Source: Candidatus Undinarchaeales archaeon (GTDB lineage: Archaea; SpSt-1190; JASMDC01). From it: DNA of 64,000 nucleotides. The notes beneath the pieces are model-generated. The model was not told where the DNA came from, searched no databases, and worked only from the letters and a program-made list of their open reading frames with translations. The position numbers and the translations under genes were made by a program. Location of the stretch: NCBI GenBank assembly GCA_030753015.1, contig JASMDC010000012.1:28734-92733 (forward strand). Direction: 5' to 3'. Shown here in pieces: positions 1-64,000 of the stretch (its first letter is position 1; the number at the start of each line of letters is the position of its first letter).

Positions 1-1048
1 ACCTGGCGCCGACGCCCATGAGCAGCCCCAGGCCAACGCCCACCAGGCATCCCAGGATGCCCCCCACGGTGCCCAGCATCCCAGACTCGATGAGAAAGAT
101 CATCATGATGTCCCCGTTGCGGGCGCCCACGGCCTTGAGTATGCCGATCTCCTGGGTGCGCTCCAGCACGGACGTATACATGGTGTTCATGATGCCGATG
201 CCGCCCACCACCAGTGATATGGCGGCCATGCCGATGATCAGGCCTTGGACGGCAAGCATGCCGGCCATGACCATCGCGCTCATGGTGGCTAGGGTATTGA
301 CCGCAAAATCCTCCTTGCCCCGATGGTCCTCTAGCTCCTCGCGGATGTCCGCGGCCACCTTCTCCACGTCGAACCCGTTCTTTGCGGTCGCGTAGATCAT
401 GGACACCTCGTCCCCGACGCCCAGGACCTCCTTGCCCTTGTCCCAGGGGACGTAGATGGTGGAGTCCTTCTGCACGGCCCCAATGGCCTCCAGGAGGCCC
501 ACGACCTTGAACTCGTGGCCACGGACGGTGAGCTTGCTGTGCATGGTAACGGGTTTGTCGTACATATCGCCCACGAACTCGGTCCCCACGACGATCGCGT
601 CCCGGTCACTGGTCCGCAGGGGCCGGCCCTGGGTCACGTAGTACCCGAACATCTTGCCCACCACGTCGTCCGTGATGTGGTTGGGGATGACGCCGATGAA
701 TCCCTTCCTCTCCTGGCCCGCGTGCTCAATGGTCACCAAGGACATTATCATCGGCATGACCAGGTCCACTCCGCGCACCCGCTCGATGATTTTGACGTCC
801 TTGCTGGTGAACGGTTCGATGGACAGCCCCCCGGCACCCATGGTGCCTCCCACACCGGGCATGATCATGATCTTGTCATACCCCACCTTCGAATAGGCAT
901 CGTCCATGAAGTTCTTTAGCCCGGTCCCCATGGAGACCAGGGACACCACGGCAGCGATGCCGATGAAGATGCCGAGCACGGTGAGGAACGAGCGGGTTCC
1001 GCGACTGCGCAGGTTCCGGAACGCGATCCTGAAGTACTCGGTGAACAC
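1..1048 (-). CDS. ABC transporter permease, MacB/FtsX family (3' end runs off the window; not in the ORF track)
   Basis: Manual minus-strand translation from GTG at 1048: MFTEYFRIAFRNLRSRGTRSFLTVLGIFIGIAAVVSLVSMG..., later GGIGIMNTMYTSVLERTQEIGILKAVGA, both MacB permease signatures. GGAAGTGA upstream; follows the ATPase operon. Confidence 0.93.
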   Translation of the reverse strand, partial: MFTEYFRIAFRNLRSRGTRSFLTVLGIFIGIAAVVSLVSMGTGLKNFMDDAYSKVGYDKIMIMPGVGGTMGAGGLSIEPFTSKDVKIIERVRGVDLVMPMIMSLVTIEHAGQERKGFIGVIPNHITDDVVGKMFGYYVTQGRPLRTSDRDAIVVGTEFVGDMYDKPVTMHSKLTVRGHEFKVVGLLEAIGAVQKDSTIYVPWDKGKEVLGVGDEVSMIYATAKNGFDVEKVAADIREELEDHRGKEDFAVNTLATMSAMVMAGMLAVQGLIIGMAAISLVVGGIGIMNTMYTSVLERTQEIGILKAVGARNGDIMMIFLIESGMLGTVGGILGCLVGVGLGLLMGVGAR

Positions 1049-1093
1049 GGTATCACTTCCCTATCATGGTCCTGTGCCCTCCCGGGCAGGGGC

Positions 1094-3070
1094 TCACTTG
1101 GAGCCCCTGCGCCAGAAGAAGCGGTACGCGCCGTACAGGCCGCCGACGAATACCAAGAGACCCGTCACTATACCGATGACAGCTCCGGTCCCCATGGTGA
1201 ACTCGAGCCCTAGGCGCTTGATGTCCTCTGCCCCGTAGATGGTCAGTTCGATATTCTCCGTCTTGGTGTAGATCTTCCGACTGGAGTCCTGATATTCTAC
1301 GGTCACGGGGAACTCCAGGTTCCCGGGTGCGGCATCGGCATTGACCTTGAGCTCGAACTCCGCCGTCTCGAAGTCGTCGGAGTCCATCTTGCCCACGTAG
1401 ATTCGGTCCGAGGACAGGACCTCCAGAGCGTCGGTGGGGGCCACCGAGACCGTCAGGAACTTGATGTTCTCTGTGCCCTTGTTCACGAAGTTCAGGGTCA
1501 CGGTCCCCTTCTGTCCCGCCTTGTAAAGGGGCGACTTCTCAAGTCCGATCTGGAGGCGCGGGACCTCGCCCGTGAGCTCGCCTATGGGATCGCCAGCCAA
1601 GTAGAGCCGGAGCAGTGTGTGCTTCTCCTCGGTATACTCGTGGTTCTGGGTGTCGCTGAATCTCAGCTGGAGTTCGAGGTCAGAGGTTGCCGCAGCGAAC
1701 ACCTCGGGCACGTGGATTGTGTAGGTGAGGGTGGCCTTTGCGTTGGCCGCAAGGCTCTCCACGAACGTCGTGGGCGAGGAGAGCACCTTCACTCTCTTGG
1801 GTACCAGTAGCTGGGCCACCACGGACCGGGCCTCCTCGGCGCCCACGTTGAGCAGCTCGATGGACACGTCCTGGGTGGTCCCCTTCTTGAACAGGTCGGG
1901 GGCAGCCACCCGCAGGTCCAGGTCGGGCTTCGAACCCACCACGAGGGTGAGGATGCTCATGCGGGTGAAGCGTTCGCCCAAGCTGTCCAGGTAGGAGATG
2001 CCTACTGGGACCTTGTAGATACCAGGAGCGGCGGTTCCTGCCGCCGACAGGTCGAACTGCACGGTGCCCTCGGTACCTGGAGCAAGGCTGTCCAGTACCC
2101 GTTCTGCCGACGACTGGCTTGTTGCGAAGGGGAGGGTCTCTGACGAGAGGACCAGGCCAACGGTGATGCTCCGCAGGGGCACGTCCGAGGCGCTCTTCAA
2201 GGTGAGGTAGACGCTGGCGTCCCCGCCGGGCGGGATGCGCACGGGATCGGTTGTCGTACCTGCAACGAGCAGGTCGCGTCCGACCGCCTTGCGCACGTTC
2301 AACGCGAGCTCGAGGCTCTTTGTAGCCGTTGCGCCTTTGCTCTTGTAGGTGAGGGTGAGCGGAAGGATATAGATACCGTCCGCACCGTCACCGATCCCCA
2401 GGGAGATGTACACCTTCTTCGCGGATCGGGGGCCCATATCCCCCAGCCATCGGCTGTTACCGGTACTTAGGAGATAGAAGAGGCTGGAGTCCGTGGATCC
2501 CTTGGGCGTGGTGCTGATGTCCAGCTGAACGTCCTGGGCCTTCCCAAGGCCCGAGTTCTCGAGGGTAAGGGCTGCAGTGACGGTCCCGCCCGGTACGAGG
2601 TGCTCGGGTTCAAGGACAATCTCTTTGAGCGTGAAGTCCGCTCCGGACTCCACGTCGATGCTCACCTTATTGACTGTCACTTCCTCGCCCTCGGCGCACG
2701 TGTCGGGGCAAGCGGCTATCTCAAGCTCATATGTGTCCTCCGGCGCGTCCTCGGCCACGATGACATAGAACTTGCGGTACACTTCCGTCTTGGGTGCGAG
2801 ACTGCCGATATGGAACGATTCGCTCTCACCCGGTTTCAGGCTGAACGGGTACTTGGGCCGCACCTCAAGCACAAGATCGGACGCTGTGTTCTGTGCGTAG
2901 TTGTCCACCTTGATGCTCACCTCCACCTGGCGCCCGGGCTCGGCAGGGGCCGGGTCATAGCTCAATCCGAGCACGCGGATGTTCGGCTCCGTCGGGAGGA
3001 AGTCGGCCCCGGCCGAAAGGGCTAGAATCAGGGCGCATACGATACCGGCTACGATCTTCTTGTCAGTCAT
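1094..3070 (-). CDS. COG1361 S-layer-domain-type multi-Ig/CARDB protein, signal peptide plus C-terminal TM anchor
   Basis: N-terminal signal peptide; about 5 repeated beta-sandwich units (PG..V.l.l.N...A); C-terminal hydrophobic helix plus basic tail; sits between ABC ATPase and permease as is typical in archaea. Confidence 0.8.
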   Translation of the reverse strand: MTDKKIVAGIVCALILALSAGADFLPTEPNIRVLGLSYDPAPAEPGRQVEVSIKVDNYAQNTASDLVLEVRPKYPFSLKPGESESFHIGSLAPKTEVYRKFYVIVAEDAPEDTYELEIAACPDTCAEGEEVTVNKVSIDVESGADFTLKEIVLEPEHLVPGGTVTAALTLENSGLGKAQDVQLDISTTPKGSTDSSLFYLLSTGNSRWLGDMGPRSAKKVYISLGIGDGADGIYILPLTLTYKSKGATATKSLELALNVRKAVGRDLLVAGTTTDPVRIPPGGDASVYLTLKSASDVPLRSITVGLVLSSETLPFATSQSSAERVLDSLAPGTEGTVQFDLSAAGTAAPGIYKVPVGISYLDSLGERFTRMSILTLVVGSKPDLDLRVAAPDLFKKGTTQDVSIELLNVGAEEARSVVAQLLVPKRVKVLSSPTTFVESLAANAKATLTYTIHVPEVFAAATSDLELQLRFSDTQNHEYTEEKHTLLRLYLAGDPIGELTGEVPRLQIGLEKSPLYKAGQKGTVTLNFVNKGTENIKFLTVSVAPTDALEVLSSDRIYVGKMDSDDFETAEFELKVNADAAPGNLEFPVTVEYQDSSRKIYTKTENIELTIYGAEDIKRLGLEFTMGTGAVIGIVTGLLVFVGGLYGAYRFFWRRGSK

Positions 3071-3849
3071 GATTTCTCACCTTTCTTTGTATCCTTCTTC
3101 TTCTCTTTCTTTGCTTCCAAAGCATGGTTCTCTTTGTACTTCAAACGGTCGACGACAGCGCCGTCCAGGAGATAGACGGTCCGCTTCGCATACGTGGCGA
3201 GGTGGTCGTCGTGGGTCACCATGATGATGGTCTTGCCCTCCTTGTGGAGCTTGGAAAGCATGGTCATGATGTCCCGCCCCATCTTCGAGTCCACGTTCCC
3301 GGTGGGCTCATCAGCGAGTATGATATCGGGATCGTTGCACAGCGCACGAGCGATGGCCACGCGCTGCTGCTGGCCCCCTGACAGTTCAGAGGGCAGATGG
3401 TCCATGCGGTTGCCCAGCTCCATCTTCTCCAAAAGCTCAGTGGCCCGTTCAAACCGTTCGTCCGAGCTGTATCCCTGGAATACCATGGGCAGCATGACGT
3501 TCTCGAGAGCGGTGAGCCCCGGGATGAGGTTGAACTGCTGGAAGATGAACCCGATATTCTGCCCACGGATCTGGGCCAGATCGCTCTCCTCCAGTTCGGC
3601 GATGTCCTGGCCCTCCAGGAGGATGGTCCCGTCCGTAGGCACGTCCAAGCATCCCACCATGTTCATGGCGGTGCTCTTCCCCGAGCCCGAGGGTCCCATG
3701 ATGGCCACGAACTCCCCCTGGTGAATGGTAAGATCGATACCGCGAAGGGCATGGACGGCAGCGTCACCCTCGCCGTAGATCTTCGTGACCCCCTTGAGGA
3801 TAAGCAGGGTGGTCCCCCCGTCACCGCTGGTTTTCTCGTCCTTGGCCAT
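3067..3849 (-). CDS. ABC transporter ATP-binding protein (LolD/MacB-like)
   Basis: Walker A GPSGSGKST, signature LSGGQQQR, Walker B ILADEPTGN, H-loop VTHD; AAGGTGAG ribosome site. Confidence 0.97.
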   Translation of the reverse strand: MAKDEKTSGDGGTTLLILKGVTKIYGEGDAAVHALRGIDLTIHQGEFVAIMGPSGSGKSTAMNMVGCLDVPTDGTILLEGQDIAELEESDLAQIRGQNIGFIFQQFNLIPGLTALENVMLPMVFQGYSSDERFERATELLEKMELGNRMDHLPSELSGGQQQRVAIARALCNDPDIILADEPTGNVDSKMGRDIMTMLSKLHKEGKTIIMVTHDDHLATYAKRTVYLLDGAVVDRLKYKENHALEAKKEKKKDTKKGEKS

Positions 3850-3873
3850 GGTCTCACCTTCTGTTCTTGTCTC

Positions 3874-4440
3874 CTATCTCTTCAGAGCCTCGAAGCTATT
3901 CTCCAAGGGAATGCCGTGCTTCTCCTCGAGGAAATTGAAGATGTCCTCGTAGATCTCTATGACCTGTGTGTACTCGTTCTCGAGCTTGCGGAGGGTCTTG
4001 ATCCGGTACTCCAGGTCAGCCCGCTCCTCGGGCGATGCCTTGGAGCTCTTCTGCAATCCCTCGAAGTCCGCAAGAGCAGTGCGCACCGCATCACGGAGCG
4101 TGCGGGACATGACGGGAATCTGGGTCATGAGGATGAGCAAGGCCTTCCCCAGTTCGAGGGTCATCACCGAGAAGTACAGCTTCTTGCTCCCCGGCCGGGT
4201 CTCATGCCGGACCTTCTTGAGCCCCACTAGCAGTTTGAGGTTGGTGGAGAGGGAGGAGAGGCTGTAGCCCGTGCGCGCAGAGAGCTCCTGCATGGTGACG
4301 GGCTCGGGAGAGAACATGAGCGTGAACATGATCCTGCCAAAGATGGGGGACATGCCCATGGGCGCCATGACCGGGATGACGTTCGTCAGCAGATCATCCT
4401 CGATGCCCTTTATCTCCGATGCGAGCGTTTTCATAGCCAT
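3874..4440 (-). CDS. GbsR/MarR-family winged-helix transcription regulator
   Basis: GRIMFTLMFSPEPVTMQELSARTGYSLSSLS...RPGSKKLYF wHTH followed by a coiled coil. Confidence 0.85.
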   Translation of the reverse strand: MAMKTLASEIKGIEDDLLTNVIPVMAPMGMSPIFGRIMFTLMFSPEPVTMQELSARTGYSLSSLSTNLKLLVGLKKVRHETRPGSKKLYFSVMTLELGKALLILMTQIPVMSRTLRDAVRTALADFEGLQKSSKASPEERADLEYRIKTLRKLENEYTQVIEIYEDIFNFLEEKHGIPLENSFEALKR

Positions 4441-4471
4441 GTCATCCCCTGGATATTCGAATTTTATATTA

Positions 4472-4535
4472 TTTACTGTATTTTTAGAACATTCCGAATT
4501 TAAATAATTTTAGTATATACTGAAAATACCGAATA
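4472..4535. promoter_or_regulatory. AT-rich promoter/operator upstream of the GbsR-like gene and ABC operon
   Basis: Perfect palindrome AGTATATACT (4512-4521); 9-bp-spaced CTGAA/CCGAA half-sites; TTTAAATA element. Confidence 0.5.
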
Positions 4536-5093
4536 TCATCCGACACTCTCCTCTCCTTCGATGATGAACCTGCCTATGAGCATCATGAACCGCTCCATTA
4601 GCTGATAGTCCTTTTCCATCCCATCGACTATCTCGAGCCGCTTCCGGAGTGCCTCACGTTCCTCTGCGGTCGCGCCCTCCTCATCCAAGCGCTCCTCCAC
4701 GGCCAAGTACCCCTTGCGGATGCGCGGGAGGTCCCTGAGCATCACCTTGACCTCTCGTTCGTACCCGATGCGCATGATGTTCATCATGATCTCAAGGAGC
4801 TTCTTGGATCTGATCGATATGTACGACTTCTTGCTCCCAGGTCGTTTATCACGTCGCACAATACCCATACCGTCGAGGGCACGGACGTTCCTGCTGAGGG
4901 TCGGAAGGCTGTAGCCCGTCTTTTCCGAGAGCTCCTGCATGGTGACTGGCCCCTCTACCAGGAAGAGCTCGGCCATGATTCTTCCCGGAGCGGCGGGGAG
5001 CCCGAAGCTGGTCGTGACATCAACGAAGAGCTGATGGAACTCTTCATCGGCGGTCTTGATGAGAGCGTCATGTGGCGATGTGTGCGAGGTCAT
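4536..5093 (-). CDS. GbsR/MarR-family winged-helix transcription regulator (paralog of 3874-4440)
   Basis: GRIMAELFLVEGPVTMQELSEKTGYSLPTLS...RPGSKKSYI, near-identical HTH motif to the neighbour. Confidence 0.85.
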   Translation of the reverse strand: MTSHTSPHDALIKTADEEFHQLFVDVTTSFGLPAAPGRIMAELFLVEGPVTMQELSEKTGYSLPTLSRNVRALDGMGIVRRDKRPGSKKSYISIRSKKLLEIMMNIMRIGYEREVKVMLRDLPRIRKGYLAVEERLDEEGATAEEREALRKRLEIVDGMEKDYQLMERFMMLIGRFIIEGEESVG

Positions 5094-5126
5094 AGGTGGA
5101 CAAGTATATGGCGTTTGTTACTTTTA

Positions 5127-5150
5127 TATTTTTCTTAATTATGAAAAATA
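5127..5150. promoter_or_regulatory. Inverted-repeat operator candidate
   Basis: TATTTTTC-N8-GAAAAATA, a perfect 8-bp inverted repeat in the divergent intergenic region, adjacent to a TATA-like tract. Confidence 0.5.
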
Positions 5151-5285
5151 AGCAACAAGTGAAATCTTCTATGCTACATATCCGTTTTTGTTACAATTTA
5201 GAAACGCTAGGCGGCGGATACGTCCGGCCGGTTTCGTAAGGTTTTTAAGCCCCGCCGGGTAATATAACTACGGAGTGGTAACTAG

Positions 5286-8200
5286 GTGTTGCCCCGGAGT
5301 GTGTTCATCTTGGTAGGGCGAACTTCGTTGGTCGTGCTCATCGCATTAACATTGCTCATGCTCCCCGTTGTTGGGAACGGTGAGGGCACGGGGACAGGCA
5401 CCGGTTCCGGCACGGGTGCACCCCAGAACACCGCGGACAATGCAATAGACTTCTCCCAGTTTTTCAGCGAGAGCGAACAAGAGATGCTCGAGACAAACGA
5501 GGAACTGGAAGCCGTAAGAGCGAACCTCCAGATAGCCATCCAGGAATGCTCGGCCAAGGAGGAAGAACGCCTCCAGAAGTGGCAGACGCTTGAGCAGAAA
5601 CGTGTGGTCATGGAGCAGCGTCAGGAGGTCCTTGACCAGCGGACGGAAGAGCGTGTCCAGAAGGAGACAGTGCGCGACGAGAAACAGGTGAACAAGAACA
5701 ACGCTGATGCGGCATTATCAGATTGCCAGGACTGCTCGTGCCCCGAGGGTGAGGAGAACTGCGGCTGCGACTGCGGCGACGAGGAGGCCGCCGTAGCGAC
5801 CGCTCAGGCGGAGCTCACTGCCGCCCAGACCGAGCACACGACGGCCGAGACCGAGTTCAACGATGCTGATGAGTATGCCGCCGCCGCTTGTCTAGTCCAG
5901 GGCGACCTTGACGGTGTTGACCTCCGGGAGGGCGGATGTAGTGGCGGCGCTTGTGTGACCTTTTCGACCGATGAAGAAACGATCACGCAGGACGTCGAAT
6001 CACTGACAGAAGAGGACCCCTTGGCTATTGAGACATCCACGAACGCCGAAGCAGACGATGTTTTTTCAGATATGGATACACCAGAAGCGACGACCACCGA
6101 CTTCGATGCAGCGGCTGGCGACTTCCTGATAAACGGCGTGGACCGGCTCGAGGACCTCATAACCTACACCGAGACTATGGCGGAGGCCTATGATAGACTG
6201 GAGACAGCTATGGAGGAGGACAACGAGGAGCTTACGGCCTATCTCGAGGGAAAGGACCCCATGGGTCTCACACCTGCTGAGCTCGAGGACCTCTTCACGT
6301 TCGTGATGGAGACAAAGGATGAGCTACCTGTGGACGACAACCACTTTTTCGACGCCATGCACTACCTCTCGAGCGAGGAGGGCGAGCTCTTCCTGGCGGA
6401 TGTAGAGGAGAAATCACTGGCCGGCACGATCAGTGGCCTGAACATGGACAAGGAGAACATCGAGAACGTCATCGACGCGCTCCAATCGGAGAAGGAGTTC
6501 TATACGATGCTCCTGTTCTGGGCCGCGGATCCCGAGGACATCGCCTGGGTCTTGGAGGAGATCGCCCTCATCGAGGAATTCCAGGACGCTCTCAAGGACG
6601 AGGTCACTCGGATCGACACTGAGATGGTTAAGCTCAACGAACAGCGAGAGAAGGCAGAGGAGGCGAAGACGGCCATCGTGGAGAGCTTAACGGCGGCCGA
6701 GGCGAAGGTGACGACGGCCACGAACGCCCTCAACGAGTGTAGTGGGGATACGGTCGAGTGCGACGAGGACACGGTGACACAACTCCAGCTAGATCTGCAG
6801 ACGGCGGAAGAGGAAAGGAACCTGTTGCAGACCCAGCTCGATGAGACGAACACGCTGCTCGAAGAACTGGACGCGAAGGGGGGTGCGCTCGAGGAGGAGA
6901 AGGAAAATATCGAGACCACTGTGGACACCTTCGACGATATCATCGGTGGCGAGGAAGTGGACCCTGACGCGCTCAACACCCTGGTGGGCATCACAACAAA
7001 CAGGGCGACGGAAACGGTCGACACCATCGATGAGCAGATAGATCTGAAGAAGGACGAGCAGGGTCAGATCACCATCACGATCGACCAGAGCCAGAACGAC
7101 CTGGAGGACAAGCAGGCCCAGACCGAGAAGGAGCGGCAGGAGCTGGCGCAGAGACAGCTCGAGGAGGCCCAGAAGAAGGAGCTGGAGCTTCAGCAGACCA
7201 AGACCGAACTCTCCACGGACCTCACAGCAGCAGAGGAAAAGCTCGCCTATATCGAGGAACAGCTCAAGGCAGCGACCGAGGAGGGGGACAAGAATACGCT
7301 CGAGGATCTCAAGCAGCAGATCCTCAAGGAACGTGAGGAGCTGGAGACCAAGCTCGGGGAGATAACGAACCAGATCGATGACGCGCGGGACCGTCGCCAT
7401 GAGATCGAGGATAAGTACGGTGTAGGCAATCCCGAACAGCGGACCGCTGAGAACCAGATCGACGAGGCGAAGGCCCAGGAGACGCAGCTCAAGGAGAACC
7501 GTGAGCAGCTCACCACCGACATCAAGGAGAAGGACCAAGTGCTCGCGACCATCGAGGAGCAGCTCAAGGGGGTTTCCAATGACGAGGAACGGAAGCAGCT
7601 CGAGGAGCAGAAGGCGATCGTGCTCAACGAGCGCGAGCAGCTATCCACACAGCTCGAGGACGTGACACAGGACATCGAAGAGGCCGCTACCAAGCGTCAG
7701 GAGCTCGAGACGAAGTACGAGGAGCAGTACGGGGCAGCTCCGCCGGAGGCCGAGCCCAAGGCCACCGATACAAAGGAGGACAAGCCCGGGACGGTGGAGG
7801 AGGCGACCAATGCTTTCGAGTCGGTCATCGAGAACATCGAGCAGGCCGGCGTGGGGATCGAGGGCGAGGAAGCCGTGACCGAGGCCCCACCCAACACCAA
7901 TCCGAATGTTGAGTTCCTCAACGCCGTGACGGAGACACTGGAACGGGTGGGCCAGTCAACTGCCAAGGAAGAACCTGACGAGGGGACGCCCGAGCCGTCG
8001 GAACCCGAGCCCCCGAAGAAGGAGAGAAGACGGCTCGAACCGGTGATCATCCCTCCGCCAGTGGCGTCGTACATCGATCCGTTCCCCACCCAGTACAGCC
8101 CTATAGGGATCATGACGATTATCGAGGAGCCGCTCGTTGCTGTGAAGGCCGCACCGCCCCCGTCACCACCCTCGACATCGTCGCCCGTCACCCCTGCAGG

Positions 8201-8900
8201 CCCGGTCCAACCGTTGCAACCCGGAGAGATCGTAACAGCACCGCCCCAGCTCGATCCGGTGGATGCGGCAAATCTAGCGGCCGTGTTCGTGGACGGGGAA
8301 CAGCTCGAAACGCCGGACGGCGCTACCATCCTCGTGGACTCGACGACCAACGAGGTGTACAAGGTGACCCAGGAGGGAGTGGAGACCACAGGGACCGACC
8401 AGCTCCACATCCAGGAACGGGTGGACCCCCTCACAGGGGATACCGACTACTATGCCGTTGTGGGCAACGTGACCGATGAGAACTCCACTCTCAACGATAT
8501 CGCAGCAGGGAACGTGACAGACATAACCGAGGGAGCCATCATCGAGATCCGCTACCTGGACGATGCCAAGAACGTCCTTTTCATCGGCCCACGATGCCAG
8601 ATGACAAACCTCACGGACGTGGATGTGCGCGTCGTGACCCTCAACGATACGGTCATCAACGCCACCAAGAACGAGACCAACGCCACCGTGATGCTGTTGG
8701 ACATCTCGTGCGTCCCAGCCGTGATCGTGGACAAGGACGATCCCGAGGCCAACGTCGTCACATTCCTTGAGGAGATGGAATGCTTCGGTGCCGATGTGGG
8801 CCGGTGCTTGGACATCGAACTGTACATGGTGGTCATAGGTAAGGACGAGAACCTCTGGGAGGTCCAGTGCATCGAGAAGCTCTATTCAGGGATCGAATGA
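5286..8900 (+). CDS. Large secreted acidic coiled-coil protein of unknown function
   Basis: Signal-like N-terminus, GTGTG linker, long heptad regions, Cys clusters, Pro-rich linker, C-terminal beta-rich domain with many NxS/T sequons; host-like codon usage. Confidence 0.85.
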   Translation: MLPRSVFILVGRTSLVVLIALTLLMLPVVGNGEGTGTGTGSGTGAPQNTADNAIDFSQFFSESEQEMLETNEELEAVRANLQIAIQECSAKEEERLQKWQTLEQKRVVMEQRQEVLDQRTEERVQKETVRDEKQVNKNNADAALSDCQDCSCPEGEENCGCDCGDEEAAVATAQAELTAAQTEHTTAETEFNDADEYAAAACLVQGDLDGVDLREGGCSGGACVTFSTDEETITQDVESLTEEDPLAIETSTNAEADDVFSDMDTPEATTTDFDAAAGDFLINGVDRLEDLITYTETMAEAYDRLETAMEEDNEELTAYLEGKDPMGLTPAELEDLFTFVMETKDELPVDDNHFFDAMHYLSSEEGELFLADVEEKSLAGTISGLNMDKENIENVIDALQSEKEFYTMLLFWAADPEDIAWVLEEIALIEEFQDALKDEVTRIDTEMVKLNEQREKAEEAKTAIVESLTAAEAKVTTATNALNECSGDTVECDEDTVTQLQLDLQTAEEERNLLQTQLDETNTLLEELDAKGGALEEEKENIETTVDTFDDIIGGEEVDPDALNTLVGITTNRATETVDTIDEQIDLKKDEQGQITITIDQSQNDLEDKQAQTEKERQELAQRQLEEAQKKELELQQTKTELSTDLTAAEEKLAYIEEQLKAATEEGDKNTLEDLKQQILKEREELETKLGEITNQIDDARDRRHEIEDKYGVGNPEQRTAENQIDEAKAQETQLKENREQLTTDIKEKDQVLATIEEQLKGVSNDEERKQLEEQKAIVLNEREQLSTQLEDVTQDIEEAATKRQELETKYEEQYGAAPPEAEPKATDTKEDKPGTVEEATNAFESVIENIEQAGVGIEGEEAVTEAPPNTNPNVEFLNAVTETLERVGQSTAKEEPDEGTPEPSEPEPPKKERRRLEPVIIPPPVASYIDPFPTQYSPIGIMTIIEEPLVAVKAAPPPSPPSTSSPVTPAGPVQPLQPGEIVTAPPQLDPVDAANLAAVFVDGEQLETPDGATILVDSTTNEVYKVTQEGVETTGTDQLHIQERVDPLTGDTDYYAVVGNVTDENSTLNDIAAGNVTDITEGAIIEIRYLDDAKNVLFIGPRCQMTNLTDVDVRVVTLNDTVINATKNETNATVMLLDISCVPAVIVDKDDPEANVVTFLEEMECFGADVGRCLDIELYMVVIGKDENLWEVQCIEKLYSGIE

Positions 8901-9481
8901 TGGTGCGGCCGACCACGGTCATGAAAGTCCTGATAATCCTCACCACTTCACTGGCGCTCGCCGAGCCGGGATTCGCACGCGTCAACCTTAGCCATACCAC
9001 GGGAAAGGTCTGTCCCGGACAAAGGATATCCATGGCCGTGGACATAACGAACGAGCTCAACACGGCAGCATTGTTCACCGTGGACGTCAGGTTCTCACTG
9101 CCGGGCCGTTCGCTGCGCGTGAACGAGGTTGTGAACATCGGGACGGGCGAGAGCTACAGCTACCCGGTGACCGCCAAGCTCCACGCGGTGGATCCAGATA
9201 CTTATCCCTTCACGGTGACCGTGTCCACGGACATCACCAGGGGGGCCGAGGTCGTCGAGGGTACGTTGGACGTGGTCGCCTGCACGGACGAACCACCCGT
9301 GTCCGAACAACCTGCTGCCCCGGGCGGTAATAGCGGGGCCATCTCGGCCAGCCTTGTCGGACTTATCATGCTCCTACTGCTGGGCGTCGTTGTGCGCATG
9401 CGCCGGAACGTGAACCGGGCCGCCCAGACCCCTGTCTACCAGGGCTACTACAACCAGCCGGTCTATCGGCGGCCCTACTGA
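8897..9481 (+). CDS. Secreted single Ig-like domain protein with C-terminal TM and Tyr/Gln-rich tail
   Basis: ATG at 8897 overlaps the upstream stop (ATGA); signal peptide, beta-strand domain with two Cys, TM helix, tail ...YQGYYNQPVYRRPY. Confidence 0.8.
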   Translation: MMVRPTTVMKVLIILTTSLALAEPGFARVNLSHTTGKVCPGQRISMAVDITNELNTAALFTVDVRFSLPGRSLRVNEVVNIGTGESYSYPVTAKLHAVDPDTYPFTVTVSTDITRGAEVVEGTLDVVACTDEPPVSEQPAAPGGNSGAISASLVGLIMLLLLGVVVRMRRNVNRAAQTPVYQGYYNQPVYRRPY

Positions 9482-10480
9482 TCATGACAAGGACGATGCA
9501 TCGCTTCCTTCCAGCGATTCAACGGTCTCCTCGAGTGCCTCTAGCGGATCCTTGCCCTTGATGCGCGCGACCCTATCCCTGAGACCCGCGATCTTCTTCT
9601 CGAACCGCCCCCGTTCCTCGATGTCGAAGGGGAAGAGGTCCTCCTCCGCCTCGTCAAGGCGCGCAAGAAGGCTGGGCTTGAGGGCAGGATCATGTTCCTT
9701 GATGTCCTTCTCGATGGCCTCGAGGAGCTTGGTCATGATGCGCGAGTTGGGCGTCTCGATATAGGTGCGCTTCTCGTGCTTGCGCTTGCGTGGCTGGTGC
9801 GGGCGGTGGGTCCGTGGCGGCATGTACACCATCCTGAGGTCGAACGTGCTAGAGAGCCGGGACATGAGGCCGATGATACGTCCCAGTCGCCGGTCCACCT
9901 CCTCAACGATATGGAAGCGCTTCCGGTTCACGGTAAGGGTGTCGGCGATGGACCGCAGGTCGTCCACGAGGCTCTCGGCGCGTGGGGGGTCCTGGCAGGT
10001 GCGGACCTGACGGTCGAACTTCGCGAGGTCGCGATCGACCCGCGCGAGGACCAATTCCTGAGTGGAAAGTTCGAGCGGGAGGTCGGCGGTATCGACCCCC
10101 ACCGAGGCCAACATGTTCAGGAGTCCTGTATGGACCTGCATGACCTCTTTCCGTGCTTCGGCGTTCTCCTCGCCGGTGAGCGAGCGCTCGATGTCATACA
10201 GGTCGCGAAGGAGCTCCCGGGCGAGGTCGACCTTCGGGATATAGCGCGCCGTGTCGATGCAACGCTCAAGGCGCTGCCTGATCTCTGGCGTTAGCACCGA
10301 TGCATTGAGCCGTACATCGGACCTGTCCTTCCTCTCAGTGGCGTGTTCCTTATCCGATCCGCTCTCGAGCGCATCGACACGTGAGAGGATGGCGTCCTGC
10401 TGCGAACCCATCCGCTCGAGCTGTAAGAACATCTCCTTCTGCTGGGCGAGCAGCTTCCGGAGTAGTTCGGTCTCCTCCAT
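9482..10480 (-). CDS. Hypothetical helical/coiled-coil protein
   Basis: Long ORF; likely start MEETELL at 10480, downstream of a TATA tract shared with the tRNA; charged all-alpha composition. Confidence 0.75.
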   Translation of the reverse strand: MEETELLRKLLAQQKEMFLQLERMGSQQDAILSRVDALESGSDKEHATERKDRSDVRLNASVLTPEIRQRLERCIDTARYIPKVDLARELLRDLYDIERSLTGEENAEARKEVMQVHTGLLNMLASVGVDTADLPLELSTQELVLARVDRDLAKFDRQVRTCQDPPRAESLVDDLRSIADTLTVNRKRFHIVEEVDRRLGRIIGLMSRLSSTFDLRMVYMPPRTHRPHQPRKRKHEKRTYIETPNSRIMTKLLEAIEKDIKEHDPALKPSLLARLDEAEEDLFPFDIEERGRFEKKIAGLRDRVARIKGKDPLEALEETVESLEGSDASSLS

Positions 10481-10544
10481 CGCATCGAGCCTTGAAGGGT
10501 AATTTTTTAAATACCTCCCGCCAATCCAGAAAACACACTCTTGT

Positions 10545-10638
10545 GGGGACATAGTGTAGCTAGGCAGCACGGTGGGCTCCAGAATCCATTCACGGCTGTG
10601 GAAACCCGCAAACTAGGGTTCAAATCCCTATGTCCCCA
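10545..10638 (+). tRNA. tRNA-Trp (CCA) with a 21-nt intron at position 37/38 (10583-10603)
   Basis: Acceptor stem GGGGACA/TGTCCCC; anticodon arm GTGGG-CT-CCA-G[intron]A-CCCGC; T-arm TAGGG-TTCAAAT-CCCTA; 73 nt after splicing; no encoded CCA; TTTTTTAAATA upstream. Confidence 0.93.
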
Positions 10639-10697
10639 CTCCTTCACCCTTCCCTGTCCGAACACTTTTTAACGCTTCAGGCTTTCGTCCAGCGCCC

Positions 10698-11282
10698 ATG
10701 TCCATCGAGGAGGAGTTCGGTGTCAAGATCGTCGCCGAGAGCGCGATGTGCCCCATCTGCGGCAAGGATACCGTTGTGGTCTCCAAGCGCGAGCACATGG
10801 GCGGGGATCTCGAGGGCGTGACGGAGATCTTCAACCAGTGCCGCTCGTGCTCGTATTGCGCCTCCGATGTGTTCCCTTCAGCAGGAGGTGAGCCAAAACG
10901 CTATACTTTCCGCGTGCGTTCCAGCAAGGACCTGGATGTACGGATCGTGAAGTCCTCCACCGCGACCGTGCACATCCCCGAGCTCGGCGTTGATATCGAG
11001 CCCGGACCCGCGTCCAAGGGATATATCACAAACGTGCAGGGCGTGCTCGAGCGAGTGAAGGACGCGATACACATGGCCCGGTCCTGGGAGACGACGGACG
11101 AGGGAAAGGCGCGCTGTGACGAGAAGCTCGCCTCCATCGATGCCATAATCGATGGGAACTCCTTTACACCCTTTCGTCTAATTCTCGAGGACATATTCGG
11201 TAACTGCATCATCATCGCGAAGCAGGCCAAGGCCGCGGCCCTCTCACCTGAAGAGGTCGATCGGATAGTCACACGGGGATAG
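10698..11282 (+). CDS. ZPR1-related zinc-finger protein (archaeal single-domain type)
   Basis: CPIC...CRSC zinc finger; IPELGVDIEPGPASKGYITNVQGVL and LILEDIFGN match the ZPR1 domain. Confidence 0.92.
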   Translation: MSIEEEFGVKIVAESAMCPICGKDTVVVSKREHMGGDLEGVTEIFNQCRSCSYCASDVFPSAGGEPKRYTFRVRSSKDLDVRIVKSSTATVHIPELGVDIEPGPASKGYITNVQGVLERVKDAIHMARSWETTDEGKARCDEKLASIDAIIDGNSFTPFRLILEDIFGNCIIIAKQAKAAALSPEEVDRIVTRG

Positions 11283-11293
11283 AGAAAGGGTGG

Positions 11294-11320
11294 GCGCCCG
11301 GCCTCTTGTGGACCGGGCGC
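11294..11320. terminator. GC-rich hairpin between convergent genes
   Basis: GCGCCCGG-N11-CCGGGCGC between the ZPR1 and rubrerythrin stops. Confidence 0.5.
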
Positions 11321-11335
11321 ACACAGAAGGGCGTC

Positions 11336-11911
11336 TCACCAGTTCTCGGCAAGGAGCTGGAAGTGTTCCTGACCATGGGCGCAGGCGGGGCATTCCGCGG
11401 GGGCCTCGGGCCCCTCGTGGACGTATCCGCAGTTGTCGCACTTCCACTTCACCGACCGGTCCTTCTTGAACACGGTGCCGTTCTCGATGTTCGCAAGGAG
11501 GCCGAGGTAGCGCTTCTCATGCTGCTTCTCGGCGACGGCGATGGACCGCATGACCGCAGCGATCTCTGGGAAGCCCTCCTCGTCAGCGATGTCGGCGAAC
11601 CCCGGGTACATGGTGGTGTGCTCGAAATTCTCGCCGGCAGCGGAGGCCTTGAGGTTCTCGGCGGTCGAGCCGATGATACCTGCAGGGAAAGCCCCGGTGA
11701 TCTCGACCTCGCCTCCCTTGAGGAACTCGAAGAGCTTCTTCGCATGCTCCCTCTCATTGTCGGCCGTCTCCAGGAAGACGTTCTGGATCTGGACGAAGCC
11801 GTCCTTCTTGGCCTTGGAGGCAAAGAAACCGTAGCGGTTCCGTGCCTGGGACTCTCCAGCGAACGCTGTGAGTATGTTCTTTTCGGTCTTTGTTCCTTTC
11901 AGTTCAGGCAT
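11336..11911 (-). CDS. rbr: Rubrerythrin
   Basis: [27 protein letters not shown] diiron motifs; C-terminal CDNC...CPAC rubredoxin-like domain. Confidence 0.97.
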
Positions 11912-11950
11912 TTTCAATTCACCTTCTCAGACAGAGTTATGGTCATCACT

Positions 11951-12340
11951 TCAGACCTTCGCCGACCATAGGCCGTGGACAGTACAGTACTCCCTGACCA
12001 GAAAGACCTTCTCGGCGGTACAGTTGCAGAAAAGGGCCTCAGGTGCCTGCCCCGGTTTCAGGAACGCTTTGTGCGTACCCGTGTCCGTGACTAGCTCGAT
12101 CATTTCGATGTAGTGCTCAGCCTCCATCGGATGTGCCACAGAGCCCACGGTCACCTTGAGTCCGGTATCTGTATCCTGCACTACGGGCACATGCTTCTCC
12201 TTGCCCTGGTCTTCGTTCTTTCCGGGAAGCAGTGTCATCCGCTGGCCGCAGCACACAAGCTCGGCGCCACCTCCGTGGATCAGCTCAACGATGTTCCCGC
12301 AAAACTCGCACTCATACACTTCCAATCGGTTCGTCGTCAT
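11951..12340 (-). CDS. dfx: Desulfoferrodoxin (2Fe superoxide reductase)
   Basis: CEFC...CCG centre I; EKHVP, HPM..EHYI and C..HG centre II ligands. Confidence 0.96.
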   Translation of the reverse strand: MTTNRLEVYECEFCGNIVELIHGGGAELVCCGQRMTLLPGKNEDQGKEKHVPVVQDTDTGLKVTVGSVAHPMEAEHYIEMIELVTDTGTHKAFLKPGQAPEALFCNCTAEKVFLVREYCTVHGLWSAKV

Positions 12341-12361
12341 AGAAAATCACCTTTTTCATCT

Positions 12362-12826
12362 TCAAGCTTTATTATCAGTACCCGCCGGAGGGTGGGGCGT
12401 ATCACAGCTATCACAATCATGGTCGCAGCTAGCGTGCACGGTGTGTTCTCCATTCCGTGCCCTGTAGTCCTTGATGGCCGCGTGCAGGGCATCGGCGGCG
12501 AGGTTCGAGCAGTGCATCTTCTTGGGCGGGAGCCCGTCCAGTTCGTCCGCCACGTCCTGACGCGTGATCTTCATGGCCTCGTCCACGTGCATGCCCATGG
12601 CCAGCTCGGTGACCATGCTGCTCGTGGCGATGGCAGAACCGCACCCGAATGTCCGGAACTTGATCTCGGAAATGATGTCTTCCTTGACGTTGATGAAGAT
12701 CTCCATGAGGTCGCCGCAGACAGGATTACCTACCTTCCCGTAGCCGTCAGCTTCCTCGATGACGCCGACGTTGCGGGGATTCATGAAGTGCTCCATCACC
12801 TTCTTGCTGTAGCCGATTTGTGTCAT
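12362..12826 (-). CDS. iscU: Fe-S cluster scaffold, IscU/NifU-N type
   Basis: YSKKVMEHFMNPRNVG, GNPVCGD, FGCGSAIA, KMHCSNL; extra His/Cys-rich C-terminal tail. Confidence 0.95.
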   Translation of the reverse strand: MTQIGYSKKVMEHFMNPRNVGVIEEADGYGKVGNPVCGDLMEIFINVKEDIISEIKFRTFGCGSAIATSSMVTELAMGMHVDEAMKITRQDVADELDGLPPKKMHCSNLAADALHAAIKDYRARNGEHTVHASCDHDCDSCDTPHPPAGTDNKA

Positions 12827-12838
12827 GTGACCACCTTC

Positions 12839-13996
12839 TCATAATGGGGATAGGTTTCTTAACCTTTCGACTGTGCCCCGGGCGGCGTCGACCACCGCGG
12901 GCACCTGGGCCATTGTGTTTGACCGTCCGAGGGTGAGCACCATGGACCCATGTGCCTGCTCATGCTTGAGCCCTATAGCGAGGAGTACATGGGACGCCTC
13001 CAGCGTGCGCGAGGTGCAGGCCGAGCCGGTGGCCATGGCGATACCGTACATGTCCATGCTCAGCAGGATGCTCTCGCCTTCGATCCGGCCGAACCGGAAA
13101 CTGGCGTGATGGGGTAATCGTCGCTCGGGATGACCGGTAAGATGGGAGTCCTCGATAGCGAGGATGCCTTTGACAAGCGCGTCCCTGACACCCTGCAACC
13201 GATTGCTCTCTTTGGCCATCTCGTCCCGGGCCAGACGGGCCGCTTCTCCCATCCCCGCGATGGCGAACACGTTCTCGGTACCCGAGCGAAGACCCTGCTC
13301 CTGGCCGCCGCCGGGGAGCACCGTCTGGAGCTTCACACCGGGAGCAACATAGAGGGCGCCGGCACCGGGCGGCCCCCCCATTGCATTCCCGGAGAGGGTG
13401 AGCAGGTCGATACCGTCCCGCTGGACATCGATGGGGATGCGCCCCGCCGTTGCGGTGGCGTCCACATGAAGGTATCTGCCCTTCTCATGGACTATCGTGG
13501 ACACTTCCTTGATGGGTTCGATGGTGCCGATCTCGTTGTTGGCGTACATGACCGAGGTCACAACGGTGGCATCGGTCAACAGCCCCTCCAGCGCCCCGAG
13601 GTCGATGAGCCCCCTCCCGTCCACCGGAGCGAGGGCCAACTCGAAACCATGCTTAGCGAGGTCCTTCATTGGATTGAGCACGGAGATGTGCTCGATGGCG
13701 CTGGCCACCACGGCCTTTCCCTTGCCCATATTCCGGATAGCGGTACCCCTTACGGCGAGATTGTTCGCCTCAGTGGCGCCGCTCGTGAAGATGAGCTTGC
13801 CCTTCTCATCGGCATTGATAAGAGCGGCAAGCCGTTCCCGAGCGTCCTCCACCGCTTGCTTGGTACCGAGACCGTCCGAGTGCAGAGATGATGGATTCCC
13901 GACGTCCTCTACGAGGTACCTCTGGGCAAAGGCGAGGACCCGCGGGTCCACTGGTGTCGCCGAGCCATGGTCCAAGTAGATTCGGTCCATCTCCAT
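12839..13996 (-). CDS. iscS: IscS/NifS-family protein lacking the PLP Schiff-base lysine
   Basis: YLDHGSATP, FTSGATEANN, NNEIG, RSGTEN and GSACTS present; canonical SAHK is replaced by SGNA. Confidence 0.92.
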   Translation of the reverse strand: MEMDRIYLDHGSATPVDPRVLAFAQRYLVEDVGNPSSLHSDGLGTKQAVEDARERLAALINADEKGKLIFTSGATEANNLAVRGTAIRNMGKGKAVVASAIEHISVLNPMKDLAKHGFELALAPVDGRGLIDLGALEGLLTDATVVTSVMYANNEIGTIEPIKEVSTIVHEKGRYLHVDATATAGRIPIDVQRDGIDLLTLSGNAMGGPPGAGALYVAPGVKLQTVLPGGGQEQGLRSGTENVFAIAGMGEAARLARDEMAKESNRLQGVRDALVKGILAIEDSHLTGHPERRLPHHASFRFGRIEGESILLSMDMYGIAMATGSACTSRTLEASHVLLAIGLKHEQAHGSMVLTLGRSNTMAQVPAVVDAARGTVERLRNLSPL

Positions 13997-14004
13997 CTCT
14001 CCGA

Positions 14005-14367
14005 TCAGAACCACATGGCCGCGTTAGCGTCCAGGGCGAGGTCATTGAGGGTGGCGGCTCCGACGATCTTGACGCCGTCCCGCAGCTCAACCTTCTCCCA
14101 GCCGAGCATCCGCTTTGAGGCTTCGCACACGTAAACGGGGATTCCCATCTCGACGGTCTTCTGGAGCATCTCGCCCACGCTGGGGAAGTCGCCGAGCTTG
14201 ATCTTCTCGGCCTCTCCCGGCCGCAACACCTTTAACGCCATCCCGAGGTAGTACACAATAGGTTCAAGGTCCATGGCCTTTGCCGTCTGTGCAAGGACCA
14301 GGGGTGAGTACTGCCGCTCGGGCGCATCGCTCGTCTGGACATAGAGGATCGATTTTTCGTTCTTCAT
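14005..14367 (-). CDS. DsrE/DsrF-like sulfur relay protein
   Basis: 120 aa; pattern LAQTAKAMD...YYLG.A...GIPVYVCEAS with the conserved DsrE Cys; C-terminal GAATL. Confidence 0.8.
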   Translation of the reverse strand: MKNEKSILYVQTSDAPERQYSPLVLAQTAKAMDLEPIVYYLGMALKVLRPGEAEKIKLGDFPSVGEMLQKTVEMGIPVYVCEASKRMLGWEKVELRDGVKIVGAATLNDLALDANAAMWF

Positions 14368-14420
14368 CGTTCCGATCTCCTTGGAGGTCTAATCCGCCAA
14401 TAGTATTATGTACGGGATAA

Positions 14421-14470
14421 CTATAAATACTTTATTGTACTAATTACAATGTAGTAATCATAACAAATCA
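14421..14470. promoter_or_regulatory. Divergent promoter with tandem PerR/Fur-like boxes
   Basis: ATTGTA-CTAAT-TACAAT inverted repeat (14434-14450) followed by TAGTAATCATAACAA (14452-14466), both GTAAnnnTTAC-like; TATAAATA adjacent; lies directly upstream of a Fur-family gene. Confidence 0.65.
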
Positions 14471-14492
14471 TGTTATTGGAGTGCACGAAATC

Positions 14493-14924
14493 ATGGCCGA
14501 TGATGCGATCGAACGCGGAGTGAAGCTTCTCAGGGACCATGGATTGAAGGTGACGCCCCAGAGGCTCGTGATCCTTCGATACCTTGAGAAATATCGTAAT
14601 CACCCTAATGCGGACGAGATCTACAATGCCCTGAAGTCACGGAATCCCTCGCTCTCGAAGACGACCGTCTACAATACACTTGAGACTATGCATAAGCAAA
14701 GGCTCGTCGATGTACTGACTATATCTGAGTCCGAACGCAGGTACGACCTTAGACGAGAGTCCCACCATCACTTCATGTGTCAGGAATGCGGGCGGATCCT
14801 CGACATAGAGATCGCATGCCCGAACTGTCACCGGATCATAAACGGAGAGCACCGGGTCGACGAGGTCCACGGTTACTTCAAAGGAATCTGCAGCGAGTGC
14901 CTGACCAAGGAAGATAAACTATGA
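14493..14924 (+). CDS. perR: Fur-family regulator, PerR-like
   Basis: GLKVTPQR, HPNADEIY, TVYNTL, HHHFMCQECG..D, GICSEC; heads oxidative-stress genes. Confidence 0.85.
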   Translation: MADDAIERGVKLLRDHGLKVTPQRLVILRYLEKYRNHPNADEIYNALKSRNPSLSKTTVYNTLETMHKQRLVDVLTISESERRYDLRRESHHHFMCQECGRILDIEIACPNCHRIINGEHRVDEVHGYFKGICSECLTKEDKL

Positions 14925-16117
14925 GTGAGAGATGGACCATGGAGACCACCGAGATCAAACCGGGCGTGTACTGGGTCGGTGCCATCGACTGGGACGTCAG
15001 GAACTTCCACGGGTACCTGACCCAACGGGGGACCACATACAACGCCTACCTCATCATTGATGAGAAGGTCGTGCTGGTTGACACGGTCAAGGCACACCTG
15101 GCCGATGAGATGCTCGCGCGTATCCGTGCGATCATCGATCCCGCAAAGATCGACTACATAGTCTCTAATCACGTAGAGATGGATCACTCCGGCTCCATCT
15201 CTGCAGTCCTCGAGCACGCTCCGAGCGCGAAGGTCATCACCTCTACCATGGGCGCCAAAGGTCTCAAGCGCCACTACAAGGCGGACTGGGACCTCCAGGT
15301 GGTCAAGAGCGGCGACACCCTGTCCATCGGCAAGCGGACACTGGCATTCGTCCACGTCCCCATGGTCCACTGGCCCGACTCCATGGTCACCTACATCCAC
15401 GAGGACCGTCTCCTGCTCCCCAACGACGGGTTCGGCCAGCATATAGCTTCCTCTGAGCGGTTCGACGACGAGCTCGACTGGGGCATCCTGCGGGAGGAGG
15501 CCGCCAAGTACTACGCGAACATAATCCTCCCCTTCGGCGCGAACGTCCAGAAGGCCATGGAGTCTCTTGGCGGCCTCGATATCGACATGATCGCTCCAAG
15601 TCATGGCATCATCTGGCGCTCGCATATCCCTGACATCCTGGCAGAGTATCAGAAATGGTCGACCTATGCCACCGAGACATGCGCGGTCATCGTCTACGAC
15701 TCCATGTGGGGCTCGACCCAGAAGATGGCGCACGCTCTCGGGGACGGGCTGCGCGAGACCGGCGTACATGTCCACCACCACAATCTCAAGCACACCCACA
15801 TCTCCGATGTGATGACCGACGTCCTCACGGCCCGACTGGTCTGCATCGGCTCACCCACGTTGAACAATGGTATACTCCCGACGGTGGGGGCGTTCCTCAC
15901 CTATGTAAAGGGCCTCCGCCCTGAGAAACGGTTCGGGTTCGCCTTCGGCTCCTATGGCTGGGGCGGACAGGCCGTCAAGGAGATCGAGACCGTCATGGAC
16001 GGGCTCAAATGGGAGCGGCCCGAGGACGGGGTTCGTATCACGTACATCCCGGACGAGGATGAGCTCGACGCGGTGCGGGAGACCGGCCGGGCCCTCGGGA
16101 AACAAATAAGAGACTGA
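14921..16117 (+). CDS. fprA: Flavodiiron protein (FprA, O2/NO reductase)
   Basis: NHVEMDHSG, HWPD, NDGFGQH, PSHG metallo-beta-lactamase diiron motifs; flavodoxin domain SMWGST...GSPT...GSYGW. Confidence 0.97.
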   Translation: MSERWTMETTEIKPGVYWVGAIDWDVRNFHGYLTQRGTTYNAYLIIDEKVVLVDTVKAHLADEMLARIRAIIDPAKIDYIVSNHVEMDHSGSISAVLEHAPSAKVITSTMGAKGLKRHYKADWDLQVVKSGDTLSIGKRTLAFVHVPMVHWPDSMVTYIHEDRLLLPNDGFGQHIASSERFDDELDWGILREEAAKYYANIILPFGANVQKAMESLGGLDIDMIAPSHGIIWRSHIPDILAEYQKWSTYATETCAVIVYDSMWGSTQKMAHALGDGLRETGVHVHHHNLKHTHISDVMTDVLTARLVCIGSPTLNNGILPTVGAFLTYVKGLRPEKRFGFAFGSYGWGGQAVKEIETVMDGLKWERPEDGVRITYIPDEDELDAVRETGRALGKQIRD

Positions 16118-16145
16118 TGTAAGATAATGAAAAGGAGGAATCGAC

Positions 16146-16382
16146 ATGGCAGACATAACCGTATACTCAACGCCAACCTGCCCCTATTGCAAGATGGTCA
16201 AGGCGTTCCTGAACGAGAAAGGGGTCGAGTTCAAGGACATTGACGTATCGACCGATCGCGATGCGGGCAAGACGATGATCGAGAAGTCCGGCCAGATGGG
16301 TGTACCCCAGATCGAGATCAACGACAAGATCATCGTGGGGTTCAACAAGGAAGCGCTAGAGAGGGAACTTGAGAGTGTATGA
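16146..16382 (+). CDS. Glutaredoxin-like protein (NrdH/YruB type)
   Basis: YSTPTCPYC, SGQMGVP, IVGF. Confidence 0.95.
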   Translation: MADITVYSTPTCPYCKMVKAFLNEKGVEFKDIDVSTDRDAGKTMIEKSGQMGVPQIEINDKIIVGFNKEALERELESV

Positions 16383-17295
16383 TGTCATCATCGTGGGCGC
16401 GGGCCCCGCCGGAATAACCGCGGCTGTGTACGCCGCGCGGAAGAAGATGAGGACGCTGGTCCTCACCAAGAACATCGGCGGGCAGGCGGCCCTCTCGGGA
16501 GATGTCGAAAACTACACAGGCTTCCAGTTCATCACCGGAATCGAGCTGGCCCAGAAGTTCGAGGAACATCTCAAGGGCTTCGACATCGAGGTCCGGATCG
16601 ACGTGGAGGCGTCGTGCATCAATAAGGAGGGCGACCATCTTCTGGTCAATACGCCATCGGGTGATATCTCCGCTCGGAGCGTGATCCTCGCCACAGGAAG
16701 ACGTCCTCGGAACCTGAACGTACCGGGCGAGCAGGAATACCGCAACCGGGGTGTGACCTGGTGCGCCACATGCGACGCGCCCCTGTTCAGTGGTATGGAC
16801 GTGGCGGTCATCGGCGGGGGGAACTCCGCCATGGATGCTGCGCTCCAGCTGGACACTATCGCGAACAAGGTCTACCTGGTCAACAGGAACGACGATCTAG
16901 CAGGTGACGAGATAATGAAGGAGAAGCTACTGGCCTCCGAGAAGGTCGAGGTTCTCAATCTAGCAGAGACGAACGAGATCATCGGTGATGACTTCGTGAC
17001 CAATCTCAGAGTGCTCGTGGACGGTGAGGAGCGCCTACTGGTGGTCGGGGGCGTGTTCATCGAGATCGGCTCCGTGCCCGTTAACGCTCCAGCTTGCGAG
17101 GCCGAGAAGAACGAGTGGGGCGAGGTCATCGTCAACGAGCGGTGCGAGACGAACGTCCCCGGACTGTTCGCAGCGGGTGATGTCACGGACATACCGGAGA
17201 AACAGATAATCGCTGCGGCTGGTCAGGGATGTATCGCACTCCTCTCGGCGTTCAAGTACTTATCAACCCACAAGTTCGAAAATGAAACGAAATGA
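16369..17295 (+). CDS. trxB: Thioredoxin reductase
   Basis: GAGPAG FAD motif, CATCD active site, GGGNSA NAD(P)H motif, TNVPGLFAAGD. Confidence 0.93.
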   Translation: MRVYDVIIVGAGPAGITAAVYAARKKMRTLVLTKNIGGQAALSGDVENYTGFQFITGIELAQKFEEHLKGFDIEVRIDVEASCINKEGDHLLVNTPSGDISARSVILATGRRPRNLNVPGEQEYRNRGVTWCATCDAPLFSGMDVAVIGGGNSAMDAALQLDTIANKVYLVNRNDDLAGDEIMKEKLLASEKVEVLNLAETNEIIGDDFVTNLRVLVDGEERLLVVGGVFIEIGSVPVNAPACEAEKNEWGEVIVNERCETNVPGLFAAGDVTDIPEKQIIAAAGQGCIALLSAFKYLSTHKFENETK

Positions 17296-17337
17296 GACGT
17301 GACTGACGATAGAACAGTAACTATTGGAGTGATCAAA

Positions 17338-17850
17338 ATGTTATCGGAAAGGATGCAAGAGGCCTTGAACAAGCAGGTCAACGCGGAGCTCTACTCCTCG
17401 TACCTTTACCTCTCCATGGCGGCCTACTTCTCCGCCAAGAACCTGCCAGGATTCGCCAGCTGGATGACCTGTCAGGTACAGGAGGAGATCGTGCATGCTA
17501 TGAAGATACATCAGCATGTGCTCGGGCGTGGTGGGGGAGCGACCCTTCTACCTATCGAGGGCCCACCCCTCGACTGGGAGTCACCTCGGGCCGTGTTCGA
17601 GGCTACCTATGCCCACGAGCAGAAGGTCACGGGGCTCATCAACGGCCTCGTCGACCTTGCACAGGAGGAAAAGGATCATGCAACAGTGAACTTCCTCCAG
17701 TGGTTCGTCGCGGAGCAGGTAGAGGAGGAGGAATCCGCTAGTGGGGCGCTCGAGAAGGTAAAGCTCGCAGGGGACGGCGCAGGTCTGTTCATGCTTGATC
17801 AGGAGCTCGCTCAGCGGATCTTTACAATCCCCCCCGTCCCTAGTGAATGA
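17338..17850 (+). CDS. ftnA: Ferritin (non-heme, FtnA type)
   Basis: [30 protein letters not shown] ferroxidase ligands. Confidence 0.95.
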
Positions 17851-18305
17851 ATATGATGGAGGAACTGACTATGGCTAACGATGTTGAGATTTGGGATCAC
17901 ATGACAAAGGACCATGCACGGATCATAGGATTCCTTGAGGGGCTGCGCGTGAGCTTCGGCAAGGAGCCCTCGGTGATCAGACAGGCTTTCGAGCGGTTCC
18001 GTTGGACACTGGAGAAGCACTTCTTCACAGAGGAACGTGCCATCTTCACCTTCCTCAAGCAGGAGGATGAGACCGGTGGGATGATCAATGACATCCTCCG
18101 CGAGCACAGTGAGATCCTGGGGATGCTGGATGCGCTCGGTAAGGACATAGATGACGAGCGACACATCGACATCACGGGATTGAGCGACCTGCTGGTCCGA
18201 CATAGCCAGTTCGAGGAGAAGGTGCTCTATCCCCGACTTGATCGGGAGCTGTCCGCCGAGCATAAGCGGTTCATCCTTGGGCGCATAACCTCGATCGTGG
18301 AGTAA
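17847..18305 (+). CDS. Hemerythrin/HHE cation-binding domain protein
   Basis: H...HFFTEE...EH...HSQFEE.VLYP duplicated HHE pattern. Confidence 0.88.
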
Positions 18306-18314
18306 GGTTCTTCT

Positions 18315-18641
18315 GTGGAGGGTCCTACCATGTCGAGTTCTGATGTGAACAAGGGGGATGAAGCAGCAAGTGGCCCAACGGTAGTGCTATCGGACGATGC
18401 TCCGAGCTGCACTTCCCCGAGCTGTCCCCTCTGTCGGTGGGAAACCTTGGCCTTCATCATCCTTGGTTTCTCCCTCGTGATGACCGGCCGGCGGGACTTT
18501 ATGCTCTCAGGCTATCTCATCATATTGGTTGCTTACTCCCTGGCATTCCTCGGCATTCCCCTTCCCGATCCATTCAGGATACAGTCGCGGACCGCTCCCG
18601 CGGCGGGATCGATCGGAGAGGGACCGGAGGCGGATGAATGA
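18315..18641 (+). CDS. Small two-TM membrane protein with a Cys motif
   Basis: CTSPSCPLC followed by two hydrophobic helices; ATGA overlap with the next gene. Confidence 0.65.
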   Translation: MEGPTMSSSDVNKGDEAASGPTVVLSDDAPSCTSPSCPLCRWETLAFIILGFSLVMTGRRDFMLSGYLIILVAYSLAFLGIPLPDPFRIQSRTAPAAGSIGEGPEADE

Positions 18642-20293
18642 CCAAGGACGTGTTCACGTTCCTCGTCGGCGGTAAGGCCGGTGAGGGCACGAAGAAGGCA
18701 GGGCTCACGGCAGGTCGCCTGTTCACAGGACGAGGGCTCCATGTGTTCTTGATGGACGATTACATGAGCCTCATCAGAGGAGGCCATAACTTCTCTGTCA
18801 TCAGCACGACCTCCAGCCCTATCTCCAGCCATTACATGGCCGCCGATCTCGTAGTAGCGCTCGACCAACGAAGTTACGACAACCATAGAGGACATCTGGC
18901 AAAGGACGGTGTGATGGTCTATAACGCCGATGTTGTCAAGGACGCGGAGGGGATCGGACTCCCGCTCACATCCCTGGCCAAGACCTTCCCCAACCCATCC
19001 TTGCGTATCGGTGTGGGTACCATCGCCGTGCTGGCAGCGGCAATCGGGATTACCGGCGACGGGCTGGAGGCATTGGTCAGGGCCGAGTATCCCCGGGATA
19101 TTGAGAACAACATAGCCTATGCTCGGGCCGTGCACGACGCGGTCCCTCAAGAGCTTCATGGCAGGTTCACACTTCCAGAAGGTGACGAGGCGCGGGCCTT
19201 TCTGACCGGGAACGAGGCCATAGCCCTGGGCGCGGTCGCTGGCGGGCTGGACCTTTATGTGGCCTATCCAATGACCCCTGCATCCTCCATCCTCCACTAC
19301 CTAGCGGCTCATGAGGAGGAACTGGGGATCACGACGATGCACGCCGAGAGCGAGCTTGCCGTCATCAACCTGGCCGTTGGTGCTGCCTCTGTAGGGGCCC
19401 GGACGATGGTAGGGACCAGCGGGGGAGGTTTCGCCCTCATGGAGGAGGGGCTCTCTTTGGCAGGGATGGCAGAGGTCCCCATGCTGACGGTACTCTCACA
19501 ACGACCGGGGCCCGCAACGGGCGTCCCCACCTATACATTACAGGGCGACCTCCTCTTCGCCCTCCACTATGGGCATGGTGAGTTCCCCCGCATTGTCGCT
19601 TCCCCGGCGACCGTGGGCGAAGCGTTCTCGGTTACAGCCGAGCTCCTCGACCTCTCGTGGCGGTTCCAGACGCCTGCAGTGCTGCTCACCGAAAAACACC
19701 TATCAGAGTCACGTATGACCACTGAGCTTGCCCTCGACGCAGCCCCCGAGGCCACAGGCATTATGCACGCCGAGGGGGAGTACGCGCGTTACCGGCTCAC
19801 TGAGGACGGCATCTCGCCATTGCTATTCCCCCCGACGACAGAGCTCGTCAAGTGGTCGAGCTACGAGCATGATGAACGGGGCGTCACCACTGAGGCCCCC
19901 AATGCTATCATGTCGATGCAGGAGAAACGCGTACGCAAGAACAAGGCCCTGGTCGCTCATATGCAGCGCATGCGGACTGTCAACGTGTACGGTGACAAGG
20001 GACCTATCATCCTCACCTATGGGTCCACCACCATGAGCGTCCTTGAAGCGCTCAGAGCGGGCGGGCTCGAGGCGATTGTGGTACAGCCCCTGTACCTCGA
20101 ACCGTTCCCATGGTGGGAGCTCAAACGGTTCGCCGATGAACGTATCGTGGTCGTGGAGCAGAGCGCAACAGGCCAGTTCGCGCGCCTCGTCAGTGAGCGC
20201 GGTGGGCTGGTCCCGCGGGCCGTCGTCACCCTCTTCGATGGAAGGCCCTTCGATCCACACGAGCTCGCTGATGAGCTGAGGGGGTGCTTGTGA
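18638..20293 (+). CDS. 2-oxoacid:ferredoxin oxidoreductase alpha subunit (gamma-alpha fusion)
   Basis: GG.AGEG, IRGGHN, GNEAIA, YPMTPAS, TSGGGF, QRPGPATG.PT. Confidence 0.95.
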   Translation: MTKDVFTFLVGGKAGEGTKKAGLTAGRLFTGRGLHVFLMDDYMSLIRGGHNFSVISTTSSPISSHYMAADLVVALDQRSYDNHRGHLAKDGVMVYNADVVKDAEGIGLPLTSLAKTFPNPSLRIGVGTIAVLAAAIGITGDGLEALVRAEYPRDIENNIAYARAVHDAVPQELHGRFTLPEGDEARAFLTGNEAIALGAVAGGLDLYVAYPMTPASSILHYLAAHEEELGITTMHAESELAVINLAVGAASVGARTMVGTSGGGFALMEEGLSLAGMAEVPMLTVLSQRPGPATGVPTYTLQGDLLFALHYGHGEFPRIVASPATVGEAFSVTAELLDLSWRFQTPAVLLTEKHLSESRMTTELALDAAPEATGIMHAEGEYARYRLTEDGISPLLFPPTTELVKWSSYEHDERGVTTEAPNAIMSMQEKRVRKNKALVAHMQRMRTVNVYGDKGPIILTYGSTTMSVLEALRAGGLEAIVVQPLYLEPFPWWELKRFADERIVVVEQSATGQFARLVSERGGLVPRAVVTLFDGRPFDPHELADELRGCL

Positions 20294-21141
20294 TGGATGA
20301 TCTCGGTACTGGGGCGGAGAACACATGGTGCCCCGGATGTGCCAATTTCGGCATCCTCAACGCTACCAAGAAGGCCGTCAAGAAGCTCGAAGAGCGCGGG
20401 GTTGGACGTGACCGACTCCTCATGTCCGCAGGCATCGGCTGCCACGCCAAGATGTTCGACTACTTGGCGCTCTCGGGCCTCTATTCCCTCCATGGTCGCT
20501 CCATCGCCACCGCGCAGGGCATGAAGCTGGCGAATCCCGACCTGAAGGTCATCACGTTCGTCGGGGACGGCGACTCCCTCGGAGAGGGGCTGGCCCACCT
20601 GATGTTCGCCGCGAAGAGGAACGCGGACATCACCGTCATCCTGCATGACAATGGTGTGTACGCATTGACCACCGGGCAGTTCAGTCCCTTGGCATGCAAG
20701 GGCTTCAAAGGGCCCTCAACCCCACGCGGGAGCATCGAGGAGCCCTTCAATCCACTGACCCTCATGTTGGAGGCCGGTGCCACCTTCGTGGCCCGGGGAT
20801 TCCCTGGGCGACAGGACCATCTGGTCGACCTCATGGTGGCGGCAGTGGAGCACGAGGGCTTCGCGGTCATCGATGTGCTCCAGTCGAGCATCACTTTCCA
20901 TGACACCTTCAAGGAGCACAACGGCCTCGTCGATGAGCTCGACCATATCCCTGATACGATCGATGATGCCCGGGTGCTCGCGGTCCGACGAGACCGACTT
21001 CCCATAGGGATCATCTACAAGGTTCAGCGGCCTGTGTACCACACGGAATTGTATGGCGATGCGAATCCCGTGGCACGGCGAAAGCCAAGGGGAGAACGTC
21101 TTGCGGCGATCAGGACGCTGATCACCCCACGAAAGAAATAA
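20293..21141 (+). CDS. 2-oxoacid:ferredoxin oxidoreductase beta subunit (TPP-binding)
   Basis: WCPGC, GIGCH, LHGR, GDGD...[11 protein letters not shown]; LQSSITF where LQPCVTF is usual. Confidence 0.93.
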
Positions 21142-21166
21142 AGAACTCAAAGGAGATGAAAGGGCA

Positions 21167-21325
21167 ATGCAGAAGTTCCAATGTACAGTGTGCAACTATG
21201 TCTACGACCCCGAGCAGGGCGATCTGGAGAACGACGTGGAACCGGGAACGGTCTTCGAGGACCTTCCCAACGACTGGGTTTGCCCCGTGTGCGGTGTGGA
21301 TAAGGACCAGTTCGAGCCGGTATAG
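21167..21325 (+). CDS. Rubredoxin (52 aa; below the ORF-track cutoff)
   Basis: Manual translation: [52 protein letters not shown]; AGGAG upstream. Confidence 0.97.
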
Positions 21326-21348
21326 GCTACGATCGAAGGTGCGTTTCC

Positions 21349-21594
21349 ATGACCCACGATGAAATAACTCCTGCCAAGGAGCTGGATTGTGTGGGCCTCT
21401 ACTGCCCCATACCAATCGCCCAGACCAAGGAGGCCATAGAGACCGTCAAGGTGGGCGAGGTGCTGATGGTGGAGGCCGACGATCCCGCCGCCGAGGAGGA
21501 CATCAAGGCCTGGGCGAAGCATACCGGGCACGAGCTGATGAAAATCGAGCGTGCAGGTTCGATCATGACCTTCTACATCAAGCGTACGAAGTGA
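21349..21594 (+). CDS. tusA: TusA/SirA-family sulfur carrier
   Basis: LDCVGLYCPIP, DDPAAEEDI.AW. Confidence 0.9.
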   Translation: MTHDEITPAKELDCVGLYCPIPIAQTKEAIETVKVGEVLMVEADDPAAEEDIKAWAKHTGHELMKIERAGSIMTFYIKRTK

Positions 21595-21649
21595 TCAGAG
21601 GACACTGCTCACGCTAGGACCGTAGGATGCGCCGGGAGGGGTGTCTTGC

Positions 21650-22120
21650 CTACTCCCCGTCCCATGTCATAACGCGCTCGTAGTGGTTGTAGTACCCGTT
21701 GTGGGTATCCTCGATCTCTATGAGCTCTGCCTTGACCTTGTGCTCCTTGATGACGCCCCTTGTGGCGAAGAACGCCTTTGTGGACTCGATGGGGTGGAGG
21801 ATGGAGCCGAAGTGCGTCTTGTCCGGAGTACCGTAACCCATGTCCTTGATGGCCACGATGCACTCCTCCAGAGCGTCCTTGTCTCCGCTGAACTGAACGC
21901 GAGCACCCTCGGTGAAGGTACGGAGGTTGTAGACGCCGCCGTGGTCGCCATAGTGCTCCAGTGATGCGTTCCACTCGGGGTGGTCCGAGAAGAGCCCCGC
22001 AACGTCGGCCTCGAAGGTGTCCTCGGGCCGCTTGTCGTACACGGTGTTGTAGTCGTACAGACCGACCATGGTGTACCCGCGGTCATGCTCCCTCTCGATG
22101 TAGTCGAACTCGATATCCAT
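21650..22120 (-). CDS. Hypothetical protein
   Basis: Strongly host-like codon usage from ATG 22120 (MDIEFDY...); TTTATA about 35 nt upstream. Confidence 0.75.
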   Translation of the reverse strand: MDIEFDYIEREHDRGYTMVGLYDYNTVYDKRPEDTFEADVAGLFSDHPEWNASLEHYGDHGGVYNLRTFTEGARVQFSGDKDALEECIVAIKDMGYGTPDKTHFGSILHPIESTKAFFATRGVIKEHKVKAELIEIEDTHNGYYNHYERVMTWDGE

Positions 22121-22322
22121 GATTATTACCGAGCGGGCTTGCCTGTTACGGAGTATAAATAGGTTTCGTATATATTTTCTAGAGACGGCCAATATCCCGG
22201 GTGACAGGGCGCGGACCTCCATGGATGGATTTTTCGTGCTAAGATCATTGAATCATCCGAAGAATCCTTGGTGAGCGGCATGATTAGGTTTATAATTCTT
22301 GTACAAGGGATGACTGACAGAG

Positions 22323-22565
22323 GTGGGATCCATCGACGAGTACGAGCTCCTCAAGCGGATGCATAACTACGGAGTGGTCAGCAGGCACAATGCCAAGACG
22401 GTGCAGGAGCTCGTCGGCATGATGAACATCGACGAGGGGGAGATCAAGGGACACCTCGAACGCCTTATCGAATTCAGCTATGTCCATACAATCACCTCTG
22501 ATGACGTGGCCCGGTATTACGTGACGGGTCCGGGCATCATCACGGTGTGTTCATTCTTTACCTGA
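22323..22565 (+). CDS. Small winged-helix protein
   Basis: TVQEL...I...L..L....YV......YYVT..G wHTH pattern; TTTATAA upstream; leads the GT4 operon. Confidence 0.7.
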   Translation: MGSIDEYELLKRMHNYGVVSRHNAKTVQELVGMMNIDEGEIKGHLERLIEFSYVHTITSDDVARYYVTGPGIITVCSFFT

Positions 22566-22578
22566 GGGCGGAGAGACC

Positions 22579-23214
22579 ATGCAGACGAACATCGAACGTG
22601 CGCTCGTGCTCACCTGGGAGTACCCTCCCCGAGTCGTCGGTTCCATCGCCCCACATTGCGAATCGCTGGCCCGGGGCCTGGCCAGGAAGAAGGTGGCCGT
22701 TGACGTGGTGACCTTCGATCACTGGGCAGAGGGTATCACCAAGGGAACGGGTAAGGACCGGGGTATCACAGTCCATCGCGCAGCCAATCCCATCTCACCA
22801 TGTACAAGTACGCTCACATGGGCGCTCACCGCGGGCGTCGAGCTCGAACGGCTCGCAGCCGACGTGATCCACGCCGCCAAAGGCAAGGCGGACGTGATCC
22901 ACGCACATGACTGGGCGGCCATCCCCGCTGCCGTGGCTCTACGCCACGAGTTCGAGATTCCGATGGTGCTCACGCTTCATTCCACAGAGACTCACCGCAG
23001 CGGGAAGGTGTTCACCCCCTACCTCGACGCGATCCGTAAGATCGAGTGGCAGGGGACCTTCGAGGCCGAGGCGGTCATCGTCGACACCGAGCAGATGCGC
23101 GAGGACGTGGTCGAGGAGTACCAGATACCCGAGCGGAAAGTGCACGTCGTCGAACCGGGGAAGCGCGGTTGGATCAATGCCCTACTGAAGCAGTACCGGG
23201 AGGCCATGCCATGA
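22579..23214 (+). CDS. Glycosyltransferase family 4 N-terminal-domain-only protein
   Basis: WEYPPRVVG, DVIHAHDW, TLHSTE; no EPFG donor-binding domain. Confidence 0.85.
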   Translation: MQTNIERALVLTWEYPPRVVGSIAPHCESLARGLARKKVAVDVVTFDHWAEGITKGTGKDRGITVHRAANPISPCTSTLTWALTAGVELERLAADVIHAAKGKADVIHAHDWAAIPAAVALRHEFEIPMVLTLHSTETHRSGKVFTPYLDAIRKIEWQGTFEAEAVIVDTEQMREDVVEEYQIPERKVHVVEPGKRGWINALLKQYREAMP

Positions 23215-24491
23215 GCCCCGCGAAGAAGGCCGCGCCCAAGCAGCGGAAGACGGCGAAGAAGCGGGACCGGCCTCTTACCGTGCTCCATCTCTGCTGGGAG
23301 TACCCTCCCCGGAGCGTTGGCGGGCTCGCTGCCCACGTGCACGACCTTTCGCGCGCGCTGGTGAAGAAGGATATCGAGGTCCACGTGGTGACCTGCGGAT
23401 TCCCCGGGACCAAGGACTACGAGCACTACGAGAACGTCCATGTCCACAGGTTCGATGCTTACACCATCCCGTCCGAGGACTTCCTCGGATGGGCGCTACA
23501 GATGAACCTATACAAGCGCATGAAGGCCGCTGACGTCATCCAGAACCTCGACGGTGAAGTGGACATCATCCACGCACATGACTGGCTCTCCGGACCGGCG
23601 GCCATCGCGCTGAAGAACGCCTTCCGCATCCCGCTCGTCTCGACTATCCACGCCACCGAACATGGCCGGCGGCAGGGCATCCACGATCCCTTCCAGCAGA
23701 TGATCCATGATATCGAAGGCTGGCTCTCCTATAACTCCTGGCGCGTCATCGTATGCTCGAAGTACATGGAGACCGAGGTGTCAAACGTCTTCGGTCAGCC
23801 ACGTGATAAGCTTGACATAATCCCCAACGGCGTGGACTACAAGAAGTTCGATCTTGAGTTCGACGCCAACGCGATCAAGTCCCAGTTCGCCATGCCCCAT
23901 GAGCGTATCGTGCTCTATGTAGGACGCATGGTGCACGAGAAGGGCCTTGGCGTGCTCGTCGGGTCAATCCCCCGTGTCCTTGAATCCTGCCCGGATGCGA
24001 AATTCGTGCTGGTGGGCAGCGGTTACATGAAGAGCAAGGTCAAACAGCTCGCCTGGGACATCGGTGTGGGCGATAAGACCCTCATCCCCGGGTATCTGGA
24101 CGAGGAGGTCCTTCTGGGCCTGTACAACGTAGCTGACGTGGCGGTGTTCCCGTCACTGTACGAACCATTCGGCATCGTGGCCCTGGAGGGGATGGCGGCC
24201 CGGACCCCTACCGTGGTCACCGACACTGGCGGGCTCGGAGAGATAGTCGATCATGACGAGACGGGTGTGAAGGTCTGGGTTAACAACTCGGAGTCTCTGG
24301 CCTGGGGCATCTCTCACGTGCTCAAAGATCCAGCACTCTCCAAGAAGCTTGGCAAGCAAGGGCGTCACAAGGTGGAGAAGGTCTACAACTGGGAGGTCAT
24401 CGCCGACCAGACCATCGACGTGTACCGCCGGGTGTTGGCGGAATACAAGAAGGGTGACTGGCAGCCCGGGTTCAAACCGGGCATACGGTGA
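23211..24491 (+). CDS. Glycosyltransferase family 4 (glycogen-synthase-like subgroup)
   Basis: WEYPPRSVGGL, HAHDW, IPNG, VGRMVHEKG, PSLYEPFGIVALEGMA; ATG 23211 overlaps the upstream stop. Confidence 0.95.
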   Translation: MSPAKKAAPKQRKTAKKRDRPLTVLHLCWEYPPRSVGGLAAHVHDLSRALVKKDIEVHVVTCGFPGTKDYEHYENVHVHRFDAYTIPSEDFLGWALQMNLYKRMKAADVIQNLDGEVDIIHAHDWLSGPAAIALKNAFRIPLVSTIHATEHGRRQGIHDPFQQMIHDIEGWLSYNSWRVIVCSKYMETEVSNVFGQPRDKLDIIPNGVDYKKFDLEFDANAIKSQFAMPHERIVLYVGRMVHEKGLGVLVGSIPRVLESCPDAKFVLVGSGYMKSKVKQLAWDIGVGDKTLIPGYLDEEVLLGLYNVADVAVFPSLYEPFGIVALEGMAARTPTVVTDTGGLGEIVDHDETGVKVWVNNSESLAWGISHVLKDPALSKKLGKQGRHKVEKVYNWEVIADQTIDVYRRVLAEYKKGDWQPGFKPGIR

Positions 24492-24573
24492 AGGCTCTCA
24501 CTCGAGCCTAACTCATATCCGTGTCCAGTAGTAATGACACTGACAGCCTATGAGCTGCATAATGGAAAGAAGT

Positions 24574-24595
24574 GGGGGCGTCCGAAGACGCCCCC
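24574..24595 (-). terminator. Hairpin with C(UUCG)G tetraloop just 3' of the giant CWB2 gene
   Basis: Minus strand GGGGGCGTC-TTCG-GACGCCCCC followed by ACTTCTTTCC. Confidence 0.75.
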
Positions 24596-24613
24596 GATAT
24601 TCTCTCAACTACC

Positions 24614-27600
24614 CTAGACCTTGCCACCGGAGCCGCACGTGTAGTCGTCGGGGAAACAACTGTGAGGGGCAGAGTCGCCCTCGCACCATTGGCATTCGGC
24701 CAGCTCCCCGCACGTGGCATCCGTGATGGCATCGTAGCAATCGGGGTGGTCGTCGCCACCCGTCGGATCTCCACCCGAGGTCATATCGCACCAGGGCGGA
24801 TCGGTCATACCGGGTCCGGGGCTGATGCAGTTGGCGGGTGCGTTGGGGTCCACCCACTCGTCCGGAAGGTCTTGGTACTTGTCCGGGCACGGCTGGTCGA
24901 GGTCGACGCGGCATGCGTCCATATCATCTGGGGACTGGCAGCACTTGTAGCCGCTCGGGCCGCCGTCAGTACTACCGCCGTCAGTACCATCGTCCTCGGG
25001 CTTGCAGATGTTCGACTCATACTCACAGTACTCGCCGCCGGTGCATCCGCAGTCCTTGCAGCAGTTGCCGGAATTCTCCTCACCGTTGCACTCATTGTCA
25101 CCGCAGAAGCCACCCTGGCTCCCACCGTCCTCGGGCTTGCAGATGTTCGATCCAGTATCGCAGAACTCACCGCCGGTGCATCCGCAGTCCTTGCAGCAGT
25201 TGCCTGTACTCTCCTCACCGTTGCACATACCATCACCGCAGTATGCTTCGATCCCGCCGCTGCTACCGCCGCTGCTACCGTCGCTGTTGGACTGCCAGTA
25301 GTTCTCAGACATCTCGTTGAACCGCTGTTCGAGGTCCCGCTGGAGCCTGTCCCAACCGCGGCCGTCGGACTCGAGCGCCTTCACGCGCATCTCCTCGTAG
25401 TACAGCTCGAGCTGCTTGAGTTGGGCCTGGTCGTGGTACTGTACGTCCTCGCGCATCTGGCGGAGGTCCCGGGACTTCCACAGGAGCCACTGCATCCGCC
25501 AGAATTGGAACCGGTAGCCCTCCCAATCGCGCTCGAAGCGTTCCATCACGCGACCGGCGTCGTAGGTGCCGTCGAGCTCGCCGCGGAACTCCTCGGCGCG
25601 AGCCTTCATATCGAGAAGGATGCGGTTAAGCTCCTCGGTACCGGGTACGTTCTCGTACTCCATACGATCGACCTCGTCCTCGAAACCCTGGAGCTCGTTC
25701 GTGAGACCGCTGAGGCGCTCGAGCATCCACAGGCTCTGTTGGAACTGCTCTAACTCACGCTGGAACGGCTCGAAGTGGCGCCAGATGTCCCTGACACCGG
25801 CCAAATCGCTCCCCATGGAGGCCAGCTTGTTCTGAAGTTCGCGGAACTGGGACTTTGCTCTGCTCACGTCCACACCGTCGTACTCCATGCGCTCGATCTG
25901 ATCCTCGATTTCCTCGAAGCGGCGCTGGAACTCTTGTGTGATCCGCTGGCCCTCGAGCTGCTGGAACACGGAGTTCTGGAACTCATCGACGCGGCGGTTG
26001 AACGTTTCCTGCTCACGCCAGATGCGGTCCATCTGCTCAGTGGTCCTCAGCTTCTCCTTGAACTCGTCCAGCTCGTACCAGAGGCTCTTGAGCCCACGGC
26101 GAGCATCGGCCGTATCGATACCATCGTACTCCATGTCCTCGAGGCGCTGTTCCATTTCCCTGAACCTGCGCTCGAACTCGCGGGGGATGGTGGCGATGGC
26201 GCGGCGCTGTTCGAGGGCGTTGATCTTGCGCTCGAACTCGTGGATGATCCTGTCCCACCTGCCGCCCTCCATCTCTTGGATCTCGCGCACCACGCGCCGC
26301 AGCTCGGCCCGAAGGTCGGCGAGCTCCTCGTAGAGGTCGTCGACGCGGATGCCGTTGTACTCATCGTCACGGAGCTGGTCCTCCATCTGACGCAGGCGAT
26401 CCTCGAGGCCGCCCAGCCATCGGCGGGACTCGAACTCGCGCTCGATTCGCTCGATGTCACGGTGGAACCGCTCGAGAGCGCGGCCGAGCCGGTGGCTCTG
26501 TATGCCCGAGCTGCGCATCTCTTCTATGCCCTCGCGGATGTCGTTGATGGCGGAGCGGTACGGCTTGGTGTCGACACCGTCATACTCGGCCTCATCGAGG
26601 CGCTGTTCGATATTGCTGAGCCTGTTCTCGATATCGATGAAAGCACCGCTCATCTCGATCTGTTCCCGTAGGTGCCAGAGCTTCTCGAACATCCGCTCAG
26701 CACGCCGGAAGTCGCCCTGCTTGGCCAGACCCTCGATAGTGCGGAGCACCTCTTCGTATTCCCTTCTGAGGTCCTCTACGAAGTCGGGGACCTTGAAACC
26801 ACTGTAGCTGGCGTCCTCGATGCGCCTGTCGATATCCTCAAGGAACCGATAGGCGTCCTCGATCTGATCGTTGAAGTGGCGCCATTGCATGAACGACTCG
26901 AACTCGCGGTGGAGCCGTTCCATCCTGTGATGGCACTTGCCCATGATGCGCTGGAACTCGTGCGGATTACGCACATTGCGCATCTCGTCCATCGCGTTGT
27001 CGAAGCAGAGGGCGACGTCCTTGAGCTTGGTCTCCATCTCGGAGACGTCGAAGCCCTCGTAGGCCATCTTGTCGAGCTCCTCGAACATGCGGTACAGGTT
27101 CTCATCGATCATGGTACGCTCGTAGAAGAAGTGCACAAGGGGCATCTTCTCCATAGCGTTGCGGAAGATCTTCTCGGCCGCCCTGGTTTGACCATTCATG
27201 GCTAGCTTGATGGCCTTGTCGATACCTTCTTCGATCTCGTCCAGAAGGGCGTTCAGGCGCGCACCGACATCGCCCGGAAGCTCTTCAGCGCGGAAGCGCA
27301 TCTCCTCGATCTCATACAGGATGTGCTCCTGCTCACGCAGGAAGTCGAAGTACATCCGCGTCTCGTCAAGAGCACGGTGGAGGCCGCCGAAGCGCTTCTC
27401 GATCTTGCCCAGGAGCTTACCGGCCGACTTGAACTTGCCGGCCTCGATGTCGTCCTGTACCTCCACGATCAAGTCCTCGATCTCGTTGAAGATGGACAGA
27501 GCGGGGCCTATGTCGACACCGTTGGCCACCATCTCCTCGACCTCCCAGGAGACGTCCTGATAGTGACGGAGGATGCCCTCCAGATGGCCGCGGATATGGA

Positions 27601-30193
27601 TCTCCTCAATAACGGTCCAGGCATTACCTATCTCCTTCCAGGCATTGTCCATGTCACCGCTCGCCGCAGCACTGTACGACTGGTAGAGATAGTCCTCTGC
27701 CACGCTTATGAGGTAGAGCATCTCCTCGATGTCGGCACCCATCATCTCCATCTCGAAAAGACGTTCCTGTGCTTCCTCGAGCTGGTTGTAGGCGTTCTCG
27801 AGCTCGTCCTCGAACGCGAAGCCTTCAGGCTCTCTGGCTCGCTGGAACGCGCGATTTATGAACTTGTGCACCCTGCGAGCGAAACCCTCGAAGCGGTGCT
27901 GGACATCGATGATGTATCCGATATCGCCGGAGCCCTCCGCTTCCGTGAGCTCGTTCTGGATGTTTTGGAGCTCCTCGAGGAGCCGGGAGAGCTCGATGCG
28001 GAACCTGCCCACGTCGGTGCCCTGTTCCTCAAGCTCGTTGAGCGACTCGTCAAAGGCAGTGATTTCAAGATCGAGATCCATGATGCCGATCGAGGTCTCC
28101 AGACGAGCTACGAGCATGTTCGCATTCTCGGCAAGGAAGTCGACCTCTTCGAGCTTGCCCTCGAGGATGAGCTGCTGGGCCTCATCGATAAGGAGGCGCA
28201 GCTCCTCGATGATCTCCTCTTCGACGGAGAGATCGTAGCCGGCACCCTTGAGCTCCTCGACCTTCTCAGCGAGACCTTCGATGTATTGCTTACCATCGTC
28301 TAGGTCGTGTTGGTAGCGTCGGTGGTCCTTCTTCCGGTCAAGCTGCTCACGGATATCCAGCACTTGATCCCAATTGTCTGAGCTGCTACCAGCATCCTTG
28401 AGCGCACCGAGCAGGTCCTGCAGGTCACCGAGGTCGACATTCTCGTCCTCGGCCTCTTCGAACTCGTACTGAAGGCTCTTGAGGGCGGAATCGAACTGCC
28501 GGCTCTCCACCTCGGAAGAAACATCCTCCTCATCGCTACCGAGTTGGGCTCTACCTATGAGTTTCCCGATCTCACCCACCTTGTGCTTGATCTCCTTACC
28601 CGCGTGCTTGAAGGCGTCGATGTCCTTCGCGTCGAGGGCGTAGAACTCAGCGTCCCTTCCTAGCCGCTGGACAGCCTTGAGGAGGTAGCGCATCTTCTTG
28701 TCCTCCCCGAACTCCTTCTCGAAGGACTCGACTTTCTCCTCAAGGGCGAGGATGATGTCCTTGATGTCCTTGAGCTCCTTGCGAACGTCGTTCTTCTCGG
28801 AATCTACCATTTCTTCGATTCGTTCGGCCCGGCGATCCTTGTCAAGGCTGGAGACAATCGCCCACTCGCTCTGTGAGGCGAGGTCCTGGGCCAGACGTGC
28901 CTGACGGAAGCCCTCTACGTACTTCTCTCCCGCCAGTGATTCCTGGGCTCTGGCGAGAGCGGCCTCTGCCTTGTCGATGAACTCGAGGGCCTTCTTTAGC
29001 ACACCCTCTTCGATGGTGATGTCGTCCTTGAAATTGGCGACGAGCACGCGCATTTCGCCAATGACAACCTCAGCGCGTCCAGCCTCGTCGACGGCCTTCT
29101 TGGCGAGCTGGAGCCGCGCGAGCTCCTTCTCAAGAGCACTGATCTTGGAAGCGAGGTCCTTGGCCTTCTTAGCATACTTCTCCTTGGCATCGCGGACCTG
29201 TTTCGCCACCGCGGCCACAGGGTCCTCTCCCTCCACCTTCTGGATGGCGTCCTCGGTAACGTTCTGCTCCTTGAAGCGCTCCACGAGCTCTTCCGAGAGA
29301 CCGCTGTCACCAACGACGATGATATTGGTGATGTTGTAGTTACGGACGAAGTCGGCCAGTTCCTTGGTCTTGCTGGTGTCAGAGATGACGAACACGACCG
29401 TGTCCTCGGCGTCCGCGGGCATCTTGAGGATGTCCTCGTAGTTATCCTCGGTGACGATGATACGTGCGGTGGTGATGCCCTCGATCTCGGTGAGCTTGCT
29501 CTTGATATGGCCGAGTATACGGTCGAGGGTCTTGTCGATGGAGGATCCGGCCACCTTTGTCAGTGTGGGTCCGATGGACTCTATCGCCGATGTAAGGTTC
29601 TCGGAGGGGTTGGTTCCCACGAGCACCACATTCGAGACATTGAGGCCGGTGAGGAGCGATGCCGCATCGACTGAGAGCGCGTCACAAGGAGTGAGCAGGA
29701 TAGGGGATTCATACATCCGTGCAAGGGACAACGATGCAGCCAGCTGCTTGTACTCCTCACCCACGGAGTATATGTTGTCGCATACTAGAACGGCGTTGTC
29801 AGTCCCCGTTGAGAACCAGAAGTACATACCGATGCTGGCGGCCGTACCATAGCGCGTCATGTCCCAAATGCGCTCGGTCGTGAAGCCAATCTCATTGATT
29901 TTTTTCTCGACGTCCTCACTGATGACGGCAGGCCCACCAATTATATAGACCGTCTTGGGATTAAGGTCCCGCAACGTGGCCTCCACCGCCTCGGAGAGCT
30001 CGTTCTCGTCCGTTACGATGACCGGTGCACCGATATGGTTCGCAGCGGCCGCCGCAACGACGGAATCAGGGTAGTTCACCGTGGTGGTGAGGAACACCGC
30101 GTCCACGGTCTCTTCTGCCATGGCCAAGGTGGCCATGAACACGGTTAATATGAGTAAAATGCGCAATCCTCTATACATAGCCTTCGCCTCCAA
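24614..30193 (-). CDS. Giant secreted protein: CWB2 (cell wall binding repeat 2)-like anchor, long helical-repeat stalk, Cys-rich tip
   Basis: Signal peptide; NYPD..AA..A....APVIVT...L...V...L..L.P..VYIIGGPAVIS...RYGTA CWB2 signature; repeated E.[YF].G.D helical units; duplicated CGDG.C...E...NCCKDCGC module. Confidence 0.9.
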   Translation of the reverse strand: MEAKAMYRGLRILLILTVFMATLAMAEETVDAVFLTTTVNYPDSVVAAAAANHIGAPVIVTDENELSEAVEATLRDLNPKTVYIIGGPAVISEDVEKKINEIGFTTERIWDMTRYGTAASIGMYFWFSTGTDNAVLVCDNIYSVGEEYKQLAASLSLARMYESPILLTPCDALSVDAASLLTGLNVSNVVLVGTNPSENLTSAIESIGPTLTKVAGSSIDKTLDRILGHIKSKLTEIEGITTARIIVTEDNYEDILKMPADAEDTVVFVISDTSKTKELADFVRNYNITNIIVVGDSGLSEELVERFKEQNVTEDAIQKVEGEDPVAAVAKQVRDAKEKYAKKAKDLASKISALEKELARLQLAKKAVDEAGRAEVVIGEMRVLVANFKDDITIEEGVLKKALEFIDKAEAALARAQESLAGEKYVEGFRQARLAQDLASQSEWAIVSSLDKDRRAERIEEMVDSEKNDVRKELKDIKDIILALEEKVESFEKEFGEDKKMRYLLKAVQRLGRDAEFYALDAKDIDAFKHAGKEIKHKVGEIGKLIGRAQLGSDEEDVSSEVESRQFDSALKSLQYEFEEAEDENVDLGDLQDLLGALKDAGSSSDNWDQVLDIREQLDRKKDHRRYQHDLDDGKQYIEGLAEKVEELKGAGYDLSVEEEIIEELRLLIDEAQQLILEGKLEEVDFLAENANMLVARLETSIGIMDLDLEITAFDESLNELEEQGTDVGRFRIELSRLLEELQNIQNELTEAEGSGDIGYIIDVQHRFEGFARRVHKFINRAFQRAREPEGFAFEDELENAYNQLEEAQERLFEMEMMGADIEEMLYLISVAEDYLYQSYSAAASGDMDNAWKEIGNAWTVIEEIHIRGHLEGILRHYQDVSWEVEEMVANGVDIGPALSIFNEIEDLIVEVQDDIEAGKFKSAGKLLGKIEKRFGGLHRALDETRMYFDFLREQEHILYEIEEMRFRAEELPGDVGARLNALLDEIEEGIDKAIKLAMNGQTRAAEKIFRNAMEKMPLVHFFYERTMIDENLYRMFEELDKMAYEGFDVSEMETKLKDVALCFDNAMDEMRNVRNPHEFQRIMGKCHHRMERLHREFESFMQWRHFNDQIEDAYRFLEDIDRRIEDASYSGFKVPDFVEDLRREYEEVLRTIEGLAKQGDFRRAERMFEKLWHLREQIEMSGAFIDIENRLSNIEQRLDEAEYDGVDTKPYRSAINDIREGIEEMRSSGIQSHRLGRALERFHRDIERIEREFESRRWLGGLEDRLRQMEDQLRDDEYNGIRVDDLYEELADLRAELRRVVREIQEMEGGRWDRIIHEFERKINALEQRRAIATIPREFERRFREMEQRLEDMEYDGIDTADARRGLKSLWYELDEFKEKLRTTEQMDRIWREQETFNRRVDEFQNSVFQQLEGQRITQEFQRRFEEIEDQIERMEYDGVDVSRAKSQFRELQNKLASMGSDLAGVRDIWRHFEPFQRELEQFQQSLWMLERLSGLTNELQGFEDEVDRMEYENVPGTEELNRILLDMKARAEEFRGELDGTYDAGRVMERFERDWEGYRFQFWRMQWLLWKSRDLRQMREDVQYHDQAQLKQLELYYEEMRVKALESDGRGWDRLQRDLEQRFNEMSENYWQSNSDGSSGGSSGGIEAYCGDGMCNGEESTGNCCKDCGCTGGEFCDTGSNICKPEDGGSQGGFCGDNECNGEENSGNCCKDCGCTGGEYCEYESNICKPEDDGTDGGSTDGGPSGYKCCQSPDDMDACRVDLDQPCPDKYQDLPDEWVDPNAPANCISPGPGMTDPPWCDMTSGGDPTGGDDHPDCYDAITDATCGELAECQWCEGDSAPHSCFPDDYTCGSGGKV
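24991..25243. repeat. Two-copy intragenic direct repeat, period 135 nt (45-aa Cys-rich module)
   Basis: cgtcctcgggcttgcagatgttcga...gtgcatccgcagtccttgcagcagttgcc...ctcctcaccgttgcac occurs at 24991 and 25126. Confidence 0.9.
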
Positions 30194-30325
30194 GTAACTT
30201 GACTTCCTAGTCTAGAACTCATTCGGTATGACATTTATAGGTTTCGTTCTGCTTATGAAGGATATAGACAATCTATACACGTCATTATATTTTCAGGAAC
30301 GAGGTAAGGGGACGAGGTTATCTGT

Positions 30326-31462
30326 ATGGACAAAACGGGACCAAGTGTGGAAGATGTGGTTTCCCAGCTGAAGGAATACGAGTTCTCCACCTTTCAACTC
30401 GGCACGACCTGCTTCCATGACAAGGACAATTTTATCCGGGCGATTACCGAGAGGTTCGGCGCCACCTTCGCAGAGAAACACCCCGACCTCACAATAGTGC
30501 TTGGACCGGGTACAATGGAGATCGTGACCCGCCCACTGTTCGTGTACGGGCGATACCTCAAGACCTCACGAGAGATACCACAGACAAGATGGCCCTGTCG
30601 CGTATGCAAGGGTGGCGGCTGTCCACGCTGCGATGGTACGGGGAAAATGTATCAGGAGAGCGTCGAGGAGATCTTGGGCGCTCCCCTTCTGGCAGATACC
30701 GGTGGGACGGGGACCCGGCTCCACGGCTGCGGTCGTGAGGACATCGACGCGCGGATGCTCGGTTCTGGACGGCCATTCGTGATCGAGGTAATCAATCCGC
30801 GCTGCCGCACCATCGACCTGCCAGAAATAACGCACGGGAAGGCCGACTACCTGTTCCTCAGGTTCTGCGAAAAGGGCATATCCAGGATGTTGAAGTCTTG
30901 TGCTGCGTTCAAACGTTATAGGGCGCAGGTCACCCTTGAGAACGAGGTCGACGATCTGCATCTCAAGAGGGTACACGATCTCTGTGGCGTCCGGATCGAC
31001 CAGCAGACACCTACCCGCGTCCTCCACCGTCGAAAGGACTTGAAGCGCGGCCGAGCGATAGCTAGTATAGTCTGTCGTCGCCGTGGGCCTACGGAGCTGG
31101 AGCTCGAGCTGGTCGTAGCCTCGGGCTTCTATGTCAAGGAGTTCGTCTCCGGTGACGGAGGGAGGAGCATACCGTCCCTTGCTGAGACCTTGGACGTCGG
31201 GTGTACGTGCTCACGCCTCGATGTATCGGCCGTGTTCGATCCCACGTTACTCGACCTCATCAGAGAGACCGGAGAGTCGGGCAGCGATCCTCATGAAGGA
31301 GCGCAAAGGATTGGTATGACGCTTTCCTGCGGCTGCAATCCTGAGACCCAGCTGGAGCGCATGTTCCCTGGTGATGAGCTGCCACCAGTGTTGGATGCGC
31401 TCTCATGTGCCGCCACCGCGGACGCATCGCTAGCGCTCACAAGACCTGACGATGACTTTTAA
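30326..31462 (+). CDS. pus10: tRNA pseudouridine(54/55) synthase Pus10
   Basis: GRYLK.SREIPQT.W, GREDIDARMLG.GRPF (catalytic Asp), QQTPTRVLHRR, YVKEFVSGDGGR. Confidence 0.95.
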   Translation: MDKTGPSVEDVVSQLKEYEFSTFQLGTTCFHDKDNFIRAITERFGATFAEKHPDLTIVLGPGTMEIVTRPLFVYGRYLKTSREIPQTRWPCRVCKGGGCPRCDGTGKMYQESVEEILGAPLLADTGGTGTRLHGCGREDIDARMLGSGRPFVIEVINPRCRTIDLPEITHGKADYLFLRFCEKGISRMLKSCAAFKRYRAQVTLENEVDDLHLKRVHDLCGVRIDQQTPTRVLHRRKDLKRGRAIASIVCRRRGPTELELELVVASGFYVKEFVSGDGGRSIPSLAETLDVGCTCSRLDVSAVFDPTLLDLIRETGESGSDPHEGAQRIGMTLSCGCNPETQLERMFPGDELPPVLDALSCAATADASLALTRPDDDF

Positions 31463-31466
31463 TTAG

Positions 31467-32531
31467 ATGAGAGCTACTGCTCAGTCCATGGATGAGGCTC
31501 ACGAGTCACTCGAGGACATCCTCAATAAGCGTCGCAAGATGGCAAATCGTCTCCAGGACGCCATAGCAGGCAGGGAGGACCCAGGGCTCCATCCAGGTGG
31601 TACAGCGCCTGATGAGGGGGAAGAACCAGCCCCTCTGGCCACGAGCGACCTTCATCCCCCCTCAGCAGATCTGTTCTCATCACCATCTCGTACTGCTGGC
31701 CCTGCTCCCTTTGACGAGGGCCTTCCGAGCATGAAGCGGGCCCCGAAGGGCGACGACTCCTTCCCTGAACCGGCAAGCCCTACCAAGGGGGACGATATGT
31801 TCCCTGAAGGCTCCGGTCCAGTAAAGGGTGACGATAGTTTCCCGGACGCTCCCGGTCCGACAAAGGGTGACGACCTTTTCCCCGAGCCTGTCTCGTTACC
31901 CGTTGATGACGGATTCCTACCTGAGGCAGAGCCTGATTCGTCAGCTACTGACGACGGATTCCTACCCGAGGCGAAGGAAGAGCCCGAGCCCATTGAGGAC
32001 GAATCCGAACCTGAATCCGAGGAGAAAGAACCAGAGCCCCTCCCTGTCCGGGAACCTGAGCTTATAGAAGATGAGCCCGAGCCCATAGAGGAAGAACCTG
32101 GACCTCTTCCAGTCCTCGAGCCCGAGCCCTTGGAGGAAGAACCTGAACGTCTCCCTGTCCTCGAGCCCGAGCCCGCAGAGGAAGAGCCTGAGCCCATCAC
32201 TCTACCCTTCCATGACGAGGAAGAGGAACTCGTTGTACCTTCACGTGAGCCTGTTGGACCACCTTCCGATGAGGAACCGGTTCCCGAGCCAAGTGAGGCA
32301 CCCCCGCGTGCAGTCCCTCTTGAGGAACCTCCAACTCGCTTCGAGCCTGAGACTATCCCCGAACCTGTGCACACGGGAGTCTCAGATATGGAGAAGGAGG
32401 TCCGTTCATTGAGCGAACAGCTTGACGGTCTCCTACGCGATCGCCAGCGGTTCCCCAACAGCGAGGTCTTCTACAACGTCCTTAACGAGGCCTCCAACGG
32501 ACTGAAGGACTCACTTGAGCTGCTACGGTGA
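31467..32531 (+). CDS. Pro/Glu-rich disordered protein with short helical termini
   Basis: Repeats KGDDxFP[ED] and EEEPEPLPV.EPE; amphipathic helices at both ends; directly follows pus10. Confidence 0.8.
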   Translation: MRATAQSMDEAHESLEDILNKRRKMANRLQDAIAGREDPGLHPGGTAPDEGEEPAPLATSDLHPPSADLFSSPSRTAGPAPFDEGLPSMKRAPKGDDSFPEPASPTKGDDMFPEGSGPVKGDDSFPDAPGPTKGDDLFPEPVSLPVDDGFLPEAEPDSSATDDGFLPEAKEEPEPIEDESEPESEEKEPEPLPVREPELIEDEPEPIEEEPGPLPVLEPEPLEEEPERLPVLEPEPAEEEPEPITLPFHDEEEELVVPSREPVGPPSDEEPVPEPSEAPPRAVPLEEPPTRFEPETIPEPVHTGVSDMEKEVRSLSEQLDGLLRDRQRFPNSEVFYNVLNEASNGLKDSLELLR

Positions 32532-32547
32532 TTACGAGAGCCCCCGG

Positions 32548-33141
32548 TCACGACTCGCTGAGAACCTCGTAGAGCTCTCGGTTCAGAACGACACGGTTGA
32601 CCTTGCCGAGCCGCTCCTTCGCGATGATGCCCTTATTCTCGAGGTTCTTGAGGATACGGTGGGTCTTGACCTTGTTGAGGTTGGGAAGATGCGATAGCTC
32701 ATACTGTTGGACCTTTCCTCCGTTCTCAAGGATCGTGTCCACAACCTTCCGCTCGAGAGGATTGAGGAATTTGAGGATGATACGCGTGTTCTTCTGAAGG
32801 ACCGTCTCCTGATGGACGATTCGGTCGGCCATGATGTAGTAGACCACCGTCCCGACGAACAACCCGATGAACGCGAAGAAGGGAAAGAAGTAGTAGGGGC
32901 GGAGTGTGGGCATCGACGCGTACTGTGCCTCCAGCTTGCTCTTGATTTCCTCCTTGGTCATCTGGTCGATAGCGTCAGGTGTGAGCCGGCCGGCGGCACG
33001 CTCCTCGTGCAGGAGGTTGTAGAAGAGACTCACCGATATGACTAGGAGGGCAAAGGAGACGATGAGGCCGATGCCAAGTACCTTGTTCTTGTTCCCCTCA
33101 GTATCCACTCCCTTTAGAAAGGGCGACATGTTTTTAACCAT
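32548..33141 (-). CDS. Membrane-anchored winged-helix regulator (COG2512-like)
   Basis: Two TM helices then L...ERKVV..I....G...Q.EL.....L.KVK..RILK.LE.KGII.....G..N.V.L wHTH. Confidence 0.85.
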   Translation of the reverse strand: MVKNMSPFLKGVDTEGNKNKVLGIGLIVSFALLVISVSLFYNLLHEERAAGRLTPDAIDQMTKEEIKSKLEAQYASMPTLRPYYFFPFFAFIGLFVGTVVYYIMADRIVHQETVLQKNTRIILKFLNPLERKVVDTILENGGKVQQYELSHLPNLNKVKTHRILKNLENKGIIAKERLGKVNRVVLNRELYEVLSES

Positions 33142-33174
33142 TTCTTGGAGGCGGATGCGCCGGCCAACGGTTAC

Positions 33175-33435
33175 ATGATTTTGAAACCGTCATCGTTCAC
33201 GAATCTGATAGTTTCAATAGGTTGTGCACTCGCTCAGTAGGGTTCACCTGAAGCGGCCGCACCAGAGGTCAAGTATGGTGGTTGTCCGATAGGGAGGGTC
33301 AACGACCTGTACGCCGGTGACTGCGAACAGTACGTGGATTCAGACCGGAACGGGTATTGTGATTTAAGCGAATACGTCATATTGGATATAGGGACGACCG
33401 TCGTCCCTTCCTCTGTACAGGTGTGTACTCCATGA
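33175..33435 (+). pseudogene. TAG-interrupted ORF encoding a CPxGxxND...C...VDxDxNGxCD motif peptide
   Basis: MILKPSSFTNLIVSIGCALAQ*(TAG 33238-33240)GSPE...GGCPIGRVNDLYAGDCEQYVDSDRNGYCDLSE...CTP*; final TGA overlaps the ATG of the DUF4405 gene. Confidence 0.55.
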
Positions 33436-33719
33436 AACGGACAGACATCAACTACATCGTCGACCTTGCCATGGCTGTATTCTTTCTCCTGAGCTTCATC
33501 ACCGGCCTCATCAAGTTCCCCGCCGTCCTCGTGTACGTACTACAGGTGTACAGTTCCCTTCCCATGTACAAAATCAACTGGGTGCACGACTACAGCGGGC
33601 TCGCTTTCGGCAGCCTTGGCGTGATCCACATAGTACTGCATTGGGATTGGCTCGTAGCGATGACACGAGGGAAGCTGGGTACAACGAAGCGCGAGACCAA
33701 AGAGCACAGTGATCAATGA
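33432..33719 (+). CDS. DUF4405-like small membrane protein (two conserved His, cytochrome b-like)
   Basis: INYIVDL....F.....TG...F......WVHDYSG.......IHIVLHWDW pattern. Confidence 0.82.
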   Translation: MKRTDINYIVDLAMAVFFLLSFITGLIKFPAVLVYVLQVYSSLPMYKINWVHDYSGLAFGSLGVIHIVLHWDWLVAMTRGKLGTTKRETKEHSDQ

Positions 33720-33776
33720 ACAGGGCAGGGCGCATCACGAGAAACCTTTTAATATCCGCTGAACCTCTCAGGCGCC

Positions 33777-34604
33777 ATGGCCCATTGTGCCGAGTGCGGC
33801 AAGGACGTCACCATGCCCTACAGGTGCAAGTTCTGCAGCCAGCATTTCTGCGATGACCACCGACTGCCCGAGAACCACAGCTGCTCGGGATTGGAGGAGT
33901 ACAAACGCAAACGTCGTGAGGGCCGCACAGATCCTGTAAAGGCCCGAAAAACGAGAGAGGAGCACGAGTCGCATATCATCTACACACCTTCACGGGTGCG
34001 GCATGAGGTCGTGATCGGGCCACCGGATGCCTTCCGTGTGACGAACCGGGCCCTCGTCCCTAAGATCGTTGGGTTGTGCGTGGCAGTGTACATACTTCAG
34101 TTCTATATTCTGGGTCCAGGGTTCACCAAAGCCTTCATGCTCTATCCCATTTATGCGTTCTCGCGACCTTGGACACTGGTCACGCACATGCTACTTCACG
34201 CGAATATAAGTCATTTATTCTTCAACATGTGGATCCTGTACCTCTTCGGCAACCGCCTGGAACAGGACATAGGGAGCGAGACCTTCATCACCATCTTCCT
34301 TCTTGCGGGTCTCTCTGGTGGACTGGCCTATGTGGTATTGAACCCGGGTTCACCCATGCCCGCCCTAGGGGCGAGCGGTGCGATCTATGGTGTGTTCGGC
34401 TGTCTTGCGATCCTGCGGCCGAACCTCACGGTGCTCATCCAGTTCCTCATACCCATGCGGCTCATCCACGCGGCCTTTCTTTACGCAGCCATCGACCTGA
34501 TGCAGTTCGGAGCCGCGGACAACGTGGGCCACGCAGCCCATCTGGCAGGTATCTTGGTGGGCTTTGCGGCAGGTAAGTACCTGCATGACCATGGTGTGCA
34601 CTGA
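33777..34604 (+). CDS. Rhomboid intramembrane serine protease with N-terminal AN1 zinc finger
   Basis: CAEC...CKFC...FC..HRLPE.H.C AN1 finger; PWT.VTHM.LH...H...NM, GASG (Ser), AAHLAG (His). Confidence 0.95.
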   Translation: MAHCAECGKDVTMPYRCKFCSQHFCDDHRLPENHSCSGLEEYKRKRREGRTDPVKARKTREEHESHIIYTPSRVRHEVVIGPPDAFRVTNRALVPKIVGLCVAVYILQFYILGPGFTKAFMLYPIYAFSRPWTLVTHMLLHANISHLFFNMWILYLFGNRLEQDIGSETFITIFLLAGLSGGLAYVVLNPGSPMPALGASGAIYGVFGCLAILRPNLTVLIQFLIPMRLIHAAFLYAAIDLMQFGAADNVGHAAHLAGILVGFAAGKYLHDHGVH

Positions 34605-34682
34605 ACTGACCGCCCACTGCGTCGTTGGGCGTGGACCCTAAGAAAATCCTACTCTATATAAAGCGAGAAAACAAAGAGTGTA

Positions 34683-35804
34683 ATGGGCACGATGGCCAAG
34701 GACGATGTGGGGAAGGAAACGTCATCTGAAGGGCCAAAGGACGATGCGGCCCGTAAGGATGAGGCTCCACCTAAGGCAACTGGTAAGAAGAAGAGCTCAT
34801 CCAAAGACGAGACCCCCCCCTCCAAGAAAGATGGTAGTGAACCCGCGGATGAAGCCCTCGATACGGAGGGTAAGGGAACAGCTCCGCCACCGGTGACCTG
34901 GGGGCAGTGGTTCCATGCCGAGCTCCTCGACTTGGAAAAGACCGTTGCTGCGCTCCTGGTGACCGCCCTCGTGGTCGTCGCGTTCAATAGCCTCGGCGGT
35001 ATATCAAAGTCATCTTCCGAAGTGATGATGACGGACCATGTGACGTCTGATTATGTCGCCGAACCGCCCCCGCCTCCCGAACCGACGGCCGATCTTAGTG
35101 TTAAGGGTCGTATGGGACCTGCTCCGACGATGGCTACACAGCGCGAGGGAGGAGGCACGGAGGGCACAGCTGACACGGGCTCCGAGACGGCAGGACCCGA
35201 TCCTATCCTCGACTTGGCCATTGAAGGACGCGAAACAGACCCGGCGCCGGTCAAGGACGAGGACACCTCCGACTATGAAGATATCGGAGGCGGCCCTGGA
35301 GGCGACGGGACGGGAGCGAGTGCAGCCATGGGATCCGCATTGGGCCGAGGTAACACCGCCCCCCCTAGCCCCCTGGAGCCTGATGCTGACGCTGCCTCTC
35401 CTGCTTTGCAGGAACCTGATGTTGGGCTGGGCGAGCCGAACTCCAAACGGCTGGACCAGGATGCTGCTACCGCACCGGACAAGGAAAAGAATAGCAGTGG
35501 CGTTTCGAACACCCTCCGCAACATGCTCGACCTCAAGGACATAGCGGAGATCTTCATCATCGTGCGCGCCTTCTTCCTCCTGAACGTCCGCCGGTTCCTG
35601 TGGACACAGCCCGCGTCCCCTTACCCCATGTCATATGCGGGCGCCCCTGGCTATCCTCAACAAGGGTACGGGTACCAGCAGTATGGCGCCCAGGGAGGCT
35701 ACCAGGATCAAGCGGCCATGTACCAGGGGCAGAGCTACCCACAGCAGCAAGCCTATCAGGGCCAAAGCAATCCTGCCCAACAACGCCCTTACCGCCAGTA
35801 TTGA
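34683..35804 (+). CDS. Membrane protein with disordered acidic loop and Gln/Tyr/Gly-rich C-terminal tail
   Basis: One clear TM (VAALLVTALVVVAF), second hydrophobic segment, tail YPQQGYGYQQYGAQGGYQ...RPYRQY; CTATATAAA upstream. Confidence 0.8.
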   Translation: MGTMAKDDVGKETSSEGPKDDAARKDEAPPKATGKKKSSSKDETPPSKKDGSEPADEALDTEGKGTAPPPVTWGQWFHAELLDLEKTVAALLVTALVVVAFNSLGGISKSSSEVMMTDHVTSDYVAEPPPPPEPTADLSVKGRMGPAPTMATQREGGGTEGTADTGSETAGPDPILDLAIEGRETDPAPVKDEDTSDYEDIGGGPGGDGTGASAAMGSALGRGNTAPPSPLEPDADAASPALQEPDVGLGEPNSKRLDQDAATAPDKEKNSSGVSNTLRNMLDLKDIAEIFIIVRAFFLLNVRRFLWTQPASPYPMSYAGAPGYPQQGYGYQQYGAQGGYQDQAAMYQGQSYPQQQAYQGQSNPAQQRPYRQY

Positions 35805-35850
35805 TCGCTGAGCGATAGGTTCTTAAACGGCTGGCGACATCCTCTTTTCG

Positions 35851-36276
35851 ATGGAGGTCGCCCTCTCCGCCATGGACGTCGCCCGCGCGTTCCACGTGGT
35901 CTTCCTTGCCGGCGTCGCCGTTGGGCTCGTGGCCGTGCTCGTTGCAGAGCTCATCCCGGCCGTGTACGATCCCGTCGTCTCCCCTACCCTATTCGTCCTG
36001 GGAGCGATAGCCCTATCGTTCCCACCCTTGATCATCTACTTCCTTATGCGTGGGCTCGCACGGAACCTCTTGATGGTGAACACCTACGTCCTCATCTCGT
36101 TCTTCTTCTCACGGCTACGACTGGCCATCGCGTTCATTATTGGGACGACCGTGGCGACCATCGTGCTCTGTGTCCTCTACCCCCAGCAGGGACTGCCCTA
36201 CGCGCTATTCGGTGCGGGTGTGGGAATCATCGGTACGCTGACGCTACTCTGGAACGAGATGGTCTCTCCGGAGTGA
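35851..36276 (+). CDS. Hypothetical multi-pass membrane protein
   Basis: 141 aa, 4-5 hydrophobic helices. Confidence 0.75.
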   Translation: MEVALSAMDVARAFHVVFLAGVAVGLVAVLVAELIPAVYDPVVSPTLFVLGAIALSFPPLIIYFLMRGLARNLLMVNTYVLISFFFSRLRLAIAFIIGTTVATIVLCVLYPQQGLPYALFGAGVGIIGTLTLLWNEMVSPE

Positions 36277-36284
36277 GCTTGTCG

Positions 36285-37181
36285 TCACTCCTTCCGGTCG
36301 AGGACATAGTGCGTGAACACGCGCTCGAGAGACGGGTAGAGCAGACGGGTCTCCACGATCTGTGCCTTCGCCTTCTTCACGGCCTTCCGTACGTCCTCCT
36401 CCTCTCCCCGGAGTACCCGTACGGCGAAGTCACGGGGGCCCACCCGACGAGCCCCCTTCAGGTCCGGGACCTCGCCACGAAAGGTGACCTCCACTCGCTG
36501 ATCCTTCTCGATACGACGCTTGAGCTCGCCCGGAGCACCTGTCACGAGTACGCGACCGTCATCGATGATGGCCACCCGGTCGCACAGCTTGTCGGCCTCC
36601 GTGAGGTCGTGCGTGCAGAGGAGGATGGTCTTCCCTTCGGACTGCAGGTCCACGACCAGCTCGTGCATGGTGGCCCGAGTGAGTGGGTCAAGACCGGTGG
36701 TTGGCTCGTCGAGGAAGAGGATATGGGGATCATTGATCACGGCTCGCGCGAGGGCGACACGACGGGCCATGCCCTTGGATAGGATCGAGATCCGGCTGTC
36801 CATGAGCTCTTCCAGCCTGAAGCGTTCGGAAAGCATGTCCAAGCGTGCCTCGACATCGATGGGATAGAAACCGCCCATGAACCGCAGGAACTCGCCGGCG
36901 GTCATGGCGCCGTACATCGCCGTCACCTCAGGGAGATAACCGATGCGCTCCTTCACACGGATCGGTTCATCAGTCACGTCGATGCCGTCAACGAACGCCG
37001 CGCCCGATGTGGGTAAGATGAGGCCAGTGAGTATCTTGATGAGGGTCGTCTTGCCAGCACCATTGGGCCCCAGGAGGCCCACTACCTCGCCCTTCTCAAC
37101 CGACAAGGACACACCTCGGAGCGCATTGGTCGCTCCGTACGTCCTCACAAGCTCCGTGGTCTTGATCGCGGGTTCCGCCAT
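36285..37181 (-). CDS. ABC-2 type transporter ATP-binding protein
   Basis: Start MAEPAIK at 37181; GPNGAGKTT, LSKGM, LDEPTTGLDP, CTHDL, SLE.VF. Confidence 0.95.
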   Translation of the reverse strand: MAEPAIKTTELVRTYGATNALRGVSLSVEKGEVVGLLGPNGAGKTTLIKILTGLILPTSGAAFVDGIDVTDEPIRVKERIGYLPEVTAMYGAMTAGEFLRFMGGFYPIDVEARLDMLSERFRLEELMDSRISILSKGMARRVALARAVINDPHILFLDEPTTGLDPLTRATMHELVVDLQSEGKTILLCTHDLTEADKLCDRVAIIDDGRVLVTGAPGELKRRIEKDQRVEVTFRGEVPDLKGARRVGPRDFAVRVLRGEEEDVRKAVKKAKAQIVETRLLYPSLERVFTHYVLDRKE

Positions 37182-37235
37182 CCTGAGACGGTAATTTGTT
37201 GAAGATTTATATCGCTTTTGCACTGAATCCTCTCT

Positions 37236-39047
37236 GTGAGAGCCAGCCAAGTGGCGCGCATGGAGTTCTCCCTCCTCCGAGGTGAGGGCCCACTCTTCAT
37301 CAGCGTGATTGTGCTCCCCCTGGCAGCCTTCCTGCTGTACAGCGCGTTCCAGACGGTGCTCCTCTCGGAGGAACACCTCCAGGTATCGGCAGCCTTCAAG
37401 GGATTCATCCCCGTGGCTGTGTACTCGAACAACGATAATATAGTCATTCAAGCGCTCACGAACTTCACACGGTTCGAGCTGGTTCGCGCCCGCGATCCGG
37501 ACGATGCACTTGCCATGGTCACGCGTCGTCAAGTGTGCATGGCCGTGGTGTTGAAGGACTTCTACGTGGCCGTCAACCACACAGGGACCGTCCTGATCTA
37601 CACCGACATGACCAATCCCAAGACCAAACTGGCATTGCGCGATCTCGTTGACATAGTCAGGACCATCGCTCGTCCGGTGGTCAGGGAGAACCTGAGGTTC
37701 GCTGTGGAGGTAGAGGCGCCCATCGCTATAGAGACGGTGTACCCCGACGATTATGCGGATGCCCGGGACCGTCCGCTCACTACCGGGGACACTACTGAGG
37801 AGCAAGGGTTGACCGATACTGGGACGGGGGCGGATGAGGCCGAGAACGAGGGCAGGCTCGCTGAGCAGTCCATCCCGCTCAATGTAATCTTCGTGATCTC
37901 CGCGTTCCTCGTCGGTGCCTTTCTTATCAGCGGCATGTGCGCCATGTCCCTGGCCAACGAACGTGTGCGTCGCCAGGGTGAGTTCCTTTTCTCGGCTCCC
38001 ATGGAGGCCAGCGAGGTGCTTCTGGGAAAGGTAGCGCCCTACGCTGGGCTCATCATCTACATGATGGTCGCCGTGTCCGGCTACTTGGCATGGTCCGGAT
38101 TGATATCTAATCCAGTTCTCTCATTCCCCCTTCTGGGGGTGGTCGGTGCGTTACCGCTGGCCATTGCCTGTCTCATCGGGACCGTTGCCGCTTCGTTCCA
38201 CCAGCTGACCTTCCTCCTGACCTTCTCGTACTTCCTTCTATTCCTGGTGTTCGTGCTCCCGGCGTTGCTGGTGAAGCTCACACTTGCATCCTTCGTCTCC
38301 CCTGTGACCGTGCTCATCCTCCTTGCGCTCAAGGCACCGCTGATACCGGTGCGAGTGGCGATCTCTCTGACACCTTCCCTCGTCATCATACTTGTCACCA
38401 TGGCGGCCACTCGGGTGCTCTTCACGGCCGAAAACCTTCTGTATGAAGCGCCATCCCTATTGACCGTTGTCCTCTCCCTGGCCGACGCCGTCCTTGCCCA
38501 TTTCCGGGGATGGTTCGGGGAGGTGATCGTGTTCCCCTTCATTGTTGCGGTGGCCGTGTTCCCACTGGCTTTCATCGTCGAGCTCGTTTCCCTATTCATC
38601 CTATTCTCGCTCTTCTCATCCCTTACGACCTTCACACTCATACTCACCGTACCCGTGTGGGCCCTTGCCGAAGAGGTGGCCAAGTCGGCAGGAGTGTTCA
38701 TATTGGCCTATAGGAGACCTGAGGTCCGATCGCCCCTTGCCTTCGCGGCGATGGGCGCTGCCGCGGGATTGGGCTTCTTCGCAGCGGAGAAAACACTGAA
38801 CATCCTCCTCTTGGCCAACGCCGTCACCTTGGACCGCTACCTACTGGGTATCGTGCTCGTAGCCACGACCATATCGGCGGCCATACAGGCAGGCTGCTCG
38901 GCCATCTATGGGCTCGGAATCTACTTCCTCGTACGAAGACGTAACGCGATAGCGTTCGCAGCATTATTCTTCCTTGCGGTCGCTCTCCATTTTGTCGCTG
39001 ACGTGATCATCATCTCTCGCTCGCTGGGGGTGATGGGATGGGGCTGA
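37236..39047 (+). CDS. ABC-2 permease fused to a PrsW-family intramembrane protease domain
   Basis: ABC-2 motif NER...GE.L.SAP.....LLGK; C-terminal AEEVAK, GLGFFAAE and LHFVAD PrsW motifs. Confidence 0.82.
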   Translation: MRASQVARMEFSLLRGEGPLFISVIVLPLAAFLLYSAFQTVLLSEEHLQVSAAFKGFIPVAVYSNNDNIVIQALTNFTRFELVRARDPDDALAMVTRRQVCMAVVLKDFYVAVNHTGTVLIYTDMTNPKTKLALRDLVDIVRTIARPVVRENLRFAVEVEAPIAIETVYPDDYADARDRPLTTGDTTEEQGLTDTGTGADEAENEGRLAEQSIPLNVIFVISAFLVGAFLISGMCAMSLANERVRRQGEFLFSAPMEASEVLLGKVAPYAGLIIYMMVAVSGYLAWSGLISNPVLSFPLLGVVGALPLAIACLIGTVAASFHQLTFLLTFSYFLLFLVFVLPALLVKLTLASFVSPVTVLILLALKAPLIPVRVAISLTPSLVIILVTMAATRVLFTAENLLYEAPSLLTVVLSLADAVLAHFRGWFGEVIVFPFIVAVAVFPLAFIVELVSLFILFSLFSSLTTFTLILTVPVWALAEEVAKSAGVFILAYRRPEVRSPLAFAAMGAAAGLGFFAAEKTLNILLLANAVTLDRYLLGIVLVATTISAAIQAGCSAIYGLGIYFLVRRRNAIAFAALFFLAVALHFVADVIIISRSLGVMGWG

Positions 39048-40210
39048 CATTGCGTCATACCGGCCGCATGGTCAAGCATGAGCTGGCCGCCCTACTCAGG
39101 GAGCGCACCTATGTGCTCATGGTGCTGGTCCAGCTACTCATGGTGTGCTCGGCCCTGTTCTTTGCTGTCGGGTACTCGGTCATATTCTCCTCATTATCGG
39201 GCCAGCCTCAGGTCTTTCCCGACCAGACACTGGCCATCGGCTTCTATTCTACCGATTACTACAACGAGGTCCTCGATGTGCTCAGCACACAGAAGGAGCT
39301 GCGGGTCATCAAGATGCCGAGTGAAGCGGTCACACTGAAGGCGGTGCGGGATGGCAATCTCGTGGGCGCTGTCATCGTCCGCGACGAATTCCGCTATGCA
39401 TACCAGAGCGGGGACCGGATGCGGGTCTTCTGGGTGACGGAGCCCGGGAACCTCCTCGGCGCCTATGCCTCGCGCTCCGTAGCAGATGTACTGACCGAGT
39501 ACGGACGGACGATCGGTCGGGACAGAGCAGGGAAGCAAGGGCTCGTGTACGATCCCATCCTAGTTGCCGAACTGGAGGACAGTACCAACGTAAAACCAGA
39601 ACCCATCTACCCGAATCCTGCGCTCGGCTCCGGAGGCGTGATGCAGGGTGCCTTCGAGATAACCTATACTCTGGTCATCCCTCTCCTCCTTCTTTTTTCC
39701 CTGATGATCGCCACATCGGTCGTCATGGATTCCATCACCGAGGAGCTTGAGAGCGGCACCCTAACCAATGTATTGGTAAGCCCGGTGTCAACCCACGCCA
39801 TCGTGCTGGGAAAAACAATGCCCATCATCCTCCTCACCCTCTTCCAGATCCTGGTGTGGACCGCGATCCTCCGTCTCCAGGGCATCATGGTGGAGAACGT
39901 GTTGGTGGTGTTCCTTTACCTTGTCCTTGTGCTGCTCGTGTTCACAGGGATGGGCGTCATGGCCGCGGCCGTTACTAAGCGACGCCGATCGTCCCACGCG
40001 ATCTATTCGCTCTTCCTCTTAGTATTTGTGTACTACACCTTCGTAGGGGGGAGCTACGCGGAGTACTCTCCGGCCAACGTCATCACCGCGATAATATCAA
40101 ATCCCGTGGTGCTCCCTGCGGTATGGGGGCGTATCGCCCTCATGGCCGCGCTCGCAGTGGTCGTGTACGGAGGGAGCTTCCCGATCTTTCGGCGGTCGGT
40201 GATAAACTAG
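39038..40210 (+). CDS. ABC-2 permease
   Basis: DSITEELESGTL..VLVSP....IVLGK; N-terminal TM, extracellular domain, 5 further TMs. Confidence 0.9.
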   Translation: MGLTLRHTGRMVKHELAALLRERTYVLMVLVQLLMVCSALFFAVGYSVIFSSLSGQPQVFPDQTLAIGFYSTDYYNEVLDVLSTQKELRVIKMPSEAVTLKAVRDGNLVGAVIVRDEFRYAYQSGDRMRVFWVTEPGNLLGAYASRSVADVLTEYGRTIGRDRAGKQGLVYDPILVAELEDSTNVKPEPIYPNPALGSGGVMQGAFEITYTLVIPLLLLFSLMIATSVVMDSITEELESGTLTNVLVSPVSTHAIVLGKTMPIILLTLFQILVWTAILRLQGIMVENVLVVFLYLVLVLLVFTGMGVMAAAVTKRRRSSHAIYSLFLLVFVYYTFVGGSYAEYSPANVITAIISNPVVLPAVWGRIALMAALAVVVYGGSFPIFRRSVIN

Positions 40211-40211
40211 A

Positions 40212-40451
40212 CTAGTTCTTACGCTGCATGTCCGGGTCCCCCGCCTCCTCGGCGGCAGCCACGACCCGGTCCTGGTAGGCCTTGACCAAGAGCAGGAGCA
40301 TACCCAACATCATGGCCCAATAGCCGAGGCTTATTCCCAGAGGTACCTCCTTGTCCTCCAGCATCATGAACATCGGACCCACGGTGAGGACCACCAGCCC
40401 GATTAGGAATAGCCCGATACCTAGAGTTTTCAGTATGTCCATGAGATTCAC
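40212..40451 (-). CDS. Small two-TM protein
   Basis: GGAGGTGA ribosome site; two TMs; homologous to the C-terminal half of 40762-41301. Confidence 0.8.
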   Translation of the reverse strand: MNLMDILKTLGIGLFLIGLVVLTVGPMFMMLEDKEVPLGISLGYWAMMLGMLLLLVKAYQDRVVAAAEEAGDPDMQRKN

Positions 40452-40466
40452 CTCCAGGATAATTCT

Positions 40467-40796
40467 CTAGCGAATCGTCACGGCGGTGCCGTAGGCCAGC
40501 ATCTCGGCGGCGCCTGCAGCGACCATACTGGTGGTGAAGCGCACGTTCACGACGGCGTTGGCGCCAAGCCGCTCTGCGTCCTCGAGCATGCGCTTGAGGG
40601 CCTGTTCCCGCGTCTCGGCCAGCATCTCCGTGTACTCGGTCATCTCGCCACCAACGATGTTGCGTAGGCCGGCCATGATGTCTTTGCCAATCCACTTGGC
40701 CCGGATGGTCGATCCGCGGACCAGACCAAGTACCTCGGTAATCTCCTTTCCAGGTATAGTCTCAGTATTTACGACTTGTATATTCATCGTCATCAT
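40467..40796 (-). CDS. YbjQ (UPF0145) family protein
   Basis: LGLVRG..IRA....KD..AGLRNIVGGE...Y....R..A..RM...A..LGANAVV.VRF...E..AYGTAV. Confidence 0.95.
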   Translation of the reverse strand: MMTMNIQVVNTETIPGKEITEVLGLVRGSTIRAKWIGKDIMAGLRNIVGGEMTEYTEMLAETREQALKRMLEDAERLGANAVVNVRFTTSMVAAGAAEMLAYGTAVTIR

Positions 40797-41301
40797 CCTC
40801 CTTCTCAGCGTTCTTACGGTCCCTCATGGCCGCAACGAGCAGTATTACCACACCCAGGACAATTGCAGTAACCCCGAGACCGATGACCGCAGGGGTGTCC
40901 TCGGCGAACAGAGCGACCGTGAGGAACATGTAAAGTGGATAGGCAAGAAGCATGAGCATCCCTCCACCGAACAGCACAAGTCCTGCCCGCTGGATGGGAT
41001 CGGCCGGGGGCGAACTCCGGCCTCCCGATGTCGCGCTTGTGACGGTGAGTCGCTTCCCCGTGTCCAGGTAGGCGAGCACGTCGGCAGCCCTCACACCCTC
41101 GTCCGTCAGCTCGTAGCGCTTCTTGTCATCCTGATCGAGGAGCGTTCGCATCTTTTTCAGGTGGAACGAGAGCTTCGAGGTCTCGATGTCTGCATGGCGC
41201 AGCAGGGTGGAGAACGACACGGGGCCGTGCTCTGAGATGAAGCGAAGGAGCTTACATCGTAGTGGATTGTCCAGCGCCGCGAGCACCTCGTCGGTTCCCA
41301 T
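40762..41301 (-). CDS. ArsR-like wHTH regulator fused to two C-terminal TM helices
   Basis: ALDNPLRCKLL....GPVSFS.L......KLSFHLKK....YELT.EG followed by two TMs. Confidence 0.85.
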   Translation of the reverse strand: MGTDEVLAALDNPLRCKLLRFISEHGPVSFSTLLRHADIETSKLSFHLKKMRTLLDQDDKKRYELTDEGVRAADVLAYLDTGKRLTVTSATSGGRSSPPADPIQRAGLVLFGGGMLMLLAYPLYMFLTVALFAEDTPAVIGLGVTAIVLGVVILLVAAMRDRKNAEKEDDDDEYTSRKY

Positions 41302-41413
41302 GTACCTACTCTATGGTCCTCCCGGTTTAAATCCACATATGCCTGAAAGAACCGACCGTGCCAGGTCAATAAAAGTTGACAAAGGGCTTTCATTACTGCG
41401 TTATACTGGTAAA

Positions 41414-42859
41414 TTACGATAGAACTGAGTCTCCTGCACGTCGCAGACGTTCAGCACCGAGGAGCTTCTCGAGAGCGTCACGAGTGAGCTTGGGATCCGA
41501 CTTACCACCGGAAGTCTTCATCACCATCCCGACAAGGAAGTTCAGGGAGTTGACCTTACCGTCAAGGTAGTCGTCCACGGCCTTCGGGTGATCCTCTATG
41601 ACCTGCCGGGCCATACGGGTGAGCTCGTCCTCGCCAGCGATACGACCGAGACCCAATCGGCCGATGAGCTGGCGGATGGAGCGCGGCTCTGCAGCCAGCC
41701 ACTCAAAGAGCCGACGAGCGGTGAGGTCGGTGATAGTGCCGTCGCGGAAGAGCTTGAGCACCTCCACGATCTCGTCCGCCGTTATGGTAGTCTCACTCAG
41801 ACGCAGGTTGTTGTAGTTGAGCACGCGCCGCAGCTCGTCCTTGAGCCAGGCAGCGGCGGTGACCGGATCGGTCCGTTTAGCGACCTTCTCGAACAGGTCC
41901 GCAACCTCCAGGTCGAGGACCAGGACCGAGGAGGTGTACGGATCCAGGCCGTACCGCTTGACGAAACGCGCCTCCTTCTCGGTGGGACGCTCGGGGAGGC
42001 CTTCCTCTAGCCGCGTTACGAGGGCGTTGTCGATGACCAGGGGTGGGACATCCGGATCGGGGATGAAGCGGTAATCGGCGGCCCCCTCCTTCTTACGTAG
42101 AGGGATGGTGATCATCTTCGCCTCGTCCCAGTGGCGGGTCTCTCGCACAACGCGCTTACCGAACCGCTGGAACCGGCGGTGGCGTCGGATCTCGCTGTCC
42201 AGGGCACGGTACACACCCTTGAAGGAGTTGATGTTCTTCACCTCGACGCGGGTCCCCTCGCCCACTGAGACGTTCGCGTCACAACGCATACTCCCCGGCT
42301 CGTCACGGGCGACGCCCAGGTAGCTCAGGGCCAGGGAGAGGGCGCGGAGGAAGTCACGGGCCTCCTGTGGTGTGCTCATGTCCGGCTCGGTGACGATCTC
42401 TACAAGCGGAATACCAGAGCGGTTATAGTCCACCTGGCCGTCCCGAAGCTCGTATCGACCGGGATCCTCCTCGAGGTGGACCTCACGGATGCGAATCGAT
42501 GCGAACCTGCCGTCCACTCCCACGGGGAGGGATGTGCGCTGATAGTTGGAGGGAAGATCCGGATAGAAGTAATGCTTGCGCAGCATTCGGACCTCCTCGC
42601 CCTTGATCACACGGCAGCCTATGAATAGGGCGATACGAACGATCGCGTCCAGGGCCGTGGCGTTAAGACCGTTCGGCTTTGAGCCGGGTTGTGCCGTGCA
42701 TACGGGACAGATGTTGGAATTGGGCTCGGCGTCTCGATAGTCGGTGGGACAAGTACAGAATAGCTTGGTATTGGTCTTGAGCTGGACGTGGACCTCCAGA
42801 CCTATGCGGACCCGTTCCAGGGGTTCCTTTCCCGCGCCCTTGACCTTCTCGTCGCTCAT
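41414..42859 (-). CDS. gatB: Asp/Glu-tRNA amidotransferase subunit B
   Basis: IGLEVHVQL.T.TKLFC, RKHYFYPDLP, HLEEDPG, DYNRSG.PL.EIVTEPD, RCDANVS, YRFIPDPD. Confidence 0.97.
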   Translation of the reverse strand: MSDEKVKGAGKEPLERVRIGLEVHVQLKTNTKLFCTCPTDYRDAEPNSNICPVCTAQPGSKPNGLNATALDAIVRIALFIGCRVIKGEEVRMLRKHYFYPDLPSNYQRTSLPVGVDGRFASIRIREVHLEEDPGRYELRDGQVDYNRSGIPLVEIVTEPDMSTPQEARDFLRALSLALSYLGVARDEPGSMRCDANVSVGEGTRVEVKNINSFKGVYRALDSEIRRHRRFQRFGKRVVRETRHWDEAKMITIPLRKKEGAADYRFIPDPDVPPLVIDNALVTRLEEGLPERPTEKEARFVKRYGLDPYTSSVLVLDLEVADLFEKVAKRTDPVTAAAWLKDELRRVLNYNNLRLSETTITADEIVEVLKLFRDGTITDLTARRLFEWLAAEPRSIRQLIGRLGLGRIAGEDELTRMARQVIEDHPKAVDDYLDGKVNSLNFLVGMVMKTSGGKSDPKLTRDALEKLLGAERLRRAGDSVLS

Positions 42860-44268
42860 CGACCACCCTCCACCGCCGACATGGCGCGCACGAGCGTTCC
42901 TTCGTCGAAGGGTCTGCCATGGAGCTGGACTGCAGTGGGGAGGCCCTTATGCTCGCCCACTGGAACCGTTCCAGCACACACGCCAGCTAGGTTCGCGGAC
43001 ACTGTCATGACGTCCATGAGGTACATGGAAACGGGATCGTCCACGAGTTCACCGAGCTTCCAAGGGAGGCAGGGCATTGTGGCCCCTAGGAGCACGTCCG
43101 CCTTCTCTAACCGGTCGAGGAACTCCTGCCGGAGGACCGACCGTGCTCGCAGCGCTCGCGTGTACCAGGCATCCCGGTGCTCGCGCATGGTGACATAAGT
43201 GCCCAACAGTACACGACGCTTCACCTCTCTGCCGAAGGCCTGGGACCTTGTGCGGCTCACCGAAACCTCCAATCCATCGAGGTCAGCGTCTCCACGATGG
43301 CCGTATCGGAAACCATCGAACTTGGCCATAGCCGACGAGAACTCGGAGAACATGACAACGTAGTACATGGGGACAGCGTACCTGACCGATGGGATGGTGA
43401 GCTCAACGAGCTCGGCACCTGCCTTCTCGAGACGACGGCCGGCCTTCTTGATCGCCCGTGCTATCGGAGCGTCCACGCCATCGATGAACTCTTTTACCAA
43501 TCCCACCCGGAGACCATCTGCATCACCGGTGGCCGCGGTTGTGTAGTCCGTTCCGGGCTCGCTCGTTACACAGTCCGCAGGATCAGCCCCCGATAGTACC
43601 GAGAGGAGCAGAGCGGCCCCGAACACATCGGAGGCCACGGGGCCGGGGCCCTCCAAGCTCATGGCCATGTCGCTCATACCGTACCGCGATACCAATCCAT
43701 AGGTGGGCTTGATACCGACAGCACCGCAGAAGGCAGCGGGGCAGCGGATGGAGCCGCCCGTGTCCGTTCCCACGGAGAGGTCCGCAAGACCGCCCCCTAC
43801 TGAGGCGCATGAGCCCGAGGATGAGCCGCCCGGGACACGCTTTGGATCACGAGGATTAAGTGTGGGGCCGAAGGCAGACGTCTCTCCCGAGGAGCCGCAT
43901 GCGAACTCGTCCATATTCGCCTTGCCCAGGATAATGGCCCCCGCGTCACGGATGTGCTTTGTAACGGTGGCGTCGTAGGGTGCCACATAGTCGGCGAGCA
44001 TGCGCGAAGCGCAAGTCATCTGTAGACCGCGGACGGCGATGTTGTCCTTCAGCGAGATGCCGAGGCCCGCCATGGGGCCGGGATCGCGTCCTGCTGCGAT
44101 GGTCTTATCGATAGCTACGGCAGCAGCTCGTGCACCCCGCTCGTCCACTGTAATGTAGGCATTGAGCTCACTGACCTTGATGGTTTCTAAAAGCCCCTCT
44201 ACACGTTCCGCAGCTGTGACAGAGCCATTGTGTACCCCCTCTAGCCACTCACGCGTTCCCTCGACCAC
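42856..44268 (-). CDS. gatA: Asp/Glu-tRNA amidotransferase subunit A
   Basis: KDNI, GKANMDEF, PGGSSSGS, GTDTGGSIRCPA amidase signature; likely GTG start at 44268. Confidence 0.96.
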   Translation of the reverse strand: MVEGTREWLEGVHNGSVTAAERVEGLLETIKVSELNAYITVDERGARAAAVAIDKTIAAGRDPGPMAGLGISLKDNIAVRGLQMTCASRMLADYVAPYDATVTKHIRDAGAIILGKANMDEFACGSSGETSAFGPTLNPRDPKRVPGGSSSGSCASVGGGLADLSVGTDTGGSIRCPAAFCGAVGIKPTYGLVSRYGMSDMAMSLEGPGPVASDVFGAALLLSVLSGADPADCVTSEPGTDYTTAATGDADGLRVGLVKEFIDGVDAPIARAIKKAGRRLEKAGAELVELTIPSVRYAVPMYYVVMFSEFSSAMAKFDGFRYGHRGDADLDGLEVSVSRTRSQAFGREVKRRVLLGTYVTMREHRDAWYTRALRARSVLRQEFLDRLEKADVLLGATMPCLPWKLGELVDDPVSMYLMDVMTVSANLAGVCAGTVPVGEHKGLPTAVQLHGRPFDEGTLVRAMSAVEGGR

Positions 44269-44278
44269 AGTCCAGCCT

Positions 44279-44584
44279 CTATAGGTTCTTGGGGACCACG
44301 ACGTGGCCGGCGGCGAACCGCGGGGCTTGGCCTTGGATGTCCTTAACACCCTCGAAACGGCTCGGTTCGCGATCTTCACGGAGGGCATTTCGACGCCCGC
44401 TCACTTCGTGCGTCTCCTCGGCAGCGTCCTCCCCGATCTCCTCTAGTATGGAGAACTGGTTAAGGATGGCCAGGAGGTCACGCTGAATCGTGGCACGCTC
44501 CTCATCATCGAGAGCGAGACGTGAAAGTATGCCAATCCTATCCAGGTCAAGCTCGATGTCGGGCGCGGGCACGGCGGGGCGCAC
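44279..44584 (-). CDS. gatC: Asp/Glu-tRNA amidotransferase subunit C
   Basis: LSRLAL...E......L..IL..F..L...NALRED....QAP....H..VPK; first gene of gatCAB; start uncertain (44572 or 44584). Confidence 0.88.
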   Translation of the reverse strand: MRPAVPAPDIELDLDRIGILSRLALDDEERATIQRDLLAILNQFSILEEIGEDAAEETHEVSGRRNALREDREPSRFEGVKDIQGQAPRFAAGHVVVPKNL

Positions 44585-44585
44585 G

Positions 44586-45029
44586 ATGGCATCACTTAAA
44601 AATATTCCGGCGCCCCGTGGAACCGTGACACCGCTCGATAGCGTGGCAGTTGGTCTCTTCTTCTTGGACCTCGTGCTCGATGGCCTCACCACCAAGATCG
44701 TGTTCATCCTCGGGCGAGAGCGTCTTGAGGGAGATGAGAGCGGACTTCTCCACCTCGAACGGAATCCTTTCGCACGAAGCCTCATGGGTCTGGTGGGTGT
44801 GGACCGCATGCTCGTGGCCTCCCGTGTGCTGGGCGCAGTGGCCGCTGTGGCGCTCGTTTCACTGGATGGGACTACGTTCTTGCTTGGACTGGCAGCAGCC
44901 TACGCAATCGTTCCGGTGTGGAACCTCACGGTCATCCTCCATTATTTGGACGAGCCGGAGTACCTCAAGACGCGGGTACCGGCCGGAGTACACGTACGCT
45001 GGTGCCTTCGATGCGCCTCGGGCCGCTAA
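44586..45029 (+). CDS. Membrane protein, DUF5658-like
   Basis: LD.LTT......E.NP.AR.LM motif plus 3 TMs ending ..WN; start uncertain. Confidence 0.65.
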   Translation: MASLKNIPAPRGTVTPLDSVAVGLFFLDLVLDGLTTKIVFILGRERLEGDESGLLHLERNPFARSLMGLVGVDRMLVASRVLGAVAAVALVSLDGTTFLLGLAAAYAIVPVWNLTVILHYLDEPEYLKTRVPAGVHVRWCLRCASGR

Positions 45030-45071
45030 ATCGGTACGTTTAAATGCCCTCGTGTCGTACATACAGTTTCA

Positions 45072-45230
45072 ATGGGAGAGAAAGGCGTGGCCATCGGTTT
45101 CATCGACCGCCTAAACAAAAAGGTCCGAAAGACAAAGGACTATCGCGAAGGAATGGTCGAGAATAAGAAGTCAGCTGAGGAAACGGCCGCGTTGCTCAAC
45201 GTCCTCCGAGAACTCGACGAGGACGAGTGA
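45072..45230 (+). CDS. Small hypothetical protein (52 aa; not in track)
   Basis: MGEKGVAIGFIDRLNKKVRKTKDYREGMVENKKSAEETAALLNVLRELDEDE; TTTAAAT about 30 nt upstream; fills the gap before 45256. Confidence 0.6.
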   Translation: MGEKGVAIGFIDRLNKKVRKTKDYREGMVENKKSAEETAALLNVLRELDEDE

Positions 45231-45255
45231 GCACTTCCGGGACGGGGAGTCCATC

Positions 45256-45693
45256 GTGGTGCTCGACGAGACCACTCTGCGCGCACGTGCTCACGCCTAC
45301 TTCGTGGCATGTGCCATGACGTCACAGAACGAAGGCCTGTGTACTTCTACATTCGATGCCCTTTTAAGGTCATTCCTCCAGAGCGAGGAGCGTGATGAGC
45401 TCCTGCGGGCGGCCATCGTCACCATCAACATCTATGTGGACACGGGTTCTGAGCATGACTTGTTAACAACGAACCTACCACCACGTGAGCTACTGCACGA
45501 CCATCTCCAGGATGCACTTGAGAGCCATGAGCGCGACATGCTGGATGATGAGGATTGGGACAACCTGCTCCTCTTTCTCGAGGCGAAACTCTTCCATGCG
45601 AACATACTTGTGAGCCCCGCTCTCCAGTCCCATTCGAACCTGGACCTGATGCAGGTCGATCCGCTGATGTTCGAGCTCGAGCATCTCTTCTAG
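45256..45693 (+). CDS. Hypothetical acidic protein
   Basis: 145-aa ORF with GGGGAG upstream; no recognisable motif. Confidence 0.65.
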   Translation: MVLDETTLRARAHAYFVACAMTSQNEGLCTSTFDALLRSFLQSEERDELLRAAIVTINIYVDTGSEHDLLTTNLPPRELLHDHLQDALESHERDMLDDEDWDNLLLFLEAKLFHANILVSPALQSHSNLDLMQVDPLMFELEHLF

Positions 45694-45767
45694 TGGATCT
45701 CTCCAGACGCTCCCGAAACCCATTCTGTTAGTACGGAGTCGTCCTTTCCAAGGCCAAGAACGGGCGC

Positions 45768-47447
45768 TTAGGCGGTTCTGACATTCGCCGCGTCCTTGAG
45801 GTCCTGCTCTTTAATAGCCCATTCTCGCAGCTTGAACTTCTGTACCTTGCCAGAAGCGGTCATTGGGTACTCCTCCAAGAAGAAGAAGTACTTCGGAATC
45901 TTGTGGCGAGCGATGCGGTCCATAGAGTACTCACGCAGCTCACCTTCGGTAAGTTCCTGGCCCTCAGCGGTAATGATGGCGCAGGCCACCTGTTCACCGT
46001 ACTTTACGTCCGGTACGCCGAACACCTGCACATCCTTGACCTTGTCGTGTGTGTAGTAGAACTCCTCGATCTCCCGGGGAAAGATGTTCTCACCACCACG
46101 GATGATCATGTTCTTGATGCGGCCGGTGATCTTGCAGTACCCGGCCTCGTCCATGGTGGCAAGGTCGCCCGTGTGGAGCCAACCTTCGGCGTCTATGGTA
46201 TTGGCCGTGGCGTCCTCCATCTTATAGTACCCCTTCATGACCAGATAACCCCTTGTGCACAGTTCGCCCTGGACGCTCCGGGGCACCTCCGCGCCGGTCT
46301 CTGTGTCCACGATCTTGACATCCACGTCTGGAAGGGCCCGGCCAACCGTCTCCACGCGCAGCTTGACAGGGTCCTTGGTGCGGGTCTGGGTGATGACCGG
46401 CGACGCCTCGGTCTGGCCATAAGCGATGGTTATCTCGGTCATGTTCATCTTGTCCATCACCTGCTTCATGACCTCGAGGGGGCAGGGTGCCCCCGCCATG
46501 ATGCCCGTGCGCAATGAGGAGACGTCGTACTTCGCGAAGTCCGGGTGGTTAAGCTCCATGATGAACATGGTGGGCACGCCCACCAGTATGGTGCACTGCG
46601 CCTTGGACACGGCCTCGAGCACCTCCTTGGGATTGAAAGTAACGATAGGGATCATTGTGACGGCATAGCAGACGCAGTTGAGCGTGGACAGCACGCACCC
46701 GAAGCAGTGGAAGAACGGGACTGGGATGCACATGCGCTCCTGCCCCTCTTTGAGGTCCATGCAGGCACCCACGTTGTACGCGTTGTTGACGATGTTGAAG
46801 TGGGTGAGCATCACGCCCTTGGGGAATCCTGTAGTGCCCGAGGTGTACTGCATGTTGATGGTCTCGTTCGGATCGCAGCTGGACTGGACAATGGCCAGTT
46901 CCTCGTCAGTGACATCCTTCCCGAGATCCTCGAGAACCGAGAAGTTGAACATACCGTCCGGCCTCCCCTCACCCATGTACAGGACGTTCTTGAGGTATGG
47001 GATCTTGCTGCATGAGAGCCTCCCGGGCTCAGAGTCCTTCAGCTCGGGGATCACCATATTGATGGTCTCGATGTAGTCGCAGTCACGGAACCTGTCGATG
47101 AGGAAGAGGGTGGTCGCATCGGACTGCTTGAGGATGTACTCGAGCTCGTGTGCCTTGTAGCTCGTGTTGACCGTGACCAGGATGGCACCGATCTTACCGG
47201 TGGCGAACTGGAGGATGACCCACTCAGGTATATTCGTGGCCCAGATAGCCACATGGTCCCCCTTCTTTATACCTAGTCGCAGCAGGCCTTTGGCGACGAT
47301 GTTGCACTTCTCGCGAAACTGAGCGTAAGTGTAGCGCAGGTCCCGGTCCGCGTAGACCAAGGCTTCCGTGTCCGGGTAATTGGTTGCGGTCCTGTCCAGC
47401 AGGTCGCCGACGGTGATCTTCATTTCGGATGACAATGCACGTTCCAC
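45768..47447 (-). CDS. AMP-forming acyl-CoA synthetase (long-chain fatty acid-CoA ligase-like)
   Basis: YTSGTTGFPKG, YGQTE, GWLHTGD, GR.K.MIIRGGEN, SGKVQK. Confidence 0.96.
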   Translation of the reverse strand: MERALSSEMKITVGDLLDRTATNYPDTEALVYADRDLRYTYAQFREKCNIVAKGLLRLGIKKGDHVAIWATNIPEWVILQFATGKIGAILVTVNTSYKAHELEYILKQSDATTLFLIDRFRDCDYIETINMVIPELKDSEPGRLSCSKIPYLKNVLYMGEGRPDGMFNFSVLEDLGKDVTDEELAIVQSSCDPNETINMQYTSGTTGFPKGVMLTHFNIVNNAYNVGACMDLKEGQERMCIPVPFFHCFGCVLSTLNCVCYAVTMIPIVTFNPKEVLEAVSKAQCTILVGVPTMFIMELNHPDFAKYDVSSLRTGIMAGAPCPLEVMKQVMDKMNMTEITIAYGQTEASPVITQTRTKDPVKLRVETVGRALPDVDVKIVDTETGAEVPRSVQGELCTRGYLVMKGYYKMEDATANTIDAEGWLHTGDLATMDEAGYCKITGRIKNMIIRGGENIFPREIEEFYYTHDKVKDVQVFGVPDVKYGEQVACAIITAEGQELTEGELREYSMDRIARHKIPKYFFFLEEYPMTASGKVQKFKLREWAIKEQDLKDAANVRTA

Positions 47448-47722
47448 TCCATTACGTGCCTTTTGAAATTGTTTTTAAATCTTGGCTTGATAGTTTTAAA
47501 AGACTAAGACATAAGGCACTATTCCCTAAGAATACTAGGGATTACTCATCTGATATGATAAAGTTTTAACAACGGGAAATGTACAAATGGCAACATGCCA
47601 GTCCGCTCACTCACTCCATCTTCCCTCTCAGACATACTCACCTTCTCCCTCTTCAGCAGCATGGGGACGACCTGCAAAACCTTTTTAACCATCGGCCTGG
47701 CAGCTGGCGACAGGTTAACAAC

Positions 47723-48376
47723 ATGCGCATCATCATGCTCGGCCCCCCCGGGGCAGGAAAAGGCACCTATGCCAAGCGGCTCGTCCAGAGGTTCGACATC
47801 CCCCAGATCTCCACGGGGGACATCCTCCGCGCCGCGGTAAAGGAGGGCTCGGAACTTGGGAAGAAGGCCAAGTCATTCATGGACTCCGGTTCCCTTGTCC
47901 CTGACGACCTCATCATGGATATAATCCGTGAGAGGATATCTCAGGACGACTGCGGATCCGGCTTCATCTTCGATGGCTTCCCCCGCACCATCCCTCAGGC
48001 TGAGTCTCTCAGTGTGCTCCTGAAGGAGCTGAACATCCGACTCAATGCCGTGGTCAATGTGGACCTCGCTGATGATATCCTCGTCCGTCGGCTAACCAGT
48101 CGCCGAACATGTGCCAAGTGCGGCGAGATCTTCAACGTGCTGAGCATGCCCCCAAAGGTCGAGGGTGTGTGCGACAAGTGCGGTGGAGAGCTGATGCAGC
48201 GGGACGATGAGAAAGAGGACACTATCCGCCACCGTCTCGAGGTGTACAAGGAGGAGACGTACCCTCTCATCGCCTTTTACAAGGATTCCGGATTGCTCAA
48301 GAGCATCGCGCCCGAGGCTGACGGTTCCGTCGAAGCCAACGTGGCCGCGATCCTCAAAGCACTCGGTACTGAGTGA
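47723..48376 (+). CDS. adk: Adenylate kinase (long type with zinc-binding LID)
   Basis: GPPGAGKGT, STGDILR, FDGFPRT, CAKC...CDKC, QRDD; start MRII at 47723 behind TTTTTAA. Confidence 0.97.
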   Translation: MRIIMLGPPGAGKGTYAKRLVQRFDIPQISTGDILRAAVKEGSELGKKAKSFMDSGSLVPDDLIMDIIRERISQDDCGSGFIFDGFPRTIPQAESLSVLLKELNIRLNAVVNVDLADDILVRRLTSRRTCAKCGEIFNVLSMPPKVEGVCDKCGGELMQRDDEKEDTIRHRLEVYKEETYPLIAFYKDSGLLKSIAPEADGSVEANVAAILKALGTE

Positions 48377-48385
48377 ACAATGGGC

Positions 48386-48414
48386 GCCGCGTCCCCCGTT
48401 CTGGGGGGCGCGGC
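48386..48414 (+). terminator. GC-rich hairpin after adk
   Basis: GCCGCGTCCCCC-GTTCT-GGGGGGCGCGGC. Confidence 0.55.
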
Positions 48415-48477
48415 AGCGGCATATACCGGACGAATCTTTAAAAACGATCAGCGTTCCTTACTAATCTACCCCCCCCG

Positions 48478-50538
48478 GTGGTTTCAATGGAACGATTCAA
48501 CGAGTTATACCTCCGTTTCAAGCCCGAGATAACACTTGCGGCCATTGTCCTTGTGTTCAGTACACTGCTATCCCTCACCTTCCATATAGGAACGGATGTC
48601 GCTGCACTGGAAACGGGAATAGTGGCGCACGCACCCCCAGCGGCCCCGGAGCCGCCCCCTGTGACCAATGCACCTGTGGTCCAGCCACCCACTGAGTCGG
48701 TCATCATCGATCCGACCCTGTCTACAGAGCAACCAATCGAGGAACCGGTCGAAGAGGACGTGCCTGTCGAGGAGGCTCCCGCGCCCACTCCCGCCCCGGA
48801 CATCGACACCGATGCCGAGGACGCTGATGTGCTCGTTACCGAGGAGGTGTACGGCACTATCGACGGTGACACGTTCACCATCGATCGAAGTGATGGTAGG
48901 GTGCGCATCAGGAACGAAGGCACCCGTGACCGTATCTGGGACATCAATCTTTACATCGAGGACCAGGAGAATACGTCCTTCGAGGTCGATGTCGTGCATG
49001 TGCCGGAGCTCAAACCCGGGGCACAGGAAGAGCTCTCCTACGAAGTCACCCTCGATGAGAGCCCCATCATCGTGGAGGAGTCCTACGACGCCGATGCGGA
49101 CATGAAGGGCACCCAGGCTTACATGGTGTACGGTGACGAAACGACCTTCGAGCTCACCATCACTCTCACCAATCCCCAAGAGTTCCCCCTGGAGGTCGAC
49201 CTTACCAAGCCCGCCCCTGAGGGGATGGCCTCGGTGCGCCTCGACGCTTCGTCCGGTGAAGCGTACTACGATGAGGAAAAGCGGCTCTTCACCTGGAAAG
49301 GCTCAATGGAGCCTAACGAGACCGTCGATCTCACTCTGGCCGGGAAGATCAGCGTTGACAATGAGGAAGTTTTCACAATGGAGCCCGGCACCCTATCAGT
49401 CACTGCTGAGGGCCTTTTCTCACACATGAAGCTGGTCCGGAGCGAGGGGATGTCCTCCAACAGGTTCGCGATCGACAAGAGGCAGGATGCCAAGAATCCC
49501 GACAAATGGTACGTCACCGTGTTCCTCAAGAACCTCTCGGAGTTCGACTGCCGAGTGAACCAGGTGGACATCCACGAGAACGGGATGGAGGCCGGTCTCC
49601 TCGAGCGGTTCATGCCTGACGAGCTCCTTGAGCCCGGGGCCACGTGGGAAGCGGACTTCGTGGTCCGGTCGGAGGACGTGCCTGCTCTCGGTCACAGGAC
49701 GAGCATTACGATGCTCCCCGGTATCGTCACACGCCAGAAGGGTGAGTTCAAGTTCGGAGGGCTCGAGGTCGATGTGGCGCGCGCTACCATCAGCAAGGAG
49801 CTTGATCGTGCTGTCCTCAAGCTCGGTGAGAAGGAGAAGGTGGGTGTTGTCATCTTCGTGGAGAGCCTGGGACCGGCAACCATCCACTCGATAACTGTGG
49901 AGGACGAGGTCCCCGCCGGGTTCGACATCCGTGATATCAAGGTGGAGTTCGAGGACCACACTATCCGCAAGGACATAACCTCGGACACCACCCGCAAAAA
50001 GGGTGATGGTAAGATCACCTTCATCGTGGATGATATCGAAGAGGCCTTCGGTAAGGACATGGAGCGTGGTGATTTCTTCGAGATCACGTACGAGCTCCTC
50101 TCGACAGGCGCCATCGAGGGTACGTACGAGACCGATATCTGGGGACACGCGAACACGGACCCCGCCGGCACTCCCATCCCACTGGAAGCTGTGGAGGAGG
50201 TACCGCTCATGAAGGTCACCAAGGGCCTTCAGGGTATCTTCATGAGCAAGGACCTGGTCTCCACACTGCGGGACGATGAGATCAAGTTCGTCATCTACAT
50301 GAAGAACAAGGGTCATGTCCCCTTGGAGGGCCTCGTCATCAGGGACCTGTTCCCCGATGGCTTTGATCTGGTCAGCTCCTCAGAGGAGTACGAGATCGTC
50401 CACACGACAGAGAAGGGTGTGGTCGCACAGTGGACCGTGGACCGACTTGAGATTGACGCTGAGCACGAGCTCACGTACGTCCTCCGTGGCTCGGGGGACT
50501 ACAGCATTTCCGATGCTGTGGTCATGATTGGTGGATAG
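48478..50538 (+). CDS. Membrane-anchored multi-beta-sandwich protein with DUF11-like C-terminal domains
   Basis: N-terminal TM, Pro/Glu linker, then about 5 beta domains (ISK...V.....G.......V.D.VP.GF; MSK.....KN.G...L..L.I.D.FP.GF). Confidence 0.85.
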   Translation: MVSMERFNELYLRFKPEITLAAIVLVFSTLLSLTFHIGTDVAALETGIVAHAPPAAPEPPPVTNAPVVQPPTESVIIDPTLSTEQPIEEPVEEDVPVEEAPAPTPAPDIDTDAEDADVLVTEEVYGTIDGDTFTIDRSDGRVRIRNEGTRDRIWDINLYIEDQENTSFEVDVVHVPELKPGAQEELSYEVTLDESPIIVEESYDADADMKGTQAYMVYGDETTFELTITLTNPQEFPLEVDLTKPAPEGMASVRLDASSGEAYYDEEKRLFTWKGSMEPNETVDLTLAGKISVDNEEVFTMEPGTLSVTAEGLFSHMKLVRSEGMSSNRFAIDKRQDAKNPDKWYVTVFLKNLSEFDCRVNQVDIHENGMEAGLLERFMPDELLEPGATWEADFVVRSEDVPALGHRTSITMLPGIVTRQKGEFKFGGLEVDVARATISKELDRAVLKLGEKEKVGVVIFVESLGPATIHSITVEDEVPAGFDIRDIKVEFEDHTIRKDITSDTTRKKGDGKITFIVDDIEEAFGKDMERGDFFEITYELLSTGAIEGTYETDIWGHANTDPAGTPIPLEAVEEVPLMKVTKGLQGIFMSKDLVSTLRDDEIKFVIYMKNKGHVPLEGLVIRDLFPDGFDLVSSSEEYEIVHTTEKGVVAQWTVDRLEIDAEHELTYVLRGSGDYSISDAVVMIGG

Positions 50539-50541
50539 GGC

Positions 50542-50862
50542 CTAGCCCTTTCCCCCCTTTCCCTTCTTCTTCTTCTTCTTCTTCTTCTTCCCCCCTTTCT
50601 TCAGCAGTTCCTCCACACGCTTCTTTGTACCTTCGTCAAGGGCGGCCGGCTTGATGAGCTCATCAGCGGGCTTCACCTCGAAGGGTGACGTAGGTTTTTT
50701 GCCATACTTCTTGAGGAAATCAGCGATGCTCACGGTGATGCCCTGAGCGCACACTTCGCACAGTTTCGCTATCCGCTCGTCATGAGCGATGATACGCACC
50801 TGCTTCCGCTTCTTGCACACAGAGCAAATGCCTTCCTCGAACTGGAGGGAAATCCCGGCCAT
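50542..50862 (-). CDS. Small zinc-ribbon protein with poly-Lys tail
   Basis: CSVC...CEVC; C-terminus KKGGKKKKKKKKKGKGGKG encoded by an AAG run. Confidence 0.8.
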   Translation of the reverse strand: MAGISLQFEEGICSVCKKRKQVRIIAHDERIAKLCEVCAQGITVSIADFLKKYGKKPTSPFEVKPADELIKPAALDEGTKKRVEELLKKGGKKKKKKKKKGKGGKG

Positions 50863-50920
50863 GGTAACTTATCGCCTTCAGTGAAAAGCTTAAGTGTTTA
50901 TCAGCCGGTCCCGTGCATCA

Positions 50921-51451
50921 ATGGGCGCAGGCTTTATCGAGGTGGCACTCAAGCCCAAGAGTGAAAGCCGGTTCTTCCAGGACTTCCGTTCGCGTGTGAA
51001 GAACCTCTTCTTCGTTGCAGGAAAGTACGACCTGTTCGTGGAGGTGAACATCGGGGACATGGCAGAGCTCCTCGACTTCCTCCATGAGGTCCAGCATCAG
51101 GAGTACGTGATACGTTCACGTGTATCCTTGGTGCTCAAGGTGCTCAAGGATGAGGAGCGGACCTTAAAGGACCTATCCGAGGAGGAGAAGGACGGGATGT
51201 TCAATGAATCGATCCACGCGTTCATCGGCATCCATTCCAAGGATGGCTGTGCTGCCGCGACCGTCAAGGACCTGCCTGATATCAAGCGGCTGTTCACCAT
51301 CCGCGGCCATCATGAGATGCTCGCCTACCTCATGTGCGCGAACATGTCGGACGTACTGCATAACCTAATGGAGATCCGTACTAAGCATGCTGTCAGCGAC
51401 ACACAGACGTACTTCATCCTCCGTGCAGAGCGGGCACCGCAATTCGTATAG
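50921..51451 (+). CDS. Tandem Lrp/AsnC ligand-binding (RAM) domain protein without HTH
   Basis: VAGKYDLFVEV...M.EL..F...V and IRGHHEMLAYL...M..V...L..IR....V.DTQT, two AsnC-C-like units. Confidence 0.75.
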   Translation: MGAGFIEVALKPKSESRFFQDFRSRVKNLFFVAGKYDLFVEVNIGDMAELLDFLHEVQHQEYVIRSRVSLVLKVLKDEERTLKDLSEEEKDGMFNESIHAFIGIHSKDGCAAATVKDLPDIKRLFTIRGHHEMLAYLMCANMSDVLHNLMEIRTKHAVSDTQTYFILRAERAPQFV

Positions 51452-51460
51452 TCGAACTGC

Positions 51461-52816
51461 TCACCGGCGGTACATCACCGTGTAGGTGAGCTCTGCCTCA
51501 CCACGGTTGGGCACAGGAATTGAAAACTCTACTGCCTTCGGCTTCTTATCATAGGTCCTGTCAGATGTGACAACGGACCAGTCGCCGCTGTGGTGCTCCA
51601 CGACGCTCACCGCGACCTCTGTGTACTTCTGGTTGATGAACTTAATGTGATAGCTCTCGCGGAAAGCGGTTTCGGTTAGATTCATGCTCTCTGGGACGGT
51701 GCGCTCTACTCTGATATCGGGCTCGTTCCGCACAAGGAATCGGATGGCCTCGTTACGGGGCGTGTGGAACAGGGCGTGCTCGTTCAGGTAATGGAGGCTC
51801 CCGTCCTCTTTTATAATGTAAATCCGGACCCGGCCCGGGGGGAGGGGGCTTCCGAGGCCGGACTCCTCGTTATTGGAGAACTCTACCATGGCACCCACCT
51901 TTCCTGGACTGATGGTGTGGTCGTAGAGGTACCCCGTGGTCGCCCGTACATCGTCGGTGCCGGCCAGTGCGACCTGGCGGGTCATGAGGGCGGGGAGAGT
52001 GACCGTTCGAGGGAGCTCATAGACATGGTACTCGGAAGCGGATTCAGTGGGCGCGCCCTCGGTGTGGACGAGGTTGATACGAGCATTCGTGAAGGCCGCT
52101 CCGCACTGGTTGTCTATGGACGCCCACGTGGCGAGGTCGACGGTCGTGCCGTCATCGCCCTCGTTCACAATGGCAACGTACTCGCCCTTCCAGGAAAGTC
52201 CGGTCGTGCTGTACGTGAGCTCGGTGAGATGCTCGCCTTCCTGGCCGTTCCGCAGCCGGAGCACTAGTGCAGGGCTCGAGATGATGGCACCTGCATCGGT
52301 GGAGAACGTCATGCGCCCCACATCGTTGCGTGCAACGAGCGTGAGCTCGTCATCTGTTCCCTCGAGCGCCAGGTATTTACCGTTCGCTGACATGAGACGC
52401 CCGGTCAGCACTTCGCCGTTGGCGTGGATGGTGACGTTGTTCCCCACCGAACGCTCCAGCAGTGCCTCGGTGGTCGCCAGGTCGTGACGGAAGGCCTGGT
52501 CCTGCACCATGAACGTTCCTGGGGCCGAGATCGATGAGAAGTGGACGGATGTCGGGTCCATGAACGAGGAAATGTCGCGGAAACGGACCTCGTTGATGTT
52601 CGCTTTGAGAGGGATCGTGCGCCGGTCGCGGACGAGAGCGAGCCCGTCGTCGTACAGAGTTAGGGCGATACCGGACTCCAGCTCACCGTTATCGGCGAGG
52701 TGGATTGTCGCGGGGGGCGCGTCCAGACCGTTCGCAGGCCAGGTCGGGATGGTCACCAGGACCAGGGCCGCGGTCACGATGATGGCGAGAATGATGGCCG
52801 TGTGGCTCATTGCCAT
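51461..52816 (-). CDS. DUF4139-family exported protein
   Basis: Signal/TM; LTLY...LALVRD.R, DP.SV, Y.T.GLSW...Y, N..G..F.NA...L, N....GLG.PLP.G.VRIY. Confidence 0.85.
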   Translation of the reverse strand: MAMSHTAIILAIIVTAALVLVTIPTWPANGLDAPPATIHLADNGELESGIALTLYDDGLALVRDRRTIPLKANINEVRFRDISSFMDPTSVHFSSISAPGTFMVQDQAFRHDLATTEALLERSVGNNVTIHANGEVLTGRLMSANGKYLALEGTDDELTLVARNDVGRMTFSTDAGAIISSPALVLRLRNGQEGEHLTELTYSTTGLSWKGEYVAIVNEGDDGTTVDLATWASIDNQCGAAFTNARINLVHTEGAPTESASEYHVYELPRTVTLPALMTRQVALAGTDDVRATTGYLYDHTISPGKVGAMVEFSNNEESGLGSPLPPGRVRIYIIKEDGSLHYLNEHALFHTPRNEAIRFLVRNEPDIRVERTVPESMNLTETAFRESYHIKFINQKYTEVAVSVVEHHSGDWSVVTSDRTYDKKPKAVEFSIPVPNRGEAELTYTVMYRR

Positions 52817-52921
52817 GGGGGGCCGTGAGGCCGGTAAGCTTTAAGTGCGTTTAGGCATCTCGCTCACGACCACGGAGGGGGCAAGGTGAGGACCGTTATA
52901 AAGCCGTTCCGGACACGGACC

Positions 52922-53254
52922 GTGAGCCGTGTCGCCATTCGGCCATTCATTCTCATCATTATCCTGTGTGCGATGTGCTTGTGCTTCGGCCCACGACGGC
53001 CTCCACCTAGCGCCACACCCTCCCCTACTCCGAGCCTTCCACCGACCGTTGTGGACGTGGCTTCCCAGCCACCGTCAGAGCAGCAACCCCATAGTGTTGA
53101 CGTGCCCGTGGACGATGAGTCAGATGATCATGCTGTCGTGGAATCCCGAGCACTCTCGGCAACAGGCGAGGGCGATGAGCTCATAGAGGTCCCATCACCT
53201 GCGATCAACGCTTCCGAGCCTGCGCTCGTAGATTCGCACAACAATGGCGGGTGA
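52922..53254 (+). CDS. Possible small membrane-anchored or lipoprotein-like disordered protein
   Basis: Hydrophobic stretch FILIIILCAMCLCF then Pro/Ser/Asp-rich tail; TTATAAAG just upstream; start uncertain. Confidence 0.45.
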   Translation: MSRVAIRPFILIIILCAMCLCFGPRRPPPSATPSPTPSLPPTVVDVASQPPSEQQPHSVDVPVDDESDDHAVVESRALSATGEGDELIEVPSPAINASEPALVDSHNNGG

Positions 53255-53265
53255 ACGTTACCCGC

Positions 53266-54540
53266 TCACGCCTTCTTCTTCTTCGAACGCTTCTTGGACT
53301 TGGCGACGGCGGGATCTTTTCCCTTACGGGATTCCTCCGCGGCCTGGAAGACCATCTGTGCAGAGGCATGGTCCCGCCACATGGTCAGGTCCCGCTTCTC
53401 ACGCAGCGACTTCCCATAGATCTCCACGGCGTTCGCAAAGGCTCCGAGGATGATCGGACCGATAAAGAATCCGGAGATACCGTACACGAAGGGTCCTGAG
53501 ATCATCCCCAGTAGAAGATAGAACGGGTGAAGTGTATCGGTCTTTCGGGACACCCATGCGTACATCATTTGGCTGACTATGGTGAGGATGACGGCCAGGA
53601 GGAGCATTTCGATCCCTGTTCGCCACTCGAAAGAAGCGAAATTGAAGAGAGCCAGCACGAAAGGGACCAGAGATCCACCGATGATGGGGACGAGGGCCAC
53701 TATGGTCGTCACCACGGCCAGGAGGAGCGGATCGCCGTAGCCGATGGCCACGTAGCCGGGGAACGAAACGACACCGATGAGAAAAGAGAGCGAAAAGTGG
53801 GAGAAGATTACCCCGCGTGCCATGCGGTCCGTCTCTCCAAGGAATTCCTGGACCATGCCGACCTTCTCAGAGGGGAACATGAGCACAATACCAAGAATAG
53901 CCTTCTCACCGTCCAGGAGAAAGTAGTAGGTCAGGAACATTATCAGCAGGAGTGCGAAGAAGAGACTGGAGAGCTCGGAGAGGGATCCGAGTATATTCTG
54001 TGTCACGGCTTCTGAAGACACGGCCTCATTGATGTACTCGCCAATCTTGATGTTCGTCACGTTGATGCCTAGATCGGCCCCGGTACGCATCTCTACGGTA
54101 TCAATGAGCCCATTGGCCTTACCGATAAGCTCCTCTTTGTTGCCCTCGTAGAATTCGGAGCCATGCTGAAAGACCTGGTTGAGGATGAAGATGGAGTAGA
54201 CGAACATGATGAGCCCGGCCACGCTGATAAAGAGGGCGATGAAGAAGATGGATATGTCGCGCTTCCCGACCTTGCTTGAGAAGGCCTTCTCAAGGGGGTG
54301 GAAGAGATAAGCCAGGAAGGCGGATGCCAGGACCAGGTTGAAGAAAGGGTAGACCGTGTAGAACGAGACGAGCCCGAGCACGATGCAAAGGGCGAGGAAG
54401 AAGCTTACGTTCCCTGACGCGCGCTCGACCTCCTTGTCAAGCGCCTCCCGCTGGAGCTGGGCGTCATCGTAGTGCTCGTGGAGGGTCGCAGCGACCTCAT
54501 CGCTGGTAGGGTATTCCACCGGGGAGGAAATGGTCTTCAA
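53266..54540 (-). CDS. AI-2E (PerM/UPF0118) family transporter
   Basis: LAYLF.PL, YYFLLDG, VPIIG, LHP...L.G...G...G..G...GP pattern. Confidence 0.92.
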   Translation of the reverse strand: MKTISSPVEYPTSDEVAATLHEHYDDAQLQREALDKEVERASGNVSFFLALCIVLGLVSFYTVYPFFNLVLASAFLAYLFHPLEKAFSSKVGKRDISIFFIALFISVAGLIMFVYSIFILNQVFQHGSEFYEGNKEELIGKANGLIDTVEMRTGADLGINVTNIKIGEYINEAVSSEAVTQNILGSLSELSSLFFALLLIMFLTYYFLLDGEKAILGIVLMFPSEKVGMVQEFLGETDRMARGVIFSHFSLSFLIGVVSFPGYVAIGYGDPLLLAVVTTIVALVPIIGGSLVPFVLALFNFASFEWRTGIEMLLLAVILTIVSQMMYAWVSRKTDTLHPFYLLLGMISGPFVYGISGFFIGPIILGAFANAVEIYGKSLREKRDLTMWRDHASAQMVFQAAEESRKGKDPAVAKSKKRSKKKKA

Positions 54541-54579
54541 GCTTTTTTAACCTGAGCGTTAACCTTTGGGAAAAAGGGA

Positions 54580-54606
54580 GAAGGCCGGGACAGGATCCCG
54601 GCCTTC
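54580..54606 (-). terminator. 11-bp hairpin plus pyrimidine tract just 3' of the second giant gene
   Basis: GAAGGCCGGGA-N5-TCCCGGCCTTC followed on the minus strand by TCCCTTTTTCCC. Confidence 0.75.
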
Positions 54607-54617
54607 GTTCTTTCTGC

Positions 54618-57600
54618 TCAAGGGCTGAGGTTGGACTTACTGTCGTCGGTGGGGATGCCGCTGTCGGACTTACAGACACCGGTATAGCAGTGCTCACCCT
54701 CCGGGCACTTGCAGTCCTTTTCACAAGAGCAGTCCTCATTGACATCACATGTGCCGTCGCCGCAGAATGGATCTGGTTTGCCGCAACCCGATATGGGAGC
54801 ATACTTGCAGACACCACCGTCATTCGCATCGCAGAAATCTTCCGTGCACGGGTTCTTGTCGTCGCAGTCGAGCTTCTTGCCGAGGCACTCCCCATCCTGG
54901 CAGGTGTCGCTCTTGGTACACGCCGAGCCGTCATCGCAGGCGATATCGCCCTTGAGCGACTTGAAGACACACTTGCCCGTCTTCTTGTCACAACTGTCGC
55001 TGGTGCAGGCCTCTTTGTCGTCGCATGTCCTCAGCTCGCCGCCTCTACATTTGCCACTGTCGCAGATGTCATACTCCGTGCACCCGTCGCCGTCGTCGCA
55101 GATAGTTCCATCTTCCGGATAGTTATTGCACTTGCCGGTCTCAGGATCACAGGCGTCGATCGTGCAGGGATTACCGTCATCGCAGTTCTTCCCCGCGCAG
55201 AGATCTTGTGGCTCTCCGCAGTCACCGGTGGTGATCTTCTCGTGCCTGCACTGACCCTCGGCGCAGAAGTCCTTTGTGCACGGATCGTTGTCGTCTCCGC
55301 AGAACATGCTGGCGCAAGGATCCTGAGTGCCCGTGTCCTCGCAATGATCGACACAGTCCTGCTTGCACTGCTCCTCGGGGAGACCGTCCTCGTACCGGCA
55401 GTACCAGATGCAGGTTCCGCAGTAGTTGTCCGCGGGCGGCTTGGGCGGTTTCTGGATCTCCCCGCACACACATTGCCCACTGCTGTCACACATCGGATCT
55501 ATGCACTTGAGGTTGGAACAGTCGTCATCGTTCTGGCAGCCGGGATCGTCGATCGGGGTGGGTACGGGGGAGGGCCCCTCACTACCAAGGCACTGTTTGG
55601 CACACTCAAGCTTCACACCACAGGCCTCTGCCTCAGCGCTTGAGGGATTCACAACGCCTAATGCCCTAACGATGCCCGCGAGGCACTCGTTGTCCCCGCC
55701 GCAATCGAGAGCGCACTCACAGGAGCGCTTGCAGCGGTAGTCGTCCCCGCATTCCTTGAAACAATCCCCATATTCCTCTGGTCCGAGGCACGGATTGATA
55801 CAGTCCCAGTCGCCCTTGCACTCGTTCTTGACATCGCACTTGCACATTCGAATGCAGCGCGGGTGGTCAGTGCCCGAGTCCGGGCATTTATCCTGGATAC
55901 ACACTTCGACCGGGTTCACGGGCATGGATGTCGGTGACGGGATGCCGGGATCGAAGCCCATGCACTCCTCGACGCACCGGTAGTCGCCCTCGCACTTGAC
56001 GAAACACTCGCACTTGAGCTTGCAGCGGTCCTGCTCCGCAGCCGGCGCATATCGGCACCGCTCTTCGTAGCACTGCCTGATCATGGTTTCCGGGTCCTCG
56101 GGCATGGGCGGTTTATCGTCCATCTTCTCACAACAGACCTCTTCTTCAAACTTGCAGGAGAAGGGCGCACCATAGGTGCCCGGCGGACAGCCCTTGGCAT
56201 AGTGCGCGCAGAAGGTACGCGGTACCTGACCGCATTCCTTTTCTCTTTCGGGCCGAGGCATACAGCAGACTTCGCGTGAGTCCGCACAGGGGATGTCAAT
56301 CTTCTCCATATCACTGGAGCATCCCTCGATGTAGTAGTTACATAAGCCGTTGTGCTGCTGACAGGGTGATGTCTCCCAGGTCCCTCCGGAGCCGATATCG
56401 CCCTCGGCCGGCCGGCAACCGCGATCGTCGGCGTTCGGGTGGCCGATGTCGCACACGGGCAGTTCGGACAGGTCGCACGGACAGTCTATCTTGCAATTGC
56501 AGTCCTCGCCAACGGTGTAGTCGCACACACCGTCGCCGCAGAAACCCTCGTCGGCCTGACCGCCGATCCGACATATCGGACCACACTTCTGCTTGCACTC
56601 CTCCTCGCGGAGGTTGTTGCGCTTGCACATCTGCTTGCACTCGTCGCAGGGATTGAATTCGATAGGTGGCATCGGCATGGGGATGGGTCCGGGCATTATC
56701 CCGGGCGGCCTCCCGGGCTCGCCGAGGAACCGCTCCATGCAGGCCCGCATACAGAATCCGCGATCGATACTGCGCTCATGGCGGCACTTATCCTCGCAGA
56801 TGCGGCCAGGATCCTCGGGCTTGTCGTCACTGATTCTGTCTAGGAACCTGTCGCTCGGACCGCATACGCACATGCCGTCGAAGCAGCGGGGTGTGTCCTG
56901 TCCGATCATCATGGGGCATATGAGGTCGCGACAGTCGCCGTCCTGGCGGCACTCCTTCTCCTCCTCGCGTCCTTCGCGTTCCTTGCCCATGCACTTGGAC
57001 ACGCAGAGCTTCTTCTCGGTGAAGTCGCGAGCGTCAGCGCACTTCTTCGCGATACAGTAATCGAGCAGGCGCTTTGCCTTGTTGCCCGAGTCACGCCGTT
57101 CATCCATGCACCGGTCCATGCACTCGAAGCGGTCGCGGCCCTTCTTCTCCTTACAGGCGTTCTGACACCGGCCCACGCCCTCGTCGCCGATTATGTTATC
57201 TGACTTCTCCTCGGCGCAGTCGTACACGAACTCCTTGACCTTGTGCTCGCAGACGTCCTCGCACTTACGCTTGCACAGACCCTTCGAGAAGCGCTTCACT
57301 TCCTTGCACTCCTTATAGACCTTGCACTTCTCCTCACCTGTCGAGGTTTCCTCGCACTTCTTCGTAGCGCGACAGACCTCCTCTACGACCTCATCGCCTT
57401 CACCACAGTCGCCGAGGCAGGAGTCGAAACAGAGACCGCGGATCTGGTGAGCCTCCTTCATGCACTGGCGCTTGACGTCGTCGCGCTCTCCGCGGGCCAT
57501 GAGATCGGCCTCGCAGGACATGTGGCATTCGTCGCGGTCGATACTGGAATCCACCTCGCACTTGAAGTGGCAGACCTCCATGGCGAACCGCGGATCGGTA

Positions 57601-59786
57601 AAGAAGCGCTCGCCGACACACGAGGGCACGCACTCCTTCAGTTCGGTCCGACATTTCTCGTCGCCCATATCTTCGCACTTATTGAAGCAGCTGTTAGCGT
57701 CATCGTGACATTCATTGGCGAACTTGTCGACATCCTGGAAGCACTCATCGACGGCACGGCGACCCTCCTCATCGATCTCGTCACACTTGAGGTAGCAATA
57801 CTCGGCCTCGTTGGGATCCTCGATAGTGTCACACTCTTCGAAGCAGCGACCGATGATCTCATCGAACTCGTACTGCTTGTTGATCTGTTCCTCACAGCGT
57901 CGCCGGAGCTTTTCTGCGCCATCTTCGCAACGTCGCCCAAGCCCCTCGCACCGCTGACCACAGTCCCCGATGCGTCGCATGCAGCGGTCCATGCCGCCCA
58001 TGCACTTGTCGCGGCACATCATGATGCGGTCCTCGAACACGGCCTCCTTGCGGTGTGATTTGAGCTCCTGCCTGAAGTTGGCGAGGCCTTCTTTGTCGTC
58101 CTTGCCCTTTTGCATGGTGAGGGTAACGCACTTCTGGAGATTCTCCTTGATCTTGGATGCCAGTGCCTTTACCTTGGCGTAATCGTTCGCGTTGAAGGCC
58201 TCCTCGCCCTCGGTGTAGAGCTGCTCGGCCTTGTCGACCAGCTCACCGCAATCATCGGCGAGCAGACCGGCCTCTTCGGCACGCTCGTAGAACGCCTTGA
58301 ACTTATCGAGCTCACGATGGAACTGCTCTACGAACTTGTCCATGTTATTGCGCTCACGGTCGAGGAATCCCTCGATGACCTCGCGCTTCCGCTCGGTATC
58401 TGCGCCATAGAATTCGTTGGCGCCCTCATAACTGGCGCTCTTTGCGAGGTTGAAGGCCTTCTTGATGAGTTGGTGTGCGCGAACGTAGTCGTCCACGTTG
58501 TTGGAACCCTCGGCGGTTGTGAACGCCTCCTCAGCCTCAGCGATGATCTTCTTTGCTTCCTCAAGGACCGTCTTTGCCTTCGCGAGGTCCTCGATCTGAT
58601 CATCGCTCTCGGCTTCCGCCTCGAGCGAAAGGAGGTAACTGTCCGCTTCGTCGAGCAGGGCAGTGGCCTTCTCTAGCTCGGCGGCGACGCGCTTTGCGAT
58701 CTGAGCGCGCTTCTCAAGGAGCTTCTCCTGTGTCTTCTTGAGCTCGTTCACACGCTTCTGCTTCCATTTGGCCTTGTTGCGATTGACGAAGTCCACGAGC
58801 TTCTTCTCGACGTTGGCCGTGGAGAGCGCCTCGACATGGATGCCCTCCATGAGGAGGAGCTGGGCTGCTACCTTGCTGACGAGTACAGGGATCCCAACGA
58901 CCTTGACGTTCTTGATCTCGTTGGTCTTGACGAACTCGATGACGTCGGGGATCTCACTCTCGTCGGAGATGATCTTCCGGGCGGACACATCAGCAGTGGT
59001 GGGCATGGAGATGGCCGACAAGAAGTCGTTCGCACCGGTCGCGATCACAACGAGGTCCTCTATGACGGTCTCCTTCTTGAGCTCTTCAAAAGCCTTGTCC
59101 TCGAGCTTCTTGATGACCTCCTTCTCGTCCTCGCCGGAGATGACCTCGATTTCGATGTCGAGGTTCTTGAGCTCAGTGGTGACGTTCTCACCGAATCTGG
59201 TACCAACAAGGAAGACCTTGATGACACCGAGATCATTAAGGGCATTGCTTGTCTCGGCAGAGAGCGCGTCCCCCGATGTGAGCAGCACGGGTATCTTCTT
59301 CGCGGACGCAAGGCCCTTCGCCATGCTCAGTTGCATATGCTCATATCCTTCGGATCCATCGGCGTCCCCGATGATGTCGTACACGAGCACGGCTTCGTCA
59401 GCACCCTCCTGCCACATATAGGTGGCGAACTCTGCGGCCGTTCCAAAACGGGATACACCCCAGGTACGTATGACCTCGAAGCCGTCCGCTTTGAGCTTTT
59501 CTTCGATATCTGTGGAAATGACGGAACTGCCACCCACGAGGATGATATTCTGTGGCCGTGTGTCGCTAAGGAACGTGGCCACCTCCTCTGGCAGTTCATC
59601 GGCGGGCGTCAGAAGAACGGGGATTCCCGCTTTGTCCGATCCTGCACCCGCGATAATAGCATCAGGGTAGTTGTCTCTGGTCGCCAGGATAACTGCGTCC
59701 AGCTCTCCTCCCGACTGGGAGGTACACAGCACGGCGATCATGAGCATGATGACCGTGAACATACGGAGGTTACGCGGAGGTACCAT
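54618..59786 (-). CDS. Giant secreted CWB2-anchor protein with a Cys-rich C-terminal two-thirds
   Basis: Likely start MVPPRN at 59786 (TATA about 30 nt upstream); signal peptide; NYPDA.....PVLLT..ELP....LVGG.SVIS...GVSRFGTA; CxxxC helical arrays; CDDGNPCT.D.CD...G.C Dictyostelium-type repeats. Confidence 0.9.
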   Translation of the reverse strand: MVPPRNLRMFTVIMLMIAVLCTSQSGGELDAVILATRDNYPDAIIAGAGSDKAGIPVLLTPADELPEEVATFLSDTRPQNIILVGGSSVISTDIEEKLKADGFEVIRTWGVSRFGTAAEFATYMWQEGADEAVLVYDIIGDADGSEGYEHMQLSMAKGLASAKKIPVLLTSGDALSAETSNALNDLGVIKVFLVGTRFGENVTTELKNLDIEIEVISGEDEKEVIKKLEDKAFEELKKETVIEDLVVIATGANDFLSAISMPTTADVSARKIISDESEIPDVIEFVKTNEIKNVKVVGIPVLVSKVAAQLLLMEGIHVEALSTANVEKKLVDFVNRNKAKWKQKRVNELKKTQEKLLEKRAQIAKRVAAELEKATALLDEADSYLLSLEAEAESDDQIEDLAKAKTVLEEAKKIIAEAEEAFTTAEGSNNVDDYVRAHQLIKKAFNLAKSASYEGANEFYGADTERKREVIEGFLDRERNNMDKFVEQFHRELDKFKAFYERAEEAGLLADDCGELVDKAEQLYTEGEEAFNANDYAKVKALASKIKENLQKCVTLTMQKGKDDKEGLANFRQELKSHRKEAVFEDRIMMCRDKCMGGMDRCMRRIGDCGQRCEGLGRRCEDGAEKLRRRCEEQINKQYEFDEIIGRCFEECDTIEDPNEAEYCYLKCDEIDEEGRRAVDECFQDVDKFANECHDDANSCFNKCEDMGDEKCRTELKECVPSCVGERFFTDPRFAMEVCHFKCEVDSSIDRDECHMSCEADLMARGERDDVKRQCMKEAHQIRGLCFDSCLGDCGEGDEVVEEVCRATKKCEETSTGEEKCKVYKECKEVKRFSKGLCKRKCEDVCEHKVKEFVYDCAEEKSDNIIGDEGVGRCQNACKEKKGRDRFECMDRCMDERRDSGNKAKRLLDYCIAKKCADARDFTEKKLCVSKCMGKEREGREEEKECRQDGDCRDLICPMMIGQDTPRCFDGMCVCGPSDRFLDRISDDKPEDPGRICEDKCRHERSIDRGFCMRACMERFLGEPGRPPGIMPGPIPMPMPPIEFNPCDECKQMCKRNNLREEECKQKCGPICRIGGQADEGFCGDGVCDYTVGEDCNCKIDCPCDLSELPVCDIGHPNADDRGCRPAEGDIGSGGTWETSPCQQHNGLCNYYIEGCSSDMEKIDIPCADSREVCCMPRPEREKECGQVPRTFCAHYAKGCPPGTYGAPFSCKFEEEVCCEKMDDKPPMPEDPETMIRQCYEERCRYAPAAEQDRCKLKCECFVKCEGDYRCVEECMGFDPGIPSPTSMPVNPVEVCIQDKCPDSGTDHPRCIRMCKCDVKNECKGDWDCINPCLGPEEYGDCFKECGDDYRCKRSCECALDCGGDNECLAGIVRALGVVNPSSAEAEACGVKLECAKQCLGSEGPSPVPTPIDDPGCQNDDDCSNLKCIDPMCDSSGQCVCGEIQKPPKPPADNYCGTCIWYCRYEDGLPEEQCKQDCVDHCEDTGTQDPCASMFCGDDNDPCTKDFCAEGQCRHEKITTGDCGEPQDLCAGKNCDDGNPCTIDACDPETGKCNNYPEDGTICDDGDGCTEYDICDSGKCRGGELRTCDDKEACTSDSCDKKTGKCVFKSLKGDIACDDGSACTKSDTCQDGECLGKKLDCDDKNPCTEDFCDANDGGVCKYAPISGCGKPDPFCGDGTCDVNEDCSCEKDCKCPEGEHCYTGVCKSDSGIPTDDSKSNLSP

Positions 59787-59803
59787 GGCCTCATACTCTG
59801 TCT

Positions 59804-59837
59804 GGAACGGTATATATAATCTCCTCGGAACCGTTCC
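59804..59837. promoter_or_regulatory. Inverted repeat straddling the TATA box of the giant gene
   Basis: GGAACGGT-[ATATATAATCTCCTCGGA]-ACCGTTCC. Confidence 0.55.
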
Positions 59838-60078
59838 TGTAACGAAATTCGTAACGACGTTGAATCTGTAAAATACCGAAAAACGGGAGATTATTGTTCC
59901 TGACGGTTCCATGGACGTAGAAATCGATTGGATTCAGAAATGGACCACATATATCTCGCTTAATAACATATGATAAGGAACAGTGCGAGAATATCACACT
60001 TTTTTCGCACGTTACGATCAATAGAACAAAGTGGATGTGTCCATAGGTTTTGTGAAAACCGCTCTTTCGAGGCTTTCT

Positions 60079-60171
60079 TTATAATCCTGGGGGTTCCAGT
60101 GTGAGGTAGAAATAAATCGATACTACGATGATCAGAAGCCCTGTCCCGACGACCAGAATCTCATGGATCAT
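60079..60171 (-). CDS. Putative 30-aa single-TM microprotein
   Basis: MIHEILVVGTGLLIIVVSIYFYLTLEPPGL; TATAAA about 38 nt upstream on the minus strand. Confidence 0.45.
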   Translation of the reverse strand: MIHEILVVGTGLLIIVVSIYFYLTLEPPGL

Positions 60172-60316
60172 AATTATTTTCCCGTGTATGTGAAACGTCC
60201 GATAAAGTTTATACAAGCTGTGTATATACTCTATTGACCATCGGTCCTGAACACTGAAGGAAACGTGATGTATTTTAAACTTGGGGCCAAGGGATGGACT
60301 CGACGTGGTGGGGACC

Positions 60317-61201
60317 ATGATTCCTGATGCCGTGATTGAGGACGTGACCGTGGGCCTTCTTAGGAGGGCCACTGTGGACCTCCCTACGGACGTGGAACAA
60401 ACCCTTCGGAAGGCAGAGGGCGATGAGACTGATCCCCTTGCTAAAAGTGAGCTCAGATGCGTACTGGACAACAGTATAGCTGCAAGGGAGGATGGAGTGC
60501 CACTCTGTCAGGATACCGGACTGCCCGTGTTCTTCATACTGCTCGGTGCCCACGCACGCACAGCCGACCTCCCAGGTGCAATCAGACGCGGAGTTGTGAG
60601 GGCCACGGATGAGCTTCCCTTGCGACCGAACGCAGTCCATCCTCTCTCACGGGAAAACACAGGAACCAACACCGGTCAGGGCGTACCGCACCTCATCATC
60701 GAGCTTGTACCCGGTCGCGATGATGTGGAGCTTTGGGCTGTCCCCAAGGGTGCCGGCTCGGAGAACATGAGCGCGCTCGCAATGCTCAATCCGGACGACG
60801 GGGAAGAGGGTGTCGAGCGGTTCGTGGTCGACACTGTTCTCGCAGCAGGGGGGCGACCATGCCCACCGACCGTTGTGGGGGTCGGCATCGGAGGGTGCGC
60901 TGACGAAGCGCTCCTTCTCGCACGGCGAGCGCTCCTTCGTACTCTCGGGACGCCTCATGATGATCCGGAACTGGGTGCGTTCGAGCACCGATGCCAAGAG
61001 CGGCTCAACGCGTCTGGGATCGGCCCCATGGGTCTTGGTGGTGATACCACAGTCCTTGCAGTGCATGCTCTTTCTGCCTGCTGTCACACAGCTTCGCTCC
61101 CTGTAGGTGTCGTGGTCCAGTGCTGGGCTGACCGACGTGCAGGTGCACGCATCACCGCCGATGGCGCCGTGGTGGAGCTCACAGGGGGTCTGTCACTGTG
61201 A
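60317..61201 (+). CDS. Fe-S hydro-lyase (class I fumarate hydratase/tartrate dehydratase) alpha subunit
   Basis: [30 protein letters not shown]. Confidence 0.95.
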
Positions 61202-61773
61202 AGGACCGCAACGTCATACGGCTCAAAGTCCCATTGACCCGGGGCGATGTCTCACTCCTTAAGGTGGGTGACCGTGTTCTTCTGTCAGGTACAATCGTGA
61301 CGGCCCGGGACCGGGCCCATCGACGCATCATCGAAGTACTTGATACCGGGACTCCCCTTCCCGTGGACCTTACCCGTGGCGTGATTTTCCATTGTGGACC
61401 CCTTGTCCGGAAGGACGGCCCGGGATGGCATGTCGTCTCCGCAGGTCCCACGACATCTGCCCGACTGGATGAGCTGGCGCCGGAGGTAATTCACAGGTGC
61501 GGTGTGCGAGCTATCATCGGCAAGGGCGGGATGGGCTCCAGGACCGCAACCGCTCTGCAGAATGACACTTGCGTGTACCTCGCAATGACCGGTGGTACGG
61601 CTGCCCTTGGTGCCCGGGCAGTACGCCGTGTCCGTGAGGTCCATTGGCTCGACCTTGGGATGCCCGAGGCACTCTGGGTAATGGATGTGGAGGACCTCGG
61701 TCCGCTCACAGTTGCCATGGATGCCCATGGTGGCGACCTCTACGACCGGGCAACGGGAGCACATGGTACTTAG
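61198..61773 (+). CDS. Fe-S hydro-lyase (class I fumarate hydratase) beta subunit
   Basis: TARDRAH, HCGP, GPTTS.R, IGKGGM, DLGMPEA, D.HG. Confidence 0.95.
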   Translation: MKDRNVIRLKVPLTRGDVSLLKVGDRVLLSGTIVTARDRAHRRIIEVLDTGTPLPVDLTRGVIFHCGPLVRKDGPGWHVVSAGPTTSARLDELAPEVIHRCGVRAIIGKGGMGSRTATALQNDTCVYLAMTGGTAALGARAVRRVREVHWLDLGMPEALWVMDVEDLGPLTVAMDAHGGDLYDRATGAHGT

Positions 61774-62002
61774 GCGCGCTTCGTACGTCCACCAGGATCC
61801 ACAATAGATGTATCTCCCGGGTACGGGGGGATCGCATCGTACAGACCGATTGGTGTACACATCAGCTGTTCACACACAATCGCCAAGAAGAATGCGACAG
61901 CGGTACCCAAATCCCCGAACGGTCTGACATCGCGTTATCCCTTCAGGTATTCCACGCCTTCGCATGTGTTGCTTTTTATATCATTATTGACATAGAGCGA
62001 CC

Positions 62003-62371
62003 ATGGTGGAAGATAGGACCACGCTGACCACGGGGTACGGTGTGATAATGGCCATTGTGCTCCTGGCGACGATCGTCCTTACCTATAATTTCGTTCAGGC
62101 GCAGGGATTCGACCGTCTGGGAGCAAGGGGGAACAGTGAGGAGCGGATGTTCTCATTGGCGTTCGTGTTCCTCCTCTCGTCACTTATCGGTCTGACTCTC
62201 GGGTTCGTGACCCTGTTCTACAAGATCGACCACATCCGGCTCGACCTCGTTGAGAGCCAGTCGGGCATCGCGGAGCGACTGGAACAGATCGCCGATACGC
62301 TTGCCCCCGAGGACGTGAGCGAAACGGTGGAGAAGGAGCCTAAGAAGACCTCAAAGCAGAAGGAGGAATAG
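62003..62371 (+). CDS. Two-TM hypothetical protein
   Basis: Two TMs then LFYKIDHIRLDLVE; TTTTTATA upstream. Confidence 0.8.
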   Translation: MVEDRTTLTTGYGVIMAIVLLATIVLTYNFVQAQGFDRLGARGNSEERMFSLAFVFLLSSLIGLTLGFVTLFYKIDHIRLDLVESQSGIAERLEQIADTLAPEDVSETVEKEPKKTSKQKEE

Positions 62372-62375
62372 ACTA

Positions 62376-62702
62376 GTGTTCGAAGCCCGGCGTCAGCTTA
62401 ACCGGTATGCCTTCTTCGTGGAGATAGTGGTCATCCTCGTACTGGCCACTTACATCTCATCCCGGTTCTTCGGCGCAGCAAATTCGAGCCCTTCTAGGGC
62501 CCTCGGTCAGATGTACGATCAGACACTGGAGGTATCGTTCCTCCTCATGTTCCTCACTCTCATCACAGCTGTTCTTGGTTTGGCGACAGTGTACTACAAG
62601 GTGGACGGTATCAATCTCGATATCCTTGAGGGAAGGGCCAAGATGTTCTATGCCCTCGACCATGTCCTTGTCAGCGCCCGGACTCGACGCGAACGGAGAT
62701 AA
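62376..62702 (+). CDS. Two-TM hypothetical protein (paralog of 62003-62371)
   Basis: Two TMs then VYYKVDGINLDILE. Confidence 0.8.
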   Translation: MFEARRQLNRYAFFVEIVVILVLATYISSRFFGAANSSPSRALGQMYDQTLEVSFLLMFLTLITAVLGLATVYYKVDGINLDILEGRAKMFYALDHVLVSARTRRERR

Positions 62703-62706
62703 GGTC

Positions 62707-62826
62707 TCATTCGACTTTTTCGGTGGTGCTCATGTAGATATTGACGGAGAAATAGATGAGATAGATCCCGACAAAGAAATGAAGTTCATCGTACGTCATA
62801 TCCGGCCAGGACTTGTTATCGTGCAT
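62707..62826 (-). CDS. Possible 39-aa single-TM microprotein
   Basis: MHDNKSWPDMTYDELHFFVGIYLIYFSVNIYMSTTEKVE; stop lies 4 nt from the convergent gene's stop. Confidence 0.35.
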   Translation of the reverse strand: MHDNKSWPDMTYDELHFFVGIYLIYFSVNIYMSTTEKVE

Positions 62827-62940
62827 AGGTTGTCTTTTCCAGGACGTTGAATCCCCTCAGATGGAGTGAAGCACCCGGACATCGCAATTTTACACGCGTA
62901 TCTTTTTAAGAGTGGCTGCGCCAATTGGATGTGGCCTTCC

Positions 62941-63939
62941 ATGGCAACGGAGAAGAACCGTGCGGGCGGGGGACAAGCGTCTTCGTCGAAGAGTGATTCG
63001 GACCAAGGATCGAACAAAAGAGAGACGAAGGATTCCAGTGGACCTTCAAGGCCCAAGCTCTCGCGATCCGAGGCCCTTACCAAGGCACGTAAGGCTGCAT
63101 CCCAAAAGGACTGGAAAGAGGCTGCCGAACTGTTCGTTCAGGCAGAGGAATGGCTCCAAGCGGCCACTGCGCTCGAGAAATCGAAATCATGGATCGAGGC
63201 GGCCGATGCCTGGAAGAAGATGGGTGCCTGGGTCGATGCCGGTAGGTGCTATACGAAGGCGGGCGAACATCTTCAAGCTGCAGAGGCACTGGAGAAAGCA
63301 GAGAAGTATAATTATGCTGCCGAGTCCTACCGCTTGGCCGGATACCCGTCCAAGGCGGCCCGTCTTTGGATGATGCGGGGGGATCCAAGCAAAGCTCTTA
63401 CTCTTTACCAGCAAGGCGGAAATCCCGCCGGGGTTGGCCAATGCTATGCGGCCCTCGGCCAATGGAAGGATGCTGCATCTCATTACGAGAAGGGTGAGAA
63501 GTGGATCGAGGCCGCACGGTGCTGGGAACGCGTAGGTGAGCACCAAAAGGCCATCGACGACTACCTCAAGGGAGGCGATGCTATAGGTGCAACCTGGGCA
63601 AAGAAGCGCCTGGAGATGAAACGAGGCACAAGTGGGAAAGCGGCGCCCGCAAAGGCAGCCACTCCGGCTAAACGGCAACAACGGTCCTCGCTCGGGCGAT
63701 TGAAAGATAGACTAGTATCGGGAGACAAGAGAGAAGACTCCGGAGAGGAGCCCGAGAGAGAGGAGAAGGACGTTCTTGAGAAGTCCGTGGTCCCCGAGAA
63801 AGAGTTAAAACCTGCTGAGGAAGAGGCCCCCAAAGAGGAAGCGACTCCTGAAGCGGAAGAAGCCCCCGAAGCGGAAGAAGCCCCCGAAGCGGAAGAAGCT
63901 CCTGAAGAGGTACCAATTCAACACTGCTTTGTTGCATAA
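62941..63939 (+). CDS. Alpha-solenoid protein with about 13-residue W..AA..[YFW].K repeats and disordered termini
   Basis: WKEAAELFVQAEE WLQAATALEKSKS WIEAADAWKKMGA WVDAGRCYTKAGE...; acidic EAPEAE tail; TTTTTAAG upstream. Confidence 0.85.
   Translation: MATEKNRAGGGQASSSKSDSDQGSNKRETKDSSGPSRPKLSRSEALTKARKAASQKDWKEAAELFVQAEEWLQAATALEKSKSWIEAADAWKKMGAWVDAGRCYTKAGEHLQAAEALEKAEKYNYAAESYRLAGYPSKAARLWMMRGDPSKALTLYQQGGNPAGVGQCYAALGQWKDAASHYEKGEKWIEAARCWERVGEHQKAIDDYLKGGDAIGATWAKKRLEMKRGTSGKAAPAKAATPAKRQQRSSLGRLKDRLVSGDKREDSGEEPEREEKDVLEKSVVPEKELKPAEEEAPKEEATPEAEEAPEAEEAPEAEEAPEEVPIQHCFVA
63848..63906. repeat. 18-bp tandem repeat, about 3 copies (PEAEEA)
   Basis: gaagcggaagaagc(c/t)cc(c/t) repeated. 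Confidence 0.85.
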
Positions 63940-64000
63940 CTAACCTTTTCTCGGCTCCAATCCCTTGTCCTCTTCGACAGTCAGGTCGACCACCCAGTTG
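63940..64000 (-). CDS. 3' end of a minus-strand ORF continuing beyond the window
   Basis: ...NWVVDLTVEEDKGLEPRKG-TAG (63940-63942); too short to identify. Confidence 0.35.
   Translation of the reverse strand, partial: NWVVDLTVEEDKGLEPRKG

Follow-up and report, generated by a model that had tools for sequence, protein, structure and literature searches.

The question raised by this locus is how an iron-sulfur scaffold may be supplied with sulfur when the IscS encoded beside it has lost its Schiff-base lysine. On the minus strand of the window (the whole stretch of 64,000 nucleotides that was analysed), positions 14367-12362 hold a trio of genes for a DsrE-like, an IscS-like and an IscU protein, identified from open reading frames and Pfam with all matches above cut-off. 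The IscS-like protein (12839..14014, minus strand, 391 aa) has the class-V aminotransferase fold, matching PF00266 with 233.5 bits over profile positions 1-369 of 371. Where the PLP Schiff-base lysine would be expected (E. coli K206), the codon at 13382..13384 on the minus strand is GCA (Ala211), read from 13384 to 13382 within ggg aat gca atg ggg ggg (G-N-A-M-G-G). The replacement of lysine by alanine described in the earlier note was thus confirmed, both by reading the codon and by alignment with the E. coli and A. fulgidus IscS. Against the E. coli enzyme, the protein presents A at Q183, N at H205, A at K206 and V at R354 (A188, N210, A211 and V359 in its own numbering), and the persulfide-loop cysteine C328 is kept as Cys333 in GSACTS. 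The DATA motif and the kept cysteine had been correctly described, but DAVQ was the wrong reference for the former, as E. coli reads DATQ and DAVQ belongs to this genome's own NifS. In the alignment of PDB chains, dlltlsgnamggppga of the window stands against dmltissndiygpkgv of A. fulgidus and sahkmygpkg of an active enzyme, and among PDB entries the protein matches A. fulgidus IscS2 best (4eb5, E 6e-124). Moreover, the scores lie under the equivalog cut-offs of NifS (TIGR03402, 415.7 < 530.75) and IscS (TIGR02006, 359.5 < 643.2), which, together with the residues at 183, 205, 206 and 354, places the protein outside the type I cysteine desulfurases. As judged from its sequence, it is predicted to be unable to make persulfide from cysteine, because the Schiff-base Lys is missing, as are His205, Gln183 and Arg354, the residue that binds the substrate.

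That the alanine is an assembly error, a possibility raised in the earlier note, or that the gene is a decaying pseudogene was rejected, and the probability left to either is negligible. The 391-codon frame is intact, the IscS of the sister species is 93% identical and carries Thr at the same site (SGNT), and the losses follow a coherent pattern across the whole clade. Furthermore, identical contigs were found in three DNA runs from three studies, with 0 differences over the whole stretch, each of them being possibly the source of the window DNA. An RNA-library contig over 13237-13387, which includes the Ala codon, also showed 0 differences; the RNA contigs cover 15 of 30 bins, and presence in the RNA library is no proof of transcription.

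A total of 123 distinct Lys-less IscS sequences formed one monophyletic clade in the tree (node support 0.65), with no Lys-bearing tip below the node. Among them, site 206 was occupied by D in 116 sequences, by A and by E in two each, and by T, N and Q in one each, so that the alanine of the window is a rare state (2/123) where Asp is usual. H205 was replaced by N in all 123 and Q183 by A in 114, R354 was R in none (0/123), and the loop cysteine C328 was present in every sequence (123/123), while the 97 Lys-bearing relatives were canonical at these sites, including Q183 and R354 (97/97). The active-site losses are therefore clade-wide and not peculiar to the window locus. Lying inside this clade, with N205, no K206, no R354 and the cysteine kept, the IscS of the window is classed by these residues as a member of the known inactive A. 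fulgidus type, as had been supposed earlier. In particular, A. fulgidus IscS2-IscU (PDB 4EB5, 4EB7, 4HVK; D199K variant 4R5F) has in common with it N205, A183, a residue other than Arg at 354, the kept loop cysteine and an adjacent IscU, and differs in having Asp at the Lys site followed by IYGPKG, where the window has Ala and MGGPPG.

The residues of the cofactor pocket are kept in the Lys-less clade (H104 and T76 in 123/123, S203 in 122/123 and D180 in 115/123), and a passage of a 2022 review (PMC8918507) states that A. fulgidus IscS binds PMP, its structures holding PMP or PLP. Such retention would suit an IscS that is still enzymatic, holding the cofactor non-covalently and catalysing some other reaction or desulfurating slowly, with the sulfur carriers described below as acceptors. 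This is nevertheless considered very unlikely, since Arg354, which binds the substrate carboxylate, is gone in 123/123 and since A. fulgidus IscS and its D199K variant are reported to be without desulfurase activity (the same review and a further paper).

The first gene of the trio (14005..14367, minus strand, 120 aa) matched PF02635 with 48.9 bits (cut-off 22.7) and PF13686 with 48.2 bits, and fell short of the DsrE2 equivalog NF047629 (28.9 bits, cut-off 210). The conserved cysteine previously attributed to it was identified as Cys81 in VYVCEAS, invariant in 125/125 distinct homologues and aligned with the Cys of 3mc3 and 3pnx. The former is the nearest solved structure (E 6e-10), a DsrE/DsrF-like protein with the Pfam DsrE fold in which yvCvqs corresponds to yvCeas of the window. 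With the domain and the active-site cysteine both present, the protein is a putative DsrE/DsrF-family sulfur carrier, and 4326 homologues were counted in archaea and bacteria, at an identity of about 80%. The opposite, divergent arm ends, as had been reported, with TusA (21349-21594, plus strand, 81 aa), which matches PF01206 with 82.4 bits (cut-off 28.6) and misses the E. coli TusA equivalog (53.4 < 78); its Cys19, in the Cys-Pro-x-Pro motif (YCPIP), is conserved in 94.5% of the homologues. The third gene of the trio encodes IscU (12362..12826, minus strand, 154 aa; PF01592, 167 bits; TIGR03419, 205.8 against a cut-off of 187.9), in which the scaffold residues C37, D39, C62, H105 and C106 and the motif LPPKK are all present.

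Whether Lys-less IscS co-occurs with adjacent dsrE and tusA genes, a check proposed in the earlier note, was answered in the affirmative by all samples. When loci were seeded with IscS, TusA appeared upstream at 16/16 Lys-less loci and the DsrE-like gene directly upstream at 15/16, while neither was found within 5 kb at 64 Lys-bearing loci (0/64). When 80 loci were seeded with DsrE, IscS lay directly downstream in 69, none of which had the Lys. In the phylum sample of 301 genomes, the best 80 matches comprised 49 Lys-less and 31 Lys-bearing loci, and at least one carrier adjoined 47/49 of the former against 0/31 of the latter; of the Lys-less loci, both carriers were present at 34, TusA alone at 8, DsrE alone at 5 and neither at 2. 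The stop of the dsrE-like gene overlaps the IscS start or ends at most 15 nt from it. According to the record titles, the cassette occurs in archaea (Thermoplasmatota, Methanothrix, Bathyarchaeia, Asgard) and in bacteria (Thermoleophilia, Ignavibacteria, WOR-3, Zixibacteria). Because the Lys-less clade is monophyletic, the association between the carriers and this IscS is in effect one ancient event followed by retention, and not many independent co-occurrences. The reading proposed here, to which a probability of roughly 55% is given as a whole, is that the trio in the window and its displaced tusA represent a single instance of a cassette of tusA, dsrE-like, Lys-less iscS and iscU that is widely conserved, and that the carriers of this cassette would feed sulfur to the IscS-IscU scaffold.

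A. fulgidus, the only biochemically studied member of the clade, holds the cassette in its own genome, whose IscS is identical to PDB 4eb5 at 376 of 377 positions. One locus has the order tusA-dsrE-iscS1-iscU and the other a truncated dsrE followed by iscS2-iscU, both iscS genes being Lys-less. The isc1 cluster of Methanosarcina acetivorans (IscS1 MA0808, IscU1 MA0807) offers a further likeness, as two Methanosarcinales loci read tusA-dsrE-like-iscS-iscU with a Lys-less iscS, differing in that the DsrE-like protein is about 40-45% identical to that of the window. In the literature searched, no paper linking tusA or dsrE-like genes with Lys-less IscS was found, and the claim that the arrangement is undescribed holds to that extent, although a passage in Deere et al. 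2020 (PMC7585200) speaks of four genes, left unnamed, next to M. acetivorans iscS1-iscU1.

In the window, dsrE, iscS and iscU are contiguous but tusA lies 7 kb off on the opposite strand, as opposed to A. fulgidus, and the four genes do not form one contiguous co-directional unit. By comparison of gene order with relatives, we infer an inverted segment of ~7.2 kb (14368..21600). After un-inverting, all genes fall on one strand in the order Fur, flavodiiron protein (FDP), glutaredoxin (Grx), thioredoxin reductase (TrxR), ferritin, hemerythrin, an ORF, 2-oxoacid:ferredoxin oxidoreductase (OFOR) alpha/beta, TusA, DsrE, IscS, IscU, desulfoferrodoxin (Dfx) and rubrerythrin (Rbr). Co-directional KorA-KorB-TusA-DsrE-IscS-IscU is found at four loci of relatives, and co-directional Fur/FDP/Ftn/Rbr-TusA-DsrE-IscS-IscU-Dfx at three more, among others. 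The window TusA is 52-73% identical to the TusA that relatives encode directly upstream of dsrE. The inverted order is common to the window and its sister genome, and no repeats of note were found at the presumed breakpoints. It is newly proposed here that the TusA of the window would be the cassette's own, moved by this single inversion.

The genes around the cassette belong largely to oxygen defence. Downstream of iscU on the minus strand lie a desulfoferrodoxin (superoxide reductase; 11951..12340; Pfam; TIGR00320, 172.9 against 146.9) and, as the last gene of that arm, a rubrerythrin (11336..11917; PF02915 and PF21349). The divergent plus-strand arm is headed by a Fur-family regulator (14481..14924; PF01475), whose best matches were PerR models, all below cut-off (NF052545, 108.4 bits, cut-off 180). 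There follow, by Pfam, a flavodiiron protein, a glutaredoxin-like protein (CPYC), a thioredoxin-reductase-like flavoprotein, ferritin and hemerythrin (14921..18305, plus strand), and a two-subunit OFOR (18638..21141, plus strand; alpha 551 aa, beta 285 aa; TIGR03710, 487.7 against 482.75), whose genes are directly upstream of TusA. Adjacency to OFOR was counted at 8-9/122 cassette loci versus 0-1/94 Lys-bearing loci. Moreover, oxygen-defence genes (Dfx, Rbr, FDP, ferritin or hemerythrin) flank 37/122 cassette loci versus 0/94 Lys-bearing ones, an observation new to this analysis. Unsupervised clustering of neighbours recovered the same families around the cassette, together with AhpC, Grx and TrxR, and around the Lys-bearing loci IscR-type Rrf2 (21), MnmA (15) and IscA (14); neither IscA nor Rrf2 was found adjoining cassette loci in this clustering.

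The abundance of stress genes at cassette loci would also be expected if the IscS-IscU pair used free sulfide, and TusA and the DsrE-like protein handled reactive sulfur species or persulfides within an oxidant-stress cluster instead of feeding IscU. A sulfide hypothesis for A. fulgidus is indeed reported in a passage of the 2022 review, where the way in which its IscS-IscU obtains sulfur is treated as an open question (PMC8918507). The dispensability of each carrier individually beside the Lys-less IscS in some genomes agrees with free sulfide, as do the stand-alone DsrE-like genes, about 10/80 of the close ones, with unrelated neighbours (cupin, SnoaL, MarR, GNAT, methylmalonyl-CoA mutase, GDT1) among which no shared partner was found. 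However, the order tusA-dsrE-iscS-iscU is tight and constant, with genes often overlapping or nearly abutting. It holds at the 85/122 loci with no stress genes in the flanks and persists in two domains despite changing flanks, and the carriers are beside Lys-bearing iscSU at none of the loci in the two samples (0/64 and 0/31). For these reasons, free sulfide is judged an unlikely explanation.

TusD is a member of the DsrE family, and in the E. coli relay from IscS through TusA, TusBCD and TusE to MnmA, the same families (IscS, TusA and DsrE-family) pass persulfide between conserved cysteines. There, a Lys-bearing IscS is the source and tRNA the sink, whereas in the window cassette IscS would not be the source, IscU is part of the operon and no MnmA is nearby. 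TusA is named as a partner of IscS and acceptor of its sulfur in a section of a 2026 review, and their complex has been solved (3LVJ). Sulfur might accordingly run outwards in the cassette, with the IscS cysteine and IscU collecting it, for instance off damaged clusters or a Lys-bearing desulfurase, and handing it to the DsrE-like protein and TusA for thio-cofactors or tRNA thiolation, and the oxidative-stress setting would suit such salvage. This direction is held to be distinctly unlikely: MnmA flanks 15 Lys-bearing loci but 0 cassette loci, no other thiolation enzyme was found among the recurrent cassette neighbours, and the persulfide could not be produced by the Lys-less IscS itself.

The gene inventory of the genome, that of a marine archaeon (98.9% completeness), bears on what the cassette would serve. 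IscU is its sole NifU_N match and SufB/D (PF01458) had no match in it, both newly recorded here; the sister genome likewise had no match to PF01458, and no SufC was found over cut-off in the genome of the window. The cassette is the only recognisable Fe-S scaffold system of this genome. On another contig, a canonical NifS (TIGR03402, 535.5, above the 530.75 cut-off) and a SufS-like gene both adjoin cysK/cysE, and the label of a cysteine-independent system, given in the earlier note, was consequently abandoned for this organism. The A. fulgidus genome differs in that SufB is present; no Lys-bearing desulfurase was found in it or in genome G068, the third PF00266 match of each being an aminotransferase, and the source in A. 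fulgidus must therefore be other than a NifS-type cysteine route.

Under the carrier-fed reading, the Lys-less IscS would most likely be a dimeric platform for IscU and contribute its loop Cys333 in the way established for A. fulgidus IscS2-IscU. Inactivity and the role of the Cys as ligand to the [2Fe-2S] cluster of IscU are taken from the literature (PMC8918507), where they are known for A. fulgidus only. We infer that sulfur would enter as protein-bound sulfane sulfur, by way of the invariant Cys81 of the DsrE-like protein and Cys19 of TusA, and pass to Cys333 and/or the IscU cysteines. Its conversion to sulfide would take place on the scaffold, with electrons coming perhaps from the adjacent Grx/TrxR pair or from ferredoxin reduced by OFOR. 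In this genome, the sulfur may well come originally from cysteine through the NifS encoded on the other contig. The cassette is probably used for cluster (re)assembly under stress as well as in housekeeping, because it sits in an oxygen-defence cluster under a PerR-like regulator and is the only recognisable scaffold system in the genome. A stronger version, possible but tentative and more doubted than favoured, is that the carrier-linked cassette would be the sole de novo Fe-S assembly machinery here, with no SufBC/SMS or second IscU. Persulfide would then be the only form of entry, moving from TusA through the DsrE-like protein and IscS Cys333 to IscU, with reduction by Grx/TrxR or OFOR/ferredoxin and a PerR-like oxidant switch. 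If true, this would define a self-standing type of system and settle from what source the 'dead' IscS of the A. fulgidus type is supplied with sulfur.

The conserved grouping suggests where these Lys-less 'dead' enzymes get sulfur, as A. fulgidus itself carries tusA and dsrE-like genes directly before its Lys-less iscS, and their products are two concrete candidate donors, testable with proteins for which crystals exist. The oxygen-defence genes, Grx/TrxR and OFOR that recur nearby hint at the conditions under which the cassette is used and at a possible reductant of the persulfide. A near-complete genome with the cassette as its only scaffold system suggests a capacity for housekeeping Fe-S biogenesis, which is relevant to models in which clusters were at first assembled independently of cysteine.

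Sulfur exchange between DsrE and TusA is known in sulfur oxidisers, from whose DsrE3/TusA carriers the DsrE-like protein of the window differs in being partnered with IscS-IscU and not with Dsr/Hdr-like sulfur-oxidation genes. The SufS-SufE/SufU to SufBCD route is alike in concept, with a small carrier shielding sulfane sulfur on its way to the scaffold and a link to oxidant stress, but it uses carriers and scaffolds of other, unrelated families, its SufS has desulfurase activity and the window's genome has no SufB/D. According to the 2026 review, the minimal iron-sulfur (MIS) system of Garcia et al. 2022 consists of an IscS-like and an IscU-like protein, with IscA, Hsc and Fdx absent; it is called there the Fe-S system that has been studied least and one with electron donors unknown. 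A complex prediction for two copies of the Lys-less IscS and the DsrE-like protein, run on 75-row alignments without controls, scored 0.00 against a mark of 0.32 and bears neither way. Finally, the C-terminal tail of the window IscU is Cys-rich, a feature absent from its relatives.

The minus strand of the window carries five closely packed genes, identified by ORF calling and Pfam/NCBIfam profiles, which encode a DsrE-like protein (14367..14005, 120 aa), an IscS-like protein (14014..12839, 391 aa), IscU (12826..12362, 154 aa), desulfoferrodoxin (12340..11951) and rubrerythrin (11917..11336). The earlier note had claimed that the Schiff-base Lys of this IscS is Ala and that the persulfide-loop Cys is kept, and both points were confirmed by the codon (13384-13382, minus strand, GCA, Ala211), the closest PDB match and an alignment with E. 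coli IscS, whose sequence was taken from an annotated locus. In E. coli numbering, used hereafter for these conserved sites, the substitutions were Q183 to Ala, H205 to Asn, K206 to Ala and R354 to Val, with C328 kept. The PDB match was Archaeoglobus fulgidus IscS2 (4eb5, E 6e-124), in which ISSNDIYG lies opposite LSGNAMGG of the window and SAHKMYG of an active enzyme; the residue at the Lys site is Asp in A. fulgidus and Ala in the window. An error at Ala211 was ruled out, since the IscS of the sister species (93% identical) has Thr there, the whole 2006-base stretch is matched without difference by contigs from three DNA runs, each belonging to a separate study and each possibly the source of the window DNA, and an RNA-library contig spans the codon unchanged. 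Six studies, among them the three just mentioned, include marine and seawater metagenome runs that hold 99-100% of the sampled words of this stretch (12362-14367), and two metatranscriptome runs contain part of it.

A total of 221 distinct IscS-type sequences from the fetched loci were placed in a FastTree phylogeny rooted on the SufS-like protein of the window genome. The 123 sequences without Lys formed one clade with no Lys-bearing member inside (support 0.65). At position 206 they had Asp (116), Ala (two), Glu (two), Thr, Asn or Gln (one each); moreover, all had Asn at H205 and the loop Cys, 114 had Ala at Q183 and none had Arg at R354. The 97 Lys-bearing relatives had the canonical residue at all of H205, Q183, R354 and the loop Cys. 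The cofactor-pocket residues H104, T76, S203 and mostly D180 were retained in the Lys-less clade, which agrees with the PMP that A. fulgidus IscS is reported still to hold (review PMC8918507). Separately, an otherwise canonical IscS (L275, contig C1 of genome G329) has Gln in place of the Lys but retains the His (SAHQ), and neither TusA nor DsrE was found nearby; this is apparently an independent Lys loss, or an error.

The earlier note had also proposed checking whether Lys-less IscS co-occurs with adjacent dsrE and tusA, and this was found at most Lys-less loci in three overlapping samples, in which some loci recur. Among 80 loci retrieved with the window IscS, the 16 closest relatives were all Lys-less, with TusA (16/16) and a DsrE-like protein (15/16) directly upstream, and neither occurred within 5 kb of the 64 Lys-bearing loci. 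Using the window DsrE-like protein as seed (80 loci), IscS lay directly downstream in 69 and was absent from 11, and Lys was present in 0/69, one alignment being broken at the site. The third sample, chosen on neither feature, comprised the top 80 matches with their flanks in 301 genomes from the phylum of one cassette-bearing genome. Here, 34 of the 49 Lys-less loci had both carriers, eight only TusA, five only DsrE (two at contig ends) and two neither, and no carrier appeared at any of the 31 Lys-bearing loci. Furthermore, one additional Lys-bearing IscS copy adjoins a complete cassette in divergent orientation (L212). As the Lys-less clade is monophyletic, this linkage traces to a single origin followed by conserved synteny and does not count as many separate associations. 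Among the main texts searched, none connected Lys-less IscS with DsrE or TusA, although the neighbours in M. acetivorans may be named in supplementary material.

The window IscS is read as a non-catalytic IscU partner of the A. fulgidus kind. Each carrier has a near-invariant Cys in alignments of homologues, and TusA and the DsrE-like protein are the best candidates to bring sulfane sulfur to the Lys-less IscS; these conserved carriers would deliver it in a scheme whose transfer direction, reductant and regulation we infer. The DsrE-like protein (14005-14367) is 75-83% identical to those of bacteria such as Thermoleophilia (L092-L169), with only 46-50% for IscS and 45-58% for TusA, which may reflect either unusually strong constraint on its 120 aa or recent transfer. 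The C-terminal tail of the window IscU, SCDHDCDSCD (12362-12450, minus strand), carries three additional Cys and is absent from most of 191 aligned IscU sequences.

The A. fulgidus genome (one contig of 2,178,400 bases) shares this arrangement. At 165 kb, tusA (77 aa, YCPEP) and dsrE-like (119 aa) genes are followed by Lys-less iscS1, iscU and an HTH gene. At 512 kb, a truncated dsrE-like ORF precedes Lys-less iscS2, whose product matches 4eb5 at 376/377 positions, an iscU identical to that at 165 kb and an HTH gene. This second locus has no tusA, its dsrE-like ORF encodes 94 aa and its 156-aa IscU is identical to that of the complete cassette; from L197 (2650-2988) and L192, the locus of the crystallised IscS2-IscU appears to have arisen by recent duplication of that cassette. 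A genome search found no Lys-bearing desulfurase, the third PF00266 match being an aminotransferase. Assembly in A. fulgidus may plausibly be independent of cysteine.

For the window organism, the cysteine-independent assembly proposed in the earlier note was not supported. Its genome (98.9% complete), in which the window is 28734-92733 of contig C21, encodes two Lys-bearing proteins beside cysK and cysE on contig C34: a NifS that scores above its equivalog cut-off (535.5 >= 530.75), and a SufS-like protein that falls short of its own (462.6 < 475.1). The cassette was the only scaffold system found: its IscU was the single NifU_N match in a genome profile search, the SufB/D core (PF01458; 14/14 control genomes matched) was not detected there or in the sister genome (99% complete), and SufC did not reach cut-off in the window genome (best 78 vs. 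212.8 bits). Both genomes, of the same genus, measure 3.6-3.85 Mb versus 0.6-1.2 Mb for relatives of the 'same class', indicating either an odd placement or an unusually large-genomed branch.

Homologues of the window desulfoferrodoxin, rubrerythrin, flavodiiron protein, ferritin or hemerythrin flanked 37 of the 122 loci with the cassette but none of the 94 with Lys-bearing IscS, in similar amounts of DNA (898 vs. 829 kb); many cassette loci were from related Thermoplasmatota, with WOR-3, Ignavibacteria and Methanothrix records also included. All flanking ORFs were also clustered without prior labels, and the cassette-specific clusters were desulfoferrodoxin (21 loci), rubrerythrin (19, 18 and 9), flavodiiron protein (16), AhpC/TSA (16), Grx (9), Fer4 protein (9), HSP20 (8), TrxR-like (8 vs. 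1) and oxidoreductase (OFOR) beta subunit (9 vs. 1). Those specific to Lys-bearing loci were Rrf2 (21 vs. 1), MnmA-type (15 vs. 0) and IscA-type (14 vs. 0). The stress-gene neighbours suggest use of the cassette during or after oxidant exposure. A two-subunit 2-oxoacid:ferredoxin oxidoreductase directly adjoins the cassette in distant lineages (L016, L021, L025, L122, L123, L126, L149, L165 and L177), where it may either depend on the cassette as a client or supply it with reducing power.

The divergent plus-strand arm of the window starts at 14481 with a Fur-family regulator (best matches PerR models, every one under cut-off), followed by genes for a flavodiiron protein, a glutaredoxin-like protein, a thioredoxin-reductase-like flavoprotein, ferritin, hemerythrin, a 108-aa ORF, a two-subunit 2-oxoacid:ferredoxin oxidoreductase (18638-21141) and, last, TusA (21349-21594). 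Co-directional orders were KorA-KorB-TusA-DsrE-IscS-IscU in Ignavibacteria, Zixibacteria and Asgard records, and Fur/flavodiiron protein/ferritin/rubrerythrin-TusA-DsrE-IscS-IscU-desulfoferrodoxin in Thermoplasmatota, IscS being Lys-less in both. Turning approximately 14.4-21.6 kb of the window around gives back exactly an order of the relatives' type, and we infer that one inversion, whose resulting order the sister genome (L091) shares, broke between tusA and dsrE; no repeats were found at its breakpoints in the window. An inverted repeat, TTGTA-N5-TACAA, in the AT-rich divergent promoter region (14400-14470) between the dsrE-like and PerR-like genes is a possible operator. Finally, two very long ORFs were present, at 24614-30193 (minus strand, 1859 aa) and 5286-8900 (plus strand, 1204 aa), the latter encoding an extremely acidic product that combines a hydrophobic N-terminal segment with Glu/Gln/Thr-rich repeats of coiled-coil-like character.
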